Below, one piece after another: positions 1 through 64,000 of a stretch of DNA of 64,000 bases. The notes beneath the pieces are model-generated. The model did no database searches and had not been told where the DNA came from. It saw only the letters and a program-made list of their open reading frames with translations. The number at the start of each line of letters is the position of its first letter. The stretch's first letter is position 1. The stretch spans positions 428,132 through 492,131 of the forward strand of contig JBAZKF010000001.1 in the NCBI GenBank assembly GCA_041650895.1. Direction: 5' to 3'. This stretch comes from Patescibacteria group bacterium (GTDB lineage: Bacteria; Patescibacteriota; Patescibacteriia; 2-01-FULL-39-33). The translations under genes were made by a program, and so were the position numbers.

Positions 1-567
1 CGTATCTTGCAAGGAGGAAACAGTAAAAATAACATCATCGGCCTTGAACGACTCGCCGTCATGCCATTTGACGTTCTGACGCAAATAAAAAGTATAAATT
101 AAACCGTCTTCAGAAACCTCATAACGCTCGGCCAAATCCGGAGTCAACTGATGGTTCTTGTCGTAAGTCAGCAAAGAAGAAAATATCAGCCGGCTTAAAT
201 CGCCGTCCACGCTATTAGTCTGAGATAGAATCGGATTAATAAAACGCGGAGAACCTATCAGGCCTTCGGAATATTCTCCGCCGACTTGGGGCAAGGGCAC
301 GGAGAAAATAACAAAAACCTTAAATAGCAAAAAGAAAAAACAAACAACGGCGACTGCGCCGAAAAAACGCAACTGCCTATTTTCTGACGCTGACAGGAAT
401 TTGGGCAGATACTTGAAATGCTTCAATCGCAAACGCTTGTTTTTATTTAGGCCGAATAGAATTTTTCGGTCGTAATGATGCTGGCGCTTGAAACGTCGCA
501 ATTCCGAGTTTTGCCGATCAAAAAACCTCTCGACTTTCCTTCTAAGATTTTTAAATAAAAAATCCAC
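1..567 (-). CDS. ABC transporter substrate-binding protein (family 5, peptide/nickel type), N-terminal part. The gene runs off the window start and its own start codon is uncertain (no ATG; possibly GTG/TTG near 567).
   Basis: Manual minus-strand translation of 1-360 gives ...VPLPQVGGEYSEGLIGSPRFINPILSQTNSVDGDLSRLIFSSLLTYDKNHQLTPDLAERYEVSEDGLIYTFYLRQNVKWHDGESFKADDVIFTV..., which resembles the SBP_bac_5 family. A hydrophobic anchor precedes it. Confidence 0.5.
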   Translation of the reverse strand, partial: MDFLFKNLRRKVERFFDRQNSELRRFKRQHHYDRKILFGLNKNKRLRLKHFKYLPKFLSASENRQLRFFGAVAVVCFFFLLFKVFVIFSVPLPQVGGEYSEGLIGSPRFINPILSQTNSVDGDLSRLIFSSLLTYDKNHQLTPDLAERYEVSEDGLIYTFYLRQNVKWHDGESFKADDVIFTVSSLQDT

Positions 568-630
568 GGTTAAAATTACGAATTATATCTAGTTATGCGT
601 CTGTGGCTGTCAGCCGTAGACAAAGTGCTA

Positions 631-840
631 CTAGTAAAGCACATTAAGCAGGGAAATTCCCAAAAAGATTATCGCGATAACGATAGTGGCATTGAACAAC
701 ACTTGCTCCAAGCCGCGCTTGGTTCTGTAAACGTTGCCTTCACCGCCGAAAGCCGCACCCAATCCGGTGCCGCGATTCTGCAGTAAAATCACTGCCACCA
801 AGGTGACGGCTGAAATAAGCTGAATAACATCTAAAATCAT
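631..840 (-). CDS. secG: Preprotein translocase subunit SecG
   Basis: 69-aa protein with two TM segments and a Gly-rich loop (LLQNRGTGLGAAFGGEG) typical of SecG. Confidence 0.7.
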   Translation of the reverse strand: MILDVIQLISAVTLVAVILLQNRGTGLGAAFGGEGNVYRTKRGLEQVLFNATIVIAIIFLGISLLNVLY

Positions 841-1037
841 ATTGGATATGCTTAAAATATATGGTTTTGACCTAATCTCATACTATCATAAGTGAGAGGT
901 AAAGTCAAACCCAAAAAACAAACTCAGCGAGTTTTTTTTCTTTCATTAGCTGGATTTATTCTTGATTATTATGGTATAATAAAAACAAAGAAAAAAAACT
1001 TCCTAATCTCTATTTGCCTTATAAATCAAATTTCTAT

Positions 1038-2625
1038 GCCCCAAACCACAGGCGAAGCCGAATGGCTTTTACAAGCGCTAAAAAAGAATTACAACCGCTC
1101 CGCGTCCAAGGATTCATCTAAAATAAAACTTAACCAATTAATATCCAAGTTAGGATTCTTTTACGAAAAAGTCAGAAATGCCATTGACTATAATGACGAA
1201 CATCTGATTCGCCGTAATTCCTTGCGCCGTCTGATCACCAGGCAGATGAAATTCCTGGCTGAGCGCGATCCGGTTAAAATCGCAGAGACCGTAGTCTTTG
1301 AGTTCATCCGCGCCAAATATCTGCCCAACGACGCCCTGCCGGAAAGCGACATTGAACAAACCGCGGCCATCATCGCCAAATACCTGACTCTGTTCAATTA
1401 CTTGCAAGGCCACCCGGTGGCGGAAGCCAAAAAAGTTAATGACTGGCTGTTGGATCTTTTGACCTGCGAGATTGACGAATACCTCTTCCCCAACGGCCGA
1501 GATATGGCCATAGTTAATTTCATGTACGGCGAAATGGTCAAAAGCATTTCGTTCGTCAAGAGCTCCATTGACGAAAAAGAACGCAATCTGCAAATTTACA
1601 TCGCCGTCTTAAAAAACCTGATCAAAGCCGATTTGCCGCTCATCCGCTATTGGCTCATCAAACTGTATAACCCGCAATGGAATTCCTTCACTCCGGACGA
1701 TATCAAAAAATTCGCTCCCAATCTGACCGATACCAAAAACCGCATTGAATTGCACCTTAGCCACTATTCCGGCTATCAGGTAACGCAAATGATCAAGAAG
1801 CAAGCGGTTTTCTTTCAAATTCTTAGAGAAATTATTGAGCAGAGCGACGACAATATCCGAGAGACGATTAACGACGAAAAAAAGCTGGAAGAAAAAATCA
1901 GCGAGGTTTGCAATAAGAATTACAAGCGCATCCGTGGCAAGCTGGTCGGTTCAATCGTCCGCGTTATCATTTATATTCTGTTTACCAAAACCATCTTAGC
2001 CTTCATCTTGGAATTGCCTTACGATCAATTCATTGTCGGCCAGGTCAATTGGCAGGCGCTTTTGATCAATATCATCTTTCATCCGCTTTTGATGTTTGTC
2101 ATTGCTATGTCCATCAAGGTTCCGGGGCAAAAAAACACCAAGATCATTATTGAAGAAGTCAAAAAGATCCTTTATGGCGGTGAGCGCAAGCTGATTTATA
2201 AACCGCGCAAACTCTTGCGCCGCGGTTCTTTTACCTTCATTTTTTTCAACACCATCTACTTGATTATGTTCGGCATCTCCTTCGGCGCCGTAGTCGCAGT
2301 CTTGCATCGTTTGAACTTTAATTTGTTTTCCGGCGCTCTATTTATTTTCTTCTTGACCCTGGTTTCTTTTTTTGGCTTCCGTCTGCGCAATTTTGCCAAT
2401 CAATTCCTGGTCGTGCCCCGCAAAGAGAACCTGTGGAATTTCCTTTTAGATTTTTTCTCCCTGCCGATTATCCGCGCCGGCAAATTCTTCTCCTCCAACT
2501 TCTCCAAAATCAATGTTTTCTTATATATCTTAGACTTTATTATTGAAACGCCTTTTAAAATGTTAGTGGAACTGCTGGAAAAAGCGCTGTCATTCATCGG
2601 TGAGAAACGAGAAGAAATATCTTAA
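1038..2625 (+). CDS. Hypothetical protein: large soluble N-terminal domain with a C-terminal multi-TM region. The ORF opens at 892; ATG 1038 is preferred because a TGgTATAAT-like -10 lies at about 968-976.
   Basis: Long ORF with hydrophobic C-terminal segments. No motif recognised. Confidence 0.45.
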
Positions 2626-2637
2626 AATATTAAACAT

Positions 2638-3288
2638 ATGAAACTAAATTTTAAATCAGAAGTTATTCCTTGGCTGTTAATCTTAGCCAGCGTCATTGCC
2701 GCCGTTTACTTTTACTTTAATTTCCCGGCCGTCGTGGCCACGCATTGGAATTTTACCGGCCAAGCCGACGGGTTTTCCGGCCGCGGCTTCGGCGCTTTCT
2801 TTTTGCCGATCTTGGTTATCATTTTCTATCTCTTCATGACGTTATTGCCTTACTTGGATCCCAAGAAAGAACGCTACCAGGAATTCTTCGGCGCTTACCT
2901 GGGATTCCGAACGGTTCTTATTTTACTTTTCATACTTTTGCAGTTCATCACCGGTTTTTACAACCTCGGCTATGAATTAAATATCGGAATTGCCGTGGCC
3001 TGGCTGATCGGTCTTTTAATGCTATACATCGGCTGGTTGATGCCAAAAATAAAAAGCAACTGGTTTATCGGCATTCGCACCCCCTGGACATTAAGTTCAG
3101 AAAATGTCTGGAATAAAACCCATGCCTTAAGCCGCTGGCTGTTTGTAATTTTCGGCCTGGATCTCATTCTGGTGCCCTATCTGCCGGAAACCTGGGCGGT
3201 TACGGCCTTCATCTTGGGACTTATCATTTTGCTGGCGGGCAGTTTCGGCTACTCCTATTGGCTCTATTACCAAGAAAAAAAAGCTTAG
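2638..3288 (+). CDS. SdpI/YhfL-family (DUF1648-like) integral membrane protein
   Basis: N-terminal motif ...VATHWNFTGQADGF... and the 4-6 TM topology are typical of SdpI-like immunity/membrane proteins. Confidence 0.5.
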   Translation: MKLNFKSEVIPWLLILASVIAAVYFYFNFPAVVATHWNFTGQADGFSGRGFGAFFLPILVIIFYLFMTLLPYLDPKKERYQEFFGAYLGFRTVLILLFILLQFITGFYNLGYELNIGIAVAWLIGLLMLYIGWLMPKIKSNWFIGIRTPWTLSSENVWNKTHALSRWLFVIFGLDLILVPYLPETWAVTAFILGLIILLAGSFGYSYWLYYQEKKA

Positions 3289-3291
3289 TTT

Positions 3292-4359
3292 ATGTACCGC
3301 TATCTTGCTGTCAGCTTAATAACAATCACCTGCTTGCTTGTCATTGGAATCGGCGTCGCTTGGGCGCCGATTTTTCCTCTGGCCAAACAACTGACTGCTA
3401 CGCCGCCGACTGATTCACTGCCAAAAACACCGGCCATAACCACCACCACGCTCATCTTCGGCGGCGACGTCATGCTCTCGCGCAATGTCGGACAGAAAAT
3501 GACCAAATACCAAGATTGGTCCTGGCCGTTTACAAACATCGCCGGATTGCTGGCCGACGCCGACTTAGCCATTATCAACTTAGAATCGCCATTTACCATC
3601 GGCGGTTCGCATTTGGTCAAAACCGGATCATTTTCTTTTAATGCCGACCCGCAAGCGCTGGCCGGGTTGATTCAAGCCGGCATTGACGTAGTTGCTCTGG
3701 CCAATAATCATGTTTTAAACCAAGGCAAAAAAGGCATAATTGATACGCGAAAACTTTTAGCGGACAACAATATTTCTTATACAGGTGCCGGTCTGAATGA
3801 GGCCGAAGCCGGACGTCCGGCAATCAAAGAAATAAACGGGACTAAATTCGGTTTTTTGTCTTACGCCTATCCGAACGATTATTCCGTAGCCGGAACTTCC
3901 ACTCTCGGACTGGCCGGCATGGATATAAACAAAATGACAACGGCTGTTACGGAACTGAAAACAGAAGTTGATCTGGTGGCAATACTGATACATGCCGGGG
4001 CCGAATACACCAACAAGCCCAACAAACAGCAAATCGCCTTTGCCCATGCGGCCATTGACGCCGGAGCCGACTTAGTGATCGGCCATCACCCGCACTGGGT
4101 ACAGATTACGGAAATTTATAATGGCCGGCCGATTCTGTATTCTTTGGGAAATCTAATCTTTGATCAGATGTGGTCGCTGGAAACCCAACAAGGCGCCTTA
4201 GCCGAAATAACAGTGACTGATAAACAGCTAGATTCAATCAGAATCATTCCGATTAAGATTATTGATTACGGCCAAGCGACCCTGGCTACCGGCACGGAAA
4301 AAGAATTGATTTTAAACAGGCTGGGATTGGATAATGAGATTATTAACATTAATAATTAA
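3292..4359 (+). CDS. CapA-family (poly-gamma-glutamate synthesis / metallophosphatase-like) protein
   Basis: N-terminal TM segment, then LIFGGDVMLSRNVG ... LANNHVLNQG ... GHHPHW motifs of the CapA/PGA_cap family. Confidence 0.65.
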   Translation: MYRYLAVSLITITCLLVIGIGVAWAPIFPLAKQLTATPPTDSLPKTPAITTTTLIFGGDVMLSRNVGQKMTKYQDWSWPFTNIAGLLADADLAIINLESPFTIGGSHLVKTGSFSFNADPQALAGLIQAGIDVVALANNHVLNQGKKGIIDTRKLLADNNISYTGAGLNEAEAGRPAIKEINGTKFGFLSYAYPNDYSVAGTSTLGLAGMDINKMTTAVTELKTEVDLVAILIHAGAEYTNKPNKQQIAFAHAAIDAGADLVIGHHPHWVQITEIYNGRPILYSLGNLIFDQMWSLETQQGALAEITVTDKQLDSIRIIPIKIIDYGQATLATGTEKELILNRLGLDNEIININN

Positions 4360-4484
4360 ATCAATCAAGAACCAACTTAGTTAATTTTCTATATTAAGTT
4401 TTCATATTAAGCAATTTTAAAAGCGGAGCATGTCATCACGACATTCTCCGCTTAATTTGTGCTATTTAGGCAGTTGATTGCGCC

Positions 4485-5558
4485 TTAGCTGCGCTGCCGT
4501 TGAGACAACCGCGCCGCTGCCCGCGCCGCTTCCAACATGGAATCGTCGCCGAGGCTGGTTCCGAAATTGCGCGACTGCTCACGGCGAGGTGCCGTGGCTC
4601 CAGCCTCCTTCGCCGCTTCAAAGGAAGCGCTGAGGATCTGACCGAGGCGACCGATCAAACCCGGACGTCTACGTAGGAGTTCCTTTTTCTTCGGATCGCC
4701 GTCCGCCAGTTTATCCGGGTTTTGACCCAGCAAATACACGGCCGCCTGCTCCTTGATGCCCTGGCCGGAGAAGATTACCGCCTCCCCGTCCGGGAATTCA
4801 AGATAGTTGGGCCCGATAAAAACTTGGCGGCCAGTCGGATTACCGTCGGAGTCCACTTCTTCTTCGCGCCGATAACCGACACGGTGCTTCCACCGTTCCA
4901 GATTGATCGCGACGCTTCGCAGATCTTTCATTTCGTGGATGACGGTCACCTTTACAAACTCCGGCAAAAACCCGTCACGCAGAAGGGTTGTGTAAGAAAA
5001 TTCGCCGCGTTGCTCGTCTACTCCCTTCTTGTGAATAGCCGGCGTCAGAGGTTTGAAACGCTTGCCCAACGCGGCCTTGCTCATGTTGCGGATACCCCGA
5101 ACGCCGATCAGGATGGACTCGCCCATTTCCGGCATATCGGCCGGCGCCACGATCATTGTGGTGTAATTACCCGTATGGATCACCACCTCGCCCTTGCCGC
5201 CCGCGGCCGCCTTGATGCCGTCCAGAGCTTTGCTCAACAAGTCATTGCTGACTTCCACCGCCACTTGGACGATGGTCGTCTCATTGCTGTTGACGGTGCC
5301 GTCTTCATTGAAGGTGTTGCACACGACCGGAATACCTCCGGAGTGGAACATCTCCATTCCCACCTGTTCTTCGCCGTTTCCGGCTTCAAGCACCTTGAAC
5401 GCCGCCGGATCTTCCGGCGCTGTTTCGTCGAGAACGGCCACGGCCTGCTCCTGCATCCGTTGTTCCCGCTCCTGCATGGCTGCCAACTCGGCCGCCACCT
5501 GGGCTTCTTCACTACCATTACCACTGCGATGATTCTGTTTAGTCTTCTTGCTTCCCAT
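4485..5558 (-). CDS. Hypothetical protein, compositionally GC-rich, with Ala/Arg/Glu-rich termini
   Basis: 357-aa ORF on the minus strand with a protein-like sequence. The antisense ORF 4722-5564 is judged a GC-induced artefact. No family recognised. Confidence 0.45.
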   Translation of the reverse strand: MGSKKTKQNHRSGNGSEEAQVAAELAAMQEREQRMQEQAVAVLDETAPEDPAAFKVLEAGNGEEQVGMEMFHSGGIPVVCNTFNEDGTVNSNETTIVQVAVEVSNDLLSKALDGIKAAAGGKGEVVIHTGNYTTMIVAPADMPEMGESILIGVRGIRNMSKAALGKRFKPLTPAIHKKGVDEQRGEFSYTTLLRDGFLPEFVKVTVIHEMKDLRSVAINLERWKHRVGYRREEEVDSDGNPTGRQVFIGPNYLEFPDGEAVIFSGQGIKEQAAVYLLGQNPDKLADGDPKKKELLRRRPGLIGRLGQILSASFEAAKEAGATAPRREQSRNFGTSLGDDSMLEAARAAARLSQRQRS

Positions 5559-6034
5559 GGTTGACTCCTGCCGCTAGTTGCGGCTTTTAAGGAATTGTCT
5601 AGGTACTTGCCACGCCCACCAGGACGTAACAATTAATTATAGCACACTGTTATTTTTTTGTCAATAGATTTATCCACAGGAACAACAAAAAACATACTAA
5701 ATATATTAAAAAATATCTAAATTTAAACAAAAAAATAAATAGCTAAATACTATTTATTGACTGATTATTCAAGGTAAATTATCGCCGTATAGCCATTATC
5801 TGATAGAAACAGAAAACAGCCCGGTTAAATATGATAAAATTGGGGTCAAGATAATAATACCCAAACTCCATAAGGGTTTAATAAAATTTTCCCAAACGCC
5901 AATAACAGCCAGAGTATACAGAACCACCATTACCCAGAAAATTGTCTTTAAATATGTATCATCCACAAAGTTAGCTTACAGCTTATAATTTAGTAATTTA
6001 CAATTATAAACCAAGGGACAATAATTGTCAATAT

Positions 6035-7084
6035 TTAATTGCTGAACCGGAAGTGGCAGACATCGCCATCGGCCATCACATAATCCTTGCCCTCCAACCG
6101 AAGCAACCCCTTTTCCCGCGCTCGCGCTTCACCGCCCGCCGCCACCAAATCCTGCCACTTGATTACTTCGGCGCGAATAAATCCTTTTTCAAAATCCGTA
6201 TGGATAACTCCGGCCGCTTGCGGCGCCTTAGTGCCGCGCTTAATAGTCCAGGCCTTGGTTTCCATTTCGCCGGAAGTAAAATAAGTGATTAAGTCCAAAG
6301 CGTTGTAGGCTTTAACAATCAACCGATCAAGCCCGGACGCTTCCAGTTGTAATTCTTTCAAATACGCCTTGGCATCTTCTGCCGGCAACTCGGCTAACTC
6401 CGCTTCAATCTTAGCAGAGATAGTCAGATAATCTGTTTCCTGATAAACCTTATCCTCATCCACATTCAAAACATAAATCATCGGTTTCATAGTCAGTAGG
6501 CACAAATCCTTAACCAATATTTTTTCTTCCTCGTCACCGATAATCTCGCTGGCTAACTCGCCCGCCTCCAATCCCGTTTTTAATCTTTCCAGTATCGGCT
6601 GGAGTTCCACGGCTTCCTTTTTTCCGGCGCGCACTTCTTTGCTATTAGTATCATATCTTTTTTCTATTGTCTGTATGTCAGCCAGGACAAGCTCCAGATT
6701 AATCACCTCACGATCTGACTGCGGATTGACTTTGCCGGACACATGAATGACATTCTCATCAGAAAACTGGCGCACCACCTGCACAATAGCGTCCACCTCG
6801 CGGATATTGGCTAAAAATTTATTGCCCAAACCCTCACCCTTGCTGGCACCCTTAACAATGCCGGCGATATCAATAAACTCAATTGTAGTCGGCACGATTT
6901 TGGCGGAATTAGAAACGCGCGCCAGTTGCTCCAGACGCTCATCCGGCACAGGCACCACGCCGACATTGGGATCAATGGTGCAGAAAGGATAATTAGCGGC
7001 GTCAACTTGCTTTTTGGTCAGGGCTTTAAACAGCGTGGATTTCCCCACATTAGGCAAACCGACAATACCAATAGAGAAAGACAT
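6035..7084 (-). CDS. ychF: Ribosome-binding ATPase YchF (Obg-family GTPase)
   Basis: IGIVGLPNVGKSTLF, the DPNVGVVPVPD motif and a C-terminal TGS domain. Confidence 0.9.
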   Translation of the reverse strand: MSFSIGIVGLPNVGKSTLFKALTKKQVDAANYPFCTIDPNVGVVPVPDERLEQLARVSNSAKIVPTTIEFIDIAGIVKGASKGEGLGNKFLANIREVDAIVQVVRQFSDENVIHVSGKVNPQSDREVINLELVLADIQTIEKRYDTNSKEVRAGKKEAVELQPILERLKTGLEAGELASEIIGDEEEKILVKDLCLLTMKPMIYVLNVDEDKVYQETDYLTISAKIEAELAELPAEDAKAYLKELQLEASGLDRLIVKAYNALDLITYFTSGEMETKAWTIKRGTKAPQAAGVIHTDFEKGFIRAEVIKWQDLVAAGGEARAREKGLLRLEGKDYVMADGDVCHFRFSN

Positions 7085-7346
7085 GTTAAAACAATTACGA
7101 ATTAAGAATTACGAATTACAAAAAACTCGTCACAAGGTCATAAAGTTACAAGATTCACCCTATTAAATAATTTGCTCGAGCGAATTACGGTGAAGCCATA
7201 TTTAACAAAGTGAACTATAACAGAATACAGAGTAAAAATCAATACCCATAAAATTGAAAACGGTGTAGCAATAAAATTAATCAACTAAAAAGAGGCAGTA
7301 ATCGCTTACTGCCCCGCAAATAAAGTGCTTTTTCGATTCAGCTTTT

Positions 7347-8081
7347 TCAGCTGACCTTGGGAGCCGCCGCCTGGAACTCGGCCAACAAGCCGGCGTCAAT
7401 GTCCCCGGCGTCCATCTGGGCCAACGCCGCATCCACATTGAAACCGGAGGAGGCGTCAAGATCGCGATCAATGTCGCCATCCGAACGAAGCTCCGCCTGA
7501 ACACCAGTCAACTCGCCCTGCAGTTCGTCCAAAAACGAGGTGTCAACCTTATTACCGCCCTGAGCCCTTGCCCGGTCGCGCATTGCCACGGCCTGCCTAT
7601 GGGCTTCAATCGCCTTGAGCATGGCTGGACCGTTCTGGCGAATCGTATTCAAACCAGTCAACGCTTCGTTGTAGTTGGTCCGAGCGAGCTCGTAACTCTC
7701 CTTGAGAGTGTCGTAAGTCGCCTGTTGGCTGGTGATTTGGTCATCCAGCGCCTTAATCTCCTGGGATATCTGTCCCAATTGAGACGCTTTGTCCGGCTGG
7801 CCGACCAGGCTACCACCCAAAGCAACGAGTTTGGCTCGACGGCTTCGCAGAGCCTCCAACGGTTCCAACTCTTTGGTTTCCGGGTCGGCGATTGTACGCA
7901 TCTGAGCGCCGATTTGTCGCGCCAACACCCGCTTTCCCTGGACCTGATTCTCCAATTCCGCGATGATCTGCTCCAACTTCTCTTCCGGCGACAGAGTCGA
8001 AGCCAAAAGGCCCTGCAATCGACCGCCCATCGCCTTGAAAAACATACTGATATTAACTTTCTTGTCCATCGCTTGCGACAT
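7347..8081 (-). CDS. pspA: PspA/IM30 (phage-shock protein A / Vipp1-like) coiled-coil protein
   Basis: MFFKAMGGRLQGLLAS...EEKLEQIIAELENQVQGKRVLARQIGAQ matches the PspA N-terminus. The whole protein is coiled-coil. The true start may be the internal Met at about 8045. Confidence 0.75.
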   Translation of the reverse strand: MSQAMDKKVNISMFFKAMGGRLQGLLASTLSPEEKLEQIIAELENQVQGKRVLARQIGAQMRTIADPETKELEPLEALRSRRAKLVALGGSLVGQPDKASQLGQISQEIKALDDQITSQQATYDTLKESYELARTNYNEALTGLNTIRQNGPAMLKAIEAHRQAVAMRDRARAQGGNKVDTSFLDELQGELTGVQAELRSDGDIDRDLDASSGFNVDAALAQMDAGDIDAGLLAEFQAAAPKVS

Positions 8082-8162
8082 TGCTTTGTCTCCTTCTTTT
8101 GTTGTTGCTTTTAACTTAACATTTAAAATTCAATACGAACAACGATTTACAATTAAACAGAA

Positions 8163-8918
8163 TTAGAGCAGATCACTCACATCAACCGACGGTTCAAACC
8201 TTTCTCCCAAAAACAAACCGCCCGAACCTCTGGCTTCCTTCTTTCTGGCATCCAAAAATATCAACCATCTTTCACCGTCTTGTTCGCGCGAAGTGACAAA
8301 ATACAGCAGATCGCCGGCCATAGCGTTATCGCATTCACCATCGATTTCTACGTTAAACGCACCGATATCAACAACTTTCCAAGTGACACCGGGAGTCAAA
8401 CTGTTTGGCAATTCATAAGGCACGGGCTCGGACTGACCATTGTTCTTGAAAATTCGCGCCGGCCCCGGTTTACCGTCTCCGCCCTTATAAAAATTCATCA
8501 AAGACATTGAATCCAACTCGGTTGCCTTGAGCCAAATCGGCTTACCGCCTTCTTGGCTAGGCACCTTAAAAATCCAAACATTACCAGCCAAGGCCAAAGC
8601 CTTAAAAACTGTTCCCGTTTTAAGCCAAGACGAATCACCGAGTGTATTTTCGCTGGATGTCTTTTGACACATTTCCCATAAACTAACAGAGGCTTTAACT
8701 GCCCGTTCCGGTTCCCCCAATAAAGTAACCGTTTGCTGAGAAGATGCCCGCTCCAATTGCTTGGGCACGCTAACAGGCGCGCCGAACGTAACAAGATTGT
8801 GGGGTTGTTTAGCCACTTTGTTTCCAACAACCGACGCTTTTTTGTTTTTAACCAGATAACCGATACCTACGCCGGAAGCCAAGATGATAAGAAACCCTAA
8901 CAGTGACAGAAAGTCCAT
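8163..8918 (-). CDS. Hypothetical protein anchored by an N-terminal TM segment
   Basis: Single N-terminal hydrophobic helix. No motif recognised. Confidence 0.45.
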   Translation of the reverse strand: MDFLSLLGFLIILASGVGIGYLVKNKKASVVGNKVAKQPHNLVTFGAPVSVPKQLERASSQQTVTLLGEPERAVKASVSLWEMCQKTSSENTLGDSSWLKTGTVFKALALAGNVWIFKVPSQEGGKPIWLKATELDSMSLMNFYKGGDGKPGPARIFKNNGQSEPVPYELPNSLTPGVTWKVVDIGAFNVEIDGECDNAMAGDLLYFVTSREQDGERWLIFLDARKKEARGSGGLFLGERFEPSVDVSDLL

Positions 8919-9038
8919 ATCTTTTCTCCTTCTCAGTTTTTAAAACCACTATCTTATAATCTACTAATCACCGCTATCATCGCCAAACCAACTGCCAGAG
9001 TAATGAGTAGGCCTACTAGTAGAAACCTCTGTCTTAAT

Positions 9039-10853
9039 TTAATAACCGCCACCATCACTGTAGCTGGAACTGGAACCGCTGTAACCGCCACCATCACTGT
9101 AGCTGGAACTGGAACCGCTGTAACCGCCACCATCACTGTAGCTGGAACTGGAACTGGAGCTGCTGGAACTGCTACCGCCCCAGTCGCTCCAACCGCTGCT
9201 GGAACCACTACTGGAACTACCGGAGTCAAAAGAAAACGATGACGTACTCTGGCTGTCCTGATAATCGTCGTAGGCCTTTTTGGCCGTCCGACCGGTGTCA
9301 TCAGCCAACTGATATGCTTGATCGGCATTAAAAATAGCCGATTCATAGCACCTGTTAGAGGCGTCACGACGAGCTTGGGCCAAACGGCTTTTAGCGGAAT
9401 CAAAATCCGACTGAGCCGACGAAGAATGACTGCCATAGTTTTCAATATCATCTTCGTTGTCATCAATCATTCGTTCAGCTCGACGTTCTTGATCCGGCCA
9501 AGCCAAGCGATAGGACTCCAAATCATCGACTAACCTCGTAAACTCCCGCAATAAACGATTGGCTTGAGACAAGCCATTGTCGCCACTGGTTATTTCCGAA
9601 TCAGCCAACCTGTAATCTTGATCCTCAGTCGCGATTCTTTGAGCTTCAGCCAAGTGTTCTTTGGCCCGCAAAAGATTATCGCCGGCCAATGTCAGATTGT
9701 CAGCCACTTGCGACCAAACGGTCTTCGCATGAAGATTAAGTTTGGCGCGAAGCTGTCGTGCCTGATTAAGGCCGTTTTGAGAAGCCATAATATTAGAAGC
9801 CAAAATCGCGCCACTATTCCTAACCTTCTCCGCCAGTATTAGTTGCCGATCAGCGCCTTTAATCGCTTCATTAGCCAAATCATACGCCTTAAGCGCACTA
9901 CTGAAGACCAAAAGGAGATCGTACTTGCCTTCTTCAACGATCACTAGTGAAGCCTCGGTGGCGACTGCAAACAACTGCTCCGCCTGACGCAAGTCGGCGT
10001 ATGACTGCTTAAGCGCCTTATCCGCTGTCAGCGGACCTTTGGCAACTAAGTTATCAAGATAGTTGTTAGCCGACGAAATACTGTTTTGAGCCGACGCCAA
10101 CTGTTCTCCCGCGCCAGTCTGCGCCTTCTTGTAGGAATCAAGATTATTCATCACCTTAAAGATGGAAGCATCAACAGAGCCGACAACCAAAAAACTGGCG
10201 CTCAATAGTTCACGCGCCTGCCTAGGGTCGCCTAACCCGGAGCCTTCAACCGGCAATAGACCGGAAATTATTTCCAGGTTGCCGGAGACCTTGTCAAGAC
10301 TGATTTTTGCCGCCGATAACTCTTCATTATTCAAAGCGACATACTTGGACAAATAGTCGCCGCCCTCGCTGGACAGCCTTTCCATGGCCAAAATATAATC
10401 GCGATTTTTTTCTGCCAAATCATTTTGTAGCTGGCTTAATTCCTGGCGAGCATCCTCGGCCAATTTTTCAATCGCCGACAGCTGCTCGTTGGCATTCTCT
10501 ATCGCCCGTTGCGATGCCTCAATAAGTTTTTCGGCTTCAACCGCCTGCGCCTTCTTTTGCTTGGCCTTGCCGGTCGCGTCAGCCTGCTTGATATCTTCCT
10601 CGGCCTGGCTGAGATTGATTCGCCCCGATTCAATTAAGTCGGAAATCGGGACTGAATATTCCGGTTTATACCAACTGGAAACAGCACCGAATTCAGACTG
10701 GAATCGCTCAATAGCCAAAGACTGTCCTATCGCCTCCGCCTTGACGTTGGCCAAACACTTGTCGGCCAAACGCTTAGGCGCGGACATGACCAGCCATAGG
10801 CCGGACGTCATCGCAATAACCAGCAGAATAATCAACACTTTTGACTTGTTCAT
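9039..10853 (-). CDS. Membrane-anchored long coiled-coil protein with a Ser/Gly/Tyr-rich repetitive C-terminus
   Basis: N-terminal TM segment, about 450 aa of heptad-like sequence, and a C-terminus SSSYSDGGGYSGSSSSYSDGGGY encoded by tandem 39-bp repeats. Confidence 0.55.
   Translation of the reverse strand: MNKSKVLIILLVIAMTSGLWLVMSAPKRLADKCLANVKAEAIGQSLAIERFQSEFGAVSSWYKPEYSVPISDLIESGRINLSQAEEDIKQADATGKAKQKKAQAVEAEKLIEASQRAIENANEQLSAIEKLAEDARQELSQLQNDLAEKNRDYILAMERLSSEGGDYLSKYVALNNEELSAAKISLDKVSGNLEIISGLLPVEGSGLGDPRQARELLSASFLVVGSVDASIFKVMNNLDSYKKAQTGAGEQLASAQNSISSANNYLDNLVAKGPLTADKALKQSYADLRQAEQLFAVATEASLVIVEEGKYDLLLVFSSALKAYDLANEAIKGADRQLILAEKVRNSGAILASNIMASQNGLNQARQLRAKLNLHAKTVWSQVADNLTLAGDNLLRAKEHLAEAQRIATEDQDYRLADSEITSGDNGLSQANRLLREFTRLVDDLESYRLAWPDQERRAERMIDDNEDDIENYGSHSSSAQSDFDSAKSRLAQARRDASNRCYESAIFNADQAYQLADDTGRTAKKAYDDYQDSQSTSSFSFDSGSSSSGSSSGWSDWGGSSSSSSSSSSSYSDGGGYSGSSSSYSDGGGYSGSSSSYSDGGGY
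9044..9160. repeat. Three tandem copies of a 39-bp unit (accgccaccatcactgtagctggaactggaaccgctgta) inside the 3' end of the 604-aa gene
   Basis: Perfect direct repeats read directly from the sequence. They encode SSSSYSDGGGYSG units on the minus strand. Confidence 0.9.
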
Positions 10854-11151
10854 GGCACTCGGTTCTCCTTTTGTTGTCAGTTAATTGGTCACCTAAATTA
10901 AAAACACATTAAAGACTATTAAATTTTAATGTTCGCAACCTAAAGAAACCAAAATCATAGCTACTTTAGAATTTTGCATTCTATCATATCTGAGCTAACT
11001 TGTCAAATAAAGCCATAATAACCCAGAAACCCAGGTAGAAACAAGCCCGGGCATACTTAATTATACTGACCAGTATGGTTTTCTCATCGCTTTTTCAATT
11101 GAAAAAATGCCAGCTTCTTGGTAGAATAAAAGAGTTAATCTAATATCGCTT

Positions 11152-12183
11152 ATGCGCATAATTTACGGCTTAGCCGGACAGGGCTTCGGCCACAGCGCCC
11201 GTTCGCGGGAAATCCTCAAACACTTGGCGGCGGCCGGCCACGATATTAAAGTCTTCACTTACGGCCAAGGGGCGTTTTTTTTGCACCATGATTTTGACGT
11301 CTTTGAAATTCCCGGACTAACCCTGAGCTATAAAAATAATAAAGTCAGATATTTCAAAACGTTGCTGGATAATACCAAGAAAGTCTACGGCCAAACACGG
11401 CAATGGAACAAAATTAAAAAAGTTTTTAAGGACTTCGCTCCGGAACTGGTCATTACTGATTTTGAACCGCTAACAGCCTTGCTGGCCAAAAAATTCCGCT
11501 TGCCTCTTATTTCCATTGACAACCAACATCAATTAACCAACACTGAGATCCAAATCAACAAAAAGCATCTCAAGGATCTGATGGCTGACAAAGCTATCAT
11601 TAAGCTAGTCATCTGGAGCGCCAAATATTACCTGGTAACTTCCTTTTTCAAAACCAAGATAAAGAAAAAAAATACTTATTTATTCGCGCCGATCATTCGG
11701 CAGGAAGTGTTGGACATGCAACCGGCCAAAGACGACTACTTTTTGGTTTATGAGGGCGCTGATATGGGCCGACTGACTGAGCTGTTCAAAAGGCTGCCGT
11801 ATAAATTTGTCGTTTTTGGACCGCAACGGCAGGGTCATGAGGGCAATATTGTTTTCAAGCATTTTGACACGCACGAATGGCTGATGTACCTTAACCGCTG
11901 CCGCGCCGTTATCGGCACTGCCGGACTAAGCCTGCTGAGCGAAGCGATCTACCTTAAAAAACCCTACCTGGCTCTGCCGATCAAACACCAGGTTGAGCAG
12001 TTAATCAACGCGCAGTATCTGCAACGACTGGGCTACGGCCAATTCAGTTATGATTTAACAAGTGAGGAGTTTGAGGATTTTGTCGCCCACTTACCCCAAT
12101 ATGAGGAAAGACTGGCCTTCGCCGAGGCTTGTGGCAATAAGGAATTATTTGAAAAACTGGACGAAATCATCGCTAATTCGTAA
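11152..12183 (+). CDS. Glycosyltransferase (MurG/GT28-like, TIGR00661/MJ1255-type)
   Basis: N-terminal IIYGLAGQGFGHSARS, as in GT-B-fold UDP-glycosyltransferases. Confidence 0.55.
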   Translation: MRIIYGLAGQGFGHSARSREILKHLAAAGHDIKVFTYGQGAFFLHHDFDVFEIPGLTLSYKNNKVRYFKTLLDNTKKVYGQTRQWNKIKKVFKDFAPELVITDFEPLTALLAKKFRLPLISIDNQHQLTNTEIQINKKHLKDLMADKAIIKLVIWSAKYYLVTSFFKTKIKKKNTYLFAPIIRQEVLDMQPAKDDYFLVYEGADMGRLTELFKRLPYKFVVFGPQRQGHEGNIVFKHFDTHEWLMYLNRCRAVIGTAGLSLLSEAIYLKKPYLALPIKHQVEQLINAQYLQRLGYGQFSYDLTSEEFEDFVAHLPQYEERLAFAEACGNKELFEKLDEIIANS

Positions 12184-12232
12184 ATTGATCTTGATTTTTT
12201 TAGATAACAGTGATAAAATATTGAAAGATTTC

Positions 12233-12305
12233 GGGTCGTTAGCTCAGCTGGTAGAGCAGTTGCCTCTTAAGCAAACGGTCGCAGGTTCGAATCCTGCACG
12301 ACCCA
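12233..12305 (+). tRNA. tRNA-Lys (anticodon CTT)
   Basis: Manual cloverleaf: acceptor GGGTCGT/ACGACCC, anticodon stem GTTGC/GCAAC, loop CTCTTAA. Confidence 0.8.
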
Positions 12306-12375
12306 CTTGGAAGAATATTAAGAGGCGCACCAGGAGTGCGTCTCTAATTGTGTAAATTATGTAAGCAATGCATCA

Positions 12376-12427
12376 GCACCCATGGTGAAATGGATATCAC
12401 GACTGGCTTCGGACCAGTTATTGGGGG
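12376..12427 (+). pseudogene. Orphan 5' fragment (52 nt) of tRNA-Arg(TCG), identical to 12609-12660
   Basis: Exact direct duplication of the acceptor 5' strand through the 5' strand of the T-stem. No 3' half follows. Confidence 0.8.
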
Positions 12428-12608
12428 TCGCGAAGCGACAGGATAGCAATGAACCGCGAGTTATGTCGGAAGACATAACGAGCGAGTGAATGCCGCCGAG
12501 GCGCCGGTGGCGCGTCGGCGCTATCCCTGGACAACGAATTGTTTCGTTTTCCGACGAAACAATGAGGCGGAAAGAACCGCCAATGACAGTATATAAATCA
12601 AAACTTAA
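12428..12608 (+). ncRNA. GC-rich structured insert between the tRNA-Arg fragment and the intact tRNA-Arg. Function unknown.
   Basis: Multiple hairpins with GNRA-type loops (ttatgtcGGAAgacataa; ggcggAAAGAAccgcc; ttgtttcgTTTTCcgacgaaacaa). No ORF. Shares the CCCTGGACAA core with the insert at 51411-51532. Confidence 0.4.
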
Positions 12609-12680
12609 GCACCCATGGTGAAATGGATATCACGACTGGCTTCGGACCAGTTATTGGGGGTTCGAATCCCTCTGGGTGCA
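12609..12680 (+). tRNA. tRNA-Arg (anticodon TCG)
   Basis: Acceptor GCACCCA/TGGGTGC, anticodon stem ACTGG/CCAGT, loop CTTCGGA, T-loop TTCGAAT. Confidence 0.8.
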
Positions 12681-12693
12681 TAATAAACAAAAA

Positions 12694-12726
12694 AACAGAA
12701 ATCATAACGATTTCTGTTTTTTTTTG
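12694..12726 (+). terminator. Rho-independent terminator (aacagaaatc-ataac-gatttctgtt + T-run)
   Basis: Perfect 10-bp stem followed by 8 T. A near-identical copy lies at 13457-13484. Confidence 0.7.
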
Positions 12727-12765
12727 TTATAGTTTAATCTATTTTAGATGCTATATAATCGGAGG

Positions 12766-12794
12766 TTGACAATTTGACTAGGCTTTGCTATAAT
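12766..12794 (+). promoter_or_regulatory. Consensus sigma70-type promoter TTGACA-N17-TATAAT
   Basis: Exact TTGACA (12766-12771), a 17-nt spacer, and TATAAT (12789-12794). Confidence 0.6.
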
Positions 12795-12883
12795 ACAGTA
12801 TTCCCAATGCGAGGGATGTTCTTTGTAAGTTAAGCATGACATAGGCAGTCACAAAACTCCAAAAAAGAAAGGAGGATAGAATA

Positions 12884-13078
12884 ATGACCATCTTTTGTGT
12901 TCACTTAGTTTCTTTTCTTGTCGTCTGGGTTCTCTTCATTATTGTCTCGGGACACGGTTTCCGCATGACAATGGAAACGACATGGCAGCAACGTGTCTTG
13001 CCTGCTCTATTTTTTACGGGAGTGCTCTATGTTGCGGCACTTCTTGGGACTGGGGTCATTTCTTGGCCACCCTACTAA
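12884..13078 (+). CDS. Small hydrophobic protein (64 aa, two predicted TM helices)
   Basis: RBS aaaggagga 8 nt upstream of the ATG. Sits downstream of the consensus promoter. Confidence 0.45.
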   Translation: MTIFCVHLVSFLVVWVLFIIVSGHGFRMTMETTWQQRVLPALFFTGVLYVAALLGTGVISWPPY

Positions 13079-13179
13079 TCGTAACAAAATAGAAAGGAGA
13101 AAAGCGATGTTAAGGATCATATTAAGGATCGTTCGCAAGGTCATTGGTGTAATTTCTATGTCTGAGTGCAACGGCCGTC

Positions 13180-13299
13180 ATGGTTTTTTCGTTACTCTTG
13201 GATTATGGTAAACTACCTGGTGGATTATTCGCACTTTTTGGAATAATCGTAGCTGTTATTGTGCTTGGTTTATTTGGTTGGTATCTGTTTGATGACTAA
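13180..13299 (+). CDS. Small hydrophobic peptide (MVFSLLLDYGKLPGGLFALFGIIVAVIVLGLFGWYLFDD)
   Basis: Manual translation. Overlaps, in another frame, a 34-aa ORF at 13107-13211 (MLRIILRIVRKVIGVISMSECNGRHGFFVTLGLW) that has its own RBS aaaggagaaaagcg. Confidence 0.3.
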   Translation: MVFSLLLDYGKLPGGLFALFGIIVAVIVLGLFGWYLFDD

Positions 13300-13456
13300 T
13301 CAAATTCTGTACCTTCAGTCGCTCGACATCCGCCAGGGCGACTTTTTAATTTCATTCAATTTTCAAAGAGCTAAAATAATTTGTCGAAAAAAAGTCGAAA
13401 AAAATATCGGGTCGAACCGCATTTTGGTAAAAGAAAATTTTTATGTTTATTCAACT

Positions 13457-13484
13457 GCAGAAATCATAATGATTTCTGTTTTTT
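13457..13484 (+). terminator. Rho-independent terminator, second copy of the 12694 hairpin (gcagaaatc-ataat-gatttctg + T-run)
   Basis: The stem sequence is nearly identical to 12694-12718. Confidence 0.65.
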
Positions 13485-13590
13485 GTTGTAGTTGACTTTT
13501 TTCAAAGACAAGAGTATGATTAACTATCAAGTTTAAGCAGCCTTAATTCGAAACGCACATTTCAAACCAAACAAAAAGGAGACGATAAAG

Positions 13591-14097
13591 ATGTGGCACA
13601 TCGGTGTTCATAGGTATGTCTGCATAATCGGGCCCGTTGTTATAAAAATACCAAGAGTAAAACTTATTCAGTTCTTCGCCCTCATTCTTAAAGATATTAG
13701 AGACTTAAGGTGGTGGGTGTTTAAAATTATAGTTCTCGGTGGAATTATAGAAAACATCAATGAAGCAACTTGTTATTTTCACACAAGGCACAAATTGCTC
13801 GCCCGCCTTTATCTCCCTCTTGTTTTTATTAATGTCTATCGTCGGGAAAGCGGGGTAGGCAATTTCACTTTTGGTGGCGATGAATTAACCAACAAGGTTT
13901 ACAAAACGGGTGATCGTGAGTATCTAAAAGCACTGTTACCGTGTTCACACACTTTTGACCGTACGGAGAATTTTTCTTACGACGGTGTTTGTTTAAAAAT
14001 TCTCGACTATGGTGAGAAAGGATTCGAGCATCTTCTTCTCAATTATGGGGAGCAAATTAAGAAACTGCTCTTATCGGTTGCCAACCAGCCAACATAA
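13591..14097 (+). CDS. Hypothetical protein, paralog of 59359-59970
   Basis: RBS aaaaggag. Shares an N-terminal hydrophobic segment, an R/K-x-K-H-x-LL segment and a C-terminal L(K/R)ILDYG(E/D) motif with the 59359 protein. Confidence 0.5.
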   Translation: MWHIGVHRYVCIIGPVVIKIPRVKLIQFFALILKDIRDLRWWVFKIIVLGGIIENINEATCYFHTRHKLLARLYLPLVFINVYRRESGVGNFTFGGDELTNKVYKTGDREYLKALLPCSHTFDRTENFSYDGVCLKILDYGEKGFEHLLLNYGEQIKKLLLSVANQPT

Positions 14098-14241
14098 CAA
14101 TATGGCCATTTATCCGTATAACGGGTGGATGGCCTAATTTTTTATAATTTACTGCCAAACCGACTAACTTTTAAAAACCCTGCCCTTGAAAAATTCACTT
14201 CAATAGGTTACTATTAACTCATTAAAAATTAAAACAAAATT

Positions 14242-15141
14242 ATGGCTACTTTTTGGATTATTCTTGTCATTTTTGTCTTGATCGTCCTGGCTCTGGCTTC
14301 AGTATTCACTGTCCAACAGCAGAGCGTGGCCGTCATCCAAAGATTCGGCAAGTTCAAAAAAATGTCCTCTTCCGGACTTAACTTCCGCATCCCCCTGATT
14401 GACCACATCGCCGGACACATCGGCCTGCGTATCAATCAGCTGGACGTTAAAATCGAGACCAAAACTGAAGACAATGTTTTTGTCCACGTCACTGTTTCCG
14501 TCCAATATCAGGTCTTGCTGGAAAAACTGTATGACGCTTTTTATAAATTAATAAACCCCAAAGAACAAATATCTTCTTACGTCTTTGATATTGTTCGCGC
14601 TCAGGTTCCAAAACTGAAATTAGACAATGTTTTTGAAAATAAAGACGAGATCGCCAATGCCGTTAACACCGAGTTATCGCAAGCCATGTCCGACTTCGGT
14701 TACCAAATCATTAAATCTTTGGTTACCGATATTGAGCCGGACGCCCAGGTCAAAGCGGCCATGAACGAAATTAACGCCGCTCAGCGCCTGCGCGTTGCCG
14801 CCCAAGAAAAAGGCGAAGCAGAAAAAATTTTAATGGTAAAAAAAGCGGAAGCCGAATCGGAAAGCAAAAAACTGCAAGGTGAAGGCATCGCCAATCAGCG
14901 TCGTGCTATCATTAACGGCCTTAAAGAATCAGTTGACGACTTTCAAAAATCAATCAAGGGTTCAACCGCTCATGACGTTATGAACTTGGTTATGGTTACC
15001 CAATATTTTGACACTCTCAAAGACATCGGCGCTTCTTCCAAAGCCAGCGCCGTGTTTATACCCCATTCTCCGGGAGCGGTCGCCGACTTGACAGCTCAAA
15101 TCCGCGATGCCCTGTTGCAAGCTGATGGAGCCAAGCAATAA
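14242..15141 (+). CDS. SPFH/band-7 (stomatin/prohibitin-like) membrane protein
   Basis: N-terminal TM segment, then QQSVAVIQRFGKF...GLNFRIPLID, typical of band-7 proteins, with a coiled-coil C-terminus. Confidence 0.8.
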   Translation: MATFWIILVIFVLIVLALASVFTVQQQSVAVIQRFGKFKKMSSSGLNFRIPLIDHIAGHIGLRINQLDVKIETKTEDNVFVHVTVSVQYQVLLEKLYDAFYKLINPKEQISSYVFDIVRAQVPKLKLDNVFENKDEIANAVNTELSQAMSDFGYQIIKSLVTDIEPDAQVKAAMNEINAAQRLRVAAQEKGEAEKILMVKKAEAESESKKLQGEGIANQRRAIINGLKESVDDFQKSIKGSTAHDVMNLVMVTQYFDTLKDIGASSKASAVFIPHSPGAVADLTAQIRDALLQADGAKQ

Positions 15142-15285
15142 ACTTAATAGTGTTCCAACCAATAAAACAGCCCGCCATTAAAGCGGGCTGTTTTATTGAC
15201 AAAAAAATCATTTATGATAAGCTGACTGAGGCTTAAAACTTATTGATTTAATGAACTGCAAAAACTCAACCAGAGAGGATTAGCC

Positions 15286-15987
15286 ATGATAAATATCGCT
15301 CATTACATTGACCACACCTTACTTAAGCCCAATGCCACCATCAAACAGATCAAGCAACTTTGCCAGGAAGCCATAAACCATGGATTTTATTCTGTTTGCG
15401 TCAATCCTTGCCATGTCTATCAATGCTTGCTAGCCCTGCACAACACTAACGTTAAAGTTTGCTCGGTAGTCGGATTTCCCTTGGGCGCCAACGATTCTGA
15501 AATTAAATCAGCTGAGGCCAAAGTCGCCATTGCTAAGGGAGCTAATGAATTAGATATGGTAATGAACGTTGGATTTTTATTAAGTGAAGAATTTGATCTT
15601 ATTATTGAAGAAATAGAGGTTATCGCCGCCACTGCTCATTCCAATGACGTTTTACTTAAAGTTATAATTGAAGCCGGCTTGCTGACTGACGAACAAAAAG
15701 TGAAAGCTTGCAAGTTGGCGGCTTACGCTGGAGCTGACTTTGTCAAAACCTGCACCGGCTTTAGCGGCGGCCAAGCTACGGTGGAAGATGTCAGATTAAT
15801 GAAGGCTGCAGTCGGCCAGAGAGTGGAAGTAAAGGCCTCTGGCGGAATCAAGGATTATGCTACGGCGCTCGCCATGATTGAGGCTGGCGCCAGTCGTATC
15901 GGCACCTCCAGCGGAGTCAAAATTGCAATGGAGGAATTGGAAACGCTGGCTAGCCGATTCAATGGCCGGCTAGAAGCTAAAGAATAG
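15286..15987 (+). CDS. deoC: Deoxyribose-phosphate aldolase
   Basis: IDHTLLKP...SVCVNP...GFPLG...DFVKTSTGF-like motifs including the catalytic Lys context. Confidence 0.85.
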   Translation: MINIAHYIDHTLLKPNATIKQIKQLCQEAINHGFYSVCVNPCHVYQCLLALHNTNVKVCSVVGFPLGANDSEIKSAEAKVAIAKGANELDMVMNVGFLLSEEFDLIIEEIEVIAATAHSNDVLLKVIIEAGLLTDEQKVKACKLAAYAGADFVKTCTGFSGGQATVEDVRLMKAAVGQRVEVKASGGIKDYATALAMIEAGASRIGTSSGVKIAMEELETLASRFNGRLEAKE

Positions 15988-15994
15988 AACTTTA

Positions 15995-16024
15995 AAAACG
16001 ACTTGCGTCTGCAAGTCGTTTTTT
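15995..16024 (+). terminator. Rho-independent terminator after deoC
   Basis: aaaacgacttgc-gtct-gcaagtcgtttt followed by a T-run. Confidence 0.65.
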
Positions 16025-16106
16025 ATTTTTTTTAAAATTGTTTAAAATTTTTGTTCCCGTATTTATGTAATTTTAAAAGAGGCATTTATGCCTCTTTTAA
16101 AACTTG

Positions 16107-16189
16107 TGCCCAAGGTGAGACTCGAACTCACACGGCCTTGCGACCAACAGATTTTAAGTCTGTCGTGTATACCATTTCACCACTTGGGC
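16107..16189 (-). tRNA. tRNA-Leu (anticodon TAA), long variable arm
   Basis: Reverse complement folds with acceptor GCCCAAG/CTTGGGC, anticodon loop CTTAAAA and a 14-nt variable arm. Confidence 0.8.
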
Positions 16190-16274
16190 TGACAAAAAAA
16201 GAAATTAAGAAAAAAGAAATAAACAGTATCGGTCCTTAATTTCTAATTTCTCAATTTCTAATTTCTTTCATCTA

Positions 16275-16348
16275 AGCGGCGAAAGGGATTCGAACCCTCG
16301 ACCTCTTCCTTGGCAAGGAAGCGTTCTAGCCAACTGAACTACCGCCGC
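16275..16348 (-). tRNA. tRNA-Gly (anticodon GCC)
   Basis: Reverse complement GCGGCGG...anticodon stem CTTCC/GGAAG, loop TTGCCAA...TTCGAATCC. Confidence 0.8.
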
Positions 16349-16430
16349 ACAAATACCAACCGAATACGACTAAAACGAACATCAGTATTTTAGCAAAAAA
16401 TACCGCCTAAGTCAAGAACTCTTTTACAGC

Positions 16431-17453
16431 CTATAAATACAGGTTGCTTTCCATCACTTCTTTAGTGATTACCCCCTGCTTATAAAGGCTGTTAAGCGAG
16501 TTGTCCATGGTTACCATGCCTTCCTTGGCGCTAGTCTGGATAACCGTCTTTAATTGGGAAATTTTATTCTCACGAATCAAATTGCTGACTGCCGGCGTAT
16601 TAATCAGGATCTCTCTCGCCGCTACGCGCCCGCCGCCGGACGCCGGGATCAACCGCTGGGAAATAATGCCTTTCAAAGTAATGGAGATCTGCATGCGGAC
16701 CTGATTCTGCTGATGGGGCGGAAAAATATCAATAATGCGATCAATGGTCTGAGCGGCGTTATAGGTGTGCAAAGTGGCAAAAACCAAATGGCCGGTTTCC
16801 GCCAAGGTAATGGTGGTGGCGATGGTTTCCAAATTGCGCATTTCTCCCACCATGACCACATTGGGGTCCTGGCGTAAAACATGCACTAAGCCGTCCTGAA
16901 ATGACAACATATCAGTGCCCAACTGTCGCTGGCGAATAATGCTCTTATCGTGCTGGAAAATAAATTCCATCGGATCTTCCAAAGTGATAATATTCTCGTT
17001 ACGATTTTTGTTGATATATTCAACCATTGAAGCAAGCGAGGTGGACTTGCCGCAACCGGTCGGACCGGTAACCAAAATCAATCCCCTGTCCAAATTGCAC
17101 AAATCATAAACCACCTTAGGCATACTGATATCTTCCATACTGGGAATAACATTCGGAATGGTTCTGGCAGATAAGGAAATAGTATCCTTCTCAAACTGCA
17201 GATTGACTCTAAAACGGAAACCGTCGCCGTCGTCATAAGCAAAATCAAGATTTTTTTCAATCAAAAACTTTTTGAAACGGCTTTCTTCCACCATGTTACT
17301 GACCATGGTTTCGATTTCTTTAGCGCTAAGCGGTTTGCCATCCAGAGGCTTTAGCTCGCCGTCTATGCGCAAATAAGGCGGTAATCCTGCGACCAAATGC
17401 AAATCTGAAGCATTAGCCTCAACAACTTGCTTAAACACGCTCTCTAAAGTCAT
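16431..17453 (-). CDS. pilT: Type IV pilus retraction ATPase PilT (twitching motility protein)
   Basis: Walker A GPTGCGKST, Asp/His boxes, and strong overall similarity to the PilT/PilU family. Confidence 0.85.
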   Translation of the reverse strand: MTLESVFKQVVEANASDLHLVAGLPPYLRIDGELKPLDGKPLSAKEIETMVSNMVEESRFKKFLIEKNLDFAYDDGDGFRFRVNLQFEKDTISLSARTIPNVIPSMEDISMPKVVYDLCNLDRGLILVTGPTGCGKSTSLASMVEYINKNRNENIITLEDPMEFIFQHDKSIIRQRQLGTDMLSFQDGLVHVLRQDPNVVMVGEMRNLETIATTITLAETGHLVFATLHTYNAAQTIDRIIDIFPPHQQNQVRMQISITLKGIISQRLIPASGGGRVAAREILINTPAVSNLIRENKISQLKTVIQTSAKEGMVTMDNSLNSLYKQGVITKEVMESNLYL

Positions 17454-17470
17454 AAAGATATGTTATATAT

Positions 17471-18166
17471 TTACTTTTCCCATTTTTTGATAACCAAGGC
17501 CGCTTTGGCCGCGGCAATCTGCGCTTCCTGTTTACTGGATCCCTCGCCGGAAGCGACCAAATCTTTCTCCAAGTAAACGCCGACCCTAAAAATCTTGGCG
17601 TGATCAGGACCGAAGGAAGAAATAACCTTATAAGACGGGGTAACGCCCAGCTTTTCTTGTGCTTTCTCCTGAAAGTGGCTTTTAGGATCAATATAAAGTT
17701 TCTTCTCCAAAATATCTTTCAATTTGGAAACAATATTCTTAACGACAAATTTGCTAGCCACCTTAAAGCCATGTTCTAAATAAATTGCGCCGATGACCGC
17801 CTCCATAGCATTGGCCAAAATATACTGGCGCGCCTTGGAATTCTTATCCCTGCTCTCGCCCTTTGACATCAGTAAATATTCCTCCAAACCCAACTCCGCC
17901 GCCACTTCGGCCAATGAATCGCCATTGACCAGTGAGGCGCGCCAATTAGTCAGCTCGCCCTCGGGATTAGAAAAATTTTCATACAGATACTCGGTCACCG
18001 CCAACTCTAAAACCGCATCGCCTAAAAACTCCAAACGCTCATTATGATCAAGCTTGAAGTCGGGATGCTCATTAATATAAGAGCGGTGAACCAAGGCGGA
18101 AATCAACAAATCATGGTCTTTGAATTTCACACCCAGAATTTTTTCCAGTTTAGTTATTTCGGACAT
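17471..18166 (-). CDS. rnc: Ribonuclease III
   Basis: RNase III signature ERLEFLGDAVLEL and a C-terminal dsRBD. Confidence 0.9.
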   Translation of the reverse strand: MSEITKLEKILGVKFKDHDLLISALVHRSYINEHPDFKLDHNERLEFLGDAVLELAVTEYLYENFSNPEGELTNWRASLVNGDSLAEVAAELGLEEYLLMSKGESRDKNSKARQYILANAMEAVIGAIYLEHGFKVASKFVVKNIVSKLKDILEKKLYIDPKSHFQEKAQEKLGVTPSYKVISSFGPDHAKIFRVGVYLEKDLVASGEGSSKQEAQIAAAKAALVIKKWEK

Positions 18167-18269
18167 GTCACCTTCTAAAGACAGATACCAAATATTGAAT
18201 AGTGAATATTACTGCGATTATTGAAACAAGAATATTCAATATCTAATAGCCGATATTTGCTATTAATAA

Positions 18270-18758
18270 TTATTGTTGCGGCGCAATGCTGGCAGCCTGT
18301 TCCTTTTCTTTAGCTCTCTTTTCTGCCGAGCGCTTATCAATTTCTTTTTCGCCCATATCTTTGTAAACAGCGCCCAGGACGCCATTAACAAACTTTCCGG
18401 AGGACTCGCCACCGAACGCTTTAGCCAATTCTATAGACTCATTAATCGCCACTTTGGCCGGAACATTTTCATCATAACGCAATTCATAAGTGCCTAAACG
18501 CAAAACATTACGATCCACGATAGTAATCTGATCTAATGGCCACTCCGGAGCGAACTTAGTGATTAAAACATCAATCTCTCCAACATGATCCATTACGCCC
18601 TGTACTAATTGTTTCATAAATCCCCCATCAGAAAAATCCGGGGCAAAAGCCTCTTTGTTTTGTTCTAAAATTTCTAGCGGATTATCCTGGCGATCGTTGA
18701 AATCCCACTGATAAAGAGTTTGGACCGCGATGGTGCGCGATAAATGGCGATTAGACAT
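18270..18758 (-). CDS. nusB: Transcription antitermination factor NusB
   Basis: RTIAVQTLYQWDF... NusB fold signature. About 160 aa. Confidence 0.75.
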   Translation of the reverse strand: MSNRHLSRTIAVQTLYQWDFNDRQDNPLEILEQNKEAFAPDFSDGGFMKQLVQGVMDHVGEIDVLITKFAPEWPLDQITIVDRNVLRLGTYELRYDENVPAKVAINESIELAKAFGGESSGKFVNGVLGAVYKDMGEKEIDKRSAEKRAKEKEQAASIAPQQ

Positions 18759-18793
18759 ACGATTAAAGTGCTTAAAAGTGCTTTAAAATAAAA

Positions 18794-19006
18794 TTACTTT
18801 TTCTTTTTGGCTTTGGTGGCGGATGATTTGACCTTAATCTTAATTGCTGTCCGTCCCTTATAATTACCGCAAGAGCCACAGGCATGATGAGGCATCACCG
18901 GTTTGCCACACTGGCTGCATTTGGTTAAGGCTTTGGGCTTGAGCGCAAAATGCGATGCCCGCTCCTTCTTGGATGTTTTTGTCCTTCGTTTGCTAGGTAA
19001 ACCCAT
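18794..19006 (-). CDS. rpmF: 50S ribosomal protein L32
   Basis: Small basic protein with a CxxC...CxxC zinc ribbon (CSQCGKPVMPHHACGSCGNYKGR). Confidence 0.75.
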   Translation of the reverse strand: MGLPSKRRTKTSKKERASHFALKPKALTKCSQCGKPVMPHHACGSCGNYKGRTAIKIKVKSSATKAKKKK

Positions 19007-19166
19007 AAATTTGATTTAGGTGTTATTCCAAACCCACTTATCATCATAGACAGACTGGGTCGGGAATCCAAAAGTTATTTGTTAGTTTTCTTACTTTTAC
19101 AATAACATTGTAACAGAAAAAAAGCAAATATAAAAACCACCTACGCCAATAGGTGGTTAAAAGTGC

Positions 19167-19997
19167 TTAAGAAAAAACACCATGTTCCAGCCGCAACTCT
19201 TCCAGATTCTTGACTTTAAACGGCTCCTGGTCGAAATTGAATTCCAACTGATTAAAAACAAAGCGGGTACCGAAATTGCCGGTAAGCCGGGATAATTCAT
19301 TTACGCCTTCAATAATAAAAGCATTGGCCAATCCTGAGACAATCAAAGTTTTAATATCGCTGGCCGCTATTACCCGGGCTATTTGCATCTTAGTCAGCAT
19401 ACCGTTGGAGCCGTGGCCGGTAAAACTGCCTCCTTGGGCCGTCTCAGCCAGTTGCAAAAAATTGCCTTCGTTTATAACTGGCATGCGACATGATTCATCG
19501 TCCAGAACGCCATCCTGATCAAAACCGATAATTGCCATTTGCGGTTTAAGCGCCAGGCACAAATTCATAAATAAAATATCATTATCGGCGCAAATCTCCA
19601 GCTGTTTCAATTCTGTCCAGTCCACCGTATCATTGGCATTGATTATCGGCACAACCATATTTTCCATGGCTTTCTCCAATAAGCCGATCAAACTGCCGCG
19701 ACAACGCTGATGCAAGTCGTTGTCGGTAAAAAGCATTTGCGCGGCCTCAATGCCAAAGACATCAAAATACTCAATATAGCGACCAATCAGCCGACCCATA
19801 CCGATTGCCGCCCGCAAATTTTTGGGGCGACTTTTTTGGGGGTCACTGATAACTGCACCGGAAGTCACCAGAAACACCTGATGTCTATTTCTAATTAATG
19901 CCGCTATCTGCTGACAAATATTCAAAATTCTTTCCGAACTCAAGCCGTCATTATAATCCGCCAAAAGCGACGAACCAATCTTGATGCCAATACGCAT
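19167..19997 (-). CDS. proB: Glutamate 5-kinase-like amino-acid kinase (no PUA domain)
   Basis: MRIGIKIGSSLL...VFLVTSGAV...VVPIINANDTV parallels the glutamate 5-kinase motifs. The ORF opens at 20027 and the preferred start is MRIGIK. Confidence 0.6.
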   Translation of the reverse strand: MRIGIKIGSSLLADYNDGLSSERILNICQQIAALIRNRHQVFLVTSGAVISDPQKSRPKNLRAAIGMGRLIGRYIEYFDVFGIEAAQMLFTDNDLHQRCRGSLIGLLEKAMENMVVPIINANDTVDWTELKQLEICADNDILFMNLCLALKPQMAIIGFDQDGVLDDESCRMPVINEGNFLQLAETAQGGSFTGHGSNGMLTKMQIARVIAASDIKTLIVSGLANAFIIEGVNELSRLTGNFGTRFVFNQLEFNFDQEPFKVKNLEELRLEHGVFS

Positions 19998-20267
19998 AGC
20001 AAACCCTCCACATTGTTTTTGTTTCAATTTAAAAGTTCAATATGATTCATACCATTATAGTAAAATGAATCCTGTTTGTCAATAACCGAAATCTTGCGCC
20101 TCAAGCGGTGTAAAATTTAACTTCTTTGAGTGGTATAAAATCTAATAACCCCATTATAAATATTTAGGCTATTAAAGCCGACCACACGGCTACGATAAAA
20201 GTATAGCCAAAAAACTTCGATTTGTGTTAAAATTCCTTTAGTTGCTAACATTTAACCAAGACCGGAC

Positions 20268-21317
20268 ATGCTGGGCCATAAACCAATCAAATTACCCCAA
20301 GACGAACTGCCTCACGATAATATTATTGAGTGGTGGTATTTCAACGGTCAATTGCAAGACAAGGCCGGCCGACGCTATCCCTTCATGGATTGCCTGTTTA
20401 AGGCTAATCCTCGCCGAGTTAAAATTCCTTTTCTGCCACGCCTGCCTTTCGACGATCTGTACTTTTCCCATCACCTGTTGACCGACTTGGCGAAAAAAAA
20501 ATTTTATAGTGCCATTGAACCGTTGGTCTTCTTGGCCCCTGACAGCTTCAAGAAAAAAAACTTCTACGCTCGTTACAGCCCGCCCAATATTACCAAGCAA
20601 AGACAAAACTTAATGGAAAAAACCTCGGCTAACAGTTGGCATTTAAAAACCGACTTGTTTGACCTGACTTTAACCAGTCGTAAACCGCCGCTGTTGGTCG
20701 GTGGCAAAGGTTATCTCACCTTAGCCAATACTGCCACTTATTATTATTCTTTGACTGATTTAGAAACTCGAGGTAAGATTTTCCTTGACGGTAAAAGCAT
20801 TGAAGTCAGAGGACGATCCTGGATGGACCACCAATGGGCTGACGCCACTTACACTAAACCCCGCTGGGATTGGTTTTCCTTGCAATTGGACAATCGCCAC
20901 GAACTGCTATGCTTTAATTTCAACTATCGTCGACAAACCATTGGTCTGGCTTCGATTATCCTACCCGATGGCAGCCAAAAGCACTGCCGAGGCGTAGAAA
21001 TTACATCGCTCTCCGGCGACTGGCGCAGTCCGGACACGGGAGCGGCCTATCCTCTGGCTTGGCAGATAAAAATCCCGTCAGAAAAAATCAATCTGCGGAC
21101 AGCGCCATTAATGGAACAATCAGAGATGATTTTCGGTTCCATTAACTATTGGGAAGGCGGGCTTTCGGTTAAAGGCGATTGGCAAGGCAAAAAAGTCTCG
21201 GGTCAGGGTTTTATGGAGTTAGTCGGCTATCCCGGACGACTTAGCCGCATTAATTATTATCAAAATAAAATTAAACGGCAACTACAGGGAGAAATAAAGA
21301 AAATTTTCAAACACTAA
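20268..21317 (+). CDS. CrtC/AttH-like lipocalin-fold protein (hydroxyneurosporene synthase family)
   Basis: N-terminal H-x5-EWWYFNG and a later SWMDHQW, reminiscent of the CrtC/AttH family (EWWY...G, WxDHEW). Confidence 0.45.
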   Translation: MLGHKPIKLPQDELPHDNIIEWWYFNGQLQDKAGRRYPFMDCLFKANPRRVKIPFLPRLPFDDLYFSHHLLTDLAKKKFYSAIEPLVFLAPDSFKKKNFYARYSPPNITKQRQNLMEKTSANSWHLKTDLFDLTLTSRKPPLLVGGKGYLTLANTATYYYSLTDLETRGKIFLDGKSIEVRGRSWMDHQWADATYTKPRWDWFSLQLDNRHELLCFNFNYRRQTIGLASIILPDGSQKHCRGVEITSLSGDWRSPDTGAAYPLAWQIKIPSEKINLRTAPLMEQSEMIFGSINYWEGGLSVKGDWQGKKVSGQGFMELVGYPGRLSRINYYQNKIKRQLQGEIKKIFKH

Positions 21318-21327
21318 CTATAAATCT

Positions 21328-22446
21328 ATGTCTGAAAACACCAAAACCTGGGCCAATCGCTTGCTTGAGCCCACCGGTATTGTTTTAGACGGTCCCAACC
21401 CCTGGGATCCACAAATTAAAAACCCCAAACTCTATGATCGCGTTAAAGCGCAAGGATCGCTGGGCTTGGGAGAATCCTACATGGATGGCTGGTGGGAATG
21501 CGATAAGTTAGACGAGTTTTTTTATCGCCTGCTCTCCAGTGACATTTACAGCCGCCTCAATTTGTCTTTGCCTGTCATTTTGAGCTTCCTTAAGGCCAAG
21601 TTAATTAACCTTCAAGCAGTCAGTCGCGCTTTCCAAATCGGCGAAAAACATTACGACACAGGCAATGATCTGTTTGTGGCTATGCTTGGGACAAGCATGA
21701 CTTACAGCTGCGGCTATTTCAAAGATACGGATAGCTTAGACCAGGCCGAGGAAGCCAAACTTGACCTAATCTGCCGGAAAATCAATCTCCAACCCGGGCA
21801 ACGCGTTTTAGACATTGGTTGCGGCTGGGGCAGTTTTGCCCGCCATGCCGCCAAAAACTACGGCGCTAAAGTCGTAGGCATTACCGTTTCCAAAGAACAA
21901 AAAAAATTAGCTGAGGAATTATGTGTCGGATTGGATGTGGAATTTCGATTGCAAGATTATCGGAAGGTGAACGAAAAGTTCGATCATTTGATTTCTATCG
22001 GCATGATTGAACATGTTGGAGCCAAAAACTACCGCACCTATATGGAGGTGGCCAAACGCTGTCTAAAAAATGACGGCTTATTCCTGTTGCACACCATCGG
22101 CAGCCTGAAATCCAGCAGCAATACCGACCCTTGGATTGAAAAATATATATTCCCCAACGGTTCCCTGCCATCACTTAAACAGTTGACCACCGCCGTTGAG
22201 GGGCTATTCGTAATAGAGGATGTCCATAACTTCGGCGCTTATTACGACAAAACCCTGATGGCCTGGCACGCCAACTTTGAAAACGCTTGGTCGGAATTAA
22301 AGAACAATTACGATGAAAGATTCTACCGTATGTGGCGCTATTACCTCTTATGTTGCGCCGGAGTCTTCCGCGCCCGAGCGATTCAATTATGGCAAATCGC
22401 CTTGTCCCCGAAAGGCGTCAAAAACGGTTACCAATCAATCAGATAA
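21328..22446 (+). CDS. cfa: Cyclopropane-fatty-acyl-phospholipid synthase family methyltransferase
   Basis: YMDGWWECDKLDEFFYRLL, SAM motif VLDIGCGWG and a CFA synthase C-terminus. Confidence 0.8.
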   Translation: MSENTKTWANRLLEPTGIVLDGPNPWDPQIKNPKLYDRVKAQGSLGLGESYMDGWWECDKLDEFFYRLLSSDIYSRLNLSLPVILSFLKAKLINLQAVSRAFQIGEKHYDTGNDLFVAMLGTSMTYSCGYFKDTDSLDQAEEAKLDLICRKINLQPGQRVLDIGCGWGSFARHAAKNYGAKVVGITVSKEQKKLAEELCVGLDVEFRLQDYRKVNEKFDHLISIGMIEHVGAKNYRTYMEVAKRCLKNDGLFLLHTIGSLKSSSNTDPWIEKYIFPNGSLPSLKQLTTAVEGLFVIEDVHNFGAYYDKTLMAWHANFENAWSELKNNYDERFYRMWRYYLLCCAGVFRARAIQLWQIALSPKGVKNGYQSIR

Positions 22447-22493
22447 ATTATCATCAAAAAAACATCCCGATTAAAATCGGGATGTTTTTTATT

Positions 22494-23735
22494 TTAGCTA
22501 ATGAATGTCAAAGCCTTGCCCATTTGATCGGCACGTCCGGTACGGCCGATGCGATGGACATAATCCTCATAAGTCGCCGGAATATCATAATTAATGACGT
22601 GGCTGACATTGGGGATATCCAGGCCTCGAGCCGCCACATCAGTGGCCACCAGGATCTGAGTTCTATTCTCCTTGAATAATTTCAAAGCTAATTGGCGCTT
22701 GTTCTGATTCTTGTTACCGTGAATGGCATCGGCCTTAAAACCGCTGTGGGTCAAAGCAATGGATAATTTCTCGACGCCGAATTTGGTACGGCCGAAAATC
22801 AATACCTTGGAAAACTCCGGCTTGGCTAATATTTCTTGCAGCACCGACAGTTTTTCTCCATCATGCCTGACCCTGATAACATCTTGCTCAATATTTTTGG
22901 AAGTATTGCCGGTCTTGACTGAAATAGTCACGGGATTGGTCAAAAACTCGCCGATTAACTTATCAATCTCCCTATTAACCGTAGCGGAGAAAAACAAAGT
23001 CTGTCTTTCCTGAGGCATAAGGCCCATAATGAATCTCATGTCATTAACGAAGCCCATATCCAACATGCGATCCGCTTCATCCAAAACAATCGTAGCGAAT
23101 CTGGCCGGCTTGATCAAGCCGCGTTCAATCAAATCCTTTAACCTGCCTGGCGTACCGATAATAAAATTATGCTGGCGATGCAAATCGGAAATCTGGCGAC
23201 CGATAGAGGTTCCGCCGACACAGCAAACGGAAAAAATTCTTAGCCGGGCACGAAAATCAATCAACTCCTGGTTAATCTGGCCAGCCAATTCGCGAGTTGG
23301 CACGATAATCAAAATATTTTCTTTGGGATTTACAATAACTTTGTGAAGCAAGGGCAAAAGAAAAGCAGCGGTTTTTCCGGTACCGGTATTAGCAACGCCA
23401 ACCACGTCTAAACCTTCCAAAACAGCAGGAATCGCTTCATCCTGAATAGGTGTCGGTGTAATATACCCCTTCGCCTTAATATTATTTTTTAAATTTTCAT
23501 CAATAGCGAAATCGGCAAAAGCATTTTTTGATTGATACGGCTTAGCCTTAACGATCGGTTCAGCCCTTGAGACGAACAGAGCGGGATTGATATTCTGGTC
23601 ACGGAAACGACTGTTACTGCGACCGGAAACGGATCTGCCACCGGCAGATCGGGAACTTGAGCCACTAGGCGCTCGGCGCTTGTGACTTGAGGGTTTGCCA
23701 AAGCGGGAGCTTCGGCCGAAACTTCTTGTAGACAT
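22494..23735 (-). CDS. DEAD-box ATP-dependent RNA helicase with an Arg/Ser/Gly-rich C-terminal tail
   Basis: Q-motif, AxTGTGKT, DEAD, SAT and HRIGRTGR motifs. Confidence 0.9.
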   Translation of the reverse strand: MSTRSFGRSSRFGKPSSHKRRAPSGSSSRSAGGRSVSGRSNSRFRDQNINPALFVSRAEPIVKAKPYQSKNAFADFAIDENLKNNIKAKGYITPTPIQDEAIPAVLEGLDVVGVANTGTGKTAAFLLPLLHKVIVNPKENILIIVPTRELAGQINQELIDFRARLRIFSVCCVGGTSIGRQISDLHRQHNFIIGTPGRLKDLIERGLIKPARFATIVLDEADRMLDMGFVNDMRFIMGLMPQERQTLFFSATVNREIDKLIGEFLTNPVTISVKTGNTSKNIEQDVIRVRHDGEKLSVLQEILAKPEFSKVLIFGRTKFGVEKLSIALTHSGFKADAIHGNKNQNKRQLALKLFKENRTQILVATDVAARGLDIPNVSHVINYDIPATYEDYVHRIGRTGRADQMGKALTFIS

Positions 23736-24471
23736 AACTTAGGTTTAATTTTTAGCTTTAAAGCAGATAAACTCGCCCCTAGGCAAGCCCTCCCGCCGAT
23801 AGGCAGGTATTCATAAATTTCCATCAAAGCTAATAATTAAGCCCTAGAGTTAGAAAATGCCAGATTGGCATCTTCTAAAATGGAATTAGATGAGGCAAGA
23901 CGTTAGCCGTCTCGATATACTTTAAGTCATAAGTATATCACAAAAAAAATATATTGTCAACTAAACAAACATAAAAGTAGTAAATTTGGACAAAATATCT
24001 CTAAATCTTGACTTTGCAACTACCTATAATAACGCTTATTTTTGTTTAAATTTAAACAATTTAGCGGTACAGTACTAAAATAATATTAAAAATGTTTGAC
24101 AAATTACTATTATTTTGATAATGTTTTCTATTCCCCAGTTCAACTGAAATTACGACAATTCACCTAATTACCGCTTGCTAAATTAGCAAGTATCCGACTT
24201 TTTTTCTCAGTAATAAAAAGTAATCAACCACTTTGGCTGACTATGGCAAGAGTTAATTTTTATTACCGAGGCAAAAAGTCTCAACTTTCCGAAAATATTG
24301 CAAATTCAGAGAGGAAAGTTCATGAACCTTACAATTTGGTTTTGGAAGTATATAAAATATATAACTGAGAAGCTGACAACTCAAAGGAAGAATAGTTTAC
24401 CGCTGACAACTCAAGGAACAATTATCTCAGAAACCGTAACTGCTACTAACAACATAAGGAGAAAAAATGAA

Positions 24472-25281
24472 ATGAGCGAGGCCAGAACCTTTAAAATATT
24501 CCAAGGCTCCGTTATTGGTCGGGAGCATACCCGTCTCTGGAGAAACAATCAAGACGGGTTGCGGACCGGATCAACGAAAATTGCCGGCAAGCTTTATCAT
24601 TTCGGTATCGTTTGCGATGGTTGCAGCGGAGGAGAAAACAACGAAGTCGGAGCAAAATTAGTTTCGGCCTATCTCTGCAGCGAGATTCCAATGATGCTAA
24701 TGGCAGGTTCGTCCATCGGCGATATCCCTGATGCATTATTCAATCGTTGCGTCGGCTATCTGCGTTCCATCGCTTCATTGACAATTATTGGTGATCCTCG
24801 ACAATCAATCCAGTTTATTAAGGACCATCTGCTTTGTACGATTCTGGGATTCATTATGGATGATGAAATAGTGGTCATTTTCTCAGCCGGTGACGGCACC
24901 ATCATTGTTGATGATGCAATCACCCGCATCGATCAAGACAATCGTCCCTCCTATCCAGCCTACTCTTTGATTGATCGCCAATTCATAAACCTGCAAGGCG
25001 GCGAATTGCCGACATCATTTGAAACTACGTTTATTTATTTGGACGACATAAAAAAATTCGCTATTTGTTCGGATGGCGTCACCGATGCCGCCGTTCCGTA
25101 TCTGTGGGGGCACAACAACCCCTTGGGTTTGCAACGTAAATTGAAGAACATAGCACGCGGCAGTGAATCCTTTGGCGATGACTGTACGGTTATCGCCGTC
25201 GAACTTATCCCGAATGAACCGGTAACCGGCGTCATCGCCGAAACAATAGAGGCTGCTGAAGGAGTAGGAGAAATATCATGA
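24472..25281 (+). CDS. PP2C-family Ser/Thr protein phosphatase
   Basis: GIVCDGCSGGENNEVGAKLVS (motif 1/2 metal-binding Asp-Gly) and CSDGVTDA (PP2C SDG motif). RBS aagga 11 nt upstream of ATG 24472. The ORF opens at 24298. Confidence 0.7.
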   Translation: MSEARTFKIFQGSVIGREHTRLWRNNQDGLRTGSTKIAGKLYHFGIVCDGCSGGENNEVGAKLVSAYLCSEIPMMLMAGSSIGDIPDALFNRCVGYLRSIASLTIIGDPRQSIQFIKDHLLCTILGFIMDDEIVVIFSAGDGTIIVDDAITRIDQDNRPSYPAYSLIDRQFINLQGGELPTSFETTFIYLDDIKKFAICSDGVTDAAVPYLWGHNNPLGLQRKLKNIARGSESFGDDCTVIAVELIPNEPVTGVIAETIEAAEGVGEIS

Positions 25282-27218
25282 GATATTTATTAGGAAAAAA
25301 TAAAACACCAATTGATTTAGAGCAGGATGATGTCATAGGTTCCGGCGGAGAAGCGATTGTTTTCGCTCATCCGACGCAACCGGACAAGGCCTTCAAAGTC
25401 TATCATGATCCGACGCTTAGCCGTTCACATAAACTGGAATCTTTTTTTCAGCAAAATTTGCAACTTCCCGCTAATATAATCGTTCCGGAAGAACCGCTTT
25501 TTGCCGCTAACGGCCGAACAGTTGTCGGTTTCATGATGCGACGATTGCCGGGAAATTTCATTCCTTTGGCTCTACTGATGCGCGCCGATTTTTGCAATCA
25601 GAATGCTATCAGCACGAAAATCAAAATAAATATCTGCATCAGCCTGCTTAAGGGCTTGCTGGCCATACATCGGTATCCCGGAATCTGCGTCGGCGACCTT
25701 AACGACCAGAATGAAATCATTATTGATCCGAGAACCGGCGAGGTCTATTGGATTGATGTCGACTCCTGGCATTTGAGCGACAAGTTCCCTTGCGTTGTCG
25801 GAACGGAAGATTATCTTAGTCCCGACCTTTACGGAAAAGACTTATCACGCCAAGCTTATTTTAAACCGAAGCATGACTATTATTCTTTCTCGACCTTGCT
25901 ATTCAGAATCCTAATGATGACTCACCCCTTCGGTGGCGGTGTCCATAAACAATTCCTTTCCTTGTTTGATCGAGCTACGCACGGCCTGACCGTTTTGGAC
26001 CCGGCCGTTCGTTACCCCAAAAAAGCCAAACCCCGGGAAGTCCTGACTGACGAATTGTCCGAGATTATCCAAAGATATTTAAAACGGCAATGCGACGATC
26101 CCTTTCCACTGGCGGAATTGGAAAAATACGCCGGCCTATTGATTGAATGCTCTCATTGCCACCTTGACTACCCGGCTACCCGAGACAATTGTCCCGGTTG
26201 CGCGGCTAAGACGGTGGCTAAGGCAAAACTGACAGCCAAAATCTCCGGCTGTATCTGCGATATCATCCTGGAAACTCCGGGGCGGATTATCTGGCATCAG
26301 CTGTCGGGAAAAGACTTATGTGTTTTAACCGATGAAGACGACTTGACGGTTTTTTATCGCAAGTCGCCTAACGGTCAATTGGAACGCAAAGAGCTATTCA
26401 AAACTCTGACCGGCGCCCGTTACGCATTTTTTGATAATGTACTAACGGTCTGTGTTGATCCGTCTGCCGAAAATCCGGAACTGCTGCTGATTGACATCAG
26501 CGGCAATCGACCGCAAGGCATCAGCAAGTCATCCACTAATTGTTATAGCGGCGGTACGGCCGTTTTTGCCAGTTCCGGACGGCGCTTATACCGCTTGTCC
26601 GGCAACAGCTTAATGTCCGGAGAACTCTTCGGGAAAAGTCTATCCGACCGTCAAGTAATGGAAACCATTGGCAGACAAACAAAAATCTTTGTGGCTGATA
26701 ACCACGAACTGACTGACAATCATGAGGTTGTTCTGGTTGTCCAACGAATCTTGGGCGACTTGCATTGGTTTATGGCTGTTGGCGACACTGAAGGTAAAAA
26801 CTTTAAACGTTTACAGCTTTCTATCGCCGAGCTTGATGATCAAGAATCAATTATTGACGCTTCAGTCCGCTTTGGCGGCAAGACAATACTAATTCTACGC
26901 CATACCCGCGAACACGGCGTCAATTTCGTTAGACTTGACCAAATAAATATTTTTGACGGCAAGGTTTCGCAATCCAAAAAGATCAAAGTTTCGGAAGCAA
27001 AACAATTTGAGGAGATCCATGGCAAAGGGTTCACTGATGAAGCTATACTGCATGCGACTGATGACGGCGTTAAACTGCAAAATTTAGCCGATAACAATTT
27101 GCTCACCCTACCGGGAACTGATAATTACATCTCCGGCGGAGAACGGTTGTTACGTTACGGCAACGGCATTATCGCCATTTCTGGCGACAAAATAATTTCC
27201 TTGAGACCGGAAAAGTGA
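25278..27218 (+). CDS. Hanks-type Ser/Thr protein kinase with a central Cys4 zinc ribbon and a roughly 300-aa C-terminal domain of unknown function
   Basis: Gly-rich loop IGSGGEAIVF, the Lys in AFKVY, a catalytic-loop-like GDLNDQN, WIDVDSW (DFG equivalent), GTEDYLSPD (APE-like) and CSHCH...CPGC. The start overlaps the PP2C stop (ATGA). Confidence 0.7.
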   Translation: MRYLLGKNKTPIDLEQDDVIGSGGEAIVFAHPTQPDKAFKVYHDPTLSRSHKLESFFQQNLQLPANIIVPEEPLFAANGRTVVGFMMRRLPGNFIPLALLMRADFCNQNAISTKIKINICISLLKGLLAIHRYPGICVGDLNDQNEIIIDPRTGEVYWIDVDSWHLSDKFPCVVGTEDYLSPDLYGKDLSRQAYFKPKHDYYSFSTLLFRILMMTHPFGGGVHKQFLSLFDRATHGLTVLDPAVRYPKKAKPREVLTDELSEIIQRYLKRQCDDPFPLAELEKYAGLLIECSHCHLDYPATRDNCPGCAAKTVAKAKLTAKISGCICDIILETPGRIIWHQLSGKDLCVLTDEDDLTVFYRKSPNGQLERKELFKTLTGARYAFFDNVLTVCVDPSAENPELLLIDISGNRPQGISKSSTNCYSGGTAVFASSGRRLYRLSGNSLMSGELFGKSLSDRQVMETIGRQTKIFVADNHELTDNHEVVLVVQRILGDLHWFMAVGDTEGKNFKRLQLSIAELDDQESIIDASVRFGGKTILILRHTREHGVNFVRLDQINIFDGKVSQSKKIKVSEAKQFEEIHGKGFTDEAILHATDDGVKLQNLADNNLLTLPGTDNYISGGERLLRYGNGIIAISGDKIISLRPEK

Positions 27219-27289
27219 TGGGATTTGGTAGTCCCAGCACCAGTAAAAAGTAAAACCGCAAACCGAACAGAACAAGGAGACAGAAAATC

Positions 27290-28975
27290 ATGAATCAGGT
27301 AGAACAGTATGCGGAAGCTTTTCGACGGGGTTATTTGGGCGACGTTGAAGCCAATGGCGTACTGGGCCGTATTATTCGCGGCAAAAGCCCCAAGGACTTT
27401 GAAACGCTCACCGACGATCCGACCCGAAAGTTGATTCTATTGACCGACCCGCTGGCCCTCAAAGCCATGGTCGGCGTGCCGGCCTTCGACCTTTTGCTGC
27501 GTGTCGGTTGGGACTTCCCTTACGCCGTAGGAAAAATCAAAGACGGTTTCCATGTCAAGCTGGTCGTTTTCCACGAAGGTGGCAATGCCCTGCTCTGCAC
27601 CTGGGACAATATGATCACCTTGGTCGGCAAGGCCTATCCGGAAATCGCTCAAAAAATCCGGCGCTGGCTGCCCGAACTCAAGAAACTCGATTTCCGCAAA
27701 TTCAATGAGATTGAACAGGCCTATGGCTGCGACATGTCGCAAGTCGATCATGATGGATCAACCAACCAGCAATATATGACCGTTGAACGCTACAAAACGG
27801 CGGACGATACGCTGGTCAATGCCCGAGCATTCCTGTACTTCACCGTTCACCTGCGCGAATTATTCGCCGGCGACGGCAGTACGCGCGATTCGCTCGGCAA
27901 TATCGGCGTCAAAGAATACATGGCGCTAAACTGTCCGATCAGCGAATTACAAGACGCGGTCCTGATTGACCTGAAACCGGAACTGCCGCCCGCGGCGCGC
28001 CTCGTTTTTAAGAAACGTTCGCCCGGTCCGCGTACCGGCTTCCCCAGTTACTATAATCCCGATGACGTCGGCAAGCGCTACGAGCCGCGCCTGGATTGGG
28101 TGACGGAAGACGCCAAAATGGCCAACCTGAAACCGGCCGCCCAAGCCACGGTCAAACGGCTCTTAGTCGGCATTGATTTACAAGATGATTTTATTATGCC
28201 GGAAATCAAAAATCCGGACGGTACAGCCATTCAAAAGGCGGGATCACTGCTGGTTAGCGGCGCCGTGGATGACACTCGGCGTTTAGTTGAATTAATCTAC
28301 AACGAACCGGAATATTTCACCGGCATGCTGTTCTCCCAGGATCAACATATTCCTTTCCAAATCTTTTTCCCGACTTGGTGGCGCAAACGCGACCGATCCA
28401 TGGTTGATCCCTTTACCTTCCTCACTCAGGAGGCGGTACAAAAAGGCGACTTCTATCCGGCTGTTGAGAAACAATGGTCGCTGGATTACATTAAGCAACT
28501 TAAAGAGATGATGATCTGGCCGTTCCATTGCATGATCGGCACTCCCGGATCTTCTTTGATGCCGGCGCTTGCCGAAGCCGTTCATTGGCTGTCAATCGCC
28601 AGAGGTATTCAACCCGAATACCTCTTCAAGGGTACCGTACCGAAAACCGAACATTATGGACCGTTTTGTCCGTGCGTGGAAGTGCCAACTCACCCGCAAG
28701 GCACACTCCACACCGTTCTGCTTGATCGAGTTGCCGCTCATGACGGCGGGACTGTTTTCTGCGGCGAAGCGGAAGATTACTGCGTCAAGACTGGTATGCA
28801 ACAAGTCGTGGAATATTTCGGAAAAAAACACCAATCGGCGCTTAGCCAGATCAGATTCCTGCGTGATTGCACCAGTATGGTTTTCCCGCAAAATCGACTG
28901 GAAGCGGACAACTTCCTACAAAATATGGAAGACAGGGGAGTGATCATAACCACCTGCGACAAGTTGACTGCTTAA
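27290..28975 (+). CDS. Fusion protein: uncharacterised N-terminal domain (about 280 aa) plus a C-terminal isochorismatase/nicotinamidase-like cysteine hydrolase
   Basis: The C-terminal half has LLVGIDLQDDF (Asp of the triad) and CGEAEDYCV (catalytic Cys motif of isochorismatase-like hydrolases). RBS aaggaga. Confidence 0.55.
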   Translation: MNQVEQYAEAFRRGYLGDVEANGVLGRIIRGKSPKDFETLTDDPTRKLILLTDPLALKAMVGVPAFDLLLRVGWDFPYAVGKIKDGFHVKLVVFHEGGNALLCTWDNMITLVGKAYPEIAQKIRRWLPELKKLDFRKFNEIEQAYGCDMSQVDHDGSTNQQYMTVERYKTADDTLVNARAFLYFTVHLRELFAGDGSTRDSLGNIGVKEYMALNCPISELQDAVLIDLKPELPPAARLVFKKRSPGPRTGFPSYYNPDDVGKRYEPRLDWVTEDAKMANLKPAAQATVKRLLVGIDLQDDFIMPEIKNPDGTAIQKAGSLLVSGAVDDTRRLVELIYNEPEYFTGMLFSQDQHIPFQIFFPTWWRKRDRSMVDPFTFLTQEAVQKGDFYPAVEKQWSLDYIKQLKEMMIWPFHCMIGTPGSSLMPALAEAVHWLSIARGIQPEYLFKGTVPKTEHYGPFCPCVEVPTHPQGTLHTVLLDRVAAHDGGTVFCGEAEDYCVKTGMQQVVEYFGKKHQSALSQIRFLRDCTSMVFPQNRLEADNFLQNMEDRGVIITTCDKLTA

Positions 28976-29068
28976 TCAATATTTTTAACCGACCGGGGGT
29001 GGCCGAAAAATTCGGCCACCCCCATAATCAATAAACATAATCGCAACCGACAAAAAGGAGATCACCAA

Positions 29069-29905
29069 ATGAGTACAGCTTCAAAAGCCAGTATTACTGG
29101 TTTGTTCCAGTGCGACGACGCGAAAGTCCTCGGCATTACAAGTGATGCTTCGGACGTCATAATCGCCAACTTGAATGCCAACAACCTACCCATGTGCGTT
29201 GGTGCGCCCATTGACCAGCTTGCCTCCGATGACGTAATAGTCATTGAATTTATTCTTGACGCCTCCCCCTCAATGGAAGAAGTTGCCGACCTGCTGATTG
29301 AAACCTTCAACGAGGTAATGATCGAGGGATTGCGCGGTTCTTCCAAAAAAACCGCCAATGCCATCGTCATCGGCGGCATTGCCTTCAGTCGGGACATCAG
29401 GAGTTTGTTCGGCGGCGGCTTCGTACGTTTGGAGGAATTGCCCAAGCTGACCAAACGCGAATACAACCCCAGCAACGGTTCTTCCACCAATCTGTACCAA
29501 GCCCTGTTGGACGGCATCACTGCGGCTAGCGCCTACGGTCTTCAAGTCTTACAAGAAAACAGCACACCGCCCAAAATTATCGTCATCTGTTTGACGGACG
29601 GGGGGGACAACTGCCACCAAGCAGACCCGGCCGATGTGAAAACCTTGACTGAAACTATGAGCCGCGAACTCTGCAAATTCCCTCTGGCCGTTTTTGAAAC
29701 TTACGAACGGGTTGATTGCCAGCAGATTGCTGGAGCCACCGGTTTTGAAGCTCATAACTTCAAAAAACAGCCGGGCGAAACCAAAGAAGATCTTCAGCGG
29801 CGTTTCCGCCACATGATGGGCACGATGTCCAGCTCAATTATTTCGGCCAGCCAAGCAAAAATCGGCACGGATTCGAAATCGGCTTTCTGGACGCCGGGAC
29901 AATAA
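29069..29905 (+). CDS. von Willebrand factor A (vWA) domain protein, TerY-like
   Basis: MIDAS motif IEFILDASPSM (DxSxS) with a downstream LTDGGDN. RBS aaaaggaga. Confidence 0.7.
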   Translation: MSTASKASITGLFQCDDAKVLGITSDASDVIIANLNANNLPMCVGAPIDQLASDDVIVIEFILDASPSMEEVADLLIETFNEVMIEGLRGSSKKTANAIVIGGIAFSRDIRSLFGGGFVRLEELPKLTKREYNPSNGSSTNLYQALLDGITAASAYGLQVLQENSTPPKIIVICLTDGGDNCHQADPADVKTLTETMSRELCKFPLAVFETYERVDCQQIAGATGFEAHNFKKQPGETKEDLQRRFRHMMGTMSSSIISASQAKIGTDSKSAFWTPGQ

Positions 29906-30061
29906 CATCCGGCCGTTAGCACTTTAAGTAGTTTTATCCAAAGCCAAATCGGGGGGAGGCTGCCAAAACGGCAGCCCCCTCCGAAATTTTTAAAGACTTG
30001 CCATTAAAATATTTTTGATGATAATTCTTTAATCTCAAGAATTAGCTTGAGATTATGAACC

Positions 30062-31066
30062 TTGACCAACAACCAAGAAGGGAAACAAAACAGCATGTAC
30101 GCGTTGGACAGAGAAAGTTGCGGTGCGGTAGTCAATAGGGCCGCCAAGTGGGGTCTTTCCTATTGCCAAAGAAACGGCATTCATTACCTGATTACTCCGA
30201 GTTCCGGCGGCCGTGACAGCGCCATCACCCTGGGTATCAACCAGCGGGTCTGCCAATTGGCGACTCGAGAAAAATACCCATTGACTTCAGTCGGCGTGAC
30301 ACTGCCCTGCCATACTCCGGAAAAAATTACCCGGCTGGGGCAATTGGCCATCAGAACCTTCGGAGCCGAGGAGTTAGGACCGCTTGATTTAAGTGTGGAC
30401 TTTGACGAGCTGATGGAATTGCTATTTGGAGAAAACTTTTATGGCGATAAATTAGACCAGGAAATCAAGGCGATTATGTGCAAGAAAAATGACCAAGCCG
30501 GGCTGGCTCATTGGAAAGGCAACCTCCAAGTCGCCCGGGGCAATATCAAAGCCCGCCTGCGTATGATCGCCGCTTACCACATTGCCAAAATGTTCGGCAG
30601 CGGAGTAGTGGTCGGCACCGACAACCTATCGGAATTCTGGATGGGCTTCTGGACGCTTCACGGCGACGTCGGCGACATCGGTTATATCCAGAATCTGCTT
30701 AAGGGACTGGAACTGGAATCAATCGCCAGATACCTCGGCGTACCCAAAAAAATCATGGCCGAAGAACCGTCGGACGGCTTGGGTGTTAAAAAGGGCGGTG
30801 ATGCCGCCCAACTCGGAGCGGACTACCCGACTTTGGACGTCATGATGCTTGATTTGATTCAACAGGGCTTTAACTTGGACGGACACAAAAAACAATTGGA
30901 TAACTTGCCTCAACCTCGGATTCAGTCAGCCGACCCCGAACTGATTCTCTCCTTAGCAGCTAGGGCAGTGGGAAATTCGTTCAAGCGACGCGGACCAACC
31001 TACCCCTCGCGCAAACAACTGGGCCTGCTACCCCTTGAGGTCATCAAGATCTGCCCCTTCCCTTGA
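30062..31066 (+). CDS. nadE: NAD+ synthetase-like PP-loop ATP pyrophosphatase (NadE family)
   Basis: PP-loop SSGGRDS plus NIKARLRMIAAYHIA...GTDNLSEFWMGFWTLHGDVGDIGYIQNL, closely parallel to NadE signature regions. Confidence 0.7.
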   Translation: MTNNQEGKQNSMYALDRESCGAVVNRAAKWGLSYCQRNGIHYLITPSSGGRDSAITLGINQRVCQLATREKYPLTSVGVTLPCHTPEKITRLGQLAIRTFGAEELGPLDLSVDFDELMELLFGENFYGDKLDQEIKAIMCKKNDQAGLAHWKGNLQVARGNIKARLRMIAAYHIAKMFGSGVVVGTDNLSEFWMGFWTLHGDVGDIGYIQNLLKGLELESIARYLGVPKKIMAEEPSDGLGVKKGGDAAQLGADYPTLDVMMLDLIQQGFNLDGHKKQLDNLPQPRIQSADPELILSLAARAVGNSFKRRGPTYPSRKQLGLLPLEVIKICPFP

Positions 31067-31339
31067 GATCATCAAGCTCGGTATAGCACTTTAATCAATA
31101 CAGCACCTTAACCAAACCAACCCGCAATTTTTGCGGGTTTTATAATTATGAAAAATAAACAATGGCAGTATCTCATCTCGCTGGTTATTACTTATTTATC
31201 CAATTTTAAACAAAAAAACTTTAATCAAGAGGTGATTAAATATTGCCAGTTGACTTTTTTTCATATCTATGATACAATTTAATGTTCAACATGAACAACA
31301 AGGAAAAATACCTAACTGAACCTTACAAGGAGACGCGCA

Positions 31340-31930
31340 ATGGGTTATAGCTTTTATGCTTATTCTAAAGCAAGATTCCTGGAAACTGACGGCCCGGGAA
31401 AACACCACCCCAATGAAGTATTGCATATTCTGCTTGAATATGAAGAAGATAGATTCCTGCTTGACGGCCAACTCGAGGGCGTCTATCAAGTCACGGGGGA
31501 AGAGAAAGATTTTAACATGTGTTTCGGCAATTACAATACCTGGCGAACCATCATGTTCAAAATCTTGGATAAAATATCATTGGCCAATTCCCAAACCGCC
31601 TGGGATGATGCCGGAGAGGACGGGATATTCCATGCCATGATTCACCTTTGCACCTACGGAGTAATTATTGGTCCAGTCACTTCTAAAAAATTGGCTGGGG
31701 ATTTCAAAAACTACCGATCAACCATCGAAGAATTGGTTAATAATGATCAGGAAGTCCGAGAGGTTATTGAGGGTGAGATCGCTGAAGAACGCGAGGAGTA
31801 CCCTCAACAGCCAGAGATGGCAATGGACCAAGCTGTCGAAGAAAAAAGACAGTATTTTATGGAATATTATGACTATTTCTGCGAACTATTCACGCTATCC
31901 AGCAATGATGGATTTATGCGCATGTCATGA
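31340..31930 (+). CDS. Hypothetical acidic protein (196 aa), last gene of the island. Followed by a hairpin terminator at 31938-31966.
   Basis: RBS caaggaga. No motif recognised. Confidence 0.4.
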   Translation: MGYSFYAYSKARFLETDGPGKHHPNEVLHILLEYEEDRFLLDGQLEGVYQVTGEEKDFNMCFGNYNTWRTIMFKILDKISLANSQTAWDDAGEDGIFHAMIHLCTYGVIIGPVTSKKLAGDFKNYRSTIEELVNNDQEVREVIEGEIAEEREEYPQQPEMAMDQAVEEKRQYFMEYYDYFCELFTLSSNDGFMRMS

Positions 31931-32109
31931 CTCTTCTCTGAGCACAATGCCGTCACCCGCGAGGTGACGGCTTTTAAATTACAAAAAATACCCCTTAACC
32001 GGGGTATTTCATAATCGCAACCGTGATTTGTTATACAAATTCTATTAGATTATAAAAAGGCTACTGACCAGAAGGGTTGAAAGAATCAAGCCAAATTTTA
32101 GTTGAAAAC

Positions 32110-33069
32110 TCAACGTATCGCCCCGGCATCCGCCTGTGTTTCTCTTTTCATTTCTTCTATCTGCCTCTTAATATCCTCACTGGTTGGCGGTTGGTTTCCT
32201 ATTGACTGATTTAGCTCACCATCAACAGGCCCATTAGCACCTTCAGAACGCCCGGAAGCAGAAGCGTCATCTAAGGTAGCACTCGAATCAGAAGAATTGA
32301 ATGATTCTTTATCGGGGTTTTGTAACGCCATTTCGGCTTTATTAATTTCTAACAAATCCATAGCGTTTTTATAATCAATCATACTGCAACTGAAAGAAAA
32401 ATCACCGTCATAGATAGCTCCCATCGCGGTTTCATTACATTTCCTATCAATAATTATATGATCTCCGTCCGCTAACAAATCATGGCCCGGGGAATTGTCC
32501 AATTGATAGACTCCGGAACAGCCATGATGAGGCAAACCCGGACTCGCCTCTTCATCAATAATAACGCTGACCCACTGCTTATTTTCCGTATCAGGGTCAG
32601 TGACAATATACTTTCCGTTATAATCAATTCTTAGCGGTAATTCATTGCGGCTATAAACCTCCGTTAAGGATCCGTATTCTTTAACCGGAACGTCAATTTT
32701 TATGCCGCCCAATGATTGGCCCAAAATGCCATCATATTTATATTTCAATTGCCGAGACATGATAAATAACTTGTTTGACTCTTTATTATAAAGTATTAAT
32801 TCCTTGGAAGAATAATCAACTATGCCGTTAGCGGCAAAAGCCTTATCCGAATGAACGCTGTTTATCTTCATCTCTCCCAAGCAAAAAGAATACTTGGATG
32901 TATCTTTTAATTCGTCATACCACAGTTGCTCGATTTTCCGTTGATCTTCTTGGGCGCTATCGGCCGATTCGTTTAACCCGAAGGGATTTGATTTGGCAAC
33001 GTAGATTCCGCCAATAATAATCGCGGCCGAAGCAGTAGCTAATCCTCCGATGAGTAATTCTTTTTTCAT
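32110..33069 (-). CDS. Hypothetical secreted or membrane-anchored protein
   Basis: N-terminal hydrophobic segment MKKELLIGGLATASAAIIIGGIYVA. The ORF opens at 33099. Confidence 0.45.
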   Translation of the reverse strand: MKKELLIGGLATASAAIIIGGIYVAKSNPFGLNESADSAQEDQRKIEQLWYDELKDTSKYSFCLGEMKINSVHSDKAFAANGIVDYSSKELILYNKESNKLFIMSRQLKYKYDGILGQSLGGIKIDVPVKEYGSLTEVYSRNELPLRIDYNGKYIVTDPDTENKQWVSVIIDEEASPGLPHHGCSGVYQLDNSPGHDLLADGDHIIIDRKCNETAMGAIYDGDFSFSCSMIDYKNAMDLLEINKAEMALQNPDKESFNSSDSSATLDDASASGRSEGANGPVDGELNQSIGNQPPTSEDIKRQIEEMKRETQADAGAIR

Positions 33070-33079
33070 AGAATTGAAG

Positions 33080-33583
33080 TTATAAACCGCAGACCTCACT
33101 CATAGACGGACAATCATTGGTGGCAATCATGCAGTCTATTTTTTTCTTATCCCATTTAGCGCATTCGCCCAAGCAGTAATTATAGCCGTCATTGAATACT
33201 GTTTCGCTGACATTAGGTACCAAAGTCAAACAATTCATAACATATTTATTGCACGCCGCTTCACAATCATTTTTAGCTACCGGCAAATTAGGTTCATTGA
33301 TCTCCGGGATCAATTCAGTCATCCTATCTTTGGGTTTGGCTAGCATCCCCGAACAATCGGAGGCGGTCTTAATTTTGTCTTTAGTCGCCTGATCCCAATT
33401 GACGCATTGGCTCCGGCATTCCTCCCCTGATGCAAACTCAGCGCATTTGCTGTTGGCTTGAGCGCAGAGACTGGCACAATCATTGCTGACCTCCGAGCCA
33501 GTTATTTTGTTTGAATTATCAGTACAACCAGAAACTACAAAAACGGCTGATAATAGAACACAAAGATACAGATATTTAGTCAT
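33080..33583 (-). CDS. Cys-rich putative lipoprotein
   Basis: Signal peptide plus a lipobox-like VVSGC. The mature part has 18 Cys. Confidence 0.5.
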   Translation of the reverse strand: MTKYLYLCVLLSAVFVVSGCTDNSNKITGSEVSNDCASLCAQANSKCAEFASGEECRSQCVNWDQATKDKIKTASDCSGMLAKPKDRMTELIPEINEPNLPVAKNDCEAACNKYVMNCLTLVPNVSETVFNDGYNYCLGECAKWDKKKIDCMIATNDCPSMSEVCGL

Positions 33584-33653
33584 GGTTTTGCTTATTATTT
33601 ATAATATAATCCTACCATTATTACAAAATATATTCAATATTTTTATAAAAAAA

Positions 33654-33826
33654 TACTCCGGCTTATGGGAGTATTTTTAATTTCTGGGTCACGACCGTGA
33701 TTTGATCATAGAAATACTGAGCGATCCAGAGGAAATAAGGTTAATTAAAAAGAAGTTGGAGAGAATTAATGAATTGGTTCCTTTTTTATAATATGGCATA
33801 GCTCAACTTGATGACTATACCATATT
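33654..33826 (+). repeat. Fic-associated module copy R1: hairpin plus T-run (33654-33678), peptide-coding-like repeat (33681-33791), and the palindrome AATATGGCATAG-N13-CTATACCATATT (33790-33826)
   Basis: Shared with 34964-35084 and 39184-39373. See findings. Confidence 0.6.
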
Positions 33827-34892
33827 AGATAATTTTGTATCTTACACTCCGCCCAGCGCCTAATCGTTCCACTTTTTTCATCTCCAGTAGTTTATTTAGA
33901 GCTTGAACGACTGTCGGTGCTGGTATTTTTAACTTCTCTCGCAACTCTTTCGGCGTTACCATTTTATGATCTTTTAAATAACTCCAGATTTCCGACTGCC
34001 TAACCGATAATTGATTCTCAATATTTTCCTTGTCTAATAATCCTAAAGCTAATTTAGTTTGCTTTAAAATAATTTCTAGAAAATATACCAGCCAAGGCGT
34101 GATATCCTCTATTGATTTGCCACGTTTTCTTTGTGACTTATTTAGTGCCAAATAATAATTCTCTTTATTATCCTCGATTAGTTTTTCATGCGATACATAG
34201 GGCAGATACTCGTAGCCAGCCTTTAAAAGCAGTAGATTAGTCAAAACCCGCGAAGTCCTGCCATTACCGTCCTGAAAAGGGTGAATTGAGAGGAATTCAA
34301 AAACAAAATTAGCGATAATTAATAACGAGTTGATTTGTTTGTTTTCTAATTCCTCTTTAGTCCAATCGACTAATTCTCCCATTTCTTTAACAACTAAATG
34401 CGGCTTAGTTGTTTCAAACAATACTCCAACTAATTTACCGCTAGCATTATGTGCTTCGACGCGATTATCGCCGAATTTATATTGACCCTTATGCCGAACA
34501 TCTTTTTCTGAATATTTTAAAAGTTCGGCATAAAAATGCTTAATTAAATTTTCTGATAAGTGAAGATTTTTATAAGATTCAAAAATATTAGCTAATAATT
34601 CAGCATAACCGGCGACTTCTTGTTCATCTCTGGTTACCAGTTTAGTGATTTTTAAGCCTTTCAGTAATTTTTCTACCTGCTCATCTGTTAATTTAGCTCC
34701 CTCAATACGCGTGGAAGCTCCAGAGGAGGTTACAATAACTGATTTCTTTAATCGACTTAAAGATTGGGGCGATAAGTTAGCGCCCATTTTCCATTGACCC
34801 TTCAATTCGTCAATCTGGCTGATTAAACCGTAAATCTTATTGACCATTGTCGGCTCCAATTCTAATCTCTTACTTAGTTTATTTTTATTCAT
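33825..34892 (-). CDS. Fic-family (filamentation induced by cAMP / AMPylase-type) protein, class II, with an N-terminal inhibitory helix
   Basis: Active-site loop HPFQDGNGRTSR and the N-terminal inhibitory motif SGASTRIEGA ((S/T)xxxE(G/N)). Confidence 0.8.
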   Translation of the reverse strand: MNKNKLSKRLELEPTMVNKIYGLISQIDELKGQWKMGANLSPQSLSRLKKSVIVTSSGASTRIEGAKLTDEQVEKLLKGLKITKLVTRDEQEVAGYAELLANIFESYKNLHLSENLIKHFYAELLKYSEKDVRHKGQYKFGDNRVEAHNASGKLVGVLFETTKPHLVVKEMGELVDWTKEELENKQINSLLIIANFVFEFLSIHPFQDGNGRTSRVLTNLLLLKAGYEYLPYVSHEKLIEDNKENYYLALNKSQRKRGKSIEDITPWLVYFLEIILKQTKLALGLLDKENIENQLSVRQSEIWSYLKDHKMVTPKELREKLKIPAPTVVQALNKLLEMKKVERLGAGRSVRYKII

Positions 34893-34963
34893 ATATTTTG
34901 ACTATATTGCTTATATATTCAATTATATACGATTATATTTGATTTATCAATAGATAACAAAAA

Positions 34964-35084
34964 AGATGCAATAAATGCATCTTTTTTAAATCTGGGTCAC
35001 GACCGTGATTTGCTCATAGAAATCCTATCGAATCCGGAGGAGATTGGCTTAATTAAGCGGAAGTTGGAGAGAATTAAAGAATAA
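34964..35084 (+). repeat. Fic-associated module copy R2: hairpin plus T-run and the peptide-coding-like repeat. No palindrome.
   Basis: About 85% nt identity to R1 over about 90 bp. Confidence 0.6.
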
Positions 35085-35144
35085 GTACCGATTTAAAGTC
35101 TCAACAAAACGGGTAAAGCATGAAATTTATTCTCGAGATATTTA

Positions 35145-36257
35145 TTATTTTAATAATTTACTAGCTAAACAGGTTGCGATCGGCATAGACAGCATTAATC
35201 CAATACTGCCGACTAATGTCCTAACGATTTCCGTAGCTATCGCATCGTTATTGATGACTTGAAAAAAATCAACAGGATCGGTAGGACTAAGATAAAATAA
35301 CATTAAAAGAGGCAGGGAAACGCCGACATAAGTCAAAAACAACGTATTAACAATAGCCCCCAAGTGAGTTTGCCCGACCTTGAGACCCATCTTAAAAACT
35401 TGATTTGATGGCAAGGATGAGTTTGCCAATTTAATCTGCGCCACTGCTTCAATCTGTCCCAAAATAATATCATCCAATACGCCAACAGTTCCTATCAAAA
35501 TTCCAGCTAATAATAATCCTTGAAAATTTATACTTCCAATACTGGTTCCAATTAAAAGTGTTGCTTCTTCTGTAGAGAAGCCAGATAATCTAGTCAACCA
35601 AGTAAATAAATATGCTAATAATAATGTTAAAATTAATGAAATAAAAACTGTTAATACCGCTAAATGTGCTTTTCTATTAAAGCCATCCGTCAAATAAATA
35701 ATTATAACCATAATTAATAAAGATCCTAGAACAGCGACAATTAGAGGATTAGCGTCAGCAAGTAATTGAGGAATAATCAGAAATATAATGACTACGAAAC
35801 TTAAAATTAAGCTCAACAATGATTTTATTCCCTTGCGCCCGCTAACTAGAATGGTTAATAAAACAAATATAACTGCTAACAGATAAAGCCAGCCAGTACG
35901 GATATAGTCAGTGACAAAATACTGCTCATCGCCATTTTCTCTGCTTATAACATCAACATAAACTTTATCCCCAGCGTTATAAGCGCCGACCGAAACAACA
36001 TCAAAATCTCCAATTCCAAAAGAAGTCACTTCCTTATTCTTTAGAGGTCCGCTTAACGCTTTTAATAATAAATTTTGTTGGATTGCTACTGATCCATCTT
36101 CACGATTAAACTTTTTTTCTTCCAACACCTTAATGACTTTTGCCTTAAAAGTGTTATTTTGGTTTTTGGTTTGAGCATTAACAAAAAATGGAGTGAACAC
36201 TAAAAAAGCTAAAATAAATACTATTGATAAATTTACATAGCTATTGTTCATAAACAA
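35145..36257 (-). CDS. Polytopic membrane protein (possibly YibE/F-like)
   Basis: Signal/TM segment, a periplasmic-like domain, then 6-7 TM helices. Confidence 0.4.
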   Translation of the reverse strand: MFMNNSYVNLSIVFILAFLVFTPFFVNAQTKNQNNTFKAKVIKVLEEKKFNREDGSVAIQQNLLLKALSGPLKNKEVTSFGIGDFDVVSVGAYNAGDKVYVDVISRENGDEQYFVTDYIRTGWLYLLAVIFVLLTILVSGRKGIKSLLSLILSFVVIIFLIIPQLLADANPLIVAVLGSLLIMVIIIYLTDGFNRKAHLAVLTVFISLILTLLLAYLFTWLTRLSGFSTEEATLLIGTSIGSINFQGLLLAGILIGTVGVLDDIILGQIEAVAQIKLANSSLPSNQVFKMGLKVGQTHLGAIVNTLFLTYVGVSLPLLMLFYLSPTDPVDFFQVINNDAIATEIVRTLVGSIGLMLSMPIATCLASKLLK

Positions 36258-36260
36258 CTA

Positions 36261-37085
36261 TTAAATTAGATTCATTAAATAAATTACCAAGAACATAAAA
36301 CCTAAACCCAAAATAGTCCCCAAAATACTTAAATGCCCATGTCCCAATCTTTTGGCGGCAGGAATTAATTCATCAATGGCAACATAGAACATAATACCAG
36401 CAACAGCGGCTAATAAAGAACCCATCAATAAGGGATTCGGGAAATTAATAAATAGAAGAAGGGCTAATATTGCGCCGATTGGCTCTGCAATGCCAGCAAT
36501 AAATGAATAAAAAATACCGCGCCAACGACTCCCAGTCGAACAATAAATAGGTAATGCAACACAAAATCCCTCCGGTATATTATGTATAGCAATTGCTAAA
36601 GCCATTATTAACCCTAAATATGGATTATACACAGCTGAAGTAAAGGTTATAACACCCTCTGGCAAATTATGCAATCCAATTGCAATTGCAACAAATACAC
36701 CAGTAGCCATCAATTTTTTATTTCCGATTTTATCACATTTTATTGAATTATTTGATTTTTTTTCGATCAAACAAATATTATCATCATGTTTGCTACCACG
36801 ATCTAAAAAATAATGTGTCAGCATATCAAGAAAATAAGCAATCAGCGCGCCCAAAGCAAAATAAAAAATTACAATCTGTTTATCATGTAAAATATTTAAT
36901 GATTCTGGTAATAATTCAAAAAAAGATAAGTAAACCATAATACCAGCCGAAAAACCCAACCCCAAGGCGACGCGTTTTAATGGTAAACCCTTAAAGGCAA
37001 AAACAAAAAAGGCACCCAATAAGGACGCCATTCCCGCAAAAAAGGAAACGGTTAGAGCAAATTGAATATTAGACAAATTTAACAT
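36261..37085 (-). CDS. ZIP-family divalent metal (zinc) transporter
   Basis: Paired HNLPEGV / HNIPEGF signature motifs of ZupT-like ZIP transporters. Confidence 0.75.
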   Translation of the reverse strand: MLNLSNIQFALTVSFFAGMASLLGAFFVFAFKGLPLKRVALGLGFSAGIMVYLSFFELLPESLNILHDKQIVIFYFALGALIAYFLDMLTHYFLDRGSKHDDNICLIEKKSNNSIKCDKIGNKKLMATGVFVAIAIGLHNLPEGVITFTSAVYNPYLGLIMALAIAIHNIPEGFCVALPIYCSTGSRWRGIFYSFIAGIAEPIGAILALLLFINFPNPLLMGSLLAAVAGIMFYVAIDELIPAAKRLGHGHLSILGTILGLGFMFLVIYLMNLI

Positions 37086-37146
37086 AAATAATTTTGTTTA
37101 TTACGTTTTTTTTCCACTGCACCGACATTAATACTAATTAATCAAT

Positions 37147-37419
37147 CTATATTTCACTTTTAAACAAATTTTTAATACTACAAACAATCCACTGCCAATG
37201 TAAAATTAAGTGGATAACAACTAAAACAATTAAAATAATTCCCGTCCAATCATGAATTGATGAATATACTGACTTAGTTATCCCGAAAAATTCTTGATAA
37301 CGGCCCTGTCTAACGCCCTCCGGTAAAAAGAAAAATATGATTAATCCCGTTTTAGCAACCACTAAAAAGCTAATAAAAGCTAATAAATCGACTAAAAAAT
37401 TAAGTTTGTTTTTTTTCAT
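37147..37419 (-). CDS. Small membrane protein (90 aa)
   Basis: Two or three hydrophobic helices. No motif recognised. Confidence 0.4.
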   Translation of the reverse strand: MKKNKLNFLVDLLAFISFLVVAKTGLIIFFFLPEGVRQGRYQEFFGITKSVYSSIHDWTGIILIVLVVIHLILHWQWIVCSIKNLFKSEI

Positions 37420-37640
37420 ATAATTTATTCTAGATTAATAATTATTTATTGATATTTATACATAAATTATAGCATAAATACTAAATATAATTCTAATTTA
37501 ATATGTAATATAACTTTATTGCCCCTCTATCAATTAACTAATAAAACTTGACAAATTTTAGTTTTGGGTATATACTCATAATAGGTAACCTTAAGAAAGG
37601 TCGGATTATCGAGTATAATTAACTTAAATTACACAAAAAT

Positions 37641-37838
37641 ATGCCAAATATGAATGGAACTGGCCCACGTGGAGAAGGCCCTAAAACTGGCCGAGGATTA
37701 GGTAAATGCTCTGGCACTAATGGTGCCCAATCTACAGCCAACGACAACGAAAACCGCGGCTTAGGACGTGGCAGAAATAACTGCCCCAGCAGAGGCTTAG
37801 GCTTAGGACGTGGCTGCCGCAATAGAGTTTCTAATTAA
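37641..37838 (+). CDS. Small Gly/Arg-rich protein with scattered Cys (65 aa). Low confidence.
   Basis: The ORF lies immediately upstream of the DUF134 gene. The composition is repetitive (RGLG repeats). Confidence 0.25.
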   Translation: MPNMNGTGPRGEGPKTGRGLGKCSGTNGAQSTANDNENRGLGRGRNNCPSRGLGLGRGCRNRVSN

Positions 37839-37922
37839 TCCATCAATTCTATATGGAAGCGGATTTGAAGGAGCTAAAACTCTTGGCTCCTTAAACCCGT
37901 TTAACAAATCACCAATAAACTT

Positions 37923-38210
37923 ATGTGCCCCAGACCACACAACTGTCGAAAAGTATCCTTCAACCCCAACATTACTTACTTTAAACCTCAAGGAATGCCC
38001 ATGAGGCGACTTGAAGTTGTAGAACTTACAACCGAAGAACTTGAAGCCTATCGCTTAAGACACATCAAAGATCTTGATCAGCAAGAAGCGGCGGAGAAAA
38101 TGAACACTTCTGCCAGCACCTACCAAAGAATTTATTACTCCGCTGCAGCCAAAATCGCTGATGCTTTAATTAACGGCAAGGCGATTAAAATTATTAATAA
38201 TTGCCAATAA
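37923..38210 (+). CDS. DUF134/UPF0251-family predicted DNA-binding protein
   Basis: MCPRPHNCRKVSFNPNITYFKPQGMPMRRLEVVELTTEELEAYRLRHIKDLDQQEAAEKMNTSASTYQRI parallels the UPF0251 consensus (MPRPRKCRRV...YFKP). Confidence 0.65.
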   Translation: MCPRPHNCRKVSFNPNITYFKPQGMPMRRLEVVELTTEELEAYRLRHIKDLDQQEAAEKMNTSASTYQRIYYSAAAKIADALINGKAIKIINNCQ

Positions 38211-38211
38211 T

Positions 38212-39165
38212 ATGAAAAAAAATAAAAGAATCATCTTTTCAATTCTAGCAATTATCGTGATCTTTATAGTCGCTATATTTACCACGATTAATCTTAACCA
38301 AAGATTACAAAAAGACAATAAAAAACCCATTAATGCCATGCTAATGCTGATTGAATTTGAAAAAATTAATGGCATTCTTCGGTGGGAAAAAGAGTTGGAT
38401 AATCGCAAATTGACGGCTCTTGTTAAAGTTCAAGATAATGTTCTTAAAGAATATCCGGAAGTATTCAAGCGCCTAGCTAATAAAGGATATGAAATCGCTG
38501 GCGGTTACGATGAGGCTTCTTTTTGGGACATGCCATACGATCAACAATATGAACACATCAAGGAATCAAAAGAGTTGGTAGAGAAAATTACCGGTAAAAC
38601 TATGCGAGTTTTCGGCAGTCGTTATTTCGCTTATGATGAGAATACCTTAAAGGCTGCTAACGCCTTAGGTATTGAATATATTTTAGGACGAGGAGTGAAT
38701 GATGTTGAAGCGGTTATCTATCAGCCGATTGAGTATAAAACTAAAATAATTTCAGTCACCAACGTTGATGTCGGAGAAATGGGACGCGGATCATTGTGTG
38801 ATTATAGTTTATGGGCAAGGGGCTCTAATGCTAAAGACTTTGGTACCATATTAACTGAAAGCATCGCTAAAAATCCAATGAATATGATTCTTGTTTCTCA
38901 TGCTTATCTTGGCGGCACTAGGCTGGAATGGTGGCAGGAATATGAGAAAGCGCTTAAATCTGACCGAATTAAATGGGCCAGCTTTAATAATTGGCTAGAA
39001 AATCAAAAAGTAGTCACAATGGCCAACGCTAAAATTCCTTTAAATAAAGAGGTAAAATACGTATCGCCGAAACCAGCTAAAGAAATACAAGATTATGAAC
39101 CGATTCCTGGGGTTGAAACTATTCGCAATACAACTACTTCTGAAGATTTAATGATTTGCCAATAA
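38212..39165 (+). CDS. Hypothetical membrane-anchored protein
   Basis: N-terminal TM segment. No motif recognised. Confidence 0.4.
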   Translation: MKKNKRIIFSILAIIVIFIVAIFTTINLNQRLQKDNKKPINAMLMLIEFEKINGILRWEKELDNRKLTALVKVQDNVLKEYPEVFKRLANKGYEIAGGYDEASFWDMPYDQQYEHIKESKELVEKITGKTMRVFGSRYFAYDENTLKAANALGIEYILGRGVNDVEAVIYQPIEYKTKIISVTNVDVGEMGRGSLCDYSLWARGSNAKDFGTILTESIAKNPMNMILVSHAYLGGTRLEWWQEYEKALKSDRIKWASFNNWLENQKVVTMANAKIPLNKEVKYVSPKPAKEIQDYEPIPGVETIRNTTTSEDLMICQ

Positions 39166-39183
39166 GATATAAATTTATAAAAA

Positions 39184-39373
39184 CATCCTAAGTAACTAGG
39201 ATGTTTTTAATTCTAACAAATTCCCATCTTGGGTCACGACTATGATTTGCTCATACAAATACTTAACGATCCGAAAGAGACAGGGCTGATTAAGCAAAAA
39301 CTCAGGAATATTAAGGATTTGCACAAAATTCCTTAATATGGTATAGTGTCATTAGTTAAACCATACCATATTA
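39184..39373 (+). repeat. Fic-associated module copy R3: hairpin plus T-run, the peptide-coding-like repeat (39217-39336), and the palindrome AATATGGTATAG-N15-CATACCATATT just upstream of the fic2 ATG
   Basis: Shared architecture with R1. Confidence 0.6.
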
Positions 39374-39379
39374 AGCTAT

Positions 39380-40321
39380 ATGACCTATTTAAACCAACAA
39401 TTAGAAAAACGGATTAATGAGAAGTTTGAGCAACTGCAAAGGTTGCGCCCCCTGCCACCTACGGCTGTCGCTAAATTGCGAGAGCAGTTTTCGATTGAAA
39501 TGACCTATAATTCCAATGCTATTGAGGGTAATCGCCTGTCACTCAAAGAAACTTATTTGGTAATTGCCGAGGGCATTACTATTAAGGGCAAGTCATTCAA
39601 AGATCATTTGGAAGCCAAAGACCATTATGAGGCATTAAACTACCTTTACGATCTAATAGAACACGGTAAAAGGCATACCGTCTCAGAGTCACTAATCAGA
39701 AACCTTCAGCAATTAATCGTTAAGGATACTGACCCACAAGACGCTGGCGTTTATCGCACTGGTAATGTTGCCATAACCGGCTCTAGTCATAAACCGCCAG
39801 AATCTTTTGAGGTGCCTGAATTAATGCGTCAATTAGTTGATTGGGTGAGAAATAACAAGAATAAACTGCATCCGATTGAATTGGCGGCGATCGCCCACCA
39901 CAAATTAGTTAATATCCACCCATTCAACGATGGTAATGGTCGTACGGCTAGATTATTCATGAATTTACTTCTAATGCAAGACGGCTACCCATTAGTCATG
40001 ATTCTAAAAAATGATCGTAAAAAGTATTACCTAACATTAGAAAAAGCCGATAAAGGTAACTTAGCGCCATTTGTGGCTTTTATCGCTCAGGCGATTGAGC
40101 GCTCACTTAATATTTACTTAAAAACTCTAGCGCCGACTAAATCAAAATCAGAAAAGTATATGCCACTGTCAGAAATTAGCCAACAAACAACCTTTTCAGA
40201 CAAATATCTAAATCTCTTGGCAAGACAGGGAAAAATTGAGGCTCATAAAGAAGGCAGGATTTGGGTGACAAACATGGACGCTATTAATAATTATCTTAAA
40301 AATCGACAAAGACAAAAATAG
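39380..40321 (+). CDS. Fic-family protein, class II (second copy)
   Basis: HPFNDGNGRTAR active-site loop and the N-terminal inhibitory motif SNAIEGN. Confidence 0.8.
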   Translation: MTYLNQQLEKRINEKFEQLQRLRPLPPTAVAKLREQFSIEMTYNSNAIEGNRLSLKETYLVIAEGITIKGKSFKDHLEAKDHYEALNYLYDLIEHGKRHTVSESLIRNLQQLIVKDTDPQDAGVYRTGNVAITGSSHKPPESFEVPELMRQLVDWVRNNKNKLHPIELAAIAHHKLVNIHPFNDGNGRTARLFMNLLLMQDGYPLVMILKNDRKKYYLTLEKADKGNLAPFVAFIAQAIERSLNIYLKTLAPTKSKSEKYMPLSEISQQTTFSDKYLNLLARQGKIEAHKEGRIWVTNMDAINNYLKNRQRQK

Positions 40322-40344
40322 TTAATCGGCTTAATATTTTCTAT

Positions 40345-41019
40345 ATGTCGAAAATTAAAACTATAACTTCTATATGGGAGAAGATTTATGACAAAGAAGG
40401 CGAGTCGTATAAATACTATGATATTTTAGAGACGCCTCACCCAGATTTGGAGCAGGTTATAAAAGAATTTAAAAAGAGTAAGGCTAAAAAAGTATTGGAC
40501 CTTGGCTGTGGTGCCGGTCGTAATGCATTATATTTGGCACAGAATGGATTTACTGTTTATGGTATAGATAATGCTCCCACTGGTTTAAAAATATTAAGAA
40601 AAAAATTAAAAGAACGTGGACTGGTCGCTGATTTAAAATTAGAAGATGTTTATAAACCATTACCATATAAGGATGATTTTTTTGATGCTCTAATTAGTAT
40701 CCAAGTTATCCAGCATGCTAAAGAAGCTACAATTTTGAAAGCGATTAAAGAAATCACTCGCATTGTTAAGCCGGGCGGAATAATTTTTATTACTGTATGT
40801 GGGCGCTATTCTAAGGGCAAAGTAAGATTATTTTTAGTTAAAACTGCCAAAAAAATTGCTCAAAATACTTATTTACCTACGCAAGGTAATGAGACTGGAT
40901 TGATACATTTTATTTATAATAAGGATTTGATTAAAAAACATTTTAGTAATTTTAAAATATTAAAACTTTGGCGAGACAATAAAGACTATTTTGCCTTTAT
41001 TGCTAGCAATAATAAATAG
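40345..41019 (+). CDS. Class I SAM-dependent methyltransferase
   Basis: Motif I VLDLGCGAGRN and motif II/post-I context. Confidence 0.75.
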   Translation: MSKIKTITSIWEKIYDKEGESYKYYDILETPHPDLEQVIKEFKKSKAKKVLDLGCGAGRNALYLAQNGFTVYGIDNAPTGLKILRKKLKERGLVADLKLEDVYKPLPYKDDFFDALISIQVIQHAKEATILKAIKEITRIVKPGGIIFITVCGRYSKGKVRLFLVKTAKKIAQNTYLPTQGNETGLIHFIYNKDLIKKHFSNFKILKLWRDNKDYFAFIASNNK

Positions 41020-41132
41020 TTAGTTGTTCAATTCCCTTTCTCCTTAACAAAAAAATACTCAATTTATGAGTATTTTTTTGTAGTTGTATTCATCTTTACT
41101 ATCAAATTTGATAGTTATGAATAGTACCGAAA

Positions 41133-41209
41133 TGGGTGGATGACCGGATTTGAACCGGCAGCCGCTCGGACCACAACCGAGTGCTCTAACCAATTGAGCT
41201 ACACCCACC
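41133..41209 (-). tRNA. tRNA-His (anticodon GTG) with the extra G(-1)
   Basis: Reverse complement G-GTGGGTG...anticodon stem CTCGG/CCGAG, loop TTGTGGT...CATCCACC. Confidence 0.75.
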
Positions 41210-41240
41210 ATTAATTTTAAGCAAGAACATCCTCTTCCAA

Positions 41241-41312
41241 TGCCCTCGACAGGATTCGAACCTGTATTAAAGGATCCGGAATCCTTCGTTCTATCCATTG
41301 AACTACGAGGAC
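41241..41312 (-). tRNA. tRNA-Arg (anticodon CCG)
   Basis: Reverse complement GTCCTCG...anticodon stem AAGGA/TCCTT, loop TTCCGGA...CGAGGGC. Confidence 0.75.
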
Positions 41313-41336
41313 CAAAAAAATAATTCAACTTTGCAG

Positions 41337-41409
41337 TGTCCGCGGCAAGAATCGAACTTGCGACCAATAGCTTAGAAGGCTACTGCTCTATCCACTGAGC
41401 TACGCGGAC
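41337..41409 (-). tRNA. tRNA-Arg (anticodon TCT)
   Basis: Reverse complement GTCCGCG...anticodon stem GTAGC/GCTAT, loop CTTCTAA...CGCGGAC. Confidence 0.75.
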
Positions 41410-41484
41410 ATACTTAAAAAAAACCGATTTCAGTAAGTCAAAGTATAGCACAAAAAATGACAGAAGTCAAGATTGATGCTACAT

Positions 41485-42534
41485 TTATTTTTTATTTTTA
41501 AACTTATATTCTTCAATCACCCGCTTATAAACCTTCTGATAACCGGAGACCATCTTTTTAACGCTGAAAAAATTCTCAGCTCTTTTACGAACTTCTTCCC
41601 GGCTGATCTTATTGATATTTTTTATCGCCTTAGTCATTCCACTCACATCATCAACTACATAACCGGTTTTCTTATCAGAAACTATCTCTGGAATCGCTCC
41701 GCGCCTAAAACCAATTACCGGCGTACCGCAGGCCATGGCCTCAATCATGACCATACCAAAAGGTTCTTCCCACTGCACCGGCATCAACAATGCTTTGGCA
41801 TTTCTAAGGTACTCAATCTTAGCATCAAAATCAGCCTCTCCAACATAACGGACTTTTTTTCCATCAACATGCTTTTCAATCTCATCATGCCAATAACCTT
41901 CATTAGGATAACTTTTACCGGCGATAATAATTTGAATGCCCGCCTTCTTGGCCGCCTCAATCGCCAAATGCACCCCTTTATCCTTGGTAATCCTTCCCAA
42001 AAATAACACATAATCTTTGGGCTTATCATTAAAAGTAAAAACATTAGTATCCACTCCATGATAAATATTCCCCACCCAATTGAGCTCTGGAAGAAACTTT
42101 CTTTGAGCTAACGAAAAAGAAATAAAATTGGCATTCTTAAATTGAAGTATTATAGGCTTAAGTTCGTCCTTAATTGGGCTATGAATAGAATTAACCACTG
42201 GGGTTGAAGTAACTAAATTGGAATAAAACAAACTTAAAATATTAAAATGGCTATGGACAATATCGTATTTAGAAGCATTGGCAAAACACTTAGAAATCAA
42301 CAAATGCAAGTAATACTTTTTTTCATCTTCAGAGAAAACTCCGTTAGACATGTGTTGGGGATGAACGGAGACCAAATCACAATTAACTTCCGAATTACCG
42401 GCCGCATAAAGTTCCACGCTATTGCCGGAGGAACGAGATAATTCATTACTCAGCATAGCCACATGAGAATAAATAGCATTATAAGCTCTAAGCTTAACAG
42501 GATAAATATTAGAAACTAATTGTGCAATATTCAT
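41485..42534 (-). CDS. Glycosyltransferase family 4 (GT-B)
   Basis: EPFGMVMIEAMACGTPVIG, the characteristic GT4 E-x7-E region. Confidence 0.75.
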   Translation of the reverse strand: MNIAQLVSNIYPVKLRAYNAIYSHVAMLSNELSRSSGNSVELYAAGNSEVNCDLVSVHPQHMSNGVFSEDEKKYYLHLLISKCFANASKYDIVHSHFNILSLFYSNLVTSTPVVNSIHSPIKDELKPIILQFKNANFISFSLAQRKFLPELNWVGNIYHGVDTNVFTFNDKPKDYVLFLGRITKDKGVHLAIEAAKKAGIQIIIAGKSYPNEGYWHDEIEKHVDGKKVRYVGEADFDAKIEYLRNAKALLMPVQWEEPFGMVMIEAMACGTPVIGFRRGAIPEIVSDKKTGYVVDDVSGMTKAIKNINKISREEVRKRAENFFSVKKMVSGYQKVYKRVIEEYKFKNKK

Positions 42535-42535
42535 A

Positions 42536-43735
42536 TTATTTTTTGATTATATTTTTAAAAAGTTTTATATAGTTCTTAAAAACTTTATCGCTTTGATGAT
42601 TAGAAAAAAGAAAGTTTTTAAGTTTGTCAGGCATCGGCTTATTAGCAATAGCTATTATTTCTTTAATGGCGGAGCTGGGATTATTAAAATCAATCACCCA
42701 ATCTTGAGCACCATACTTTTTAAAAGCATCTACAAAACCAACATTTTCTGAAATGGCAATCGGAGTTCCTGAAGCAACTGATTCCAATACTACAAACCCA
42801 GCAGTCTCAAATTGTGATGGTAAAATAATTAAATCCATTTTTTTGCAAAAATTTCTAATTCCAACCTGATTAGTTTGTGGAATTATTTTTATATTTTTAC
42901 GATATAGCTTTTTGATTTCTTTATTTTTAGATGTTCTAGGAATTTTTGTGATTGAATAAAATTTCCATGGCAAACCGTTTTTTCTAGCTTGTTCGGCTAA
43001 ATGAGCTATTAATTCATGATTTTTTATTCTATCCCATCTAGAAATAATTCCAATATTAAAAGTATCTTTTGATATTTTTTTGTTTTTTTTATCTGCCTTT
43101 TGATAAAAAGCAAAGTCTATGGGCAGGGGGATGATGTAAGTTTTATTTTTAGCAGTCTTAGCGACATGAGCATTAAAGTATCTTCGACTCCAATCATTTA
43201 AAAATATATCTGCGGCTGCGATTTTCGGTATCTCTTTTTCCATTCCTTCCATTATCTTGCGGCCAGCCAAACTAAAAAAATCTTTATAAACTCGTAATTC
43301 CTTAGTCCATATGCCAGCATGCTGAATTGCTACTGGGATCTTTTCTTTTTGTGCTGCTTTTAAAATCAGCCAATTAGAAATCGCGTAGCCGTTTAAAAAA
43401 ATAATATCCGGCTGAGTTTCTTTTATTAATCCGGCAATCAAATCAATGGCCGGCCCAAAAAGCTTTTCGGCATTTATTTTATTCGGCGTACGCCCAATTT
43501 TTTTTGCTAGCGATCCAGGAACTTTTAATCTATAATATTGTAAGCTTTTAGTTTTGTTAATGAATTTCAGCTCTGGAGACTCAATCGAATTAAATTCAAC
43601 GATTAAACCAAGCCAAACATGTCCTTCAATTTTTAAAAAACTTTTAAACCGTTTGGCAAAGTTAGCCGGCCCGCCCTTGGCGTGATGTTTGGAATTAGGT
43701 AAGTTATTGGAATAATCGTTAGATAAAATTAACAT
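42536..43735 (-). CDS. Glycosyltransferase family 4-like. The ORF opens at 43804 and the preferred start is MLILSNDY at 43735.
   Basis: QFETAGFVVLESVASGTPIA GT4 motif. Confidence 0.65.
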   Translation of the reverse strand: MLILSNDYSNNLPNSKHHAKGGPANFAKRFKSFLKIEGHVWLGLIVEFNSIESPELKFINKTKSLQYYRLKVPGSLAKKIGRTPNKINAEKLFGPAIDLIAGLIKETQPDIIFLNGYAISNWLILKAAQKEKIPVAIQHAGIWTKELRVYKDFFSLAGRKIMEGMEKEIPKIAAADIFLNDWSRRYFNAHVAKTAKNKTYIIPLPIDFAFYQKADKKNKKISKDTFNIGIISRWDRIKNHELIAHLAEQARKNGLPWKFYSITKIPRTSKNKEIKKLYRKNIKIIPQTNQVGIRNFCKKMDLIILPSQFETAGFVVLESVASGTPIAISENVGFVDAFKKYGAQDWVIDFNNPSSAIKEIIAIANKPMPDKLKNFLFSNHQSDKVFKNYIKLFKNIIKK

Positions 43736-43736
43736 G

Positions 43737-44259
43737 CTACTTTTGAAATTTATTAATTGATTCTTTAATAGCGTTAATCGCCTCATCCTTATCGCCGAAC
43801 TCATAAACCTTGCTCCATCTTTCCCTCTCCGATTCCTTGTAATGCTTAAAAAATAAACTGACCTTTTCTTTCAGTGACAAATCCAAGTCTGCCAAATCCT
43901 TAATTCTGGTGTAGCTTTCATTCATTTCATTTATTGGCACAACTAAAATCTTACTGTCCTGCCCCTGTTCATCTTCCATCTTCAGTATCGCCACCGGCCG
44001 GCAAACAATCACTCGGCCCTTCTGCAATACTTGATCGGAAAGAATCATCGCATCCAAAGTATCGCCGTCATCAGCCAGTGTTTCCGGAATAAGACCATAA
44101 CTGAAAGGAAACGGCAAAGTCGTCGCCAACACCCGATCCACTTCCAACGAACCTGTCTGTGGATTGAGCTCAAATTTTTTTATTTCGCCTAAAGGCACTT
44201 CTACTAAGATATTGACTTCCTCCGGCGCCTTGTCGCCGATTTTTAGTTTGTTAATGCCC
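43737..44259 (-). CDS. ppa: Inorganic pyrophosphatase
   Basis: EVPLGEIKKFELN...DGDTLDAMIL... family I PPase motifs. Start taken at MGINKLKIGD. Confidence 0.8.
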
Positions 44260-44367
44260 ATAATGATAATCGACGTTAATATAAAAATATTAACATTTAC
44301 CGCGATTTTAAGCAAGAAAAAAGCCGCTTACAAAAGCGGCGCTGACAAACGTACTGCTTATCGCAGA

Positions 44368-44640
44368 TCAGAACAGATCAAACTCTCTGCGGACTCGTTC
44401 CAACCTGACCTGTAAAACCTTAGCCTTAATCGCCTCCACTTCTTCCTTGCTGATTTCTTTACCAAGGATAACACACTGACAATAAGAGTGATAAATCCTA
44501 CAATCTTCAGCACACACCAATAGATCGCACGAAGCATGAGGACTATGACTATCACTTATTTCCTTAACCTTGTAAATATAAAAACGGCCGAAAAGCTTGC
44601 TCTGATAATATTTACCAACTTCAATCGCCGGAGTGCTCAT
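44368..44640 (-). CDS. Small Cys-rich hypothetical protein
   Basis: 90 aa with 8 Cys/His. Confidence 0.35.
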   Translation of the reverse strand: MSTPAIEVGKYYQSKLFGRFYIYKVKEISDSHSPHASCDLLVCAEDCRIYHSYCQCVILGKEISKEEVEAIKAKVLQVRLERVRREFDLF

Positions 44641-44646
44641 AAGTTT

Positions 44647-45093
44647 TTACCCCTCCCCCTGTTTGTCGGAAGGTTGTACGAATCCCGCTACCATTCCGAT
44701 TGCTTCCAACCGGCTCTGCGCCTGGTTAACGTCAGTGATGACTTTGCATATTAACGTTGTGGCCACGCGCAAGGCATCGTCTAAATCGCCTCTCAAAAGG
44801 AGAAAATCACGACTGGTCGGATCTTTCGCAAACTGATGAAGTTGGAGGCTGGTGAAGCGACTGCCCCATTCCCGATATAACCGATCAATAACCGCTCCGC
44901 AACATTCCATCACTACGTTCATTCTCAAAAACTTAAAATGATGACAGTCCTCTCCTTCCTTCCAATAAGTGCCGCATAAATCGCAAGTTTCATCGCCTTC
45001 ACTGCCGTACATCACGCCGACTTCTTGCCAGGGCAATTTTGACGGACCTTGGGGTACGTCAAACCAATAATTCCCGCTCTTTTTTTCCGACAT
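44647..45093 (-). CDS. Hypothetical protein with Cys clusters (possible zinc-binding)
   Basis: ETCDLCGTYW...CHHFKF...ECCGAV. Confidence 0.4.
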   Translation of the reverse strand: MSEKKSGNYWFDVPQGPSKLPWQEVGVMYGSEGDETCDLCGTYWKEGEDCHHFKFLRMNVVMECCGAVIDRLYREWGSRFTSLQLHQFAKDPTSRDFLLLRGDLDDALRVATTLICKVITDVNQAQSRLEAIGMVAGFVQPSDKQGEG

Positions 45094-45184
45094 GGTTGTT
45101 ATCCTTTCAGTTGTTTAAGGTGCCCATTAAACTTATTATCAGCATTCTCTGCCTTGTTTCCTTTGAAATTTTATTTTTTTCAAA

Positions 45185-45517
45185 TTATTCTATCTTCAGG
45201 CTATCTAATAATTGATCTATCTCACTAGCGTGCTGACCACTATCGTCATGACGGAACTCCAAACGCGGAATACTGCGTAACACGATTTTCTTATTCAACT
45301 CACCTTGCAGACGCCGAGCCAGTAAATTTAACTTATAAACGGCGCGCTCCGCTTCAGCATCAGGCATAACACTGATATAAACAGTGGAATACTTCAAGTC
45401 GGCCGAAGTAGTCACGCGGGTAATCGTCACAAAGATATTAGGCAACTCCACCTCGCGGTTGATGATCTCGCCCAGTTGCTGAAGAATCAGTTCATTGATT
45501 TTTACCATCCGGTCTGA
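45185..45517 (-). CDS. rbfA: Ribosome-binding factor A
   Basis: MSDRMVKINELILQQLGEIINRE..., a KH-like RbfA fold. Immediately downstream of infB. Confidence 0.75.
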   Translation of the reverse strand, partial: SDRMVKINELILQQLGEIINREVELPNIFVTITRVTTSADLKYSTVYISVMPDAEAERAVYKLNLLARRLQGELNKKIVLRSIPRLEFRHDDSGQHASEIDQLLDSLKIE

Positions 45518-45530
45518 CATAGGAATAATA

Positions 45531-47501
45531 CTAATCGTAAAATTCAATCACATCCTTATCCTGAATCAAAGGCTTGCCCTCAAAAGTCACACCGCACTCT
45601 TGACCCTCATTAACATGCTCTACGACTTTGCGAAAACATTCCAGGCGAGTAACCTTGCCTACGGTAATGGCTTCGCCGGCGCGCACTACGATCGCCGTGT
45701 CAGTCGCCTTGATTTCTCCTTCAAGCACCCGGCCGCCGATAATCATATTGCCCGCCTCTTTGCGGAACACCCTGATTACTTCCAGTCTGCCCAAAAGCTT
45801 CTGTCGCTTTTCTTGCGATTGCAATATCTTAATCTGCTCTTCAATATATTCAATCAAATGATAAATGACTTCATAAAGCTTCACGTCAACTTTTTTGTCG
45901 CGCGCCAAGTTGGCCACAGTCTGAGCTGGTTTGACCTTAAAACCGATAATCTCCGCGTCTGACGCTTCGGCCTTAAGGACATCGGCCTCGGTAATGATGC
46001 CCAAACCCTTGCCGATAATTTTGACTTTGACTTCAGGCGTCTCCTTTTTGGCCAATGACTCAATAATCGCCTCTAACGATCCCAGTACATCAGCTTTGAT
46101 AATCAAATTAATGGTCTTAACCTTATCATTCTCTTCTTCGGTTTGGGGCAGGCCCATGACCGAAAAATCTTTTTGTTGGCCAATGCGGATCTTTCTCAAA
46201 TCGCGGTTAAAATTCTTGGCATCGCCGCAATCCTCCATAATAGAGCCGACTTCCGGCGCAAATTTCAAACCGATGATCTTGACCGGGGTGCCCGGCGTCG
46301 CTTCTTTGGCCTCGTCGCCCTTATAATCCTTAAGCGACCTGACCTTGCCGCATAAATCATGGCCGATGCATAGATTTTCACCGACACGCAAAGTGCCGGC
46401 CTGAACCAAAATGGTCGCGACAGCGCCTTCGCCTTTGCTCATATGAGATTCAATGATCGTGCCGATAGCCGGACGGTTAGGATCAGACATGATGGACTCG
46501 CTGTTTAAGTCGGCCAGAAGAATCAAAGTTTCCAATAAGTCATCAATGCCCGTTCCTTCCTTAGCTGAAACCGGACGGCAAATCACATTACCGCCCCAAT
46601 CCTCAGGCAGAAGACCGATGGTGGACAAATCTTTTTTGACTCGCTCAATATCCGCTTCGGGCCTATCTATTTTATTAATCGCCACCACAAACGGCAGTTT
46701 GGCGTCTTGGATGATTTTAATCGCCTCCTTGGTCTGCGGCTGAATACTATCATCAGCGGCAATAACCAGAATAGCAATATCGGCTACGCGCGCCCCGCGG
46801 CTGCGCATGGCGGTAAAGGCCTCATGGCCGGGAGTATCAATAAAGGTCAGGGCTCGATCATTGCGGCGAACCTGGTAGGCCCCGATATGCTGAGTAATGC
46901 CGCCGCTCTCAGTGGATACCACGTCGGTTTTCCTGATGGCGTCCAAAATCTTAGTCTTGCCGTGATCCACATGACCCATGACTACAATAACCGGCGGTCG
47001 GCTGATCTTATTGATATCATCTCCGGTCAGAATTTCCTTAAGTTTATCCTGCGCATCGGTCGTGGCCGCATCCTCAGCCGTACCTTCTTCCGGCAAAACC
47101 TTAAAACCCAACTCTTCGCCGATAATGGAGGCGGTATCAAAATCAATGCGCTCATTCATGGATGCCAAAACGCCGTTGCGCATCAGGGCAGTCAAAACCT
47201 TAGTGATGGGCAAGTTCATTAAAGCGGAAAACTCGCGTACGGTAATAACCGGCGGAACTTTAATTTCTCCGCCCAATAATTCGCCGGCGGCGGCGCTGAC
47301 CCCTTGCTGGCGAATTTCCGACAACCAGGCCTGTTCGCGTTCTCGGCGCTCCTTAGCCTTCCACGCTTCCACGATCTTCAAGGCCAAACGATCATCAACT
47401 TTAATGGCGCGCCGGCCGATATCAAAACCCATGCTGGGCAGTTTATCAAAAAGCTCATTAGAAGTTGTTCTTAGTCGTCTGGCTAATTCTGATACGTTCA
47501 T
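45531..47501 (-). CDS. infB: Translation initiation factor IF-2
   Basis: G-domain VVVMGHVDHGKTKILD, DTPGHEAF, NKID. 656 aa. Confidence 0.9.
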   Translation of the reverse strand: MNVSELARRLRTTSNELFDKLPSMGFDIGRRAIKVDDRLALKIVEAWKAKERREREQAWLSEIRQQGVSAAAGELLGGEIKVPPVITVREFSALMNLPITKVLTALMRNGVLASMNERIDFDTASIIGEELGFKVLPEEGTAEDAATTDAQDKLKEILTGDDINKISRPPVIVVMGHVDHGKTKILDAIRKTDVVSTESGGITQHIGAYQVRRNDRALTFIDTPGHEAFTAMRSRGARVADIAILVIAADDSIQPQTKEAIKIIQDAKLPFVVAINKIDRPEADIERVKKDLSTIGLLPEDWGGNVICRPVSAKEGTGIDDLLETLILLADLNSESIMSDPNRPAIGTIIESHMSKGEGAVATILVQAGTLRVGENLCIGHDLCGKVRSLKDYKGDEAKEATPGTPVKIIGLKFAPEVGSIMEDCGDAKNFNRDLRKIRIGQQKDFSVMGLPQTEEENDKVKTINLIIKADVLGSLEAIIESLAKKETPEVKVKIIGKGLGIITEADVLKAEASDAEIIGFKVKPAQTVANLARDKKVDVKLYEVIYHLIEYIEEQIKILQSQEKRQKLLGRLEVIRVFRKEAGNMIIGGRVLEGEIKATDTAIVVRAGEAITVGKVTRLECFRKVVEHVNEGQECGVTFEGKPLIQDKDVIEFYD

Positions 47502-47865
47502 TATGTTAAGTTAAAAATTTATAAAATCTGTAGTAATTAAAAGGTAATTGCAAATTGATAGCGTAAAACTGCCTTAACTATAACAAAATAAGCTAAAAAA
47601 ATCAAGCCTACAGGCAAATTGACAAAATTGAAATTTATTGTCAAATAGTCTATAGTAAAATAAAGACCCAGCCGACAAAGCCGACTGGGCATAAAATGTT
47701 CAAAAACAACGCCAAAAATTAAGGCAATGGGACAGCTCCTATTGCTTTTACTGCCGAGATAGCTCAAATAAAAAACACCCTTACCTTTTGAATTATCGCG
47801 TATAAAGCGACTAAACGCGTCCATAGTATTATCGGCAAGATCTTCTGTGATGATTTTGATATTTG

Positions 47866-48225
47866 TCAGAGATAGCTGAAGACCAAAGTATTCCAACCGT
47901 CTTCAGGAATCTCCCCGGCCCAAAGGAAAAATATGGCTCTTCCTCCGCCAGTCGCGCTACAAGCATAGTTAAAAAATCCATCCGCAAAATCACTGACGGC
48001 CTTATCGCTCGCTCCAACCTCCAAGGAAAATCCTACGTCAAAACCCCAACGTTTCTTAATGGCGTTGCCACCAATCATCAACGCGCGCGTATCTTTGGTA
48101 TACCCAAGAGAAATCTCGTCGCCGTGACGCATAACCGCGGCTAACCCTTCAAACTCATCCTGTTCTTCGGGATTGCTGGCAATCAGCGTTAATTGTTTCT
48201 CTTCCGGATCATAAGTCGCTTTCAT
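47866..48225 (-). CDS. Hypothetical protein (120 aa)
   Basis: Strong RBS gaggagg before MKATYDPEEK. The ORF opens further upstream at 48306. Confidence 0.45.
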   Translation of the reverse strand: MKATYDPEEKQLTLIASNPEEQDEFEGLAAVMRHGDEISLGYTKDTRALMIGGNAIKKRWGFDVGFSLEVGASDKAVSDFADGFFNYACSATGGGRAIFFLWAGEIPEDGWNTLVFSYL

Positions 48226-48266
48226 AACATTTCCTCCTCGATTCTTGGTTGCGGACAAATTAAAAA

Positions 48267-48488
48267 TCAATAAAAAGAATGAAGCGAAACTTCTTCTTCC
48301 CAACAATCAACAAAATTAAATTCTTCCTCTGCCAGCTTGTCGTCATCATCAAAAAAATGAAGGCGCACTTTTCTTCTTACCCGGTCAATACGGAAGATCC
48401 TTGCCCGATGGCCATTACGTTCATGATAAGGATTATCATTAGAAAAAAACCAAATTTCGCATCCGGACATCAAACGCGGAAGCTTCAT
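48267..48488 (-). CDS. Small hypothetical protein (73 aa)
   Basis: RBS aaaggaataatcATG. Confidence 0.35.
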   Translation of the reverse strand: MKLPRLMSGCEIWFFSNDNPYHERNGHRARIFRIDRVRRKVRLHFFDDDDKLAEEEFNFVDCWEEEVSLHSFY

Positions 48489-48584
48489 AATGATTATTCC
48501 TTTCGGCTTTTGCTTCAGCTTGCTTTATTTAATTGAAACGAACGATAAATCATTATATCTTAAATAATTAACTTTGTCAACAGT

Positions 48585-49412
48585 GTGTCTACATCACAAT
48601 CAGCCGTCATTCTGGACGGCAAAAAAATCGCCGATGAAATCCTTTTGGATATCAGTAAACAAATCATTGAGAGCGGATTGCAACCGGGTCTCGCCGCTAT
48701 TTTAGTCGGCAATGATCCGGCTTCGGAAATGTATGTCCGCTTAAAAGAAAAAGCTTGTTTTAATGTGGGTATTAATTTTCACAAATACCTGGGCGGCAAC
48801 GAGATCCTGCAAGATTTTGACGAGTCGGAACTAACTGAACTTATCGGATTTCTTAATCGCGATAAACAAGTTGATGGTATACTTTTACAATTGCCCTTGC
48901 CCGAAGAATTCAATCAAGACAAGATGGTTAAACTGATTGCGCCGGAAAAAGACGCGGATGGCTTTAATGGCGGACCTATAGTGCCACCGACTATTGCCGC
49001 GATTATTGAACTGCTAAAAGCGACGGGAGAAAATTTAACTGCTAAAAAAGCTTTGGTTATCGGCAAAAGCGATGTTTTTACCGGGGGAATAGAAAAATAC
49101 CTCAAACAAGAATTAGGAATTAAGAAGACCGTCGCCTCGCATTCTATACCAAGTGATTCAACTGATTTTGATATTATCATCATTGCCTTGGGCCAGGCAT
49201 ACGCTTTAAAGAGCTCCCAAATCAAAACCGGCGCCATCGTCATTGATGTGGGTATAAATAAAAAAGACGGGCAAATCGTCGGTGACGTTGACCCGTCTGT
49301 AAGAAGAGTGGCTGGCTGGCTTTCGCCCGTACCCGGCGGCGTCGGTCCGCTGACCGTCGCCTGTTTGCTAAGGAATGTTCTTGAACTGGCGAAAAAAAAT
49401 AAAGAAAAATAA
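48585..49412 (+). CDS. folD: Bifunctional methylenetetrahydrofolate dehydrogenase/cyclohydrolase
   Basis: AVILDGKKIA...AAILVGNDPASEMYV...GVGPLTVACLL. Confidence 0.85.
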   Translation: MSTSQSAVILDGKKIADEILLDISKQIIESGLQPGLAAILVGNDPASEMYVRLKEKACFNVGINFHKYLGGNEILQDFDESELTELIGFLNRDKQVDGILLQLPLPEEFNQDKMVKLIAPEKDADGFNGGPIVPPTIAAIIELLKATGENLTAKKALVIGKSDVFTGGIEKYLKQELGIKKTVASHSIPSDSTDFDIIIIALGQAYALKSSQIKTGAIVIDVGINKKDGQIVGDVDPSVRRVAGWLSPVPGGVGPLTVACLLRNVLELAKKNKEK

Positions 49413-49570
49413 TTTTCTTTTTGTTTTGCCGTCTCCGCATAAGGCCGTGCGGAATCTTATTGGGCCGATATTTATCAAACACATCAAACACGATAAATAA
49501 ATAAAAAAATAAAAATAAATCGCCGCCCCAACTTGTTACAGTTAGGGCGGCTTTTGTGTGCTACTCCGCG

Positions 49571-50059
49571 CTACTTTTTGCCGAAGCCGAGGCGATGTGC
49601 CAAGCGCTTGTACCAGGGGAGCTTCTCGGCCGCGAGCTCGGCGTTGACCGCGTCTTGCTTCGCCTCGAATTCCCGGCGTTCGGCCGAAACGGCATCGTCC
49701 AGGACACGCTCCATCGCTTCCGGGCCGGCCAACGTCAACGCCGTAAGAAGGAGGGCGGTGTTGTCGGGTGCCGACTTCTTCGACGCCAACGCGCGGTGGG
49801 GATCGGGCCGAGGCCGCCATCCCGCCGGTTTGGTGGGGACAGAATCTTTGATCGACGACGCCATAGGCTTCGCCTCCATCGCCTTACGGAGTGACCGAAG
49901 CGACATGGGACTCGCCGGCGCCCCGTTGACCGAGGCCATAATGAAAGGCGAACACCACTCCGGCACCGACAGGCCGTTCCGTTGAAAAAAACGCCGAGCT
50001 GTCCGCCGTTGCTGAGCATTTCCTCCTCGATTCTTGGGAGACTGGTCTTTCTTCAACAT
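49571..50059 (-). CDS. Hypothetical Ala/Arg/Pro-rich protein within a short GC-rich island. Low confidence. Alternative frames are open on both strands.
   Basis: The only frame with a coherent helical C-terminal domain (MERVLDDAVSAERREFEAKQDAVNAELAAEKLPWYKRLAHRLGF). Confidence 0.3.
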   Translation of the reverse strand: MLKKDQSPKNRGGNAQQRRTARRFFQRNGLSVPEWCSPFIMASVNGAPASPMSLRSLRKAMEAKPMASSIKDSVPTKPAGWRPRPDPHRALASKKSAPDNTALLLTALTLAGPEAMERVLDDAVSAERREFEAKQDAVNAELAAEKLPWYKRLAHRLGFGKK

Positions 50060-50522
50060 GGTTCTTCTCCTACCGATCGGCTTAGCCGTCGGCTTTCTAC
50101 TCCTTGTTCAGGAGTTCCTATTCCCCTTAATCAGGGGGATGCGAATCGGCGGGAATTACAGATTCCAGCCGAATTGTGAATGATCTTATGTTTCCATTAC
50201 CTCTTATCGCTAATATACCATTATAGCATACCAATAAAATTTTGTCAAGGGGTTTGTCCACAAGGATAACTCTATTATATCTTATATTAGCTAAATTTAA
50301 ACAAGATAAAATGCATCATATCTAAAATAAGCCAAAATTCAAAAATAACACCTATAAATCGCTTGACTGATTTTTTAATCAAAAAAAATTCAAAATCAAG
50401 AAGTTAAAATAAAAAAAGAAAAATCATAATTCATGTTTCAAAAACCTGAATTTCCTGATTTTATCCCCAATTAATTTACTGTAAATTTAAACAAAAAACA
50501 GCTATTTTGAACACATCAGCTA

Positions 50523-50551
50523 TTGACAAAATAATCTTGATGTGATACAAT
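50523..50551 (+). promoter_or_regulatory. Sigma70-type promoter TTGACA-N17-TGaTACAAT (extended -10)
   Basis: Exact -35 and an extended -10, about 70 nt upstream of the 50619 CDS. Confidence 0.5.
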
Positions 50552-50618
50552 GGTTAATCCTGAACACGAGGTCACCCAATATGATAGGGTGATTTTTTGT
50601 TGGGGCTAACCATTATTT

Positions 50619-51167
50619 ATGAACAAAAAAACAATCCAAAAAAATACGCTTGTCTTGGGAGGATTAGTCTTTTTATTGCAGATCTCCCTAGTGCCCATGG
50701 CGCAGGCCGCCGGCCTGTTTGATCAGGGAGAAATCGCCTATGCGACTGCCGCCACTTCGGCCGAACCAGTCATTTATAACCATGACCGAGAAGATAATGT
50801 AATCATCAGAGTAACCAAAACCGTTGAGGACACTATCGCCTTGAACAAGGTTATTGACGAACCCGAACCGACTATGGAACAGGTCAAAGAGTATGTTTTA
50901 AACGAGGCCAAAAAAGCCGGTTTAAACACCCGCGAAGTCGCGGCGATCGTTAACTGCGAATCCCGCTGGGATTATAAGGTGGTTTCTAAGCCCAATTATA
51001 ACGGTACCAAAGATATGGGTTTGTGGCAGATTAATTCTATCCATAAGAATATTTCTGACACTGACAAGTTGGATTTCAAAGCCGCCACCAAATGGGCTAT
51101 CGCCAAACGTTTGGACGATGGCAGTTGGTCGGCTTGGTCTTGTGCCAGAATCCTGGCTATCAGATAA
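50619..51167 (+). CDS. Secreted transglycosylase-like (Rpf/lytic transglycosylase-like) protein
   Basis: Signal peptide. The C-terminal NCESRWDY...GLWQIN...WSAWSC resembles the transglycosylase-like domain. Confidence 0.55.
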   Translation: MNKKTIQKNTLVLGGLVFLLQISLVPMAQAAGLFDQGEIAYATAATSAEPVIYNHDREDNVIIRVTKTVEDTIALNKVIDEPEPTMEQVKEYVLNEAKKAGLNTREVAAIVNCESRWDYKVVSKPNYNGTKDMGLWQINSIHKNISDTDKLDFKAATKWAIAKRLDDGSWSAWSCARILAIR

Positions 51168-51325
51168 CCTAACTCCGCCAATCGGCGAATAGAGATAAAA
51201 CACCTCCAAGCGGGGGTGTTTTATCGTAGCGACACGAGTTGAAATCCAGTCGATAATTTGTTATGCTACTTATACAATAATTTATTCAAACTAATGGATT
51301 CCTGCCTAAGCAGGAACAACCAGAT

Positions 51326-51397
51326 GGTCTGGTAGCCAAGTGGTAAGGCGACGGTCTGCAAAACCGTTATTCGGGGGTTCGATCCCCCCCCAGACCT
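51326..51397 (+). tRNA. tRNA-Cys (anticodon GCA)
   Basis: Acceptor GGTCTGG/CCAGACC, anticodon stem ACGGT/ACCGT, loop CTGCAAA, T-arm GGGGGTTCGATCCCCC. Confidence 0.8.
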
Positions 51398-51410
51398 TTT
51401 TTAAATTTTT

Positions 51411-51532
51411 GGGGGATCGAACTGGTTGGCAGTAAGGCCAGCGCGAGAGCGCGTAGCCGAAGGCCGATAGGCGCGACCATGGGAGCGCCTAGCGCCAACC
51501 CTGGACAAGCATCGCGAGAGCGATGCGCGAAA
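51411..51532 (+). ncRNA. GC-rich structured insert flanked by a 29-nt direct repeat of the tRNA-Cys 3' end (51382-51410 = 51533-51561)
   Basis: Hairpins cgcgAGAGcgcg, ggcgcGACCATGGGAgcgcc, gcatcgcGAGAgcgatgc. Contains CCCTGGACAA, as does the 12428-12608 insert. Confidence 0.4.
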
Positions 51533-51710
51533 ATCCCCCCCCAGACCTTTTTTAAATTTTTAGACTTTTTAGACCGCCCGTTTGCCAGACGGTCTTTTAT
51601 TGACAAAATTTAACGGTTATGATAGAATGACTTGTTAAGTTCTTTAACAATCAAATCACTGATAATCATTGGCGACAATAAACAACTGGGCTTAGCCCAA
51701 GGAGAAAACA

Positions 51711-52901
51711 ATGTTACTGCACCAATTAAAAAGCGAGGGAGACGGCAAATCCGCTACGATGGGCATCAGATGGTGCCTGTCGCCGGAACAGATTGAACGC
51801 TTGAAAGCGGAGGAGGGGGAAGTAAAAATCCTCCTTTCCGTCCTTCATATCAGGCAATTCAGTCAATGTGGGATTAAAAATTATGGCTATGAAGAAGAAA
51901 GCCGAAAGGTTTTACCTATAACCGAGGGAAGCACCTTCATCAGTTTCCGCAATCCCGGCCGGCATATTATTTGCGCCGGCATCATTGATGCCTCGAGTTG
52001 GTCATCGGAAAATTACTTGCAAATACAACAACGCTGTGCCGGCTTTAATTATTATAATTGTTTAATAATTAACGCTGCCAAAGCTTTTAGGGACAATGGA
52101 ACGACTGAAGGCATTGGCATGTACGATCGTCAACTTCTAACATCGAAGGACTTCGCCTTGCTTGAAGTTGATGTGGACGAAAAGTCCTTTGCTCCGGAAC
52201 CCCGAGATTACCGGCTGGTGAATTATTGGTTTGACACCAAGCCGATTGATCAATGCCACCACCGGAAACGCCGCTTCCTGGCATATTTTCTTACTATTGC
52301 CATATTGCCGATAATGCAGATTCTAAAAGTGTGGGCTTTCGCGATTGGTAACGTCTTTGTCGGCGTAACGCTGATAAACTGGCGCAGTATTTTTAAACCG
52401 TTAACCTATGGCGCTTTTTGTGACATATATTACTCCAAAATATTAAACTACATTGGTAAAAACGGAGAAATAAAAACAAAGAAATGGTGGAAGGTCTTGT
52501 TGAACTGGCGCTTCATTATCGGTTACGCCTGTCTCCTTCCTTTTATTGCCACCCTTATTGCCACCAATTGGTTGCTGCTGTTTGCAATCCTTTGCTGTTT
52601 GGGATTTGTCGGCGGTTCAGCGGCGGTTATTGGCCGCCTGATCGACAAATACCAATCGGAATCAAAGTTTGACCGGCAACAAAGAATGATTAAAAAACGC
52701 ATAGAAAAAGAAAGACTACTGGAACAAAAACAAATCAAGGAAGAAGAGTTACGGAAACAAAAACAAGCAAGGGAATTGGAGAGAATGGCTTGTTCCCTGT
52801 TGCCTGAAGAAATCAGCTATGCCACCTTGCCCAAGAAACCCATTCATTTGCGTCTTCAACATCTGAAATCCATGGTCTGCCGTCCCTTCGCCGGCAACTG
52901 A
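51711..52901 (+). CDS. Hypothetical polytopic membrane protein with a basic coiled-coil tail
   Basis: RBS aaggagaaaacaATG, followed by several TM helices. Confidence 0.45.
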   Translation: MLLHQLKSEGDGKSATMGIRWCLSPEQIERLKAEEGEVKILLSVLHIRQFSQCGIKNYGYEEESRKVLPITEGSTFISFRNPGRHIICAGIIDASSWSSENYLQIQQRCAGFNYYNCLIINAAKAFRDNGTTEGIGMYDRQLLTSKDFALLEVDVDEKSFAPEPRDYRLVNYWFDTKPIDQCHHRKRRFLAYFLTIAILPIMQILKVWAFAIGNVFVGVTLINWRSIFKPLTYGAFCDIYYSKILNYIGKNGEIKTKKWWKVLLNWRFIIGYACLLPFIATLIATNWLLLFAILCCLGFVGGSAAVIGRLIDKYQSESKFDRQQRMIKKRIEKERLLEQKQIKEEELRKQKQARELERMACSLLPEEISYATLPKKPIHLRLQHLKSMVCRPFAGN

Positions 52902-52984
52902 TCAATATCATTTTCGCACCTTTACCCCCGCATCTTGCAATGCGGGGTTTTTTGTTTATCCGGGTTATGCTATATTAATGGCAT

Positions 52985-53893
52985 ATGTCGCTAACCGCCC
53001 TGGAACAAGCCATTTTAGAAACTTTGATTTATTTCTCAGTCATTGATTATCCTTTGACGCTTTTGGAAATCAGGAAATTCTTGCCCCTGCCGGCCGAATT
53101 GTCGAAGGTGCTTTCGGCCTTAAACGGCACCGGACTGCGGTCGCTTGTCAATCATAATCGCGGTTTATATCATTTGTCTACCGATCAGCGCCTGCCGGCC
53201 TTGCGGCTCAAACGCTACCGCTTGGCTATCGCTAAAATGAAACGAGCTAAATTCTGGACGCGCCTGATCGCTCGGTTGCCTTATGTCAAAGCCGTAGCCG
53301 TCTACAGCTCGCTGGCCCTAAAAAATTCCAGCTCCGAAAGCGATATTGATCTGTTTATCATTACCGCCAGCGGACGTTTGTGGACCGCCAGATTCTTCGT
53401 CAATTCCTTCTTAAAATTTTTCCGTTTACGGGCGCAAGAAAAGAACACCAAAGACAAATTCTGCGCCAGCTACTTTGTCAGCGAAGAAAACCTGTCTTTA
53501 GCCAAGGTCAACCAGCCGGGGTGCTTCTTGCCCTACTACGAAGGCGCGACATTTCTGTTCGTTGCCGATGACAAAATCATCATAGAACAGTTTTTTTGCG
53601 CCAATAATTGGCTCAAAATCAAATTGCCCAATTGGCAACCGTCGCAAGTCCTAATCCGGCAAAGAACCGGCCGATTGTTCAAGGGCTTGAGAGAATTTAC
53701 GGCGGGACTAATTTCTGAAAGACACTACAAAAACTGGCAATGGCGGATTCTGCCCCAAAAATATTTTGACGCTTGCGACGGTCGCAACGTCATATTGGAT
53801 CCGGCCATAATTAAACTGCATCTGCGGGACAAACGACAAAACCATTGCCAATCGTTTCAAGAAAAATTAAATTCGCTCATCAGCCATGCTTAA
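52985..53893 (+). CDS. Putative nucleotidyltransferase-fold protein
   Basis: AVYSSLALKNSSSESDIDLFII fits the minimal nucleotidyltransferase motif [GS]-x9-13-DxD. Confidence 0.4.
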   Translation: MSLTALEQAILETLIYFSVIDYPLTLLEIRKFLPLPAELSKVLSALNGTGLRSLVNHNRGLYHLSTDQRLPALRLKRYRLAIAKMKRAKFWTRLIARLPYVKAVAVYSSLALKNSSSESDIDLFIITASGRLWTARFFVNSFLKFFRLRAQEKNTKDKFCASYFVSEENLSLAKVNQPGCFLPYYEGATFLFVADDKIIIEQFFCANNWLKIKLPNWQPSQVLIRQRTGRLFKGLREFTAGLISERHYKNWQWRILPQKYFDACDGRNVILDPAIIKLHLRDKRQNHCQSFQEKLNSLISHA

Positions 53894-55214
53894 AAAAATA
53901 TTAAACTTCTTAATCGTCTCATATCTTTTCCTGTTGCCCTGGCAGGCCGTTTATATTTTTGCTGAAAATTTCATCAACGGGGCTAAGTGGCAATACGGCA
54001 CCGGACAGGTTTATCTGACTGAACCTCTTTTGTGGCTGATAGTGTTGGTCTTCGTGATTGACCAGATCAATAGCAAGGGCTTTAAATCGCTCCTGCCTGA
54101 CTTTAAACCCTCAAAGACGATTGATAAAAAAAGAATAGCGGTAACCGGGGCTATTTGGCTGTTTGTCCTGTGGTCAGGACTATCCATTATTTGGTCGCCG
54201 GATCAATCGGCAACTTATTACCTGTGGTTGCATCTGCTGGAGGGCGCGACTCTGATGCTTATAATCCTCAACTCTCATCTGCGTCTAAAAAACATCCTTT
54301 GGCCTTTGGTTGCCTCGTCTTGGCCGGTCGCTCTTCTGGCCATCTGGCAGTTTCTGACTCAAAGCAATTTTTCCAGCGTCATCCTGGGGCTCTCGCCGCA
54401 TTCGGCCGCGGTTTTGGGCGACACAGTTATTGAAACAGGCACAGGTCGCTGGCTCAGGGCTTACGGACCATTTTCCCACCCCAATATCTTGGGCGGTTAT
54501 CTGGCCTTACTGTTTGGCGCGAGTTTAATCTTATGGCAACAAATTACTTGGCCGACTTTCCCCTCATTTAAACGGGAAAGCCAACGAATTTTCCTGCTGG
54601 TCAGCGTCTGCCTGATTTTTGCCGGTTTATTCTTCTCCTTTTCTCGTTCCGCCTGGCTGGCGGCTTTAGTTACTTTGATCCTCTGCCTCGGCTATTGGCT
54701 GAAAACCAAAAACCCTTGGCCGCAATATATCACCGTGATGCTGGCTCCATTTTTAATCTTCGCCGCTTGTTTTGTTATTTTTAATCCGCTGATTATCGCC
54801 CGGGCTGATTTGTCCAACCGTTTAGAAAGCAATTCTTTGATGCAACGTGAATCGCAGATTTCCCAAGCGCTTGATTTGATCGCGAGTCGGCCACTGATTG
54901 GCGCGGGATTAAACAATTACACTTACTTGTTGCATCAGCAATCGCCATTGTTACCGGCTTACCTTTTACAACCGGTCCATAATCTTTATCTTCTTGTCTT
55001 GGCTGAATTAGGGATTATCGGACTGATTATTATTCTCGGCTTGTTTTATGTAATTATCAAAAACGGCGAAAAATCCCCGGCTTTGTTGCCGCTAATTGCC
55101 TTATTAGTTATCAGCTTGTTCGATCATTACTTTCTCACCCAATACATCGGCCTAATAATCTTTTGGCTGGCCTTGACATTGCCGATAATTGATGATAAAG
55201 TGAAAAATCAATAG
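53886..55214 (+). CDS. O-antigen ligase/polymerase-like (Wzy_C) membrane protein
   Basis: About 10 TM helices with a loop GAGLNNYTY...PVHNLYLLVLAELG characteristic of the O-antigen ligase family. Confidence 0.55.
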   Translation: MLKKILNFLIVSYLFLLPWQAVYIFAENFINGAKWQYGTGQVYLTEPLLWLIVLVFVIDQINSKGFKSLLPDFKPSKTIDKKRIAVTGAIWLFVLWSGLSIIWSPDQSATYYLWLHLLEGATLMLIILNSHLRLKNILWPLVASSWPVALLAIWQFLTQSNFSSVILGLSPHSAAVLGDTVIETGTGRWLRAYGPFSHPNILGGYLALLFGASLILWQQITWPTFPSFKRESQRIFLLVSVCLIFAGLFFSFSRSAWLAALVTLILCLGYWLKTKNPWPQYITVMLAPFLIFAACFVIFNPLIIARADLSNRLESNSLMQRESQISQALDLIASRPLIGAGLNNYTYLLHQQSPLLPAYLLQPVHNLYLLVLAELGIIGLIIILGLFYVIIKNGEKSPALLPLIALLVISLFDHYFLTQYIGLIIFWLALTLPIIDDKVKNQ

Positions 55215-55250
55215 AACATTACCAACTGAAATCTACAGGAAGGAGGGGTT

Positions 55251-55865
55251 ATGATTGGATTCTCTTTGCCATCGCCAGTATTGGAAAGCCTATTAAAAAA
55301 ACGAATACTGGAAATCTCCGGAGACATAGACGCGGAAATGGGCGATTATATCCGAACCGCTTTCTCTTGGTTAATCACTGAAGGCGCGCCTGATATTATG
55401 ATTCTTTTTACTTCCACCGGCGGCAGCGTGGAACGCGGCCTAGAAATTTATGACATGCTTAAAGCCTATCCCGGAAAGAAAACCGGCGTGGTAATTGCTT
55501 TTGCCCAGTCCATGGCTGCAATAATTCTGCAAGCCTGCGATCGTCGATTAGTTTTGCCTCATTCAACCATTTTGGTCCATAATCCTAATCCCGCCCCCGA
55601 TACCAGAATAAAGTTCCACATGTTCGAAGACGGCACCTTAATGGAAAAAATTTATCCCCATCTGAAAGGATCCAGGCAAAAATTCATTGATATTATCGCC
55701 GGCCGAATCCGGGGCAAATCCACGGAAGAAATAGAAGCCTTGCTGGATGCGGGGAATGATCTGACAGCCGATGAAGCTATCGTTCTCGGATTGGCCGACG
55801 GCATACTGGAAAACTTAAATGAGTTGTCCGATCAACGGCCGGTCCGACCGAATCTTCCCGATTGA
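55251..55865 (+). CDS. ClpP-like serine peptidase (S14 family)
   Basis: TSTGGSVERGLEIYD, the Ser in AQSMAA and the His in LVHNP parallel the ClpP catalytic context. Confidence 0.6.
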   Translation: MIGFSLPSPVLESLLKKRILEISGDIDAEMGDYIRTAFSWLITEGAPDIMILFTSTGGSVERGLEIYDMLKAYPGKKTGVVIAFAQSMAAIILQACDRRLVLPHSTILVHNPNPAPDTRIKFHMFEDGTLMEKIYPHLKGSRQKFIDIIAGRIRGKSTEEIEALLDAGNDLTADEAIVLGLADGILENLNELSDQRPVRPNLPD

Positions 55866-55994
55866 ACCTTGGATTAAACCTTAAACGACCCGGATTGCCT
55901 TTGCAGTAATCCGGTTTTTGTTTGACTTAATCGCGCCGGTCTGATAGAATCGGCACATCAGCAAGAACCTTAAAATTAACAGAGGAGACAATAA

Positions 55995-56924
55995 ATGCTT
56001 AGAAAACCGCAATTGGCCAGATTTTATATTGACTGGAACGACTTTAACGAGCACAATCTGATGCATCGCATTCTAATCGGCTTGGAAAACATCACTACCA
56101 TTGAAAAATACAAATTGCAGTTCATTGATATTCTACCGACAACGGTCAATGGCTTTTGGCATAACAATCACCATGGTATCAAGCACTCTCTTCTTGTCTA
56201 TAATCGCGCCTTGGAGTTACTAAAGCAATTCCCCTTGTTAAAACGGCATTGTCTGCACATGACTTTTGATGAAACTCCGGAGGGGGGCGAAGAAAAAATT
56301 AAAGCGCTATTAACCTGGGCGGCGGCATTGCATGATTTTGGCAGATGTTTGGGATTTTCTTTTGAAGAACATCAGGAATTCGGCGCTAACTTGGCGAGAT
56401 GCTGTTTCATGGACGATGAAGATGAAGAAGTGGCGATGATGTCTCAGCGATTGTACAACCTGATTGCCAATCACGATTATCTTAAGCCGAAAATAGACGG
56501 CGTGAAATTTCCGGAAATATTCTTCATTGAACCGCTGGCTGAAATATTTCGCTTAGCCGACACAACCTCAATCGCTCCGGCCGAGGAAATGCATCGTTAC
56601 TATCAATCCGGCCGACAATACAAAACTGTTTTTTACGATCCCGACATAACTGATGATGTCCGATTTGATTTTTCCCGCCACAACGGCAAGCGCGATATGG
56701 TTTGTTACGCCTTTAATTTATTCCTGCTCCAACCGCAAGATTTCTTTTATCGGGAAACGGCTGAGGCTTACGCTCAATGGGCCAAAGGAAAGTTTGACGC
56801 TTTCCAGGAATTGATCCGACAAGCACGCGATGAGGAAAACTTAAGCGCCGGACAAATCTTGGAAATCCATGGAATCATCAAACGCGGCCACGAGCATCTG
56901 GGCATTCCTTTCTATTTTGACTGA
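55995..56924 (+). CDS. HD-domain phosphohydrolase-like protein
   Basis: The H...HD pattern (HSLLVYN ... AALHDFGR). Confidence 0.45.
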   Translation: MLRKPQLARFYIDWNDFNEHNLMHRILIGLENITTIEKYKLQFIDILPTTVNGFWHNNHHGIKHSLLVYNRALELLKQFPLLKRHCLHMTFDETPEGGEEKIKALLTWAAALHDFGRCLGFSFEEHQEFGANLARCCFMDDEDEEVAMMSQRLYNLIANHDYLKPKIDGVKFPEIFFIEPLAEIFRLADTTSIAPAEEMHRYYQSGRQYKTVFYDPDITDDVRFDFSRHNGKRDMVCYAFNLFLLQPQDFFYRETAEAYAQWAKGKFDAFQELIRQARDEENLSAGQILEIHGIIKRGHEHLGIPFYFD

Positions 56925-57065
56925 CCGATCCTTAGCACTTTAAAAACTCCGACCTTTGTCGGAGTTTTTTATTTCTAAACGTAACTTTCTCTAGTGGGAT
57001 GTCAAAAAGGGATTGCTTTAATCCCTGAAAAACATTAAAATTAACTTAGCAATCAAGCCAATTCT

Positions 57066-57911
57066 ATGCCTGCATATCCGCAAATCGGCGCGCATATCTC
57101 CGCCGCCATCGACATCGCCCATACTCCCTTGCGCGCCCAAAAAGCCGGCTGCGAATGTTTTCAATTCTTTTCCCGTTCGCCCCAAGGCGGTCCGACCAAA
57201 GATCTGACGAAACAAACGATTACCGATTTTAAAGCTAACTGCCGGAAATACAGGTTGGAAAGTTATATCCATAGCCCTTATTACATTAATCTGGCTTCGG
57301 CCAAAAACAATGTTTATTACGGTTCTGTCAGCGCCCTGCGCGAAGAATTGGAACGCGGTTCGCTTTTGGGCGTCAAATATATGATGGCGCACCTGGGCAG
57401 CGCCAAGGAGTTGGGGGGGGGAGCGGGAATGAAAAAAGTAATTGAAGGATTGGAAAAAATCTTAACCGGCTATAAGGGCCCGACACGACTCTTGATTGAA
57501 ATGTCAGCCGGAGCAGGAGCGGTTATCGGCGACACTTTTGAGGAGATCGCCAAGATTATTGATTCGCCACGGCTCAAAAAATACGACATCGGCGTCTGTT
57601 TTGACACTTGCCACGCCTTCTCTTCCGGCTATGATTTGCGGACGGAAAAGGCGGTTAAAGAAACTTTCAAGAAACTTGATAAAATCCTGGGACTAAAACG
57701 GCTCAAACTCATTCATGCCAATGATTCCAAAACCGAATTAGGCAGTCACAAAGACCGGCACGAACATATCGGCCGAGGCCTCATCGGACTGGAAGGATTT
57801 AGAGCCATCGTCCAATTCGCCAAACAGCAAAAAATTAATTTGATTCTGGAGACGCCTCACGATGAACAACTAGCTGAGGACCTAAAAATTTTAAAAAAAA
57901 TGAGAAAATAA
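57066..57911 (+). CDS. nfo: Endonuclease IV (AP endonuclease, TIM-barrel)
   Basis: IGAHISAA...FQFFSRSPQGG...IHSPYYINLAS...HLGS, all family signatures. Confidence 0.85.
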   Translation: MPAYPQIGAHISAAIDIAHTPLRAQKAGCECFQFFSRSPQGGPTKDLTKQTITDFKANCRKYRLESYIHSPYYINLASAKNNVYYGSVSALREELERGSLLGVKYMMAHLGSAKELGGGAGMKKVIEGLEKILTGYKGPTRLLIEMSAGAGAVIGDTFEEIAKIIDSPRLKKYDIGVCFDTCHAFSSGYDLRTEKAVKETFKKLDKILGLKRLKLIHANDSKTELGSHKDRHEHIGRGLIGLEGFRAIVQFAKQQKINLILETPHDEQLAEDLKILKKMRK

Positions 57912-57934
57912 AAATCCCGCCAACATCAAAAATT

Positions 57935-58435
57935 ATGAAAATCGCCATTATCTCCGACACCCATGACAACGTCGTCAACACGGAAAAATTCCTGTCTTGG
58001 GCGAAAGAAAACAAAATAGAAAAAATCATCCATTGCGGGGACATCGCCGCGCCATCCCTGATTGCGGAATTATTCGGCCCGGCGGGAATTGATTTCCATT
58101 GCGTCTTCGGCAATGTGGCCGACCGCGAGCTGTTGCCGCAAGTCTGCGGAAAATTTGCTAACACCAAATGCTACGGCGACCAGGGAGAAATCAGTATTGA
58201 TAACATCAATATGGCTTTCTGTCATCGGCCGGACGAGGCTAAAGCCTTGGCGACTACCGAGAAATATCAAATGGTTTTTTACGGTCACAATCATAAACCC
58301 TGGATGGAGACGCTGGAAAACGGCTGTCAGCTGGCCAACCCCGGAACTTTGGGCGGATTATTCCAGAAAGCCACTTTCGCGGTACTTGATACGTCGACAA
58401 AAAACATTGAATTAAAAGTCCTGGAACTGCTTTGA
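57935..58435 (+). CDS. YfcE/MJ0936-family metallophosphoesterase
   Basis: MKIAIISDTHDN...HCGDI...GNVD...YGHNHKP motifs. Confidence 0.8.
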   Translation: MKIAIISDTHDNVVNTEKFLSWAKENKIEKIIHCGDIAAPSLIAELFGPAGIDFHCVFGNVADRELLPQVCGKFANTKCYGDQGEISIDNINMAFCHRPDEAKALATTEKYQMVFYGHNHKPWMETLENGCQLANPGTLGGLFQKATFAVLDTSTKNIELKVLELL

Positions 58436-58436
58436 T

Positions 58437-58655
58437 ATGCAAATACTCGTTGAAGTCAAACCTAATAGCAAATGCGAGTCGGTAGAAAAAATAACCGACT
58501 CGATTTATAAAATACGCGTCCGCGCTCCGGCGCAGGAAGGCCAAGCCAACAAAGCGGTAATAAAGGTTTTGGCCGAATATTTCAAGGTGGCCAAAAGTCT
58601 AATCCAAATAAAAACCGGCAAGACCGCTCGAACCAAGGTTATAACTGTCGGCTAG
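58437..58655 (+). CDS. DUF167 (YggU-like, UPF0235) protein
   Basis: VRAPAQEGQANKAVIKVLAEYFKVAKSLIQIKTGKTARTKVI matches the DUF167 consensus. Confidence 0.65.
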   Translation: MQILVEVKPNSKCESVEKITDSIYKIRVRAPAQEGQANKAVIKVLAEYFKVAKSLIQIKTGKTARTKVITVG

Positions 58656-58798
58656 GCCTCACTATAGCCCCTATTTGCCCTCAGGAGTGGTTTGGGGGTA
58701 TAATATTAATAAGCACCACAAAATTCAGTGGCATTAAACAAAGATTAGCTAATTTTAGCTATTTTTTGTTTTAATAAAAAACTTTTTGAACCGAGCTA

Positions 58799-58827
58799 TT
58801 GACTTTGGGCAAAAAATTTGATACAAT
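58799..58827 (+). promoter_or_regulatory. Sigma70-type promoter TTGACT-N17-TGaTACAAT
   Basis: Read directly. Same architecture as the promoters at 50523 and 60788. Confidence 0.5.
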
Positions 58828-58834
58828 AGTCTAT

Positions 58835-59290
58835 TGCGCATGTTGAATTTAATGCTGGAATTTCTGCAGGCACGACAAGCATAGGAATTATGCAGAGGAT
58901 CTTCTCGGCTTTTGGCTCGGAATTTACCTTTGGATATTTTCTTTGTCTGCAGTAACTCCGGCAGTAAATGCGGTTCTGCGGGCCAGCCAAGCTTCGCTTG
59001 GTGTAAGAACATCTTCAAAATTTGTCACCTTCCATTAAACAAAACTTTGAGAAAGTTTTTATTTCGCCGCAACTCTTCTGGAGTCGCGGTTTGCCAGGCG
59101 GGCTGTTCCGGCTAGGCACGACAAGCATGGGAATTCCTTATCAGTTTCGTTTGGGTTTCGACTCGAACAATGCTAATAAGAATTTTCTTGCCTAGCCCAA
59201 TCAGCCCGAGTGGCGCAACTTTTTGGCCCGCGGAACCATGTTTATTGCCAGTCAAGTCCCTCACTTAAGGGGCTTGCTTTTTTTTGTGGT
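58835..59290 (+). ncRNA. ORF-free transcribed region (candidate ncRNA or long structured leader) ending in a hairpin and T-run at about 59255-59290
   Basis: Promoter upstream, terminator downstream, no plausible ORF, and a 21-nt direct repeat ggcacgacaagcat(a/g)ggaatt at 58868 and 59115. No known RNA family recognised. Confidence 0.3.
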
Positions 59291-59358
59291 TATGTTAAAC
59301 TTATCCATCAAGAACATTAAGTACCTTAAAACCAACGTCAAACACGGAGGCAAAAAAA

Positions 59359-59970
59359 ATGAAACTTAAACAGAGACGCTTCTTAAAACAAGGGTACACC
59401 AGATTCGTTGTTCTGATTCCTTGCTTGGGTATCGCCATAAAAATCGCCAAGATTAATCTTTTTAAAGGATTAGATCGCCTCTTCATTGAACCTTGGGAGA
59501 TTAAGGGATATGTCTGGTATTGGTTTAAGTATCAGCTAACCATAGACTCCCAACACGGGGATTCCTTTCGCCATCATTTATTTAGAGGGATTAATGCCAA
59601 CTGGCAAGAATTCCGGTTTTACTTAAAGACTAAGCACCCTCTGCTGCAGCCGACTTATTTTTCTTTTTTTGGTTTATTCAATATCCAAAAAATAGCTTCA
59701 GCGCCGCTAACTACTAAAAGCGTTCCTTACTTTCAGTTTAAGGCACTATCACCAAGAGCAAAGGGGGAACATAATTTTGATAGTCCGGAAAACTTCTGTT
59801 TGGAAAATAACCGCCTGAGAATCCTTGACTATGGCGATATTGACGTGCGAGAAGCTGTTCTGGCGGATGGAGACAGGCTCTCTGACTTTGATCCTGATTG
59901 GGACTATGAGGAATACAAAAAAAGACGGCAGAAACAGCCGCCGGCAGATCAACAAGCACAAGACGCGTAA
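59359..59970 (+). CDS. Hypothetical protein, paralog of 13591-14097
   Basis: RBS ggaggc, the C-terminal LRILDYGD motif and a shared N-terminal hydrophobic segment. Confidence 0.5.
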   Translation: MKLKQRRFLKQGYTRFVVLIPCLGIAIKIAKINLFKGLDRLFIEPWEIKGYVWYWFKYQLTIDSQHGDSFRHHLFRGINANWQEFRFYLKTKHPLLQPTYFSFFGLFNIQKIASAPLTTKSVPYFQFKALSPRAKGEHNFDSPENFCLENNRLRILDYGDIDVREAVLADGDRLSDFDPDWDYEEYKKRRQKQPPADQQAQDA

Positions 59971-59972
59971 AC

Positions 59973-60758
59973 TTACGCGTCTTTTTTCTTTCTCCAAAAT
60001 ATGGCTAAGCCGATTATGATCAGGGCGAGACTGAACACCTGCGGCCAACGAAAACCAAAAATCATGGCCGTGGCATCAAACCGCAAAAACTCCATCACAA
60101 ACCTAATCAAGCCGTAGCCGGCTAGATACAATGCCAAATACTGGCCAGGTTGGAACAGCTTTTTTTTGAAAGAAAAAAACAATAACGAAAATAAACCCAA
60201 ACTCAACAGCGATTCGTACAAAAATAAAGGCTGAAAATACTGGCTAGACAGATACTGCTCCGGCCGTAAGCTCTCCGGTATGGGAATACCCCAAGGCAAA
60301 TTTGTAGGCCGGCCGAATAATTCCTGATTAAACCAATTGCCGAAGCGACCCAACGCCTGACCCAATGGCAGGACTACGGCGCTCAAGTCCAACCACGGCC
60401 AAACCGCCTGCTTTTTTCGCCAGCACCAGAGCGCCAAAACCAGGACCCCACCGATGATAGCGCCATGAATTGCCATTCCTCCCTGCCAGACAGCGATAAT
60501 CTCCTGCGGCTGCCGAGAAAAATAAACCCAATCAACAACCAGCACATCATATAAACGCGCCCCGATAACCGCCCCGATAACCGTCCAAAAAGTCAACTCA
60601 TAAATATCTTCGGATTTATCACCCCGCTGACGCAATAGATAAATCGCTGTAGCCAGGCAAAGCAAGATGGCTAAAGCGATAATCAGGCCGTACCAATAGA
60701 TATTAATAGGGCCAAGAGAGAAAATAATCCTGCTGGGTGTAAAATAGTGGATAAACAT
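59973..60758 (-). CDS. lgt: Prolipoprotein diacylglyceryl transferase
   Basis: YWYGLIIALAIL... and the Lgt signature GRFGNWFNQELFG. Confidence 0.85.
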   Translation of the reverse strand: MFIHYFTPSRIIFSLGPINIYWYGLIIALAILLCLATAIYLLRQRGDKSEDIYELTFWTVIGAVIGARLYDVLVVDWVYFSRQPQEIIAVWQGGMAIHGAIIGGVLVLALWCWRKKQAVWPWLDLSAVVLPLGQALGRFGNWFNQELFGRPTNLPWGIPIPESLRPEQYLSSQYFQPLFLYESLLSLGLFSLLFFSFKKKLFQPGQYLALYLAGYGLIRFVMEFLRFDATAMIFGFRWPQVFSLALIIIGLAIFWRKKKDA

Positions 60759-60787
60759 ATCTTCATTATACTATCCACACCCCCCTA

Positions 60788-60816
60788 TTGACAAAAAAAT
60801 TAAAGTGTGCTATGAT
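60788..60816 (+). promoter_or_regulatory. Sigma70-type promoter TTGACA-N17-TGcTATGAT
   Basis: Read directly, about 90 nt upstream of the small zinc-ribbon ORF. Confidence 0.5.
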
Positions 60817-60906
60817 GATATATTGATGATTCTAGGAGAAGTTCCTTAAATCACTATAATTAATGATGCCACGGATACTGACTCAACAAACCAAGGAGAA
60901 TACCCA

Positions 60907-61050
60907 ATGCCAAAAGAAACGTGCCGGGTTTGCCACGACAATGCCGATAACATTAACGGTGATTTCTGCCCGGAATGCGGGCAACCGTCTACGGTATATA
61001 AAAAATTTATTGAGGGAGAGATGGAACTAAACGGCGAACTTGATCCGTAC
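60907..61050 (+). CDS. Small zinc-ribbon protein (47 aa; CRVCH...CPECG)
   Basis: Manual translation MPKETCRVCHDNADNINGDFCPECGQPSTVYKKFIEGEMELNGELDPY. RBS aaggaga 8 nt upstream. Too short for the ORF track. Confidence 0.5.
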
Positions 61051-61076
61051 TGACAACTGAACGGGAACTGAAGAAA

Positions 61077-61388
61077 ATGCCAAGAAAAAAGCAGTTGCGT
61101 CTTACCAGGCGGCCCGGAAAATCAGCCTTTTGGATTTACTGGAAAGACTGGGAAGCCAGGCAAGGCCGGAGGATTCACCACAAGGGCGAACCACTGGTCA
61201 TCCAAGCTTACAGTGAGAAACAGGCGGTCAGTTTTTATGTGCGGACTTTTCTGCATCAGCACGGGAAGAAAGCCGTGGCTACCGCCGAGAATTACTTCGC
61301 CCGTCTCGTGAGGGGCGGAGCCATTGGGTCGCAAACCGAGTTACAACACAAGACACAAGCAAACAGTCGTAAAACAACAACAGAATAG
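61077..61388 (+). CDS. Hypothetical basic protein (103 aa)
   Basis: ORF only. Confidence 0.35.
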   Translation: MPRKKQLRLTRRPGKSAFWIYWKDWEARQGRRIHHKGEPLVIQAYSEKQAVSFYVRTFLHQHGKKAVATAENYFARLVRGGAIGSQTELQHKTQANSRKTTTE

Positions 61389-61400
61389 GAGGATGGGGTA

Positions 61401-61667
61401 ATGGCAAAAAGATGCTCATCTTGCAACCAACCAGCTGCAGGCTCGCCTAACTTTTGTAGTAATTGTGGCGGAAAAATGATTCCACTGCCAAGATGCGTCT
61501 GCGGGAGAGAATTGTGGCGGAGTGACAATAATTGTGACAGATGTGGCCGTCCCAAAGAGATAGGCCTGCAATTGCGTAAAGATTTGCAGAACGCCCGCGC
61601 CAATAAATTCATCTGGCAATGGATCATCTACCCCCTGATCGGCTGGCCCAGCAATCTGACGATCTGA
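61401..61667 (+). CDS. Zinc-ribbon protein with a C-terminal hydrophobic helix (88 aa)
   Basis: RBS aggagga. CSSCN...CSNCGG...CVCG...CDRCG is a double zinc ribbon, followed by FIWQWIIYPLIGW. Confidence 0.5.
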   Translation: MAKRCSSCNQPAAGSPNFCSNCGGKMIPLPRCVCGRELWRSDNNCDRCGRPKEIGLQLRKDLQNARANKFIWQWIIYPLIGWPSNLTI

Positions 61668-62003
61668 AAATGAACAAGTTCTTTCTTAATCCTCCGCGAA
61701 CGCGTTTCGCGGGGGATTTTACTTTTCTTCATATTTCATTATATTGGATTCAATTAAATGCGAGCATAACAAAATCTTGTGCGACTTTATGCGAGAACGA
61801 CTAGAAAATTTCTGCAAGCAGGGCGTCAGGAAATTTTCAGAAGTGAAGCATAAAGTTTAGCCATGATTTATGCTTCGCTCGCGACTCTTTGGAAATACCT
61901 TTCTCATAGAGAAAGGTATAGTGAAAGGAATTTGAAACTATTTGTTTTATTCAGAATGACGAGATAGCCTGAATTCCTGCCTCCGCGGTGATGGCAGTGG
62001 ATA

Positions 62004-62032
62004 TTGACATTTCTCTTTAAATCATATATAAT
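62004..62032 (+). promoter_or_regulatory. Consensus sigma70-type promoter TTGACA-N17-TATAAT driving rpsO-pnp
   Basis: Exact hexamers and a 17-nt spacer. A GC-rich structured leader (62050-62100: ggtgccggagggccggcaaccccgg) follows. Confidence 0.6.
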
Positions 62033-62144
62033 GAAAACACTAATTATTAAGGCGAATTTCCGGTGCCGGAGGGCCGGCAACCCCGGTTTCTGCCATTTAG
62101 CAGAGCACACAAGTACTGGGAATTACGCGACATAAGTCATCACT

Positions 62145-62507
62145 ATGATCGACAAAAAAAAGAAACAGCAGATTATAAAAAAATTCGCTGTTCATGAGAA
62201 CGACACCGGCTCCTCGGAAGTGCAAATTGCGCTCTTGACCGAAGAGATTAAAAGCTTGACTGAACATTTGAAAGCCCACAAAAAGGACTTTTCCTCCCGC
62301 CGCGGCTTATTGCGCAAGGTGGCCGAGAGACGCAGACTATTGCGTTACCTGGAGAGGGAGAATCCCGCTGGCTTTGATGAATTGGTCAAACGGCTGAAAC
62401 TGAAGATCGCCAAACGCAAAGAGCTGACTTCCAAACTTCTGGAAGATGAGGTCAAAGAAGAGTTGGGCGAGGAGACTAAGACCGAAACGGAAACTGTTGA
62501 AGAATAA
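62145..62507 (+). CDS. rpsO: 30S ribosomal protein S15 with an acidic C-terminal extension
   Basis: HENDTGSSEVQIALLTEEIKSLTEHLKAHKKDFSSRRGLLRKVAERRRLLRYL matches S15. Confidence 0.85.
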   Translation: MIDKKKKQQIIKKFAVHENDTGSSEVQIALLTEEIKSLTEHLKAHKKDFSSRRGLLRKVAERRRLLRYLERENPAGFDELVKRLKLKIAKRKELTSKLLEDEVKEELGEETKTETETVEE

Positions 62508-62689
62508 TTATGATGCGCGGGACGCCGGTTTTTCGGCGCCCCGCGTTTTGTACCAAGTTTGTTTTTTAAAAATTAACTTAACGAGCCGAGACAAGGAGAT
62601 TATTTATTTGAAAGAAAAACTGACTCAGTTAGCCGGCTTTTCCTTCAAATAAATCTCTCTCGGTTCCTAACAAGAAAGGACCGAAACTT

Positions 62690-64000
62690 ATGCTTCCCAA
62701 CAAAAAATTCCAGACCGAATTCGGCGGCAGGACTCTGACTGTAGAACTCGGCAAATTGGCTCACCAATGTAATGGCGCGGCCTTGGTTTCCTATGGTGAA
62801 ACCGTTATCCTGGCCACCGCCGTCATGGGCAAAGAGCCGAGAATGGGCATTGACTTCTTTCCGTTACAAGTTGAAATGGTGGAAAAAATGTATGCGGCTG
62901 GCAAGATCAAGGGCTCCAAGTTCGTCAAACGCGACGGGCGCCCGACCGACAACGCCATTTTGGACGGTCGCATGATTGATCGCGGCATTCGCCCGTTATT
63001 CAATCAGGAAATGCGCCATGAAGTGCAGGTCGCCACTACCGTCTTGTCTTATGATGAAGAAAATTCCGTTGATGTCCTAGCGATTACTGCCGGTTCCCTG
63101 GCGCTGCATATTTCCGACATCCCCTGGCACGGCCCCCTGGTCGGCGTCTGCGTCGGAAGCATTAATAACGAATTAATTCTTAATCCAACTGAAGCCCAGT
63201 TGAAAGAGTCTGATTTCAAACTGGTTTTCTCCGCCGGCTATGACAAAGTATTAATGATTGATGCTGAAGGCAAAGAAATCACCGAGAGCGACATGGCCAA
63301 AGCCATTGATTTCGGACTTAAAGGAATCAAACCGTTATTGGATTTCATCGAAAGTATCAGAAAAGAAATCGGGCTGGAGAAGAAGGACGAGGCCAAGCTG
63401 GTGGAAGCCGCTTGGGCTAATATGGAAGTGACTTTGGCTGAAAAAAAATCCGCCTTTGAAGAAGCCAAAAAATTCTTCGCTCCGCAACTTGACAAATACC
63501 TCTTCAATCAACCCAAGGGCACCAAACGCGAGCGCAAAGCCGTGGCCGAAAAGCTGTTGGATTTGTTTATTGAACAATTGAAGGCTAAGGAGACGCACGA
63601 AGAAGTCATCGCTTATGTTAAAGACAACTTTGATTTATACTTGGAAGATGAAGTGACTAAAGCCATCTTGGACAAGGGCCTAAGAATCGATGGCCGCGGT
63701 ATTACTGATATCAGACCCTTATCCTCTAGTGTCGGCATCTTACCTCGCACTCATGGCACTGGTTTATTCCAACGCGGTGAAACCCAGATCTTGTCTGTCG
63801 TTACTTTGGGCGCGCCCGGCGATGCCCAAATCTTGGATGAAATGACCCAGGATGACACTAAAAAAACCTACATCCACCATTATAGCTCCGCCCCGTTCGC
63901 TTACGGTGAACCGGGTCGCTTCGGTTCGCCCGGACGCCGTGAAATCGGCCATGGCGCTTTGGCCGAAAAAGCCTTGATCCCGGTCTTACCGGACAAGGAA
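62690..64000 (+). CDS. pnp: Polynucleotide phosphorylase, N-terminal part (continues past the window end)
   Basis: MLPNKKFQTEFGGRTLTVELGKLAHQCNGAALVSYGETVILATAV... RNase PH domain 1. The classic rpsO-pnp arrangement. Confidence 0.85.
   Translation, partial: MLPNKKFQTEFGGRTLTVELGKLAHQCNGAALVSYGETVILATAVMGKEPRMGIDFFPLQVEMVEKMYAAGKIKGSKFVKRDGRPTDNAILDGRMIDRGIRPLFNQEMRHEVQVATTVLSYDEENSVDVLAITAGSLALHISDIPWHGPLVGVCVGSINNELILNPTEAQLKESDFKLVFSAGYDKVLMIDAEGKEITESDMAKAIDFGLKGIKPLLDFIESIRKEIGLEKKDEAKLVEAAWANMEVTLAEKKSAFEEAKKFFAPQLDKYLFNQPKGTKRERKAVAEKLLDLFIEQLKAKETHEEVIAYVKDNFDLYLEDEVTKAILDKGLRIDGRGITDIRPLSSSVGILPRTHGTGLFQRGETQILSVVTLGAPGDAQILDEMTQDDTKKTYIHHYSSAPFAYGEPGRFGSPGRREIGHGALAEKALIPVLPDKE

What the first reader, a model, noticed from the sequence alone, without database searches (positions are those of the whole stretch)
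12376..12680. tRNA-Arg(TCG) preceded by an exact 52-nt copy of its own 5' portion and a 181-nt GC-rich structured insert
12376-12427 is identical to the first 52 nt of the tRNA at 12609-12680 (acceptor 5' strand through the T-stem 5' strand). Between them lies a 181-nt segment far more G+C-rich than the local DNA, made of hairpins with GNRA-like loops and no ORF. Integrative elements in bacteria usually duplicate the 3' end of a tRNA. A 5'-end duplication with such a tiny cargo is unusual. Alternatives: a tRNA intron whose excision regenerates the gene, a degraded integrative element, or a small tRNA-targeting non-autonomous element or ribozyme.
Basis: seen in the sequence. Interest (0 to 1): 0.7.

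Follow-up and report, generated by a model that had tools for sequence, protein, structure and literature searches.

The report
New tRNA-attached structured RNA element
The G+C-rich insert before tRNA-Arg is one copy of an apparently undescribed, multi-copy family of small folded RNA elements in ultra-small Patescibacteria; each copy sits in or beside a tRNA gene fused to a duplicated piece of that tRNA, and what it does and how it spreads are unknown.

Summary
12375-12428 is an exact 54-nt copy of 12608-12661 (tRNA-Arg(UCG) nt 1-53 plus one leader base). It is separated from the intact gene by a 180-nt, strongly folding, ORF-less insert. The insert is neither a random spacer nor a decayed island. 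It belongs to a structured RNA family that I call E. E has a three-way junction, P2 carries invariant tandem G.A pairs, and 20 of 21 modelled pairs covary. I found about 30 copies, all in Patescibacteria MAGs. Every copy with a tRNA or tRNA fragment beside it lies on that tRNA's strand, fused to a fragment of it. Break points fall in tRNA loops: D-loop after G19, variable loop 46/47, T-loop 53/54 or 57/58. An intact tRNA copy usually lies alongside. The window holds a second copy after tRNA-Cys (51411-51532, with a 29-nt direct repeat). Close relatives differ in which tRNAs carry E. Between the window and a relative, the Arg copy is 95.6% identical where fourfold-degenerate sites are about 65% identical. 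Nothing matches in Rfam 15 or the searchable literature. Best reading: a mobile, RNA-level, ORF-less element specialised on tRNA genes. Its mechanism is inferred, not shown.

The parts
12191..12219 (+). Sigma-70-like promoter (TTGATT-17-TAAAAT with TG) upstream of tRNA-Lys; likely promoter of the whole tRNA-Lys / E / tRNA-Arg transcript
   Evidence: consensus match only
12233..12306 (+). tRNA-Lys(CTT), uninterrupted. It serves as the 'empty site' for the E copies that occupy this tRNA in relatives (V-type in L004; D-type in L073 and L074)
12376..12428 (+). T5: exact copy of tRNA-Arg(UCG) nt 1-53 (acceptor 5' strand, D arm, anticodon arm, variable loop, T-stem 5' strand, first T-loop base). The identity also includes A12375
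   Evidence: 50/53 conserved in L004
12427..12439 (+). 5' hairpin of the element (GUCGC-GAA-GCGAC). Its first two bases are the last two of T5. Conserved as GUCGCG-CUA-GCGAC in the Arg element of L074
12441..12446 (+). P1 5' strand (GGATAG), pairs with 12521-12526
   Evidence: CM alignment; L074 has GGACAG/CTGTCC, a compensatory change
12449..12491 (+). P2: helix base AUGAAC/GUGAAU with tandem G.A pairs, a second tandem G.A (GCGAG/CGAGC), an 8-bp stem and a GGAA loop (12468-12471)
12494..12520 (+). P3 hairpin, nearly identical to P3 of the tRNA-Glu element in L039
12521..12526 (+). P1 3' strand (CTATCC)
12527..12572 (+). T-type extension: J1/4 CTGGACAACGA, P4 hairpin (12538-12563), J4/0 GAGGCGGAA. 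Both junction motifs match the tRNA-Glu (L034) and tRNA-Ser (L060) elements
12576..12587 (+). Right arm ACCGCCAATGAC, complementary to tRNA-Arg nt 42-53 both in T5 (12417-12428) and in the intact gene (12650-12661). It may close the element (P0) or compete for the intact tRNA
   Evidence: duplex -16.8 kcal/mol, 0/2000 shuffles. Not in the MFE fold and absent in L074
12588..12608 (+). A+T-rich spacer between the element and the intact gene; 15/19 conserved in L004
12609..12680 (+). Intact tRNA-Arg(UCG), no encoded CCA; 72/72 identical in L004
12689..12723 (+). Intrinsic terminator closing the tRNA operon
51326..51397 (+). tRNA-Cys(GCA), intact; host of the second element in the window
51382..51410 (+). 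Direct repeat copy 1: tRNA-Cys nt 58 to the 3' end plus 14 nt of downstream flank (29 nt)
51411..51532 (+). Second element (T-type, 3' form). Left arm GGGGGATCGAAC (51411-51422) is the reverse complement of tRNA-Cys nt 53-64; then the three-way junction, P4 and J4/0
   Evidence: CM 49.3 bits, E = 2e-9
51533..51561 (+). Direct repeat copy 2 (T3 fragment plus flank), exact 29/29

Best explanation
12376-12608 is one copy of an undescribed family of small (core about 95-160 nt), ORF-less, G+C-rich structured RNA elements ('E'). So far the family is seen only in Patescibacteria. Its core is a three-way junction: a closing stem P1, P2 with invariant tandem sheared G.A pairs and usually a GNRA loop, and a P3 hairpin. 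A 'T-type' subfamily adds GGACAACGA, a P4 hairpin and GAGGCGGAA. Every copy with a tRNA or tRNA fragment next to it lies on that tRNA's strand, fused to a fragment of the same tRNA. The break falls in a tRNA loop: after G19, at 46/47, at 53/54 or at 57/58. An intact copy of the tRNA usually lies a few tens of bases away. The window copy is the mirror ('5' form') of the T-type. It consists of tRNA-Arg nt 1-53, E, a 12-nt arm complementary to nt 42-53, a 21-nt spacer and the intact tRNA-Arg. All of this lies inside the tRNA-Lys/tRNA-Arg operon. Most likely E is a selfish, mobile element that works as RNA. In this model it is transcribed with or beside tRNAs and its folded core is the functional part, either catalytic or protein-recruiting. 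It becomes joined to tRNAs at solvent-exposed loops. It is then fixed in DNA by single-crossover (Campbell-type) or homology-facilitated recombination of a small molecule carrying E plus a tRNA fragment. That step automatically creates the direct repeat and leaves one intact, selectable tRNA gene. Shown here: family membership, conserved structure, sequence constraint, multi-copy status, loop-specific junctions, and presence/absence polymorphism. Inferred: RNA-level targeting, the recombination route, and selfishness rather than host function. The enzymes involved are unknown.
For: Structure:
- A CM built from 14 copies finds 23 copies in the first set of loci. On them 94.7% of cells are paired and 20/21 pairs have double changes. 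Slid controls give 31-40% paired, and 0/500 shuffles reach the observed values.
- The G.A/A.G tandem is invariant while its flanking pairs covary.

Membership of the window insert:
- CM score 24.1 bits, E = 0.002.
- The P2 base AUGAAC/GUGAAU keeps the tandem G.A with compensatory flanks.
- P3 is nearly identical to that of L039, and GGACAACGA...GAGGCGGAA matches L034 and L060.
- The Arg element of L074 has the same junction and 5' hairpin, and a compensatory P1.

Sequence constraint:
- E is 151/158 and T5 is 50/53 identical to L004, against 62-67% identity at fourfold sites of flanking genes.

Multi-copy and tRNA-specific:
- Copies lie at Glu, Ser, His, Trp, Cys, Leu, Gly, Lys, Arg and Thr tRNAs.
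- The window has two copies among its 8 tRNAs.

Mobility:
- tRNA-Lys is empty in the window, L007 and L072, carries a V-type in L004 and a D-type in L073 and L074.
- tRNA-Gly is empty in the window, carries a V-type in L004 and a D-type in L007.
- tRNA-Arg of the window's type is empty in L072 and L073.
- The two V-type copies of L004, at different tRNAs, are each other's closest relatives at 79%.

Other points:
- The attached fragment always matches the adjacent tRNA, whatever its body (window versus L074).
- The T-type left arm is the reverse complement of nt 53-65 of its own tRNA: 11.4/13 matches against 9.4/13 for mismatched partners.
- There is no Rfam match even with permissive filters, and nothing in the literature searches.
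- Pattern hits outside Patescibacteria are chance matches: CM at most 19 bits.
Against: - No enzyme, RNA intermediate, circular form or empty/filled allele pair within one population was observed. Mobility is inferred from comparisons between species.
- Conservation as strong as that of the tRNAs fits a host function equally well.
- The CM score of the window copy is modest.
- The right arm is significant in the window and L004, but it is absent in L074 and is not part of the MFE fold.
- Discovery relied on an exact motif taken from two copies, and on about 30 copies from a few clades. Phylum restriction and copy number are therefore provisional.
- Some loci have a terminator between the tRNA and E, with a possible promoter of E's own. 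Others are plainly co-transcribed. The transcription unit is therefore not uniform.
- How the left arm comes to be an exact complement of each tRNA's T-arm is unexplained by the model.
Confidence: 0.5

Rival explanations
1. E is a host regulatory RNA: a riboswitch-like conformational switch on tRNA maturation. The three-way junction senses a ligand or protein. The arm can pair either with the duplicated tRNA fragment (a decoy that closes helix P0) or with the identical stretch of the intact tRNA, blocking its T-arm from folding.
For: - The arm is complementary to a sequence present both in the decoy and in the intact gene (window 12417-12428 and 12650-12661).
- In L004 the arm pairs better with the intact tRNA than with the decoy: -14.9 versus -10.7 kcal/mol.
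- The T-type left arm complements nt 53-65. This includes nt 53-57, which are absent from the attached fragment and present only in the intact tRNA.
- Sequence constraint is strong.
- Both window copies lie inside tRNA operons.
Against: - Many copies are separated from the tRNA by a strong intrinsic terminator.
- D-type and V-type copies have no such arm.
- The Arg element of L074 lacks the arm.
- Frequent gain and loss, with different insertion points at the same tRNA in close relatives, is unusual for a regulator.
- Decayed fragments and solitary copies exist (L010, L059).
Confidence: 0.15
2. E is a ribozyme intron, or half of a trans-splicing system. The T-type left arm would act like a group I internal guide. 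Its 5' part pairs with the attached 3' exon (nt 58 onwards) and its 3' part (YGAAC) pairs with nt 53-57 of a tRNA. This aligns a 5' exon for ligation, so E would be spliced out or would replace tRNA 3' portions.
For: - The left arm is a contiguous complement of the ligated junction, and it covaries with nt 57-60 of each tRNA.
- Junctions lie in loops that are exposed in folded tRNA RNA, not at any DNA motif.
- The window RNA can fold with the first acceptor 5' strand paired to the last 3' strand, looping out E plus the second copy.
- Patescibacteria are rich in tRNA group I introns (PMC13011429).
Against: - There is no group I or group II match.
- The core is far smaller than any known self-splicing intron.
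- The base before the 3' fragment is A or C in 8 of 9 copies, not G; the single G is the His copy, whose junction is displaced by a hairpin insertion.
- No complete 5' fragment-E-3' fragment gene without a neighbouring intact copy was found.
- Interrupted copies are truncated or mutated (L004 Lys, L038, L074 anticodon loop).
Confidence: 0.12
3. The block is a remnant or miniature derivative of an integrase-mediated integrative element (phage, ICE or CIME) at a tRNA att site. The repeat would be the att core.
For: Most T-type copies resemble classical tRNA islands: an intact tRNA, then cargo, then a direct repeat running from the T-loop to the 3' end of the tRNA. A 1.5-kb strain-specific segment follows tRNA-Arg in the window.
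Against: - There is no recombinase gene and no ORF in E.
- The cargo is a covarying RNA with RNA-only motifs (tandem G.A, GNRA loops).
- Homologous cores join tRNAs at four different positions and in two mirror orientations of duplication.
- E is conserved about as strongly as a functional gene, not decayed.
- A scan of viral contigs found no attP-like match to the tRNA segment.
Confidence: 0.05
4. The block is a simple tandem partial duplication of the tRNA gene with a fortuitous structured spacer.
For: Weak similarity extends 13 nt upstream of both copies (8/13). Flanks are also duplicated in L004 Lys and L042.
Against: The spacer is a member of a conserved, covarying, multi-genome family.
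Confidence: 0.01

Closest known systems
Group I introns in bacterial tRNA genes, including the 35/36 introns of Patescibacteria (PMC13011429)
   Same: ORF-less structured RNA. Sits in tRNA genes on the tRNA strand. Common in the same phylum. The T-type arm resembles an internal guide that pairs with both sides of the junction.
   Different: No Rfam group I match. Core is 95-160 nt rather than 200 nt or more. No omega-G. Never in the anticodon loop. Exons are not contiguous: one side is a duplicated fragment, and an intact gene lies beside it.
Archaeal non-canonical tRNA introns, and split or permuted tRNA genes (my own knowledge)
   Same: Insertions at D-loop, variable-loop and T-loop positions. 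tRNA pieces are attached to G+C-rich structured sequence.
   Different: This is a bacterial host. No bulge-helix-bulge motif or splicing endonuclease has been shown. The tRNA pieces are redundant copies next to intact genes rather than the only gene.
tRNA-targeting integrative elements and their non-autonomous derivatives (CIMEs); tRNA gene fragments left by integration (PMC9897764)
   Same: An intact tRNA plus a direct repeat of part of the tRNA, bracketing foreign DNA.
   Different: Cargo is only 120-180 nt with no integrase. Junction positions vary. Both 5' and 3' duplications occur. The cargo is selected as a folded RNA.
tRNA-derived SINEs of eukaryotes (my own knowledge)
   Same: The window copy has a tRNA-related 5' head, a structured body and an A-rich tail. 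It is non-autonomous and multi-copy.
   Different: The head is a copy of the neighbouring gene, not a family-wide sequence. Copies insert only at tRNA genes. No reverse transcriptase partner has been identified. The host is bacterial.
Rickettsia palindromic elements and bacterial MITEs (my own knowledge)
   Same: Short selfish repeats proliferating inside genes, including RNA genes, of reduced genomes.
   Different: Those are defined by DNA palindromes or terminal inverted repeats with short target duplications. E has a three-way junction with RNA-specific motifs and long, variable repeats made of tRNA sequence.

Membership tests
E family (defined here) | Three-way junction P1/P2/P3 matching the covariance model | tested here: met
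   Window 12434-12539 scores 24.1 bits, E = 0.002. Window 51417-51513 scores 49.3 bits, E = 2e-9.
E family (defined here) | Tandem G.A/A.G pairs in the base of P2, flanked by Watson-Crick pairs | tested here: met
   AUGAAC/GUGAAU in the window Arg copy. The tandem is invariant across 23 copies while its flanks covary.
E family (defined here) | Lies on the tRNA strand, fused to a fragment of the neighbouring tRNA, with the break in a tRNA loop | tested here: met
   T5 is nt 1-53 of the adjacent tRNA-Arg, and the break is in the T-loop. L074 has the same junction.
E family, T-type | GGACAACGA, then a P4 hairpin, then GAGGCGGAA after P1 | tested here: met
   12527-12572; identical motifs in L034 and L060.
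Group I intron | Match to the group I covariance model (P3-P9 core) | tested here: not met
   No hit up to E = 10 on short regions or up to E = 1 on 48 kb of canonical loci.
Group I intron | Terminal guanosine (omega-G) before the 3' exon | tested here: not met
   The base before the 3' fragment is A or C in 8 of 9 T-type copies. The single G is the His copy, whose junction is displaced by a hairpin insertion.
Group I intron | Guide sequence pairing with both exon ends | tested here: inconclusive
   The T-type left arm complements nt 53-65. However, the 5' exon is not attached, and D-type and V-type copies lack a guide.
Group I intron | Self-splicing that yields a contiguous tRNA | not testable with these tools
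   Needs in vitro transcription or RNA-seq.
Group II intron | Six-domain structure with domain V; match to Rfam models | tested here: not met
   No Rfam hit. The element is too small. Group II introns are reported absent from Patescibacteria (PMC13011429).
Small self-cleaving ribozymes (hammerhead, twister, twister-sister, pistol, hatchet, HDV-like, hairpin) | Match to the family covariance models | tested here: not met
   No hits. The junction order does not fit the hammerhead core (read directly from the sequence).
Integrase-mediated integrative element at a tRNA att site | Recombinase gene within the element | tested here: not met
   No ORF in the 180-nt or 122-nt elements.
Integrase-mediated integrative element at a tRNA att site | A fixed crossover position, and a repeat made of the 3' part of the tRNA | tested here: not met
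   The window repeat is the 5' part. Homologous cores join at 19/20, 46/47, 53/54 and 57/58.
MITE / IS-type DNA transposon | Terminal inverted repeats plus a short target duplication of fixed length | tested here: not met
   Repeats range from 19 to more than 55 nt, vary in length and consist of tRNA sequence. The only inverted repeat is the 5-8-bp P0.
Archaeal-type (bulge-helix-bulge) tRNA intron | BHB motif at both junctions, and a splicing endonuclease in the genome | not tested
   Both junctions are rarely present together. No endonuclease search was done.
tmRNA / tRNA-like RNA gene | tRNA-like domain with both acceptor strands and a tag ORF | tested here: not met
   ARAGORN finds no tmRNA. 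The T5 fragment lacks a 3' acceptor strand.

The most novel reading that the evidence does not exclude
E is a new class of RNA-level mobile element. In this reading it is a small ribozyme or protein-recruiting RNA that joins itself to exposed loops of tRNAs and is copied back into the genome. Alternatively it is a new kind of RNA switch that controls tRNA maturation through decoy/antisense pairing. Either way it would be a previously unknown RNA-based system, present at a large fraction of tRNA genes in some Patescibacteria.
Probability: 0.3. Interest if true: 0.92.

Novelty: categorically new. Interest (0 to 1): 0.8.

Why it matters
Patescibacteria have some of the smallest bacterial genomes. 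Even so, in the loci sampled here between a quarter and three quarters of the tRNA genes carry a conserved, folded, protein-free RNA element. A new structured RNA class with this copy number and such a specific association would be a candidate for a new ribozyme, a new RNA-based mobility mechanism or a new layer of tRNA regulation. It would also explain partial tRNA genes and contig breaks at tRNA loci in these metagenome-assembled genomes. The family is small enough (about 100-160 nt) to test directly in vitro.

Tried and rejected
1. Rfam at gathering and permissive thresholds, on the window, the insert and canonical copies, gave only tRNA hits.

2. The metagenome-contig scan used a motif shared by the first two copies.

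3. Viral contigs: the tRNA 5' segment (as an attP probe) gave no match. The E motif gave one chance match, not confirmed by the CM.

4. I compared the core by eye with hammerhead, group I, group II domain V, SRP, tmRNA and RNase P. The order of junctions or conserved nucleotides does not fit any of them, so I rejected all six.

5. Target-site-duplication model: rejected. D-type and V-type copies keep a piece of the tRNA on both sides of E in addition to the repeat.

6. Repeat boundaries as transcript ends (TSS or terminator): this fits His (L050) and perhaps Lys (L004). It does not fit L007, and in L004 and L042 the duplication includes diverged promoter sequence. The idea is left open.

7. 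Retro-copy signature (a post-transcriptional CCA in the fragment where the gene lacks it): not found.

8. Right arm as a general feature of the 5' form: significant in the window and L004 but absent in L074.

9. A simple YxDD motif scan of window ORFs flagged one ORF (24322-25281) as a possible reverse transcriptase motif; I did not follow it up.

10. Relatives found through the glycosyltransferase at 80-86% identity sit on contigs that end at the tRNA locus.

Full report
**Observation.** ARAGORN and Rfam call tRNA-Arg(TCG) at 12609-12680. Bases 12375-12428 are an exact 54-nt copy of 12608-12661, that is, one leader base plus tRNA nt 1-53, ending at the first T-loop base. The 180 nt in between have no ORF. 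Their G+C is 52% overall and 57% over 12429-12587, against 43% for the window. They fold far better than shuffles do (-74 kcal/mol, z = -6.5). Only two of the window's eight tRNAs, Arg(TCG) and Cys, have partial copies nearby.

**Organism and context.** The neighbouring glycosyltransferase places the window on a 455-kb contig of a Patescibacteria (Buchananbacteria-like) MAG. A promoter-like site lies at 12191-12219 and a terminator at 12689-12723. Together they bracket tRNA-Lys, the partial copy, the insert and tRNA-Arg, so all four are probably one transcript.

**Relatives.**
- Syntenic loci came from exact-protein look-ups.
- L004 (glycosyltransferase 90% identical) has the same Arg arrangement. 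It also has a second, similar arrangement at tRNA-Lys, and a third upstream of tRNA-Gly.
- L007 (85% identical) has no element at Lys or Arg, but it has one in the D-loop of a partial tRNA-Gly copy.
- L072 and L073 carry the same unusual tRNA-Arg body as the window, without any insert.
- L074 has a canonical tRNA-Arg body with a copy of its own nt 1-54 fused to a homologous insert. The junction (GGGT|CGCG) and the 5' hairpin are the same as in the window.
- The attached fragment therefore always copies the local gene.

**A family.**
- A motif shared by the Lys element of L004 and an element in L010 was scanned against one genome per GTDB species. It hit 49 loci, of which 14 were Patescibacteria. 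The other hits are chance matches, with CM scores of at most 19 bits.
- I aligned 14 cores. RNAalifold predicted a three-way junction, and I built a covariance model from it.
- The model finds 23 copies in the loci then held, and more in loci fetched later.
- Two of the copies are in the window: the finding's insert (12434-12539, 24.1 bits, E = 0.002) and a stronger one just after tRNA-Cys (51417-51513, 49.3 bits).
- On the 23 copies, 94.7% of cells pair and 20 of 21 pairs show double changes. Slid controls give 31-40% paired. This alignment is fitted to the model, which favours the structure, but the margin is large.
- The base of P2 is GCGAGAC/GUCGAGC, with a tandem G.A/A.G that never changes while its neighbours covary. 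The window Arg copy reads AUGAAC/GUGAAU at this position.
- P3 of the window copy is almost the same as in L039. The motifs GGACAACGA and GAGGCGGAA around P4 match L034 and L060.

**Architecture.**
- D-type: junction after G19 (Thr L042, Gly L007, Glu L038, Lys L073 and L074).
- V-type: junction at 46/47 (Lys and Gly in L004; Gly in L011 and L012).
- T-type: junction at 56-59 (Glu, Ser, His, Trp, Cys, Leu), or at 53/54 for Arg.
- In the 3' form, the order is: intact tRNA, then E, then a copy of the tRNA's 3' part. In the 5' form, the order is: a copy of the 5' part, then E, then the intact tRNA.
- At the window's tRNA-Cys the repeat is an exact 29 nt: nt 58 to the 3' end plus 14 nt of flank.
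- T-type 3' forms begin with an arm that is the reverse complement of nt 53-65 of their own tRNA. The match is 11.4/13 against 9.4/13 for mismatched partners.
- The window Arg copy ends with an arm (12576-12587) complementary to nt 42-53. The duplex is -16.8 kcal/mol and 0 of 2000 shuffles reach it. L074 lacks such an arm.

**Constraint and turnover.** Between the window and L004, fourfold-degenerate sites of flanking genes are 62-67% identical. E is 151/158 identical, T5 is 50/53 and tRNA-Arg is 72/72. The same tRNA can be empty, D-type or V-type in close relatives. Two copies at different tRNAs within L004 are each other's nearest relatives.

**Known families.** No Rfam family matches, even on short regions with lax filters. 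The published survey of Patescibacteria tRNA introns describes only group I introns in the anticodon loop, and it does not mention T-loop or variable-loop insertions or duplicated fragments. Eight literature searches found nothing comparable.

**Interpretation.** The insert is a genuine, conserved member of a new structured RNA family tied to tRNA genes. Several features point to a mobile element that acts as RNA:
- copy number;
- polymorphism between close relatives;
- subfamilies specific to particular tRNA loops;
- strict co-orientation with the tRNA;
- decay of the interrupted tRNA copies.

The direct repeats are what a single-crossover or homology-facilitated insertion of 'E plus a tRNA fragment' next to an intact gene would produce. 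Survival of only those events that keep an intact tRNA would explain the constant neighbour.

These mechanistic steps are inference. A host function cannot be excluded. Candidates are a decoy/antisense switch on tRNA folding, or a trans-splicing activity. Either would fit the strong conservation and the tRNA-specific arms.

Noticed in passing
window 51326-51561: A second element of the same family lies directly after tRNA-Cys. It is flanked by an exact 29-nt direct repeat that includes 14 nt beyond the tRNA, and it has a 12-nt arm that is the reverse complement of the T-arm.
   Followed up: yes
window 12609-12680, compared with L007 5500-5576 and L010 5462-5535: The window's tRNA-Arg(UCG) has an unusual body. 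Its D arm (GGTGAAATGGATATCAC) resembles that of tRNA-Leu(UAA), and it has no encoded CCA. Relatives L007, L010 and L074 have a canonical tRNA-Arg body with the same acceptor and anticodon stems. Both body types occur with and without the element.
   Followed up: partly
window 12322-12344: Hairpin GAGGCGCACCAGGAGTGCGTCTC between tRNA-Lys and tRNA-Arg. It is conserved in L004 and L007, and in variant form in L072 and L073. It may be a processing signal.
   Followed up: no
window 12690-14240: About 1.5 kb lies between tRNA-Arg and the Band_7 gene. It is absent from L004, where Band_7 starts 22 nt after the tRNA. It is bounded by two 94%-identical terminator-like copies (12696-12727 and 13458-13489). 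It contains small membrane-like ORFs and a 168-aa ORF (13591-14097) with no Pfam match.
   Followed up: partly
L050 3358-3570 (-), L038 2760-2990 (+), L007 6800-6870 (-): Extra G+C-rich hairpins of 22-40 nt are inserted inside the duplicated tRNA fragments, for example within the T-stem 3' strand of the His fragment and at D-stem and anticodon-loop positions of a Glu fragment. They may be a second kind of small insertion.
   Followed up: no
L007 5080-5360: An array of repeats with the unit GTCATTCCCGC and hairpins CCCGCGAAGGCGGG lies upstream of tRNA-Lys. This looks like a REP-like repeat family in the relative's genome.
   Followed up: no
L070 and L071 (contig ends), L002, L005, L006, L009: Several short metagenome contigs of relatives end within about 100-300 nt after the glycosyltransferase gene, at the tRNA/E locus. 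Two of them end inside a truncated element. The repeats may be breaking the assemblies.
   Followed up: partly
L010 1204-1569: A bAvd / 23S_rRNA_IVP family gene (an accessory protein of diversity-generating retroelements) lies about 1.4 kb upstream of the glycosyltransferase gene (3001-4047), roughly 4 kb from the tRNA/E locus. This hints that reverse transcriptases occur in this clade.
   Followed up: no
window 9039-10853 (-): A 604-aa ORF with no Pfam match has a Ser/Gly/Tyr-rich repetitive C-terminus (SSSSYSDGGGY repeats). It is conserved in synteny in L004 and L007.
   Followed up: no

Follow-up and report, generated by a model that had tools for sequence, protein, structure and literature searches.

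A single reading frame in a Patescibacteria contig raises the question of why a cysteine hydrolase should be joined to a large N-terminal domain of no recognizable kind, and what that domain does. The window analysed here is the whole 64-kb stretch of DNA surrounding the frame, and all positions are counted from its first letter. The initial annotation described the frame as a fusion of a roughly 280-residue uncharacterised domain to an isochorismatase-like hydrolase. We show that the protein belongs to a conserved gene cassette, and we propose a role for its N-terminal domain in the turnover of NAD.

Domain organization of the fusion protein

The reading frame and its parts are listed below.

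27290–28975, + strand: fusion ORF, ATG start, 561 aa
27290–28003, + strand: N-domain (aa 1–238), delimited by the AlphaFold model and conservation; belongs to a large unnamed family
28004–28033, + strand: inter-domain linker (aa 239–248), the sole segment with pLDDT below 50 in the full-length model
28034–28975, + strand: long nicotinamidase-like module (C-module, aa 249–561) and stop codon, assigned by motifs, profile and Foldseek

A protein sequence search found an identical protein on record in a Patescibacteria MAG and about 47 full-length relatives with 31–75% identity. The frame is thus not a product of chance, and its description as one real ORF was correct. The motifs VGIDLQDDF (aa 293–301) and CGEAEDYCV (aa 491–499), as well as the two N-terminal strings quoted in the initial annotation (aa 1–18 and 87–108), are all present in the translation. 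The N-domain is fused to the nicotinamidase-like module in 31 non-redundant loci, corresponding to 39 ORFs before de-duplication; gene calls at the high-GC relative loci were HMM-based.

The hydrolase module begins at about aa 249, because standalone homologues of 308 aa align from aa 249–255 through to the end. The N-terminal domain is uncharacterised, as had been stated, but it is shorter than the 280 residues proposed. The pTM of the full-length AlphaFold model was 0.62, indicating that the N-domain and the C-module are placed independently, and the N-domain modelled separately gave a pLDDT of 94 and a pTM of 0.86. As modelled, the N-domain is an autonomous domain tethered to the C-module by a disordered or flexible linker.

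The C-terminal module resembles nicotinamidases

Motifs and fold matches in the PDB place the C-terminal half among the cysteine hydrolases of the isochorismatase-like superfamily, in agreement with the first assignment. The catalytic triad is intact in the alignment with PncA: D296 (nt 28175–28177), K447 (28628–28630), and C498 (28781–28783) correspond to D8, K96, and C138, and are invariant in 42 fusion proteins. The metal ligands D351, H353, and H413 are likewise invariant in the 42 proteins and align with D49, H51, and H71 of M. tuberculosis PncA, the surrounding motifs SQDQH and WPFHC being matched with ATKDFH and WPPHC. An Asp-x-His motif followed by a downstream His separates the metal site of nicotinamidases from other isochorismatase-like hydrolases. 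In a search of PDB sequences with the family profile, Pnc1 (8.5e-10) and M. tuberculosis PncA (1.1e-08) were found with their motifs aligned, and the best 10 matches of the full-length model in a Foldseek search of the PDB were all nicotinamidases (3v8e, E 6.5e-12 and TMt 0.79; 2wt9, TMt 0.82). The metal site and these best matches narrow the earlier "isochorismatase/nicotinamidase-like" to its second term; the module is not YecD- or isochorismatase-like.

The window protein gave no match to Pfam PF00857 at E ≤ 0.1, which marks the C-module as divergent within the family. With NCBIfam PRK11609, the fusion protein scored 15 bits (E 0.013), where the cut-off is 174. We conclude from motifs and modelled structure that the C-module is a predicted long nicotinamidase, divergent in sequence, with an intact active site and fold, and its preferred substrate could differ from free nicotinamide. 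One standalone C-module homologue of 309 aa adjoins a PncB-like gene.

The fusion gene is embedded in a conserved cassette

In the window, the following features accompany the fusion gene.

24298–25281, + strand: PP2C-type phosphatase, with which the cassette begins; exceeds the gathering score of Pfam PP2C_2 (E 2.1e-07)
25278–27218, + strand: Ser/Thr-kinase-like protein, 646 aa; Pfam Pkinase, E 5e-07, and motifs
29069–29905, + strand: vWA protein, 278 aa; Pfam VWA, E 0.01 (weak), and MIDAS alignment
30062–31066, + strand: NAD+ synthetase NadE, last gene of the cassette in the window; Pfam NAD_synthase, E 8.2e-27; TIGR00552 nadE, E 1.7e-27
31119–31139, + strand: terminator-like hairpin closing the cassette; 9-bp stem and T-rich tail, consensus match only

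The true start of the PP2C gene is likely the ATG at 24472, which is preceded by the ribosome-binding site AAGGAG and gives a protein of 269 aa. The Pkinase score of the kinase-like protein (29.8 bits) is just under the gathering score of 31.7. Its kinase domain (aa ~12–280) carries the motifs GSGGEA, AFKVY, GDLNDQN, and DVD, and is followed by a Zn ribbon, CSHC-x10-CPGC (aa 291–308, nt 26148–26201), and by about 330 C-terminal residues with no family match in Pfam. In the vWA protein, the MIDAS site (D64-x-S-x-S68, T140, and D177) is intact, with invariant columns in an alignment of 13 sequences, and the conserved C-terminal tail is rich in serine (S254, S256, S261, and Q262). NadE occupies the same position as in the 75%-identical relative (L001), and the terminator-like hairpin starts 53 nt past its stop codon. 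No riboswitch was found upstream of the cassette; Rfam detected just tRNAs in the window.

The partnership is widely retained. In all 26 loci with enough flanking sequence, the gene immediately downstream of the fusion encodes a vWA protein, and among the 17 fusion loci with both flanks available, an orthologue of the kinase is present in 16 and PP2C in 15. The cassette occurs in two gene orders with varied flanks. The three partners recall the TerY-P triad, which was described as a TerY-like vWA protein, a PP2C phosphatase, and a Ser/Thr kinase bearing a Zn ribbon at its C-terminus (Anantharaman, Iyer, and Aravind, 2012; summary in PMC11090510). Literature searches on nicotinamidases with PP2C and vWA, on NrtR in Patescibacteria, and on NAD salvage in CPR bacteria returned nothing relevant.

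NAD genes and NrtR-type operators surround the cassette in relatives

An NrtR gene lies within 7 kb of the cassette in 13 of 17 loci, and the NAD-related neighbours among the relatives include NADK, Nudix, PncB, Prs, NadE, PnuC-NadR, ARH, and NADAR. The palindrome TAGTGTAT-N3-ATACACTA occurs 50 times among the relatives against 5.3 expected, and the sites stand upstream of nrtR, the cassette, nadK, and pnuC. Judged by its sequence, it fits the published NrtR operator, which is given in PMC2330246 as a 21-bp palindrome with a GT-N7-AC core. The window itself contains no NrtR-type palindrome (0 matches even with 3 mismatches allowed), and no NrtR, PncB, NADK, or Nudix gene was found within its 64 kb. 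Other candidates for the release of nicotinamide were seen in the same operons, namely Nuc_deoxyri_tr2 and, by eye, SLOG-like proteins.

The N-domain defines a broad family

At 50% identity, the N-domain family falls into at least 837 clusters. Its members are mostly standalone proteins of about 230 aa and are distributed over CPR bacteria, Asgard archaea, cyanobacteria, and Chloroflexi, with some in phages. About half of the members having an N-terminal extension start with a signal-peptide-like sequence and keep every key residue. The view of the N-terminal part as an appendage of a hydrolase scaffold does not suit a family that is mostly standalone and in part putatively secreted, nor is this half a common, annotated extension of nicotinamidases. 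R27, R46, G73, W105, R179, G194, G196, T198, E209, and N214 are near-invariant across the family, T198 being kept in 97% of the fusions and 88% of the standalone forms. The fusion set has 25 invariant columns, many of them polar; the polar residues at conserved positions are R27, R30, D36, D43, R46, K90, R167, R179, E190, D195, T198, E209, and N214. The mean identity of the N-domain is 0.49 versus 0.35 for the C-module, and the N-domain is the more conserved part in 89% of the pairs. The family has neither a family model nor a structural relative, yet it is better conserved than the enzyme to which it is fused.

No Foldseek match to the N-domain was obtained at E ≤ 0.001 in the PDB or BFVD, and NCBIfam, PHROGs, PADLOC, and PDB sequences gave no match, nor Pfam a convincing one. 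The single match of the family profile in the PDB sequences, to a lysozyme repeat, was judged spurious. A lead towards ADP-ribosyltransferases came from Foldseek matches to pertussis toxin, which are at noise level. DUF3793 matched 6 of 108 standalone members weakly and below threshold (best E 0.0025), and did not match the N-domain of the window.

Besides the nicotinamidase-like module, the N-domain is fused to members of the IMPase (E 1.5e-54) and Metallophos (E 4e-08) families. Fusion to an HD domain is weakly indicated (E 0.03–0.12), with the motif FFHDIGKGG as the only other visible sign, and CinA/PncC was rejected as a partner (P0102, a 453-aa protein in L027), its Pfam match (E 0.017) being below threshold and unconfirmed by a search of PDB sequences. 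A separate isochorismatase-family gene is located next to or near the N-domain gene in five loci (L013, L030, L058, L022, and L008). Many other standalone neighbourhoods exhibit no obvious link to NAD, containing FabH, an AI-2E transporter, Peptidase_C26/Usp, or RNA ligase.

Possible roles of the N-domain

We infer the catalytic activities, the substrate of the N-domain, and the direction of the phosphorylation from the arrangement described above. The N-domain probably works as an enzyme one step upstream of the nicotinamidase, with a nicotinamide (ribo)nucleotide or nucleoside as its substrate. Its assignment as a nicotinamide-releasing enzyme follows the logic of fusion and neighbourhood, since no relative of known function was found. 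The phosphoesterase fusion partners fit a position of the N-domain between a dephosphorylation and a deamidation step. In addition, the pattern of conservation, with a dozen invariant polar residues and a degree exceeding that of the amidase, looks more like that of an enzyme than that of a sensor. The sensor or specificity role suggested by the initial annotation is not supported by this pattern.

We tentatively favour the reading in which the fusion is a two-enzyme NAD-recycling protein, with the N-domain releasing nicotinamide, and forms the core of a conserved four-gene, phospho-regulated cassette for NAD salvage. As our best guess, the N-domain would cleave the N-glycosidic bond of NR, NMN, or NAD, and the fusion would pass the liberated nicotinamide straight to the attached amidase. 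The metal-dependent C-module would convert it into nicotinate and ammonia, and nicotinate would enter the Preiss-Handler route through PncB and NadE encoded alongside. The kinase, PP2C, and MIDAS vWA proteins may act as a TerY-P-like phospho-switch that gates or assembles the activity of the fusion. NrtR would govern the cassette in most lineages, and the cassette under its control would be switched on when ADP-ribose signals the consumption of NAD. Degradation of NAD or NMN in the cytoplasm, inside a regulon that builds NAD, needs tight control against a futile cycle; avoidance of such a cycle as the explanation for the triad is an after-the-fact rationalisation.

A rather unlikely alternative is that the C-module is the sole enzyme and the N-domain a non-catalytic module that switches it, either by binding a metabolite such as NAD, ADP-ribose, or NMN, or by docking or accepting phosphate for the kinase, PP2C, and vWA proteins. 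The obligatory association of the fusion with these three partners would be readily explained in this manner, as would the flexible linker and the lack of a recognizable catalytic fold in the N-domain. The near-invariant T198 could be a phosphorylation site, and a SpoIIE/PP2C phosphatase adjoins standalone N-domain genes in three Obscuribacter loci (L036, L080, and L081). However, sensor domains seldom exceed their enzyme in conservation as the N-domain does here, and the family consists mostly of proteins without an output domain. The members with signal peptides, which cytoplasmic kinases would not reach, retain T/S198 along with the other key residues, and a kinase or vWA gene is absent from most standalone loci.

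The strongest form of the nicotinamide-releasing reading is that the N-domain founds a new enzyme family, maybe also a new fold, which splits nicotinamide off NR, NMN, or NAD and which in CPR bacteria and their phages is hard-wired to a nicotinamidase under TerY-P-type gating; we regard this full version as unlikely. To our knowledge, gene assignments for bacterial activities of the NMN nucleosidase type have been poor for a long time.

Distinctly less probable is a conflict system, that is, a TerY-P-type defence whose fusion effector destroys NAD and removes nicotinamide, leaving phages unable to rebuild NAD, or the mirror image, a counter-defence of phage or host by which NAD is rebuilt once an NAD-depleting immune system has acted. 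According to PMC11090510, TerY-P-like modules act as defence systems in their own right and also as accessories to restriction systems; the kinase C-terminus of those modules is described there as an OB fold, not a Zn ribbon. The kinase in the window weakly matches PD-T4-6 of PADLOC (E 1.5e-06) and PglW, and the G+C content of the cassette (0.489 versus 0.427 in the flanks), together with the different flanks of the window and its 75%-identical relative, would suit such a system. On the other hand, PADLOC gave no match for the fusion, vWA, or PP2C proteins, and no defence-island neighbours were seen in the window. The NrtR-controlled operons with NADK, PncB, Prs, and NadE are a signature of NAD homeostasis, and the cassette is kept in reduced genomes of about 1 Mb. 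Two phage-like contigs, L005 and L040 (the latter from IMG/VR), carry genes for the N-domain and the nicotinamidase together with PncB and NadE; these sets recall the phage pathways of NAD reconstitution, but an effector that destroys NAD would make no sense in a phage also carrying PncB and NadE. In L040, the N-domain and the nicotinamidase are separate genes of one cluster. In GenBank phages, only C-module-like genes were found (three huge-phage records and the short fecal contig MT837596), with no N-domain.

Finally, we rejected as highly improbable a non-orthologous replacement of NadD (NaMN adenylyltransferase) by the N-domain, which would complete a pathway of PncA, PncB, N-domain, and NadE and would account for the one Preiss-Handler step unseen in the operons, as no canonical NadD is encoded there or in the phage sets of N-domain, C-domain, PncB, and NadE: the N-domain lacks an (H/T)xGH motif, no nucleotidyltransferase (Rossmann-like HUP) fold appeared among its Foldseek matches, the signal-peptide members keep the whole conserved site where ATP is unavailable outside the cell, canonical adenylyltransferase-family genes lie next to or near N-domain genes (NadR in L017 and L031, CTP_transf_like in L098, and one in L061), and nadD may lie elsewhere in the genomes bearing the cassette.

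The partner genes and the NrtR-controlled NAD operon give the fusion its meaning. Reduced, host-dependent bacteria must salvage pyridines, and the cassette may be a key control point of this process. Fusion or adjacency to nicotinamidases and phosphoesterases, together with the NrtR operators, offers a testable entry to the role of the N-domain in NAD turnover. TerY-P-like triads have so far been discussed mainly in the contexts of stress and defence. The cassette suggests a metabolic client for such a kinase/phosphatase/vWA triad, and if the N-domain is a new enzyme gated by it, this would be the first metabolic output assigned to a triad of this type.

Comparison with known systems

The C-module shares with the classical nicotinamidases its fold (TM 0.72–0.82 to Pnc1 and to the A. 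baumannii and M. tuberculosis enzymes), the Asp-Lys-Cys triad and Asp/His/His metal site in identical order, and a genomic context that includes PncB and NadE. It differs in length (about 310 aa, in contrast to 180–235 aa), in a conserved 40-aa N-terminal extension, in an insert of about 25–40 residues between the DxH and WPxH motifs, and in carrying a 238-aa domain of unknown function and being paired with vWA, kinase, and PP2C genes. For the N-domain, no Pfam family other than DUF3793 recurs among its members; the matches are sub-threshold, and the family, itself without a known function, adds no mechanism.

The operons of the relatives resemble the NrtR operons of Rodionov et al. (2008; PMC2330246) in three respects: NrtR (Nudix plus wHTH) is encoded just upstream, a 19–21-bp palindrome with the GT-N7-AC core stands ahead of the cassette as well as of nrtR, nadK, and pnuC, and the genes co-regulated with the cassette are classical NAD genes. 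In contrast, kinase, PP2C, vWA, and N-domain genes are not described among the regulon members in the available portion of that paper, and NrtR and its box are missing from the copy in the window, either through loss or because they were never there.

As in the TerY-P triad, the cassette unites vWA, PP2C, and kinase genes in one operon, the MIDAS site is intact, and the kinase domain is followed by a CxxC...CxxC Zn ribbon. Unlike in the triad, a fourth gene, encoding the fusion of the N-domain and the nicotinamidase-like module, is inserted beside the vWA gene, the kinase is extended by a further C-terminal region, and the vWA and PP2C proteins match no PADLOC defence model. The setting is also one of NAD metabolism and not of tellurite resistance or restriction.

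Three NAD reconstitution pathways are known from phages: NARP1 (Adps and Namat), NARP2 (Nampt and Nmnat), and NARP3 (PnuC and NadR). NARP3 was considered as the identity of the cassette and dismissed as a different system. The phage contigs contain no NARP protein, and their route would be the deamidated Preiss-Handler route via nicotinate. As with NARP1–3, the gene set with PncB and NadE could rebuild NAD from nicotinamide, and the versions carried by phages may point to another way in which viruses rebuild NAD, one that involves deamidation.

The C-terminal half is a divergent nicotinamidase-type hydrolase

The open reading frame runs exactly as the initial annotation had placed it, from an ATG at 27290 to the end of a stop codon at 28975 on the + strand (561 aa), and the protein contains both N-terminal strings cited there, together with the Asp signature VGIDLQDDF (residues 293–301) and the Cys signature CGEAEDYCV (residues 491–499). 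An identical sequence is on record as a hypothetical protein in a Patescibacteria-group MAG (957,791-bp contig). About 47 full-length relatives (514–620 aa, 31–75% identity) were found, mostly in CPR bacteria, and ~25 standalone proteins (~308 aa) align with residues ~250–561 only. In one case, the gene of a 309-aa standalone homolog adjoins a PncB-like gene.

Submitted as a single sequence, the C-terminal module (C-module, residues 249–561) gave no match in Pfam and weak scores for NCBIfam PncA (E 0.013) and Pnc1 in the PDB (E 0.8). Its profile A3 matched, in the PDB, yeast Pnc1 (8.5e-10), M. tuberculosis PncA (1.1e-08), and P. horikoshii PncA (6e-07). In the profile alignment with solved nicotinamidases, LLVGIDLQDDF pairs with the catalytic-Asp motif LIIVDVQNDF, SQDQH with the metal Asp/His motif ATKDFH, WPFHC with the metal His motif WPPHC, and AEDYCV with the nucleophile-Cys motif ATDHCV; D296, D351, H353, H413, K447, and C498 are invariant across 42 fusion proteins. 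In addition, the ten best PDB fold matches of the full-length AlphaFold model (pLDDT 92.2), compared using Foldseek, are nicotinamidases (E down to 6.5e-12, TM ≤0.82). By alignment and model, the C-module belongs to the nicotinamidase-type hydrolases as a divergent, "long" form whose active site is complete. The isochorismatase-like cysteine hydrolase first proposed thus stands as regards the triad, which is intact relative to PncA, whereas a YecD or isochorismatase type was rejected in view of the nicotinamidase motifs, the metal site, and the ten best folds. This half adds a new, divergent member to a known family and, taken alone, is probably a nicotinamidase active in NAD salvage.

The N-terminal domain

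The N-terminal half is indeed a separate domain, although shorter than the ~280 aa initially assigned: in the full-length model, it ends at residue 238 and is followed by the sole low-confidence stretch (residues 239–248), and the pTM of 0.62 indicates that the two domains are placed independently. Modelled alone (pLDDT 94, pTM 0.86), this N-domain is mixed α/β, with ~7 strands and ~10 helices. An exhaustive profile search gathered 837 representative clusters, 633 of them at E≤1e-10. The family has no member named by any source and none with a precomputed Pfam domain; the region is therefore not a common, annotated extension of nicotinamidases, the outcome that the initial annotation had set against its claim of novelty. 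DUF3793 was the sole recurrent family in 108 standalone members (six weak matches, best E 0.0025).

Among the best 150 of the 837, about 110 are standalone proteins of 205–300 aa, about 15 are nicotinamidase fusions, and a tandem duplication is found among the minor architectures. Others join the N-domain to an inositol-monophosphatase-family domain (E 1.5e-54) or to Metallophos in secreted giants (E 4e-08); HD and CinA, as fusion partners, were both weak matches. P0094, P0112, P0119, and P0126 carry two copies in tandem, and P0094, from a Logan assembly, has a eukaryote-like look, with an MGxxxS start and low-complexity linkers. Signal-peptide-like starts occur in about half of the members with an N-terminal extension and in the Metallophos giants, and the members with such starts retain all key residues. 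Because of these starts, part of the family appears to act outside the cytoplasm. Standalone examples include P0114, P0136, P0140, P0162, and P0176; the Metallophos proteins P0169 and P0171 (880–1280 aa) also begin in this way. The giants have, by eye, a putative Rossmann-like GGxxG...GGxG (SLOG/LOG-like) region.

The initial annotation had supposed that such a domain may be a sensor part, and a non-catalytic sensor or docking domain is one, rather unlikely, reading. The N-domain behaves more like an enzyme, since many polar residues are invariant, most members are standalone, some are secreted, and it is better conserved than its partner (mean identity within fusions, 0.49 versus 0.35 for the amidase). 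R27, R46, G73, W105, R179, G194, G196, T198, E209, and N214 are near-invariant family-wide. We consider it somewhat probable that the N-domain has an enzymatic activity of one kind or another.

A cassette associated with NAD genes

Ninety-two loci (73 non-redundant) were gathered from genomes, metagenomes, and IMG/VR, and their genes were called and clustered; the locus counts are lower bounds because each scan retrieved loci with two short peptide patterns. A vWA gene lies directly 3′ of the fusion in all 26 loci with enough downstream sequence, and the 17 loci with both flanks have a kinase gene (575–655 aa) in 16 cases and a PP2C gene in 15, in the order PP2C-kinase-fusion-vWA or fusion-vWA-PP2C-kinase. 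The kinase displays kinase motifs and a CxxC...CxxC Zn ribbon. In the vWA protein, the MIDAS site is invariant, and the C-terminal Ser-rich tail (residues 254–262; S254, S256, S261, Q262) is invariant or nearly so across partners, making it a candidate phospho-acceptor for the cassette kinase. By record title, L013, L014, L019, L028, and L030 extend the cassette beyond the CPR phyla, to MAGs assigned to the predatory bacterium Micavibrio and to "uncultured Gammaproteobacteria"; taxa are named here as in the MAG records, and if these names are right, the cassette follows host-dependent lifestyles, not a single phylum.

In 13 of 17 loci, an NrtR gene lies no more than 7 kb away. Recurrent neighbors are NAD kinase, Nudix, PncB, PRPP-synthetase-like, NadE, PnuC-NadR, ADP-ribosylglycohydrolase, and NADAR. 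A de novo palindrome, TAGTGTAT-N3-ATACACTA, was found at 50 sites in 750 kb (5.3 expected), nearly always in intergenic regions: it precedes nrtR by 20–50 bp and the first gene of the cassette by 140–650 bp, and it also precedes nadK, pnuC, and an isochorismatase gene (loci L003, L006, L008, L013–L015, L017–L021, L024, L028, L030, L031, L045, L047, L052, L053, L056, and L058).

The window holds a minimal version of the cassette (PP2C, kinase, fusion, vWA, and NadE).

Features of the window cassette and its surroundings
24298/24472–31066: five-gene cassette
29069–29905: vWA gene, tail residues 254–262 conserved
31119–31139: terminator-like hairpin closing the cassette
31250–31278: promoter-like site of the 196-aa acidic ORF
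31340–31930, + strand: 196-aa acidic ORF, no family match
31949–31971: strong terminator-like hairpin of this ORF
32110–33583, − strand: two adjacent ORFs, 329 and 167 aa
41134–41409: three tRNA genes (His, Arg, Arg), inside a low-G+C stretch

Its G+C content is 0.489 (0.51–0.52 in the fusion, vWA, and NadE genes) versus 0.427 for the rest of the window. The neighboring genes are unrelated, encoding a CrtC-like lipocalin, a cyclopropane-fatty-acid synthase, and a DEAD helicase at one end and Fic, ZIP, and YibE/F proteins at the other. In L001, a relative with 75% identity, these five genes have RecA and EF-P as neighbors; the different flanks, together with the G+C content, suggest that the cassette moves as a unit. 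No NrtR gene, NrtR box, PncB, NADK, or Nudix was found in the 64-kb window. The acidic ORF is not conserved beside the cassette in relatives. The 329- and 167-aa ORFs had no match in Pfam; the latter is Cys-rich with a lipoprotein-like start. Positions 34000–44000, which hold the ZIP and YibE/F transporter genes, are low in G+C (0.33–0.38 versus ~0.43–0.47 elsewhere) and may be a separate island.

Split, standalone, and phage-borne versions

The N-domain and isochorismatase-family genes are separate but adjacent in L013, L030, and L058, and are divergent neighbors in L022 (Asgard). In L036, L080, and L081 (Obscuribacter-type), a standalone N-domain gene lies between an AI-2E-family transporter and a 408-aa SpoIIE/PP2C phosphatase, which is a second, independent link of the domain to a PP2C-type phosphatase. 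In L034 and L075, the standalone N-domain gene is accompanied by genes for a T4-Rnl1-like RNA ligase and an endonuclease/exonuclease/phosphatase-family protein, and in L034 also by one for a NADAR protein; this neighborhood is RNA-repair-like or ADP-ribose-related.

A defence or counter-defence role of the cassette seems improbable to us. Two phage-like contigs carry these genes with PncB and NadE. One (L005) has the order fusion-vWA-PP2C-kinase-PncB-NadE; the jumbo-phage-like other (L040, IMGVR_UViG_3300033143_006101, 252,876 bp) clusters PP2C, a standalone N-domain (224 aa), NadE, PncB, kinase, and a standalone C-module (340 aa) at 6334–14997, with no vWA gene detected. The huge phages LR745208.1, LR756511.1, and LR756500.1 (GenBank, 462–595 kb) encode C-module-like nicotinamidases (27–28% identity) without the N-domain.

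Proposed function and comparison with known systems

We regard the whole as a kind of NAD-salvage nicotinamidase module and tentatively propose the following scheme. The C-module would most likely deamidate nicotinamide for the Preiss-Handler route. Rather than replacing NadD, a role that we consider extremely improbable, the N-domain would act between dephosphorylation and deamidation, given its pairing with a nicotinamide amidase on the one hand and with phosphoesterases of three kinds on the other; its substrate may be a nicotinamide riboside or nucleotide, from which, on the simplest assumption, it would release nicotinamide. In yeast, Urh1/Pnp1 carry out this release and Pnc1 acts next; by clearing nicotinamide, Pnc1 relieves NAD-consuming enzymes of product inhibition. 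The kinase, PP2C, and vWA proteins would, as a triad, gate this activity or assemble it, and would in this way prevent a futile cycle within an NAD-building regulon.

Our literature searches turned up no earlier account of the N-domain family, of its fusion, or of the cassette of four genes that combines a TerY-P-like triad with NrtR control. The kinase, PP2C, and vWA genes match the composition of the TerY-P triad (PMC11090510). According to PMC2330246, the NrtR operator is a palindrome of 21 bp built around a GT-N7-AC core and is released by ADP-ribose; our palindrome fits this core and is therefore a candidate CPR NrtR box.

Follow-up and report, generated by a model that had tools for sequence, protein, structure and literature searches.

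Islands arranged in tandem at tRNA or tmRNA genes have been described at ssrA in Dehalococcoides (PMC3146451), and ICESt1-related cis-mobilizable elements (CIMEs) and IME accretion have been reviewed (PMC5704250). Like these systems, the locus analyzed here, in a 64-kb stretch of Patescibacteria DNA (the window), has variable cargo piled up 3' of a stable-RNA gene, a repeated junction sequence bounding each block, some blocks without recombination genes, conservation that extends over about 85-110 bp around the repeat, and decayed distal copies. The repeat lies within coding sequence, as it can in the Dehalococcoides islands (dsiB; PMC3146451). In contrast to these systems, no integrase was found in the 64 kb, and the cassettes are very small (1.3-4.2 kb). 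The window repeat shares only 5-6 nt of exact identity with tRNA-His, as opposed to a 20-bp copy of the RNA 3' end, and it corresponds to the 5' end of a conserved small gene, itself under purifying selection, rather than to an integrase gene. Mobility of the window cassettes is putative.

Integron arrays, including chromosomal integrons such as the Vibrio VCR arrays, are built around attC sites, which are imperfect palindromes that carry R''/L'' and L'/R' boxes and fold into one hairpin. Their recombinase acts in trans on cassettes without one of their own. The window resembles them in having short cassettes separated by a repeated hairpin-bearing unit of about 100-230 bp, repeats that resemble each other within one array, and cargo of Fic-type and accessory genes in either orientation. 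However, the window has neither intI nor attI, no integrase domain was found there, its unit encodes a conserved peptide, and the array is anchored at a tRNA gene. Unlike attC, the body of the small open reading frame (sORF), folded without its hairpin, gives only weak stems of -4 to -6 kcal/mol with no covariation, and a hairpin scan of the region shows terminator hairpins only. SSV-type archaeal integrases have their recombination site inside the gene, which is split on integration. Here too, the candidate crossover site is in an ORF, and integration would part the body from its upstream sequence and leave start-less fragments beside a tRNA, but the ORF is a 30-43-codon peptide rather than an integrase and the site is at the very start codon, so the ORF body is complete.

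The motif TGGGTCACGACYRTGATTTG has exactly three matches in the 64 kb (33685, 34993, and 39230, all on the + strand; 0.03 expected). A repeat search of the window returned a 113-nt direct-repeat family at 33674-33786, 34982-35094, and 39219-39331, whose other two members are 79% and 63% identical to R1. The copies, their hairpins, and a decayed fourth copy are as follows.

31983..32010, no strand: hp0 hairpin, AAAAAATACCCC ttaacc GGGGTATTT; same hairpin family as hp1 and hp4
32015..32050, + strand: R0, decayed fourth sORF copy, TCGCAACCGTGATTTGTT-ATACAAAT; nhmmer E=0.008 and 0.024
33647..33679, no strand: hp1 hairpin with A-run and T-run, bidirectional terminator-like
33684..33791, + strand: R1 sORF copy, CTG, 34 codons, and TAA; LGHDRDLIIEILSDPEEIRLIKKKLERINELVPFL
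34958..34988, no strand: hp2 hairpin, from the hairpin scan of the region
34992..35084, + strand: R2 sORF copy, CTG, 29 codons, and TAA; LGHDRDLLIEILSNPEEIGLIKRKLERIKE
39178..39209, no strand: hp3 hairpin, terminator of the deacetylase gene, 20 nt before R3
39229..39336, + strand: R3 sORF copy, TTG, 34 codons, and TAA; LGHDYDLLIQILNDPKETGLIKQKLRNIKDLHKIP

An A-run/stem-loop/T-run hairpin precedes each of R1, R2, and R3. The motif and repeat searches recovered the three module copies that an earlier note on this DNA had placed here, each behind a hairpin. Each copy holds an open frame of 30-35 codons beginning LGHD(R/Y)DL. The first codons are CTG, CTG, and TTG, ATG being used in none of the three, and a TAA lies one codon before the R1 CTG and five before the R3 TTG; the same note had both frames opening directly after an in-frame TAA, with no ATG. 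Its count of 16 differences between R1 and R2 was also reproduced (over 90 nt), with about 7.5 of them synonymous by NG86, including an AGC/TCG serine switch. The R3 tail is of the L007B/L015 type (KDLHKIAPAN), shortened by a palindrome. R0, the most tRNA-distal copy, lacks TGGG, and its frame is broken by a 1-nt deletion and ends at an early stop.

R1-R3 and the decayed R0 are paralogues that represent one small gene, 30-43 codons long, stand-alone and restricted to this lineage. The data set comprises 12 unique copies from about eight lineages; all 12 are intact and keep the frame open, and the first codon is ATG in five and CTG in five. The + frame has pN/pS = 0.41 and no stops; low pN/pS is otherwise seen only in the antisense frame sharing its wobble positions, which has stops inside. 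For R1-R3 alone, the synonymous fraction was 0.46 as compared with 0.22 under a column-shuffle null (P=0.0002). The excess was also present in codons 18-30 alone (P=0.0056, same null) and held in sequences and codons unbiased by how the copies were found (P=0.0002-0.001). Amino-acid replacements were conservative (BLOSUM P=0.003). The codon-level conservation among three copies, from which purifying selection on the peptide had previously been proposed, is real (P about 0.0002 for R1-R3 alone).

These results bear on whether the unit is instead non-coding, with an accidental open frame. It could be an element of the minus strand, a 3' UTR or sRNA ending in a tRNA-like ...GACCCA plus terminator, or a DNA repeat of MITE/REP type. 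The unit does lie between the stop codon and terminator of minus-strand genes at most loci, nucleotide conservation peaks beside the terminator, and, in a by-eye reading, the palindrome arms contain an extended -10-like TGGTATAGT directed into antisense R1 and R3. However, only the + frame shows the synonymous excess and the conservative replacements, and this frame is open in every intact copy and starts with ATG in five, and the antisense frame is interrupted. Consensus folding of the sORF copies gave no conserved, covarying RNA structure on either strand, and no Rfam family matched the repeat. We consider a non-coding element unlikely.

A HMMER profile search of 1.84 billion proteins returned relatives that are all 34-53 aa, and an nr90 search of 5.8 billion clusters returned none longer than 66 aa, giving only 6-7 relatives, of 34-66 aa. 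Since the exhaustive HMMER search found short relatives only, the sORF is a stand-alone small gene. The earlier note had offered two readings, and had proposed a search for a parent gene that, run here as a protein profile search, returned no full-length parent. Its first reading, that insertion into a larger target gene duplicated the 3' end of that gene and left the repeats as remnants, drew on the R1 and R3 frames opening after a stop without ATG. The relatives begin with ATG at the same codon, however, and no longer protein exists in either collection, so this reading is refuted within reach of public data and has next to no chance of being correct. It is the second reading, of a small and mostly ATG-less helical peptide, that holds.

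The peptide consensus is (M/L)GHDRDLLI(E/Q)ILSDPEE(I/M)GLIKxKLxxIK. Pfam, NCBIfam, and PHROGs gave no significant match to the sORF (best E about 0.05), and neither did a Foldseek comparison of its model to PDB folds (best E=5). AlphaFold models two helices (pLDDT 87.5), and the peptide is predicted to be soluble, charged, and helix-Pro-helix. We rejected a type I toxin-antitoxin small toxin, defined as a hydrophobic membrane-inserting peptide of 20-60 aa, given GRAVY values of -0.1 to -0.7; each peptide has 10-14 charged residues.

Two Fic genes lie beside R1-R3, together with a palindrome.

33789..33827, no strand: palindrome 1, TAATATGGCATAG - 13 nt - CTATACCATATTA; orphan copy of the putative Fic2-type operator
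33825..34892, - strand: fic1, Fic domain and C-terminal winged-HTH, HPFQDGNGRTSR; cargo
34922..34950, - strand: fic1 promoter-like site TTGATA-17-TATAAT, 11/12 matches, a consensus match only
39318-39347: fic2 promoter-like site TTTGCA-18-TATAGT with TG, overlapping the R3 tail
39334..39373, no strand: palindrome 2, TAATATGGTATAG - 14 nt - CCATACCATATTA; putative 5' operator/promoter element of the Fic2 family
39380..40321, + strand: fic2, Fic protein with C-terminal HTH-like tail, HPFNDGNGRTAR; cargo

Both proteins belong to the Fic/Doc family, having the Fic domain PF02661 (Pfam E=2.6e-15 and 1.4e-24) and the active-site motif HxFx(D/E)GNGRxxR, which reads HPFQDGNGRTSR in fic1 and HPFNDGNGRTAR in fic2. 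In class I Fic pairs of the VbhT/VbhA type, a Fic toxin is accompanied by a small antitoxin carrying the inhibitory motif, and the window is similar in that a small helical ORF adjoins a Fic gene. In contrast to such pairs, the Fic proteins here carry their own N-terminal motif (STRIEG at 60 in fic1, SNAIEG at 45 in fic2), (S/T)xxxE(G/N) is absent from the five sORF peptides tested, and the sORF usually occurs without a Fic gene. Hence, the sORF is not a Fic antitoxin, a class I pair was rejected, and the "toxin" label previously given to these genes is not supported.

Palindrome arms of the form TAATATGG(C/T)ATAG occur in the window only at 33789-33801/33815-33827 and 39334-39346/39361-39373. 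The arms of palindrome 1 hold the R1 stop and the fic1 stop, one per arm, and palindrome 2 ends 6 nt before the fic2 ATG, consistent with the positions described in the earlier note. That note had also made the palindrome part of the repeat module and had proposed looking elsewhere for fic genes flanked by both. In another CPR genome, one without the sORF, the palindrome is kept 5 nt before the gene of a Fic2 homologue with 70% identity; it therefore belongs to the Fic gene, probably as an operator/promoter of the Fic2 family. The module is two separate things: a hairpin with sORF, and a Fic2-type palindrome.

This separation weighs against hairpin, peptide, and palindrome being one regulatory module and the sORF a co-mobilised Fic antitoxin or regulator. 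Such a link would fit R1 and R3 each ending in a palindrome beside a Fic gene, the overlap of the fic2 promoter-like site with the R3 tail, fic2 being immediately upstream of the unit in L001, and a third Fic gene one gene away in L002. However, only three of the 12 unique copies are directly beside a Fic gene and a fourth is on the far side of fic1, leaving eight with none on either flank. Furthermore, fic1 and fic2 are 26% identical and oppositely oriented relative to the unit, and the Fic2 family has >4000 members, normally without the sORF, as compared with seven sORF proteins. Flank counts, family sizes, palindrome independence, and inhibitory motifs largely refute a Fic-specific accessory already, and we regard it as very improbable. 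Neighbors of the sORF in relatives include signal peptidase, kinase-like ATPase, membrane proteins, YibE/F, and unassigned genes, so the Fic-specific link of the earlier note is not sustained. We infer that fic1 and fic2 are ordinary self-inhibited Fic genes and passengers in two blocks.

The right end of the array adjoins a tRNA cluster.

40345..41019, + strand: SAM-dependent methyltransferase, cargo; only some relatives have it between fic2 and the leader
41025..41133, + strand: leader, comprising a tRNA-3'-end-like fragment, hp4, and a 52-nt spacer, with no sORF body
41025-41046: tRNA-3'-end-like fragment TGTTCAATTCCCTTTCTCCTTA, leader component
41047-41081: hp4 hairpin, leader component
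41117-41143, + strand: mini-ORF ATGAATAGTACCGAAATGGGTGGATGA, MNSTEMGG*, nine codons, starting in the spacer
41134..41409, - strand: tRNA-His(gtg), tRNA-Arg(ccg), tRNA-Arg(tct) cluster; the tRNA-His 3' end is the putative junction partner

Nucleotide conservation in the first 27 nt of the sORF (NTGGGTCACGACCGTGATTTGCTCATA) is far above what the protein requires: synonymous codon diversity is 4.9% in codons 2-9 but reaches 51% over codons 10-20 and 41% over codons 21-31. This block coincides with a breakpoint between leader and tRNA-His. A 113-nt leader precedes the sORF in relatives, and in L013 this leader runs into an sORF of a second family; in the window it abuts tRNA-His directly, with the last 10 nt of the mini-ORF falling inside the tRNA gene. 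The window leader (41025-41138) is 91% identical to that of L007B up to ATGGGT, where homology stops, and is followed by an intact sORF in L007B but by the tRNA-His 3' end in the window. When the 22-nt core was compared to the last 24 nt of tRNAs, the window tRNA-His was the best of 12 (P=0.0013 uncorrected, about 0.02 after correction for 12 tRNAs), which is suggestive in the window genome alone. Exact identity is only 5-6 nt (ATGGGT/TGGGT in common), and the core has only GGGT in common with the tRNA-His of L009 and L013. The R3 body is 75% identical to L007B as compared with 91% for the leader; a single recent event therefore did not produce both halves.

In three diverged genomes (the window, L009/L010, and L013), arrays of the sORF are found on the 3' side of a tRNA-His-Arg-Arg cluster, at a distance of 0.1-9 kb. 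L002 has no tRNA-His within 11 kb of the sORF. The window array is in a low-GC trough (33-39% versus 42-51%) that starts near R0, at its left edge. The gene left of the leader varies: L001 has fic2 there, the window and L002 have the methyltransferase, L003 has a TrmB-like gene, and L007 and L013 have a signal peptidase or membrane protein. The region resembles a stack of exchangeable cassettes, in keeping with the mobile-cassette picture of the earlier note. Insertion into the 3' end of a protein gene, which it had also suggested, is not supported; if insertion is site-specific, its target would be the tRNA-His 3' end. Variable, compositionally deviant DNA on the tRNA 3' side is characteristic of tRNA-targeted islands, but the integrase gene expected in or near such an island was not found, as a Pfam search of about 50 ORFs, taken from among the largest in the 64 kb, returned no integrase, transposase, or recombinase domain. 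Exact-protein look-ups returned the same arrangement only, with no empty site or circular junction among them. The 35.0-39.2 kb segment carries housekeeping-looking genes, and the order DUF5320-DUF134-hairpin-sORF is syntenic in L008; the segment may therefore be ancestral chromosome.

An ordinary multi-copy chromosomal small gene, spread by segmental duplication and homologous recombination with no site-specific mobility, would account for part of this. The hairpin would be a neighboring gene's terminator, and the frozen 27 nt would reflect a translation-initiation or mRNA-structure need, or cis-antisense pairing with the 3' UTR of a convergent gene. The real coding signature of a stand-alone family, the lack of a recombinase nearby, the DUF134-hairpin-sORF synteny between the window and L008, and a weak + strand stem (CTGGGTC/GATCCAG, one covarying pair) all fit, and most sORF copies converge on a gene of the minus strand, for which the hairpin would serve as terminator. 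However, this explanation leaves unaccounted for the break in leader homology at ATGGGT into tRNA-His, the first sORF family, or the second, depending on the genome. It likewise does not explain the clustering on the tRNA-His 3' side in three diverged genomes, the swapping of cargo at unit edges, or the low-GC trough from R0, and CTG as first codon in five of 12 copies is odd under selection for expression. We consider it possible but rather doubtful.

Our best model, to which we give roughly an even chance, is that small cassettes lacking an integrase accreted in tandem at tRNA-His, and that the sORF start contains the junction site. The 27-nt block would be the recombination site, and the order hairpin, site, sORF body would mark the tRNA-distal edge of each of four successive cassettes piled on the tRNA-His 3' side (32.0-33.7, 33.7-35.0, 35.0-39.2, and 39.2-41.1 kb). 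Cassettes would arrive by site-specific recombination between the 27-nt site and the tRNA-His 3' end, with ATGGGT as the junction and a recombinase supplied from elsewhere. Each insertion would leave the sORF body right behind a terminator hairpin, either the tRNA's or the previous cassette's own, and the frame would therefore open right after a stop with a first codon that is haphazardly ATG, CTG, or TTG.

Several observations touch on accretion from either side. Those cited in its support are the extra constraint on the first 27 nt, the leader breakpoint, the resemblance of the core to the window tRNA-His 3' end, the second sORF family on the same leader, clustering on the tRNA-His side, cargo swaps at unit edges, the low-GC trough, and decay of the distal R0. 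Against it, accretion predicts attP-like long leaders internally, and the window junctions are short with the hairpin abutting the core. Further points against are the lack of a recombinase in 64 kb, the 5-6 nt tRNA identity, L002 without a nearby tRNA-His, the possibly ancestral 35.0-39.2 kb segment, the R3 body/leader identity mismatch (75% versus 91%), and the small number of copies.

Under the accretion model, we speculate that the peptide would be expressed only once its site joins an arm bringing a start codon and promoter. As a guess, the peptide may act as a small nucleic-acid-binding or recombination-accessory factor.

The earlier note had described three direct repeats flanking or neighboring two Fic genes, and these are all present in the window. 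A profile built from the copies added a fourth copy, which is decayed and has a hairpin of its own.

31983-32050: R0 and its hairpin, decayed copy
33684-33791 (+): R1, repeat copy
33825-34892 (-): fic1, Fic-domain protein MFA5124626
34992-35084 (+): R2, repeat copy
39229-39336 (+): R3, repeat copy
39380-40321 (+): fic2, Fic-domain protein MFA5124633

A 20-nt motif of the repeats occurs three times in the window versus 0.03 expected, and a repeat search recovered a 113-nt family with two copies 79% and 63% identical to R1. As claimed, a hairpin with an A-run and a T-run lies upstream of each repeat copy. The small open reading frame (sORF) is present too, with an in-frame TAA upstream in R1 and R3 and no ATG start in R1, R2, or R3 (first codons CTG, CTG, and TTG). 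R0 has lost TGGG, carries a 1-nt deletion, and stops early. Searching the window with the peptides by tblastn revealed no additional copy and no parent gene. R1, R2, and R3 appear to be missing from this MAG's GenBank annotation, because the accessions of fic1 and fic2 differ by seven and these steps are accounted for by six larger intervening genes plus fic2.

To the first six copies found, three from the window and three from elsewhere, we applied a divergence test, which gave a pN/pS of 0.41 and zero stops in the claimed frame. Four of the other five frames had pN/pS of ~1.0-1.2 and many stops in the same copies; the antisense frame sharing wobble positions reached 0.43, yet contains stops. 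Synonymous excess was judged against a null that kept alignment columns intact and let them be shuffled only between positions sharing a consensus base. In R1-R3 by themselves, a set found without protein-based ascertainment, the synonymous fraction was 0.46 versus 0.22 under the null (P = 0.0002), and the excess was still present in codons 18-30 (P = 0.0056). Amino acid replacements were more conservative than the null expectation (P = 0.003-0.013). The claim of codon-level conservation is thus borne out by synonymous excess, conservative replacements, and a stop-free frame, and we conclude that purifying selection acts, or acted until recently, on the peptide frame. RNAalifold found no covarying structure on either strand of the repeat, and Rfam contained no family for it, whether at the gathering threshold or a relaxed one. 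A tRNA, pseudo-tRNA, or minihelix on the reverse complement of the repeat was rejected: the T-arm-like part pairs at 4/5 positions, the acceptor partner is absent, and ARAGORN was negative.

The proposal that the repeats are duplicated 3' ends of a target gene failed, as profile searches returned tiny proteins only. An exhaustive HMMER search of 1.84 billion representatives yielded six proteins of 34-53 aa and none longer, while among 5.8 billion nr90 clusters a word-seeded profile search yielded seven of 34-66 aa and no parent gene. Scans of the peptides against Pfam, PHROGs, and NCBIfam gave nothing significant. The sORF peptide is charged and soluble. AlphaFold modeled it as two helices split at a conserved proline (pLDDT 87.5), and a PDB fold search with this model gave nonspecific helical matches only. 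In 5 of 12 unique copies, an ATG stands in place of the CTG or TTG of the window copies. The sORF is a new, very rare, stand-alone small-ORF family, and the whole case rests on these 12 unique copies from a few uncultivated lineages.

Pattern scanning of metagenome contigs gave two new sORF loci; the first such scan of genome contigs and three scans of viral contigs gave zero sORF matches. The sole match in a second genome-contig scan with a relaxed sORF pattern was DGHDIDLIIKVL, at 4213-4244 (-) of L016, a Muribaculaceae MAG contig (JAFLTL010000010.1). The translated motif ...GPYDGHDIDLIIKVLEDIKDQKGP... led us to take this for a dxs gene, and the matching peptide resembles the sORF N-terminus, GHD.DL(I/L)I..L. 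We judged the match to be chance or pattern-driven because profile searches gave no link between the two families.

The sORF is not tied to Fic. Its neighbors in relatives are other gene types (signal peptidase, kinase-like ATPase, membrane proteins, TrmB-like regulator, DEAD helicase, and proteins of unknown function), and the fic2 family is far larger, with more than 4000 close members in many CPR lineages and other phyla versus seven called proteins for the sORF family. The closest Fic2 relative has 85% identity; fic1 and fic2 are only 26% identical to each other. Each has the canonical HxFx(D/E)GNGRxxR motif and, at its N-terminus, an inhibitory (S/T)xxxE(G/N) motif of its own. The latter is absent from the sORF peptides, and therefore the sORF is not a Fic antitoxin of known kind.

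The palindrome had been assigned to the repeat module, and its arms are indeed confined within the window to two sites, one overlapping the fic1 stop (palindrome 1) and one preceding the fic2 ATG (palindrome 2). It also precedes a Fic2 homologue (70% identity) in another CPR genome, represented by L018-L023, where the gene lies between those for arginyl-tRNA synthetase and a phosphatase and TTAATATGGCATAG-14 nt-CCATACCATATTAA is placed 5 nt before its ATG. No sORF was detectable at that locus (best nhmmer E = 0.25). The shared form, TAATATGG(C/T)ATAG-14 nt-CCATACCATATTA, is found 5-6 nt before the ATG at:

window 39334-39373
L018 3953-3995 (L019-L023 same)

In the window, a promoter-like site (TTTGCA-18-TATAGT, TG-extended) runs into the left arm of palindrome 2. 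Going by sequence, the likeliest role for the palindrome is as a promoter/operator for the HTH-bearing Fic2, and it is a candidate autoregulatory operator of this very widespread Fic-HTH family. Palindrome 1 is an orphan copy, since it sits beside the fic1 3' end with no Fic2-type gene after it. As the palindrome belongs to Fic2, the module of the earlier note is a composite of two unrelated units. The peptide and the cassettes survive from that interpretation; the parent gene, the Fic specificity, and the palindrome as a module part do not.

The start of the sORF behaves differently from the remainder. Synonymous codon differences among identical residues were 4.9% in codons 2-9 versus 51% in codons 10-20 and 41% in codons 21-31; R1-R3 alone had 0/20 in codons 2-9 versus 21/41 downstream. 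Low synonymous diversity here implies that the first 27 nt hold a nucleotide-level function besides coding. In other genomes (loci L001, L002, two L007 units, and L013), a 113-nt leader lies ahead of the sORF and consists of a tRNA-3'-end-like fragment AGTTCAATTCCCTTTCTCCCTAA, a hairpin AAAAAATACTC...GAGTATTTTT, and a 52-nt spacer. The single leader copy in the window, at 41025-41133, is 91% identical to that of L007B, one of the L007 units, and past ATGGGT it runs into the reverse complement of tRNA-His, not the sORF body. L013 also has this leader running, at TTGGGT, into a different small ORF, ...FANPDNRIKHIANLRPYRRS, and L002 supplied two further relatives of that ORF. Genes left of the leader vary among close relatives, with the break within a few nt of the tRNA-like fragment.

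That fragment is conserved over 22-25 nt and has the layout of a tRNA 3' end (G53, TTCAATT loop, C61, T stem, and acceptor strand). Its copies are:

window 41025-41046
L001 ~811-835
L002 ~11476-11452 (-)
L003 contig end
L007 ~1560 and ~2585
L013 ~676 and ~1829

Synteny is lost immediately to its left in every genome. By eye, it matches the 3' end of the window tRNA-Gly(gcc) at 15/21 positions, and no intact tRNA ending like it was found. An attC-like pairing of the fragment with the spacer end (GTTCAATTC with GAATTGCAAC) was dropped because its conservation does not extend to the second spacer type.

In three diverged genomes, sORF copies lie 3' of a tRNA-His-Arg-Arg cluster on the opposite strand, at these distances:

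window R0-R3: 1.8-9.1 kb
L009/L010: 1.5 kb
L013: 0.1-3.6 kb

Window GC falls from 46-51% to 33-39% at ~32 kb, the position of R0, and stays low until ~44 kb. The trough (~32000-44000, 33-39% versus 42-51%) runs beyond the tRNA cluster to include two family-4 glycosyltransferase genes at 41485-43804 (-), and the variable region may therefore extend to both sides of the tRNA genes. Among 12 tRNA 3' ends, the sORF core aligns best with the window tRNA-His (P = 0.0013, uncorrected). With the tRNA-His of L009 and L013 it has only GGGT in common, and hence the extended tRNA likeness is only suggestive.

We consider it an even call that integrase-less cassettes accreted in tandem at tRNA-His, with the junction site inside the sORF start. 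The 27-nt block would be a recombination site whose partner is the tRNA-His 3' end, and the window would hold four stacked cassettes, each bounded by a hairpin, the block, and an sORF body (hp1-hp3 are hairpins):

R0 to hp1: 1.7 kb, two secreted proteins
R1 to hp2: 1308 bp, fic1
R2 to hp3: 4.2 kb
R3 to leader: 1905 bp, fic2 and a methyltransferase

This scheme is the simplest that explains the 5' constraint, the breakpoint, and the location and composition together. The main rival, which we think rather unlikely, is an ordinary multi-copy small gene with its 5' end constrained for expression. Accretion also explains why a terminator hairpin of variable sequence stands before every sORF, why the frame begins just behind a stop, and why the first base of the first codon varies (A, C, or T); the base just beyond the tRNA-His 3' end likewise varies (A, T, and C in the window, L009, and L013). 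The proposed stack of integrase-less cassettes resembles the Dehalococcoides ssrA islands and other tRNA/tmRNA accretion. In the ssrA islands, ~85 bp are conserved around each repeat and the repeat can be inside a gene (PMC3146451); CIME accretion has been reviewed (PMC5704250). The case would be one of accreted islets at a tRNA gene, a known kind, with an unusual junction that lies within a small ORF.

Several observations weaken tandem accretion. Neither a recombinase nor a circle was seen, with no recombinase domain in ~50 ORFs across the window, and exact look-ups found no empty sites or alternative arrangements. Internal junctions in the window are short and not attP-like, L002 has no tRNA-His within 11 kb, and divergence from L007B is unequal (91% identity in the leader versus 75% in the body). 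The 4.2-kb block has the look of normal chromosome, and part of it shows synteny with L008. A DUF5320-DUF134 pair followed by a hairpin and sORF occurs at window 37641-38210 and L008 447-1011, with a polysaccharide deacetylase gene intervening before the hairpin in the window only. Given this synteny, some of the array may be ancestral chromosome instead of cargo.

The different small ORF found after the leader belongs to a second family of about 38-41 aa, (M/L)G..A(V/I)RT..LE...FA(D/N)P.NRI..I..LRPYRRS, with no copy in the window and three elsewhere:

L002 10575-10462 (-)
L002 5120-5019 (-)
L013 1938-2051 (+)

These share 48-53% identity, and the L013 and L002 10575 copies align at full length without indels. 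Both occupy the slot of the GHDRDLL-type sORF, with a hairpin or the same leader immediately before them, and start with NTGGGT. Directly 3' of the stop is a tandem 9-mer, TGGTGTCCA TGGTGTCCA at L002 ~10455-10430 (-) and TGCTGTCCG TGCTGTCCA at L013 ~2057-2080, which could be a protein-binding site.

More speculatively, and in our view improbably, Patescibacteria would have a trans-acting integron-like system at tRNA-His, with a ~27-nt core in the small-gene start and recombination setting peptide expression. Each recombination would swap the upstream arm of the small gene, supplying ATG or CTG/TTG and a promoter or terminator, and expression would be coupled to whether a cassette is excised, tandem, or integrated. 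On this reading, the LRPYRRS-type sORF in the same slot behind the same leader suggests that sORF-embedded sites of this sort form a family.

Independent of any such model, the analysis defined a new small-protein family left out of this MAG's GenBank annotation, and the palindrome, with arms of 12-13 nt, emerges as an element conserved 5' of the genes of a very widespread Fic-HTH family, probably their autoregulatory operator. Were the sORF an ordinary small gene, the finding would be a minor annotation gap. If accretion at tRNA-His is true, it would provide one more example in which a recombination site and a small ORF under selection overlap. It would also show how the ultra-small genomes of CPR/Patescibacteria, with few recognizable mobile elements, shuffle accessory genes such as Fic enzymes, methyltransferases, surface proteins, and transporters at one hotspot by means of very small cassettes without an integrase.
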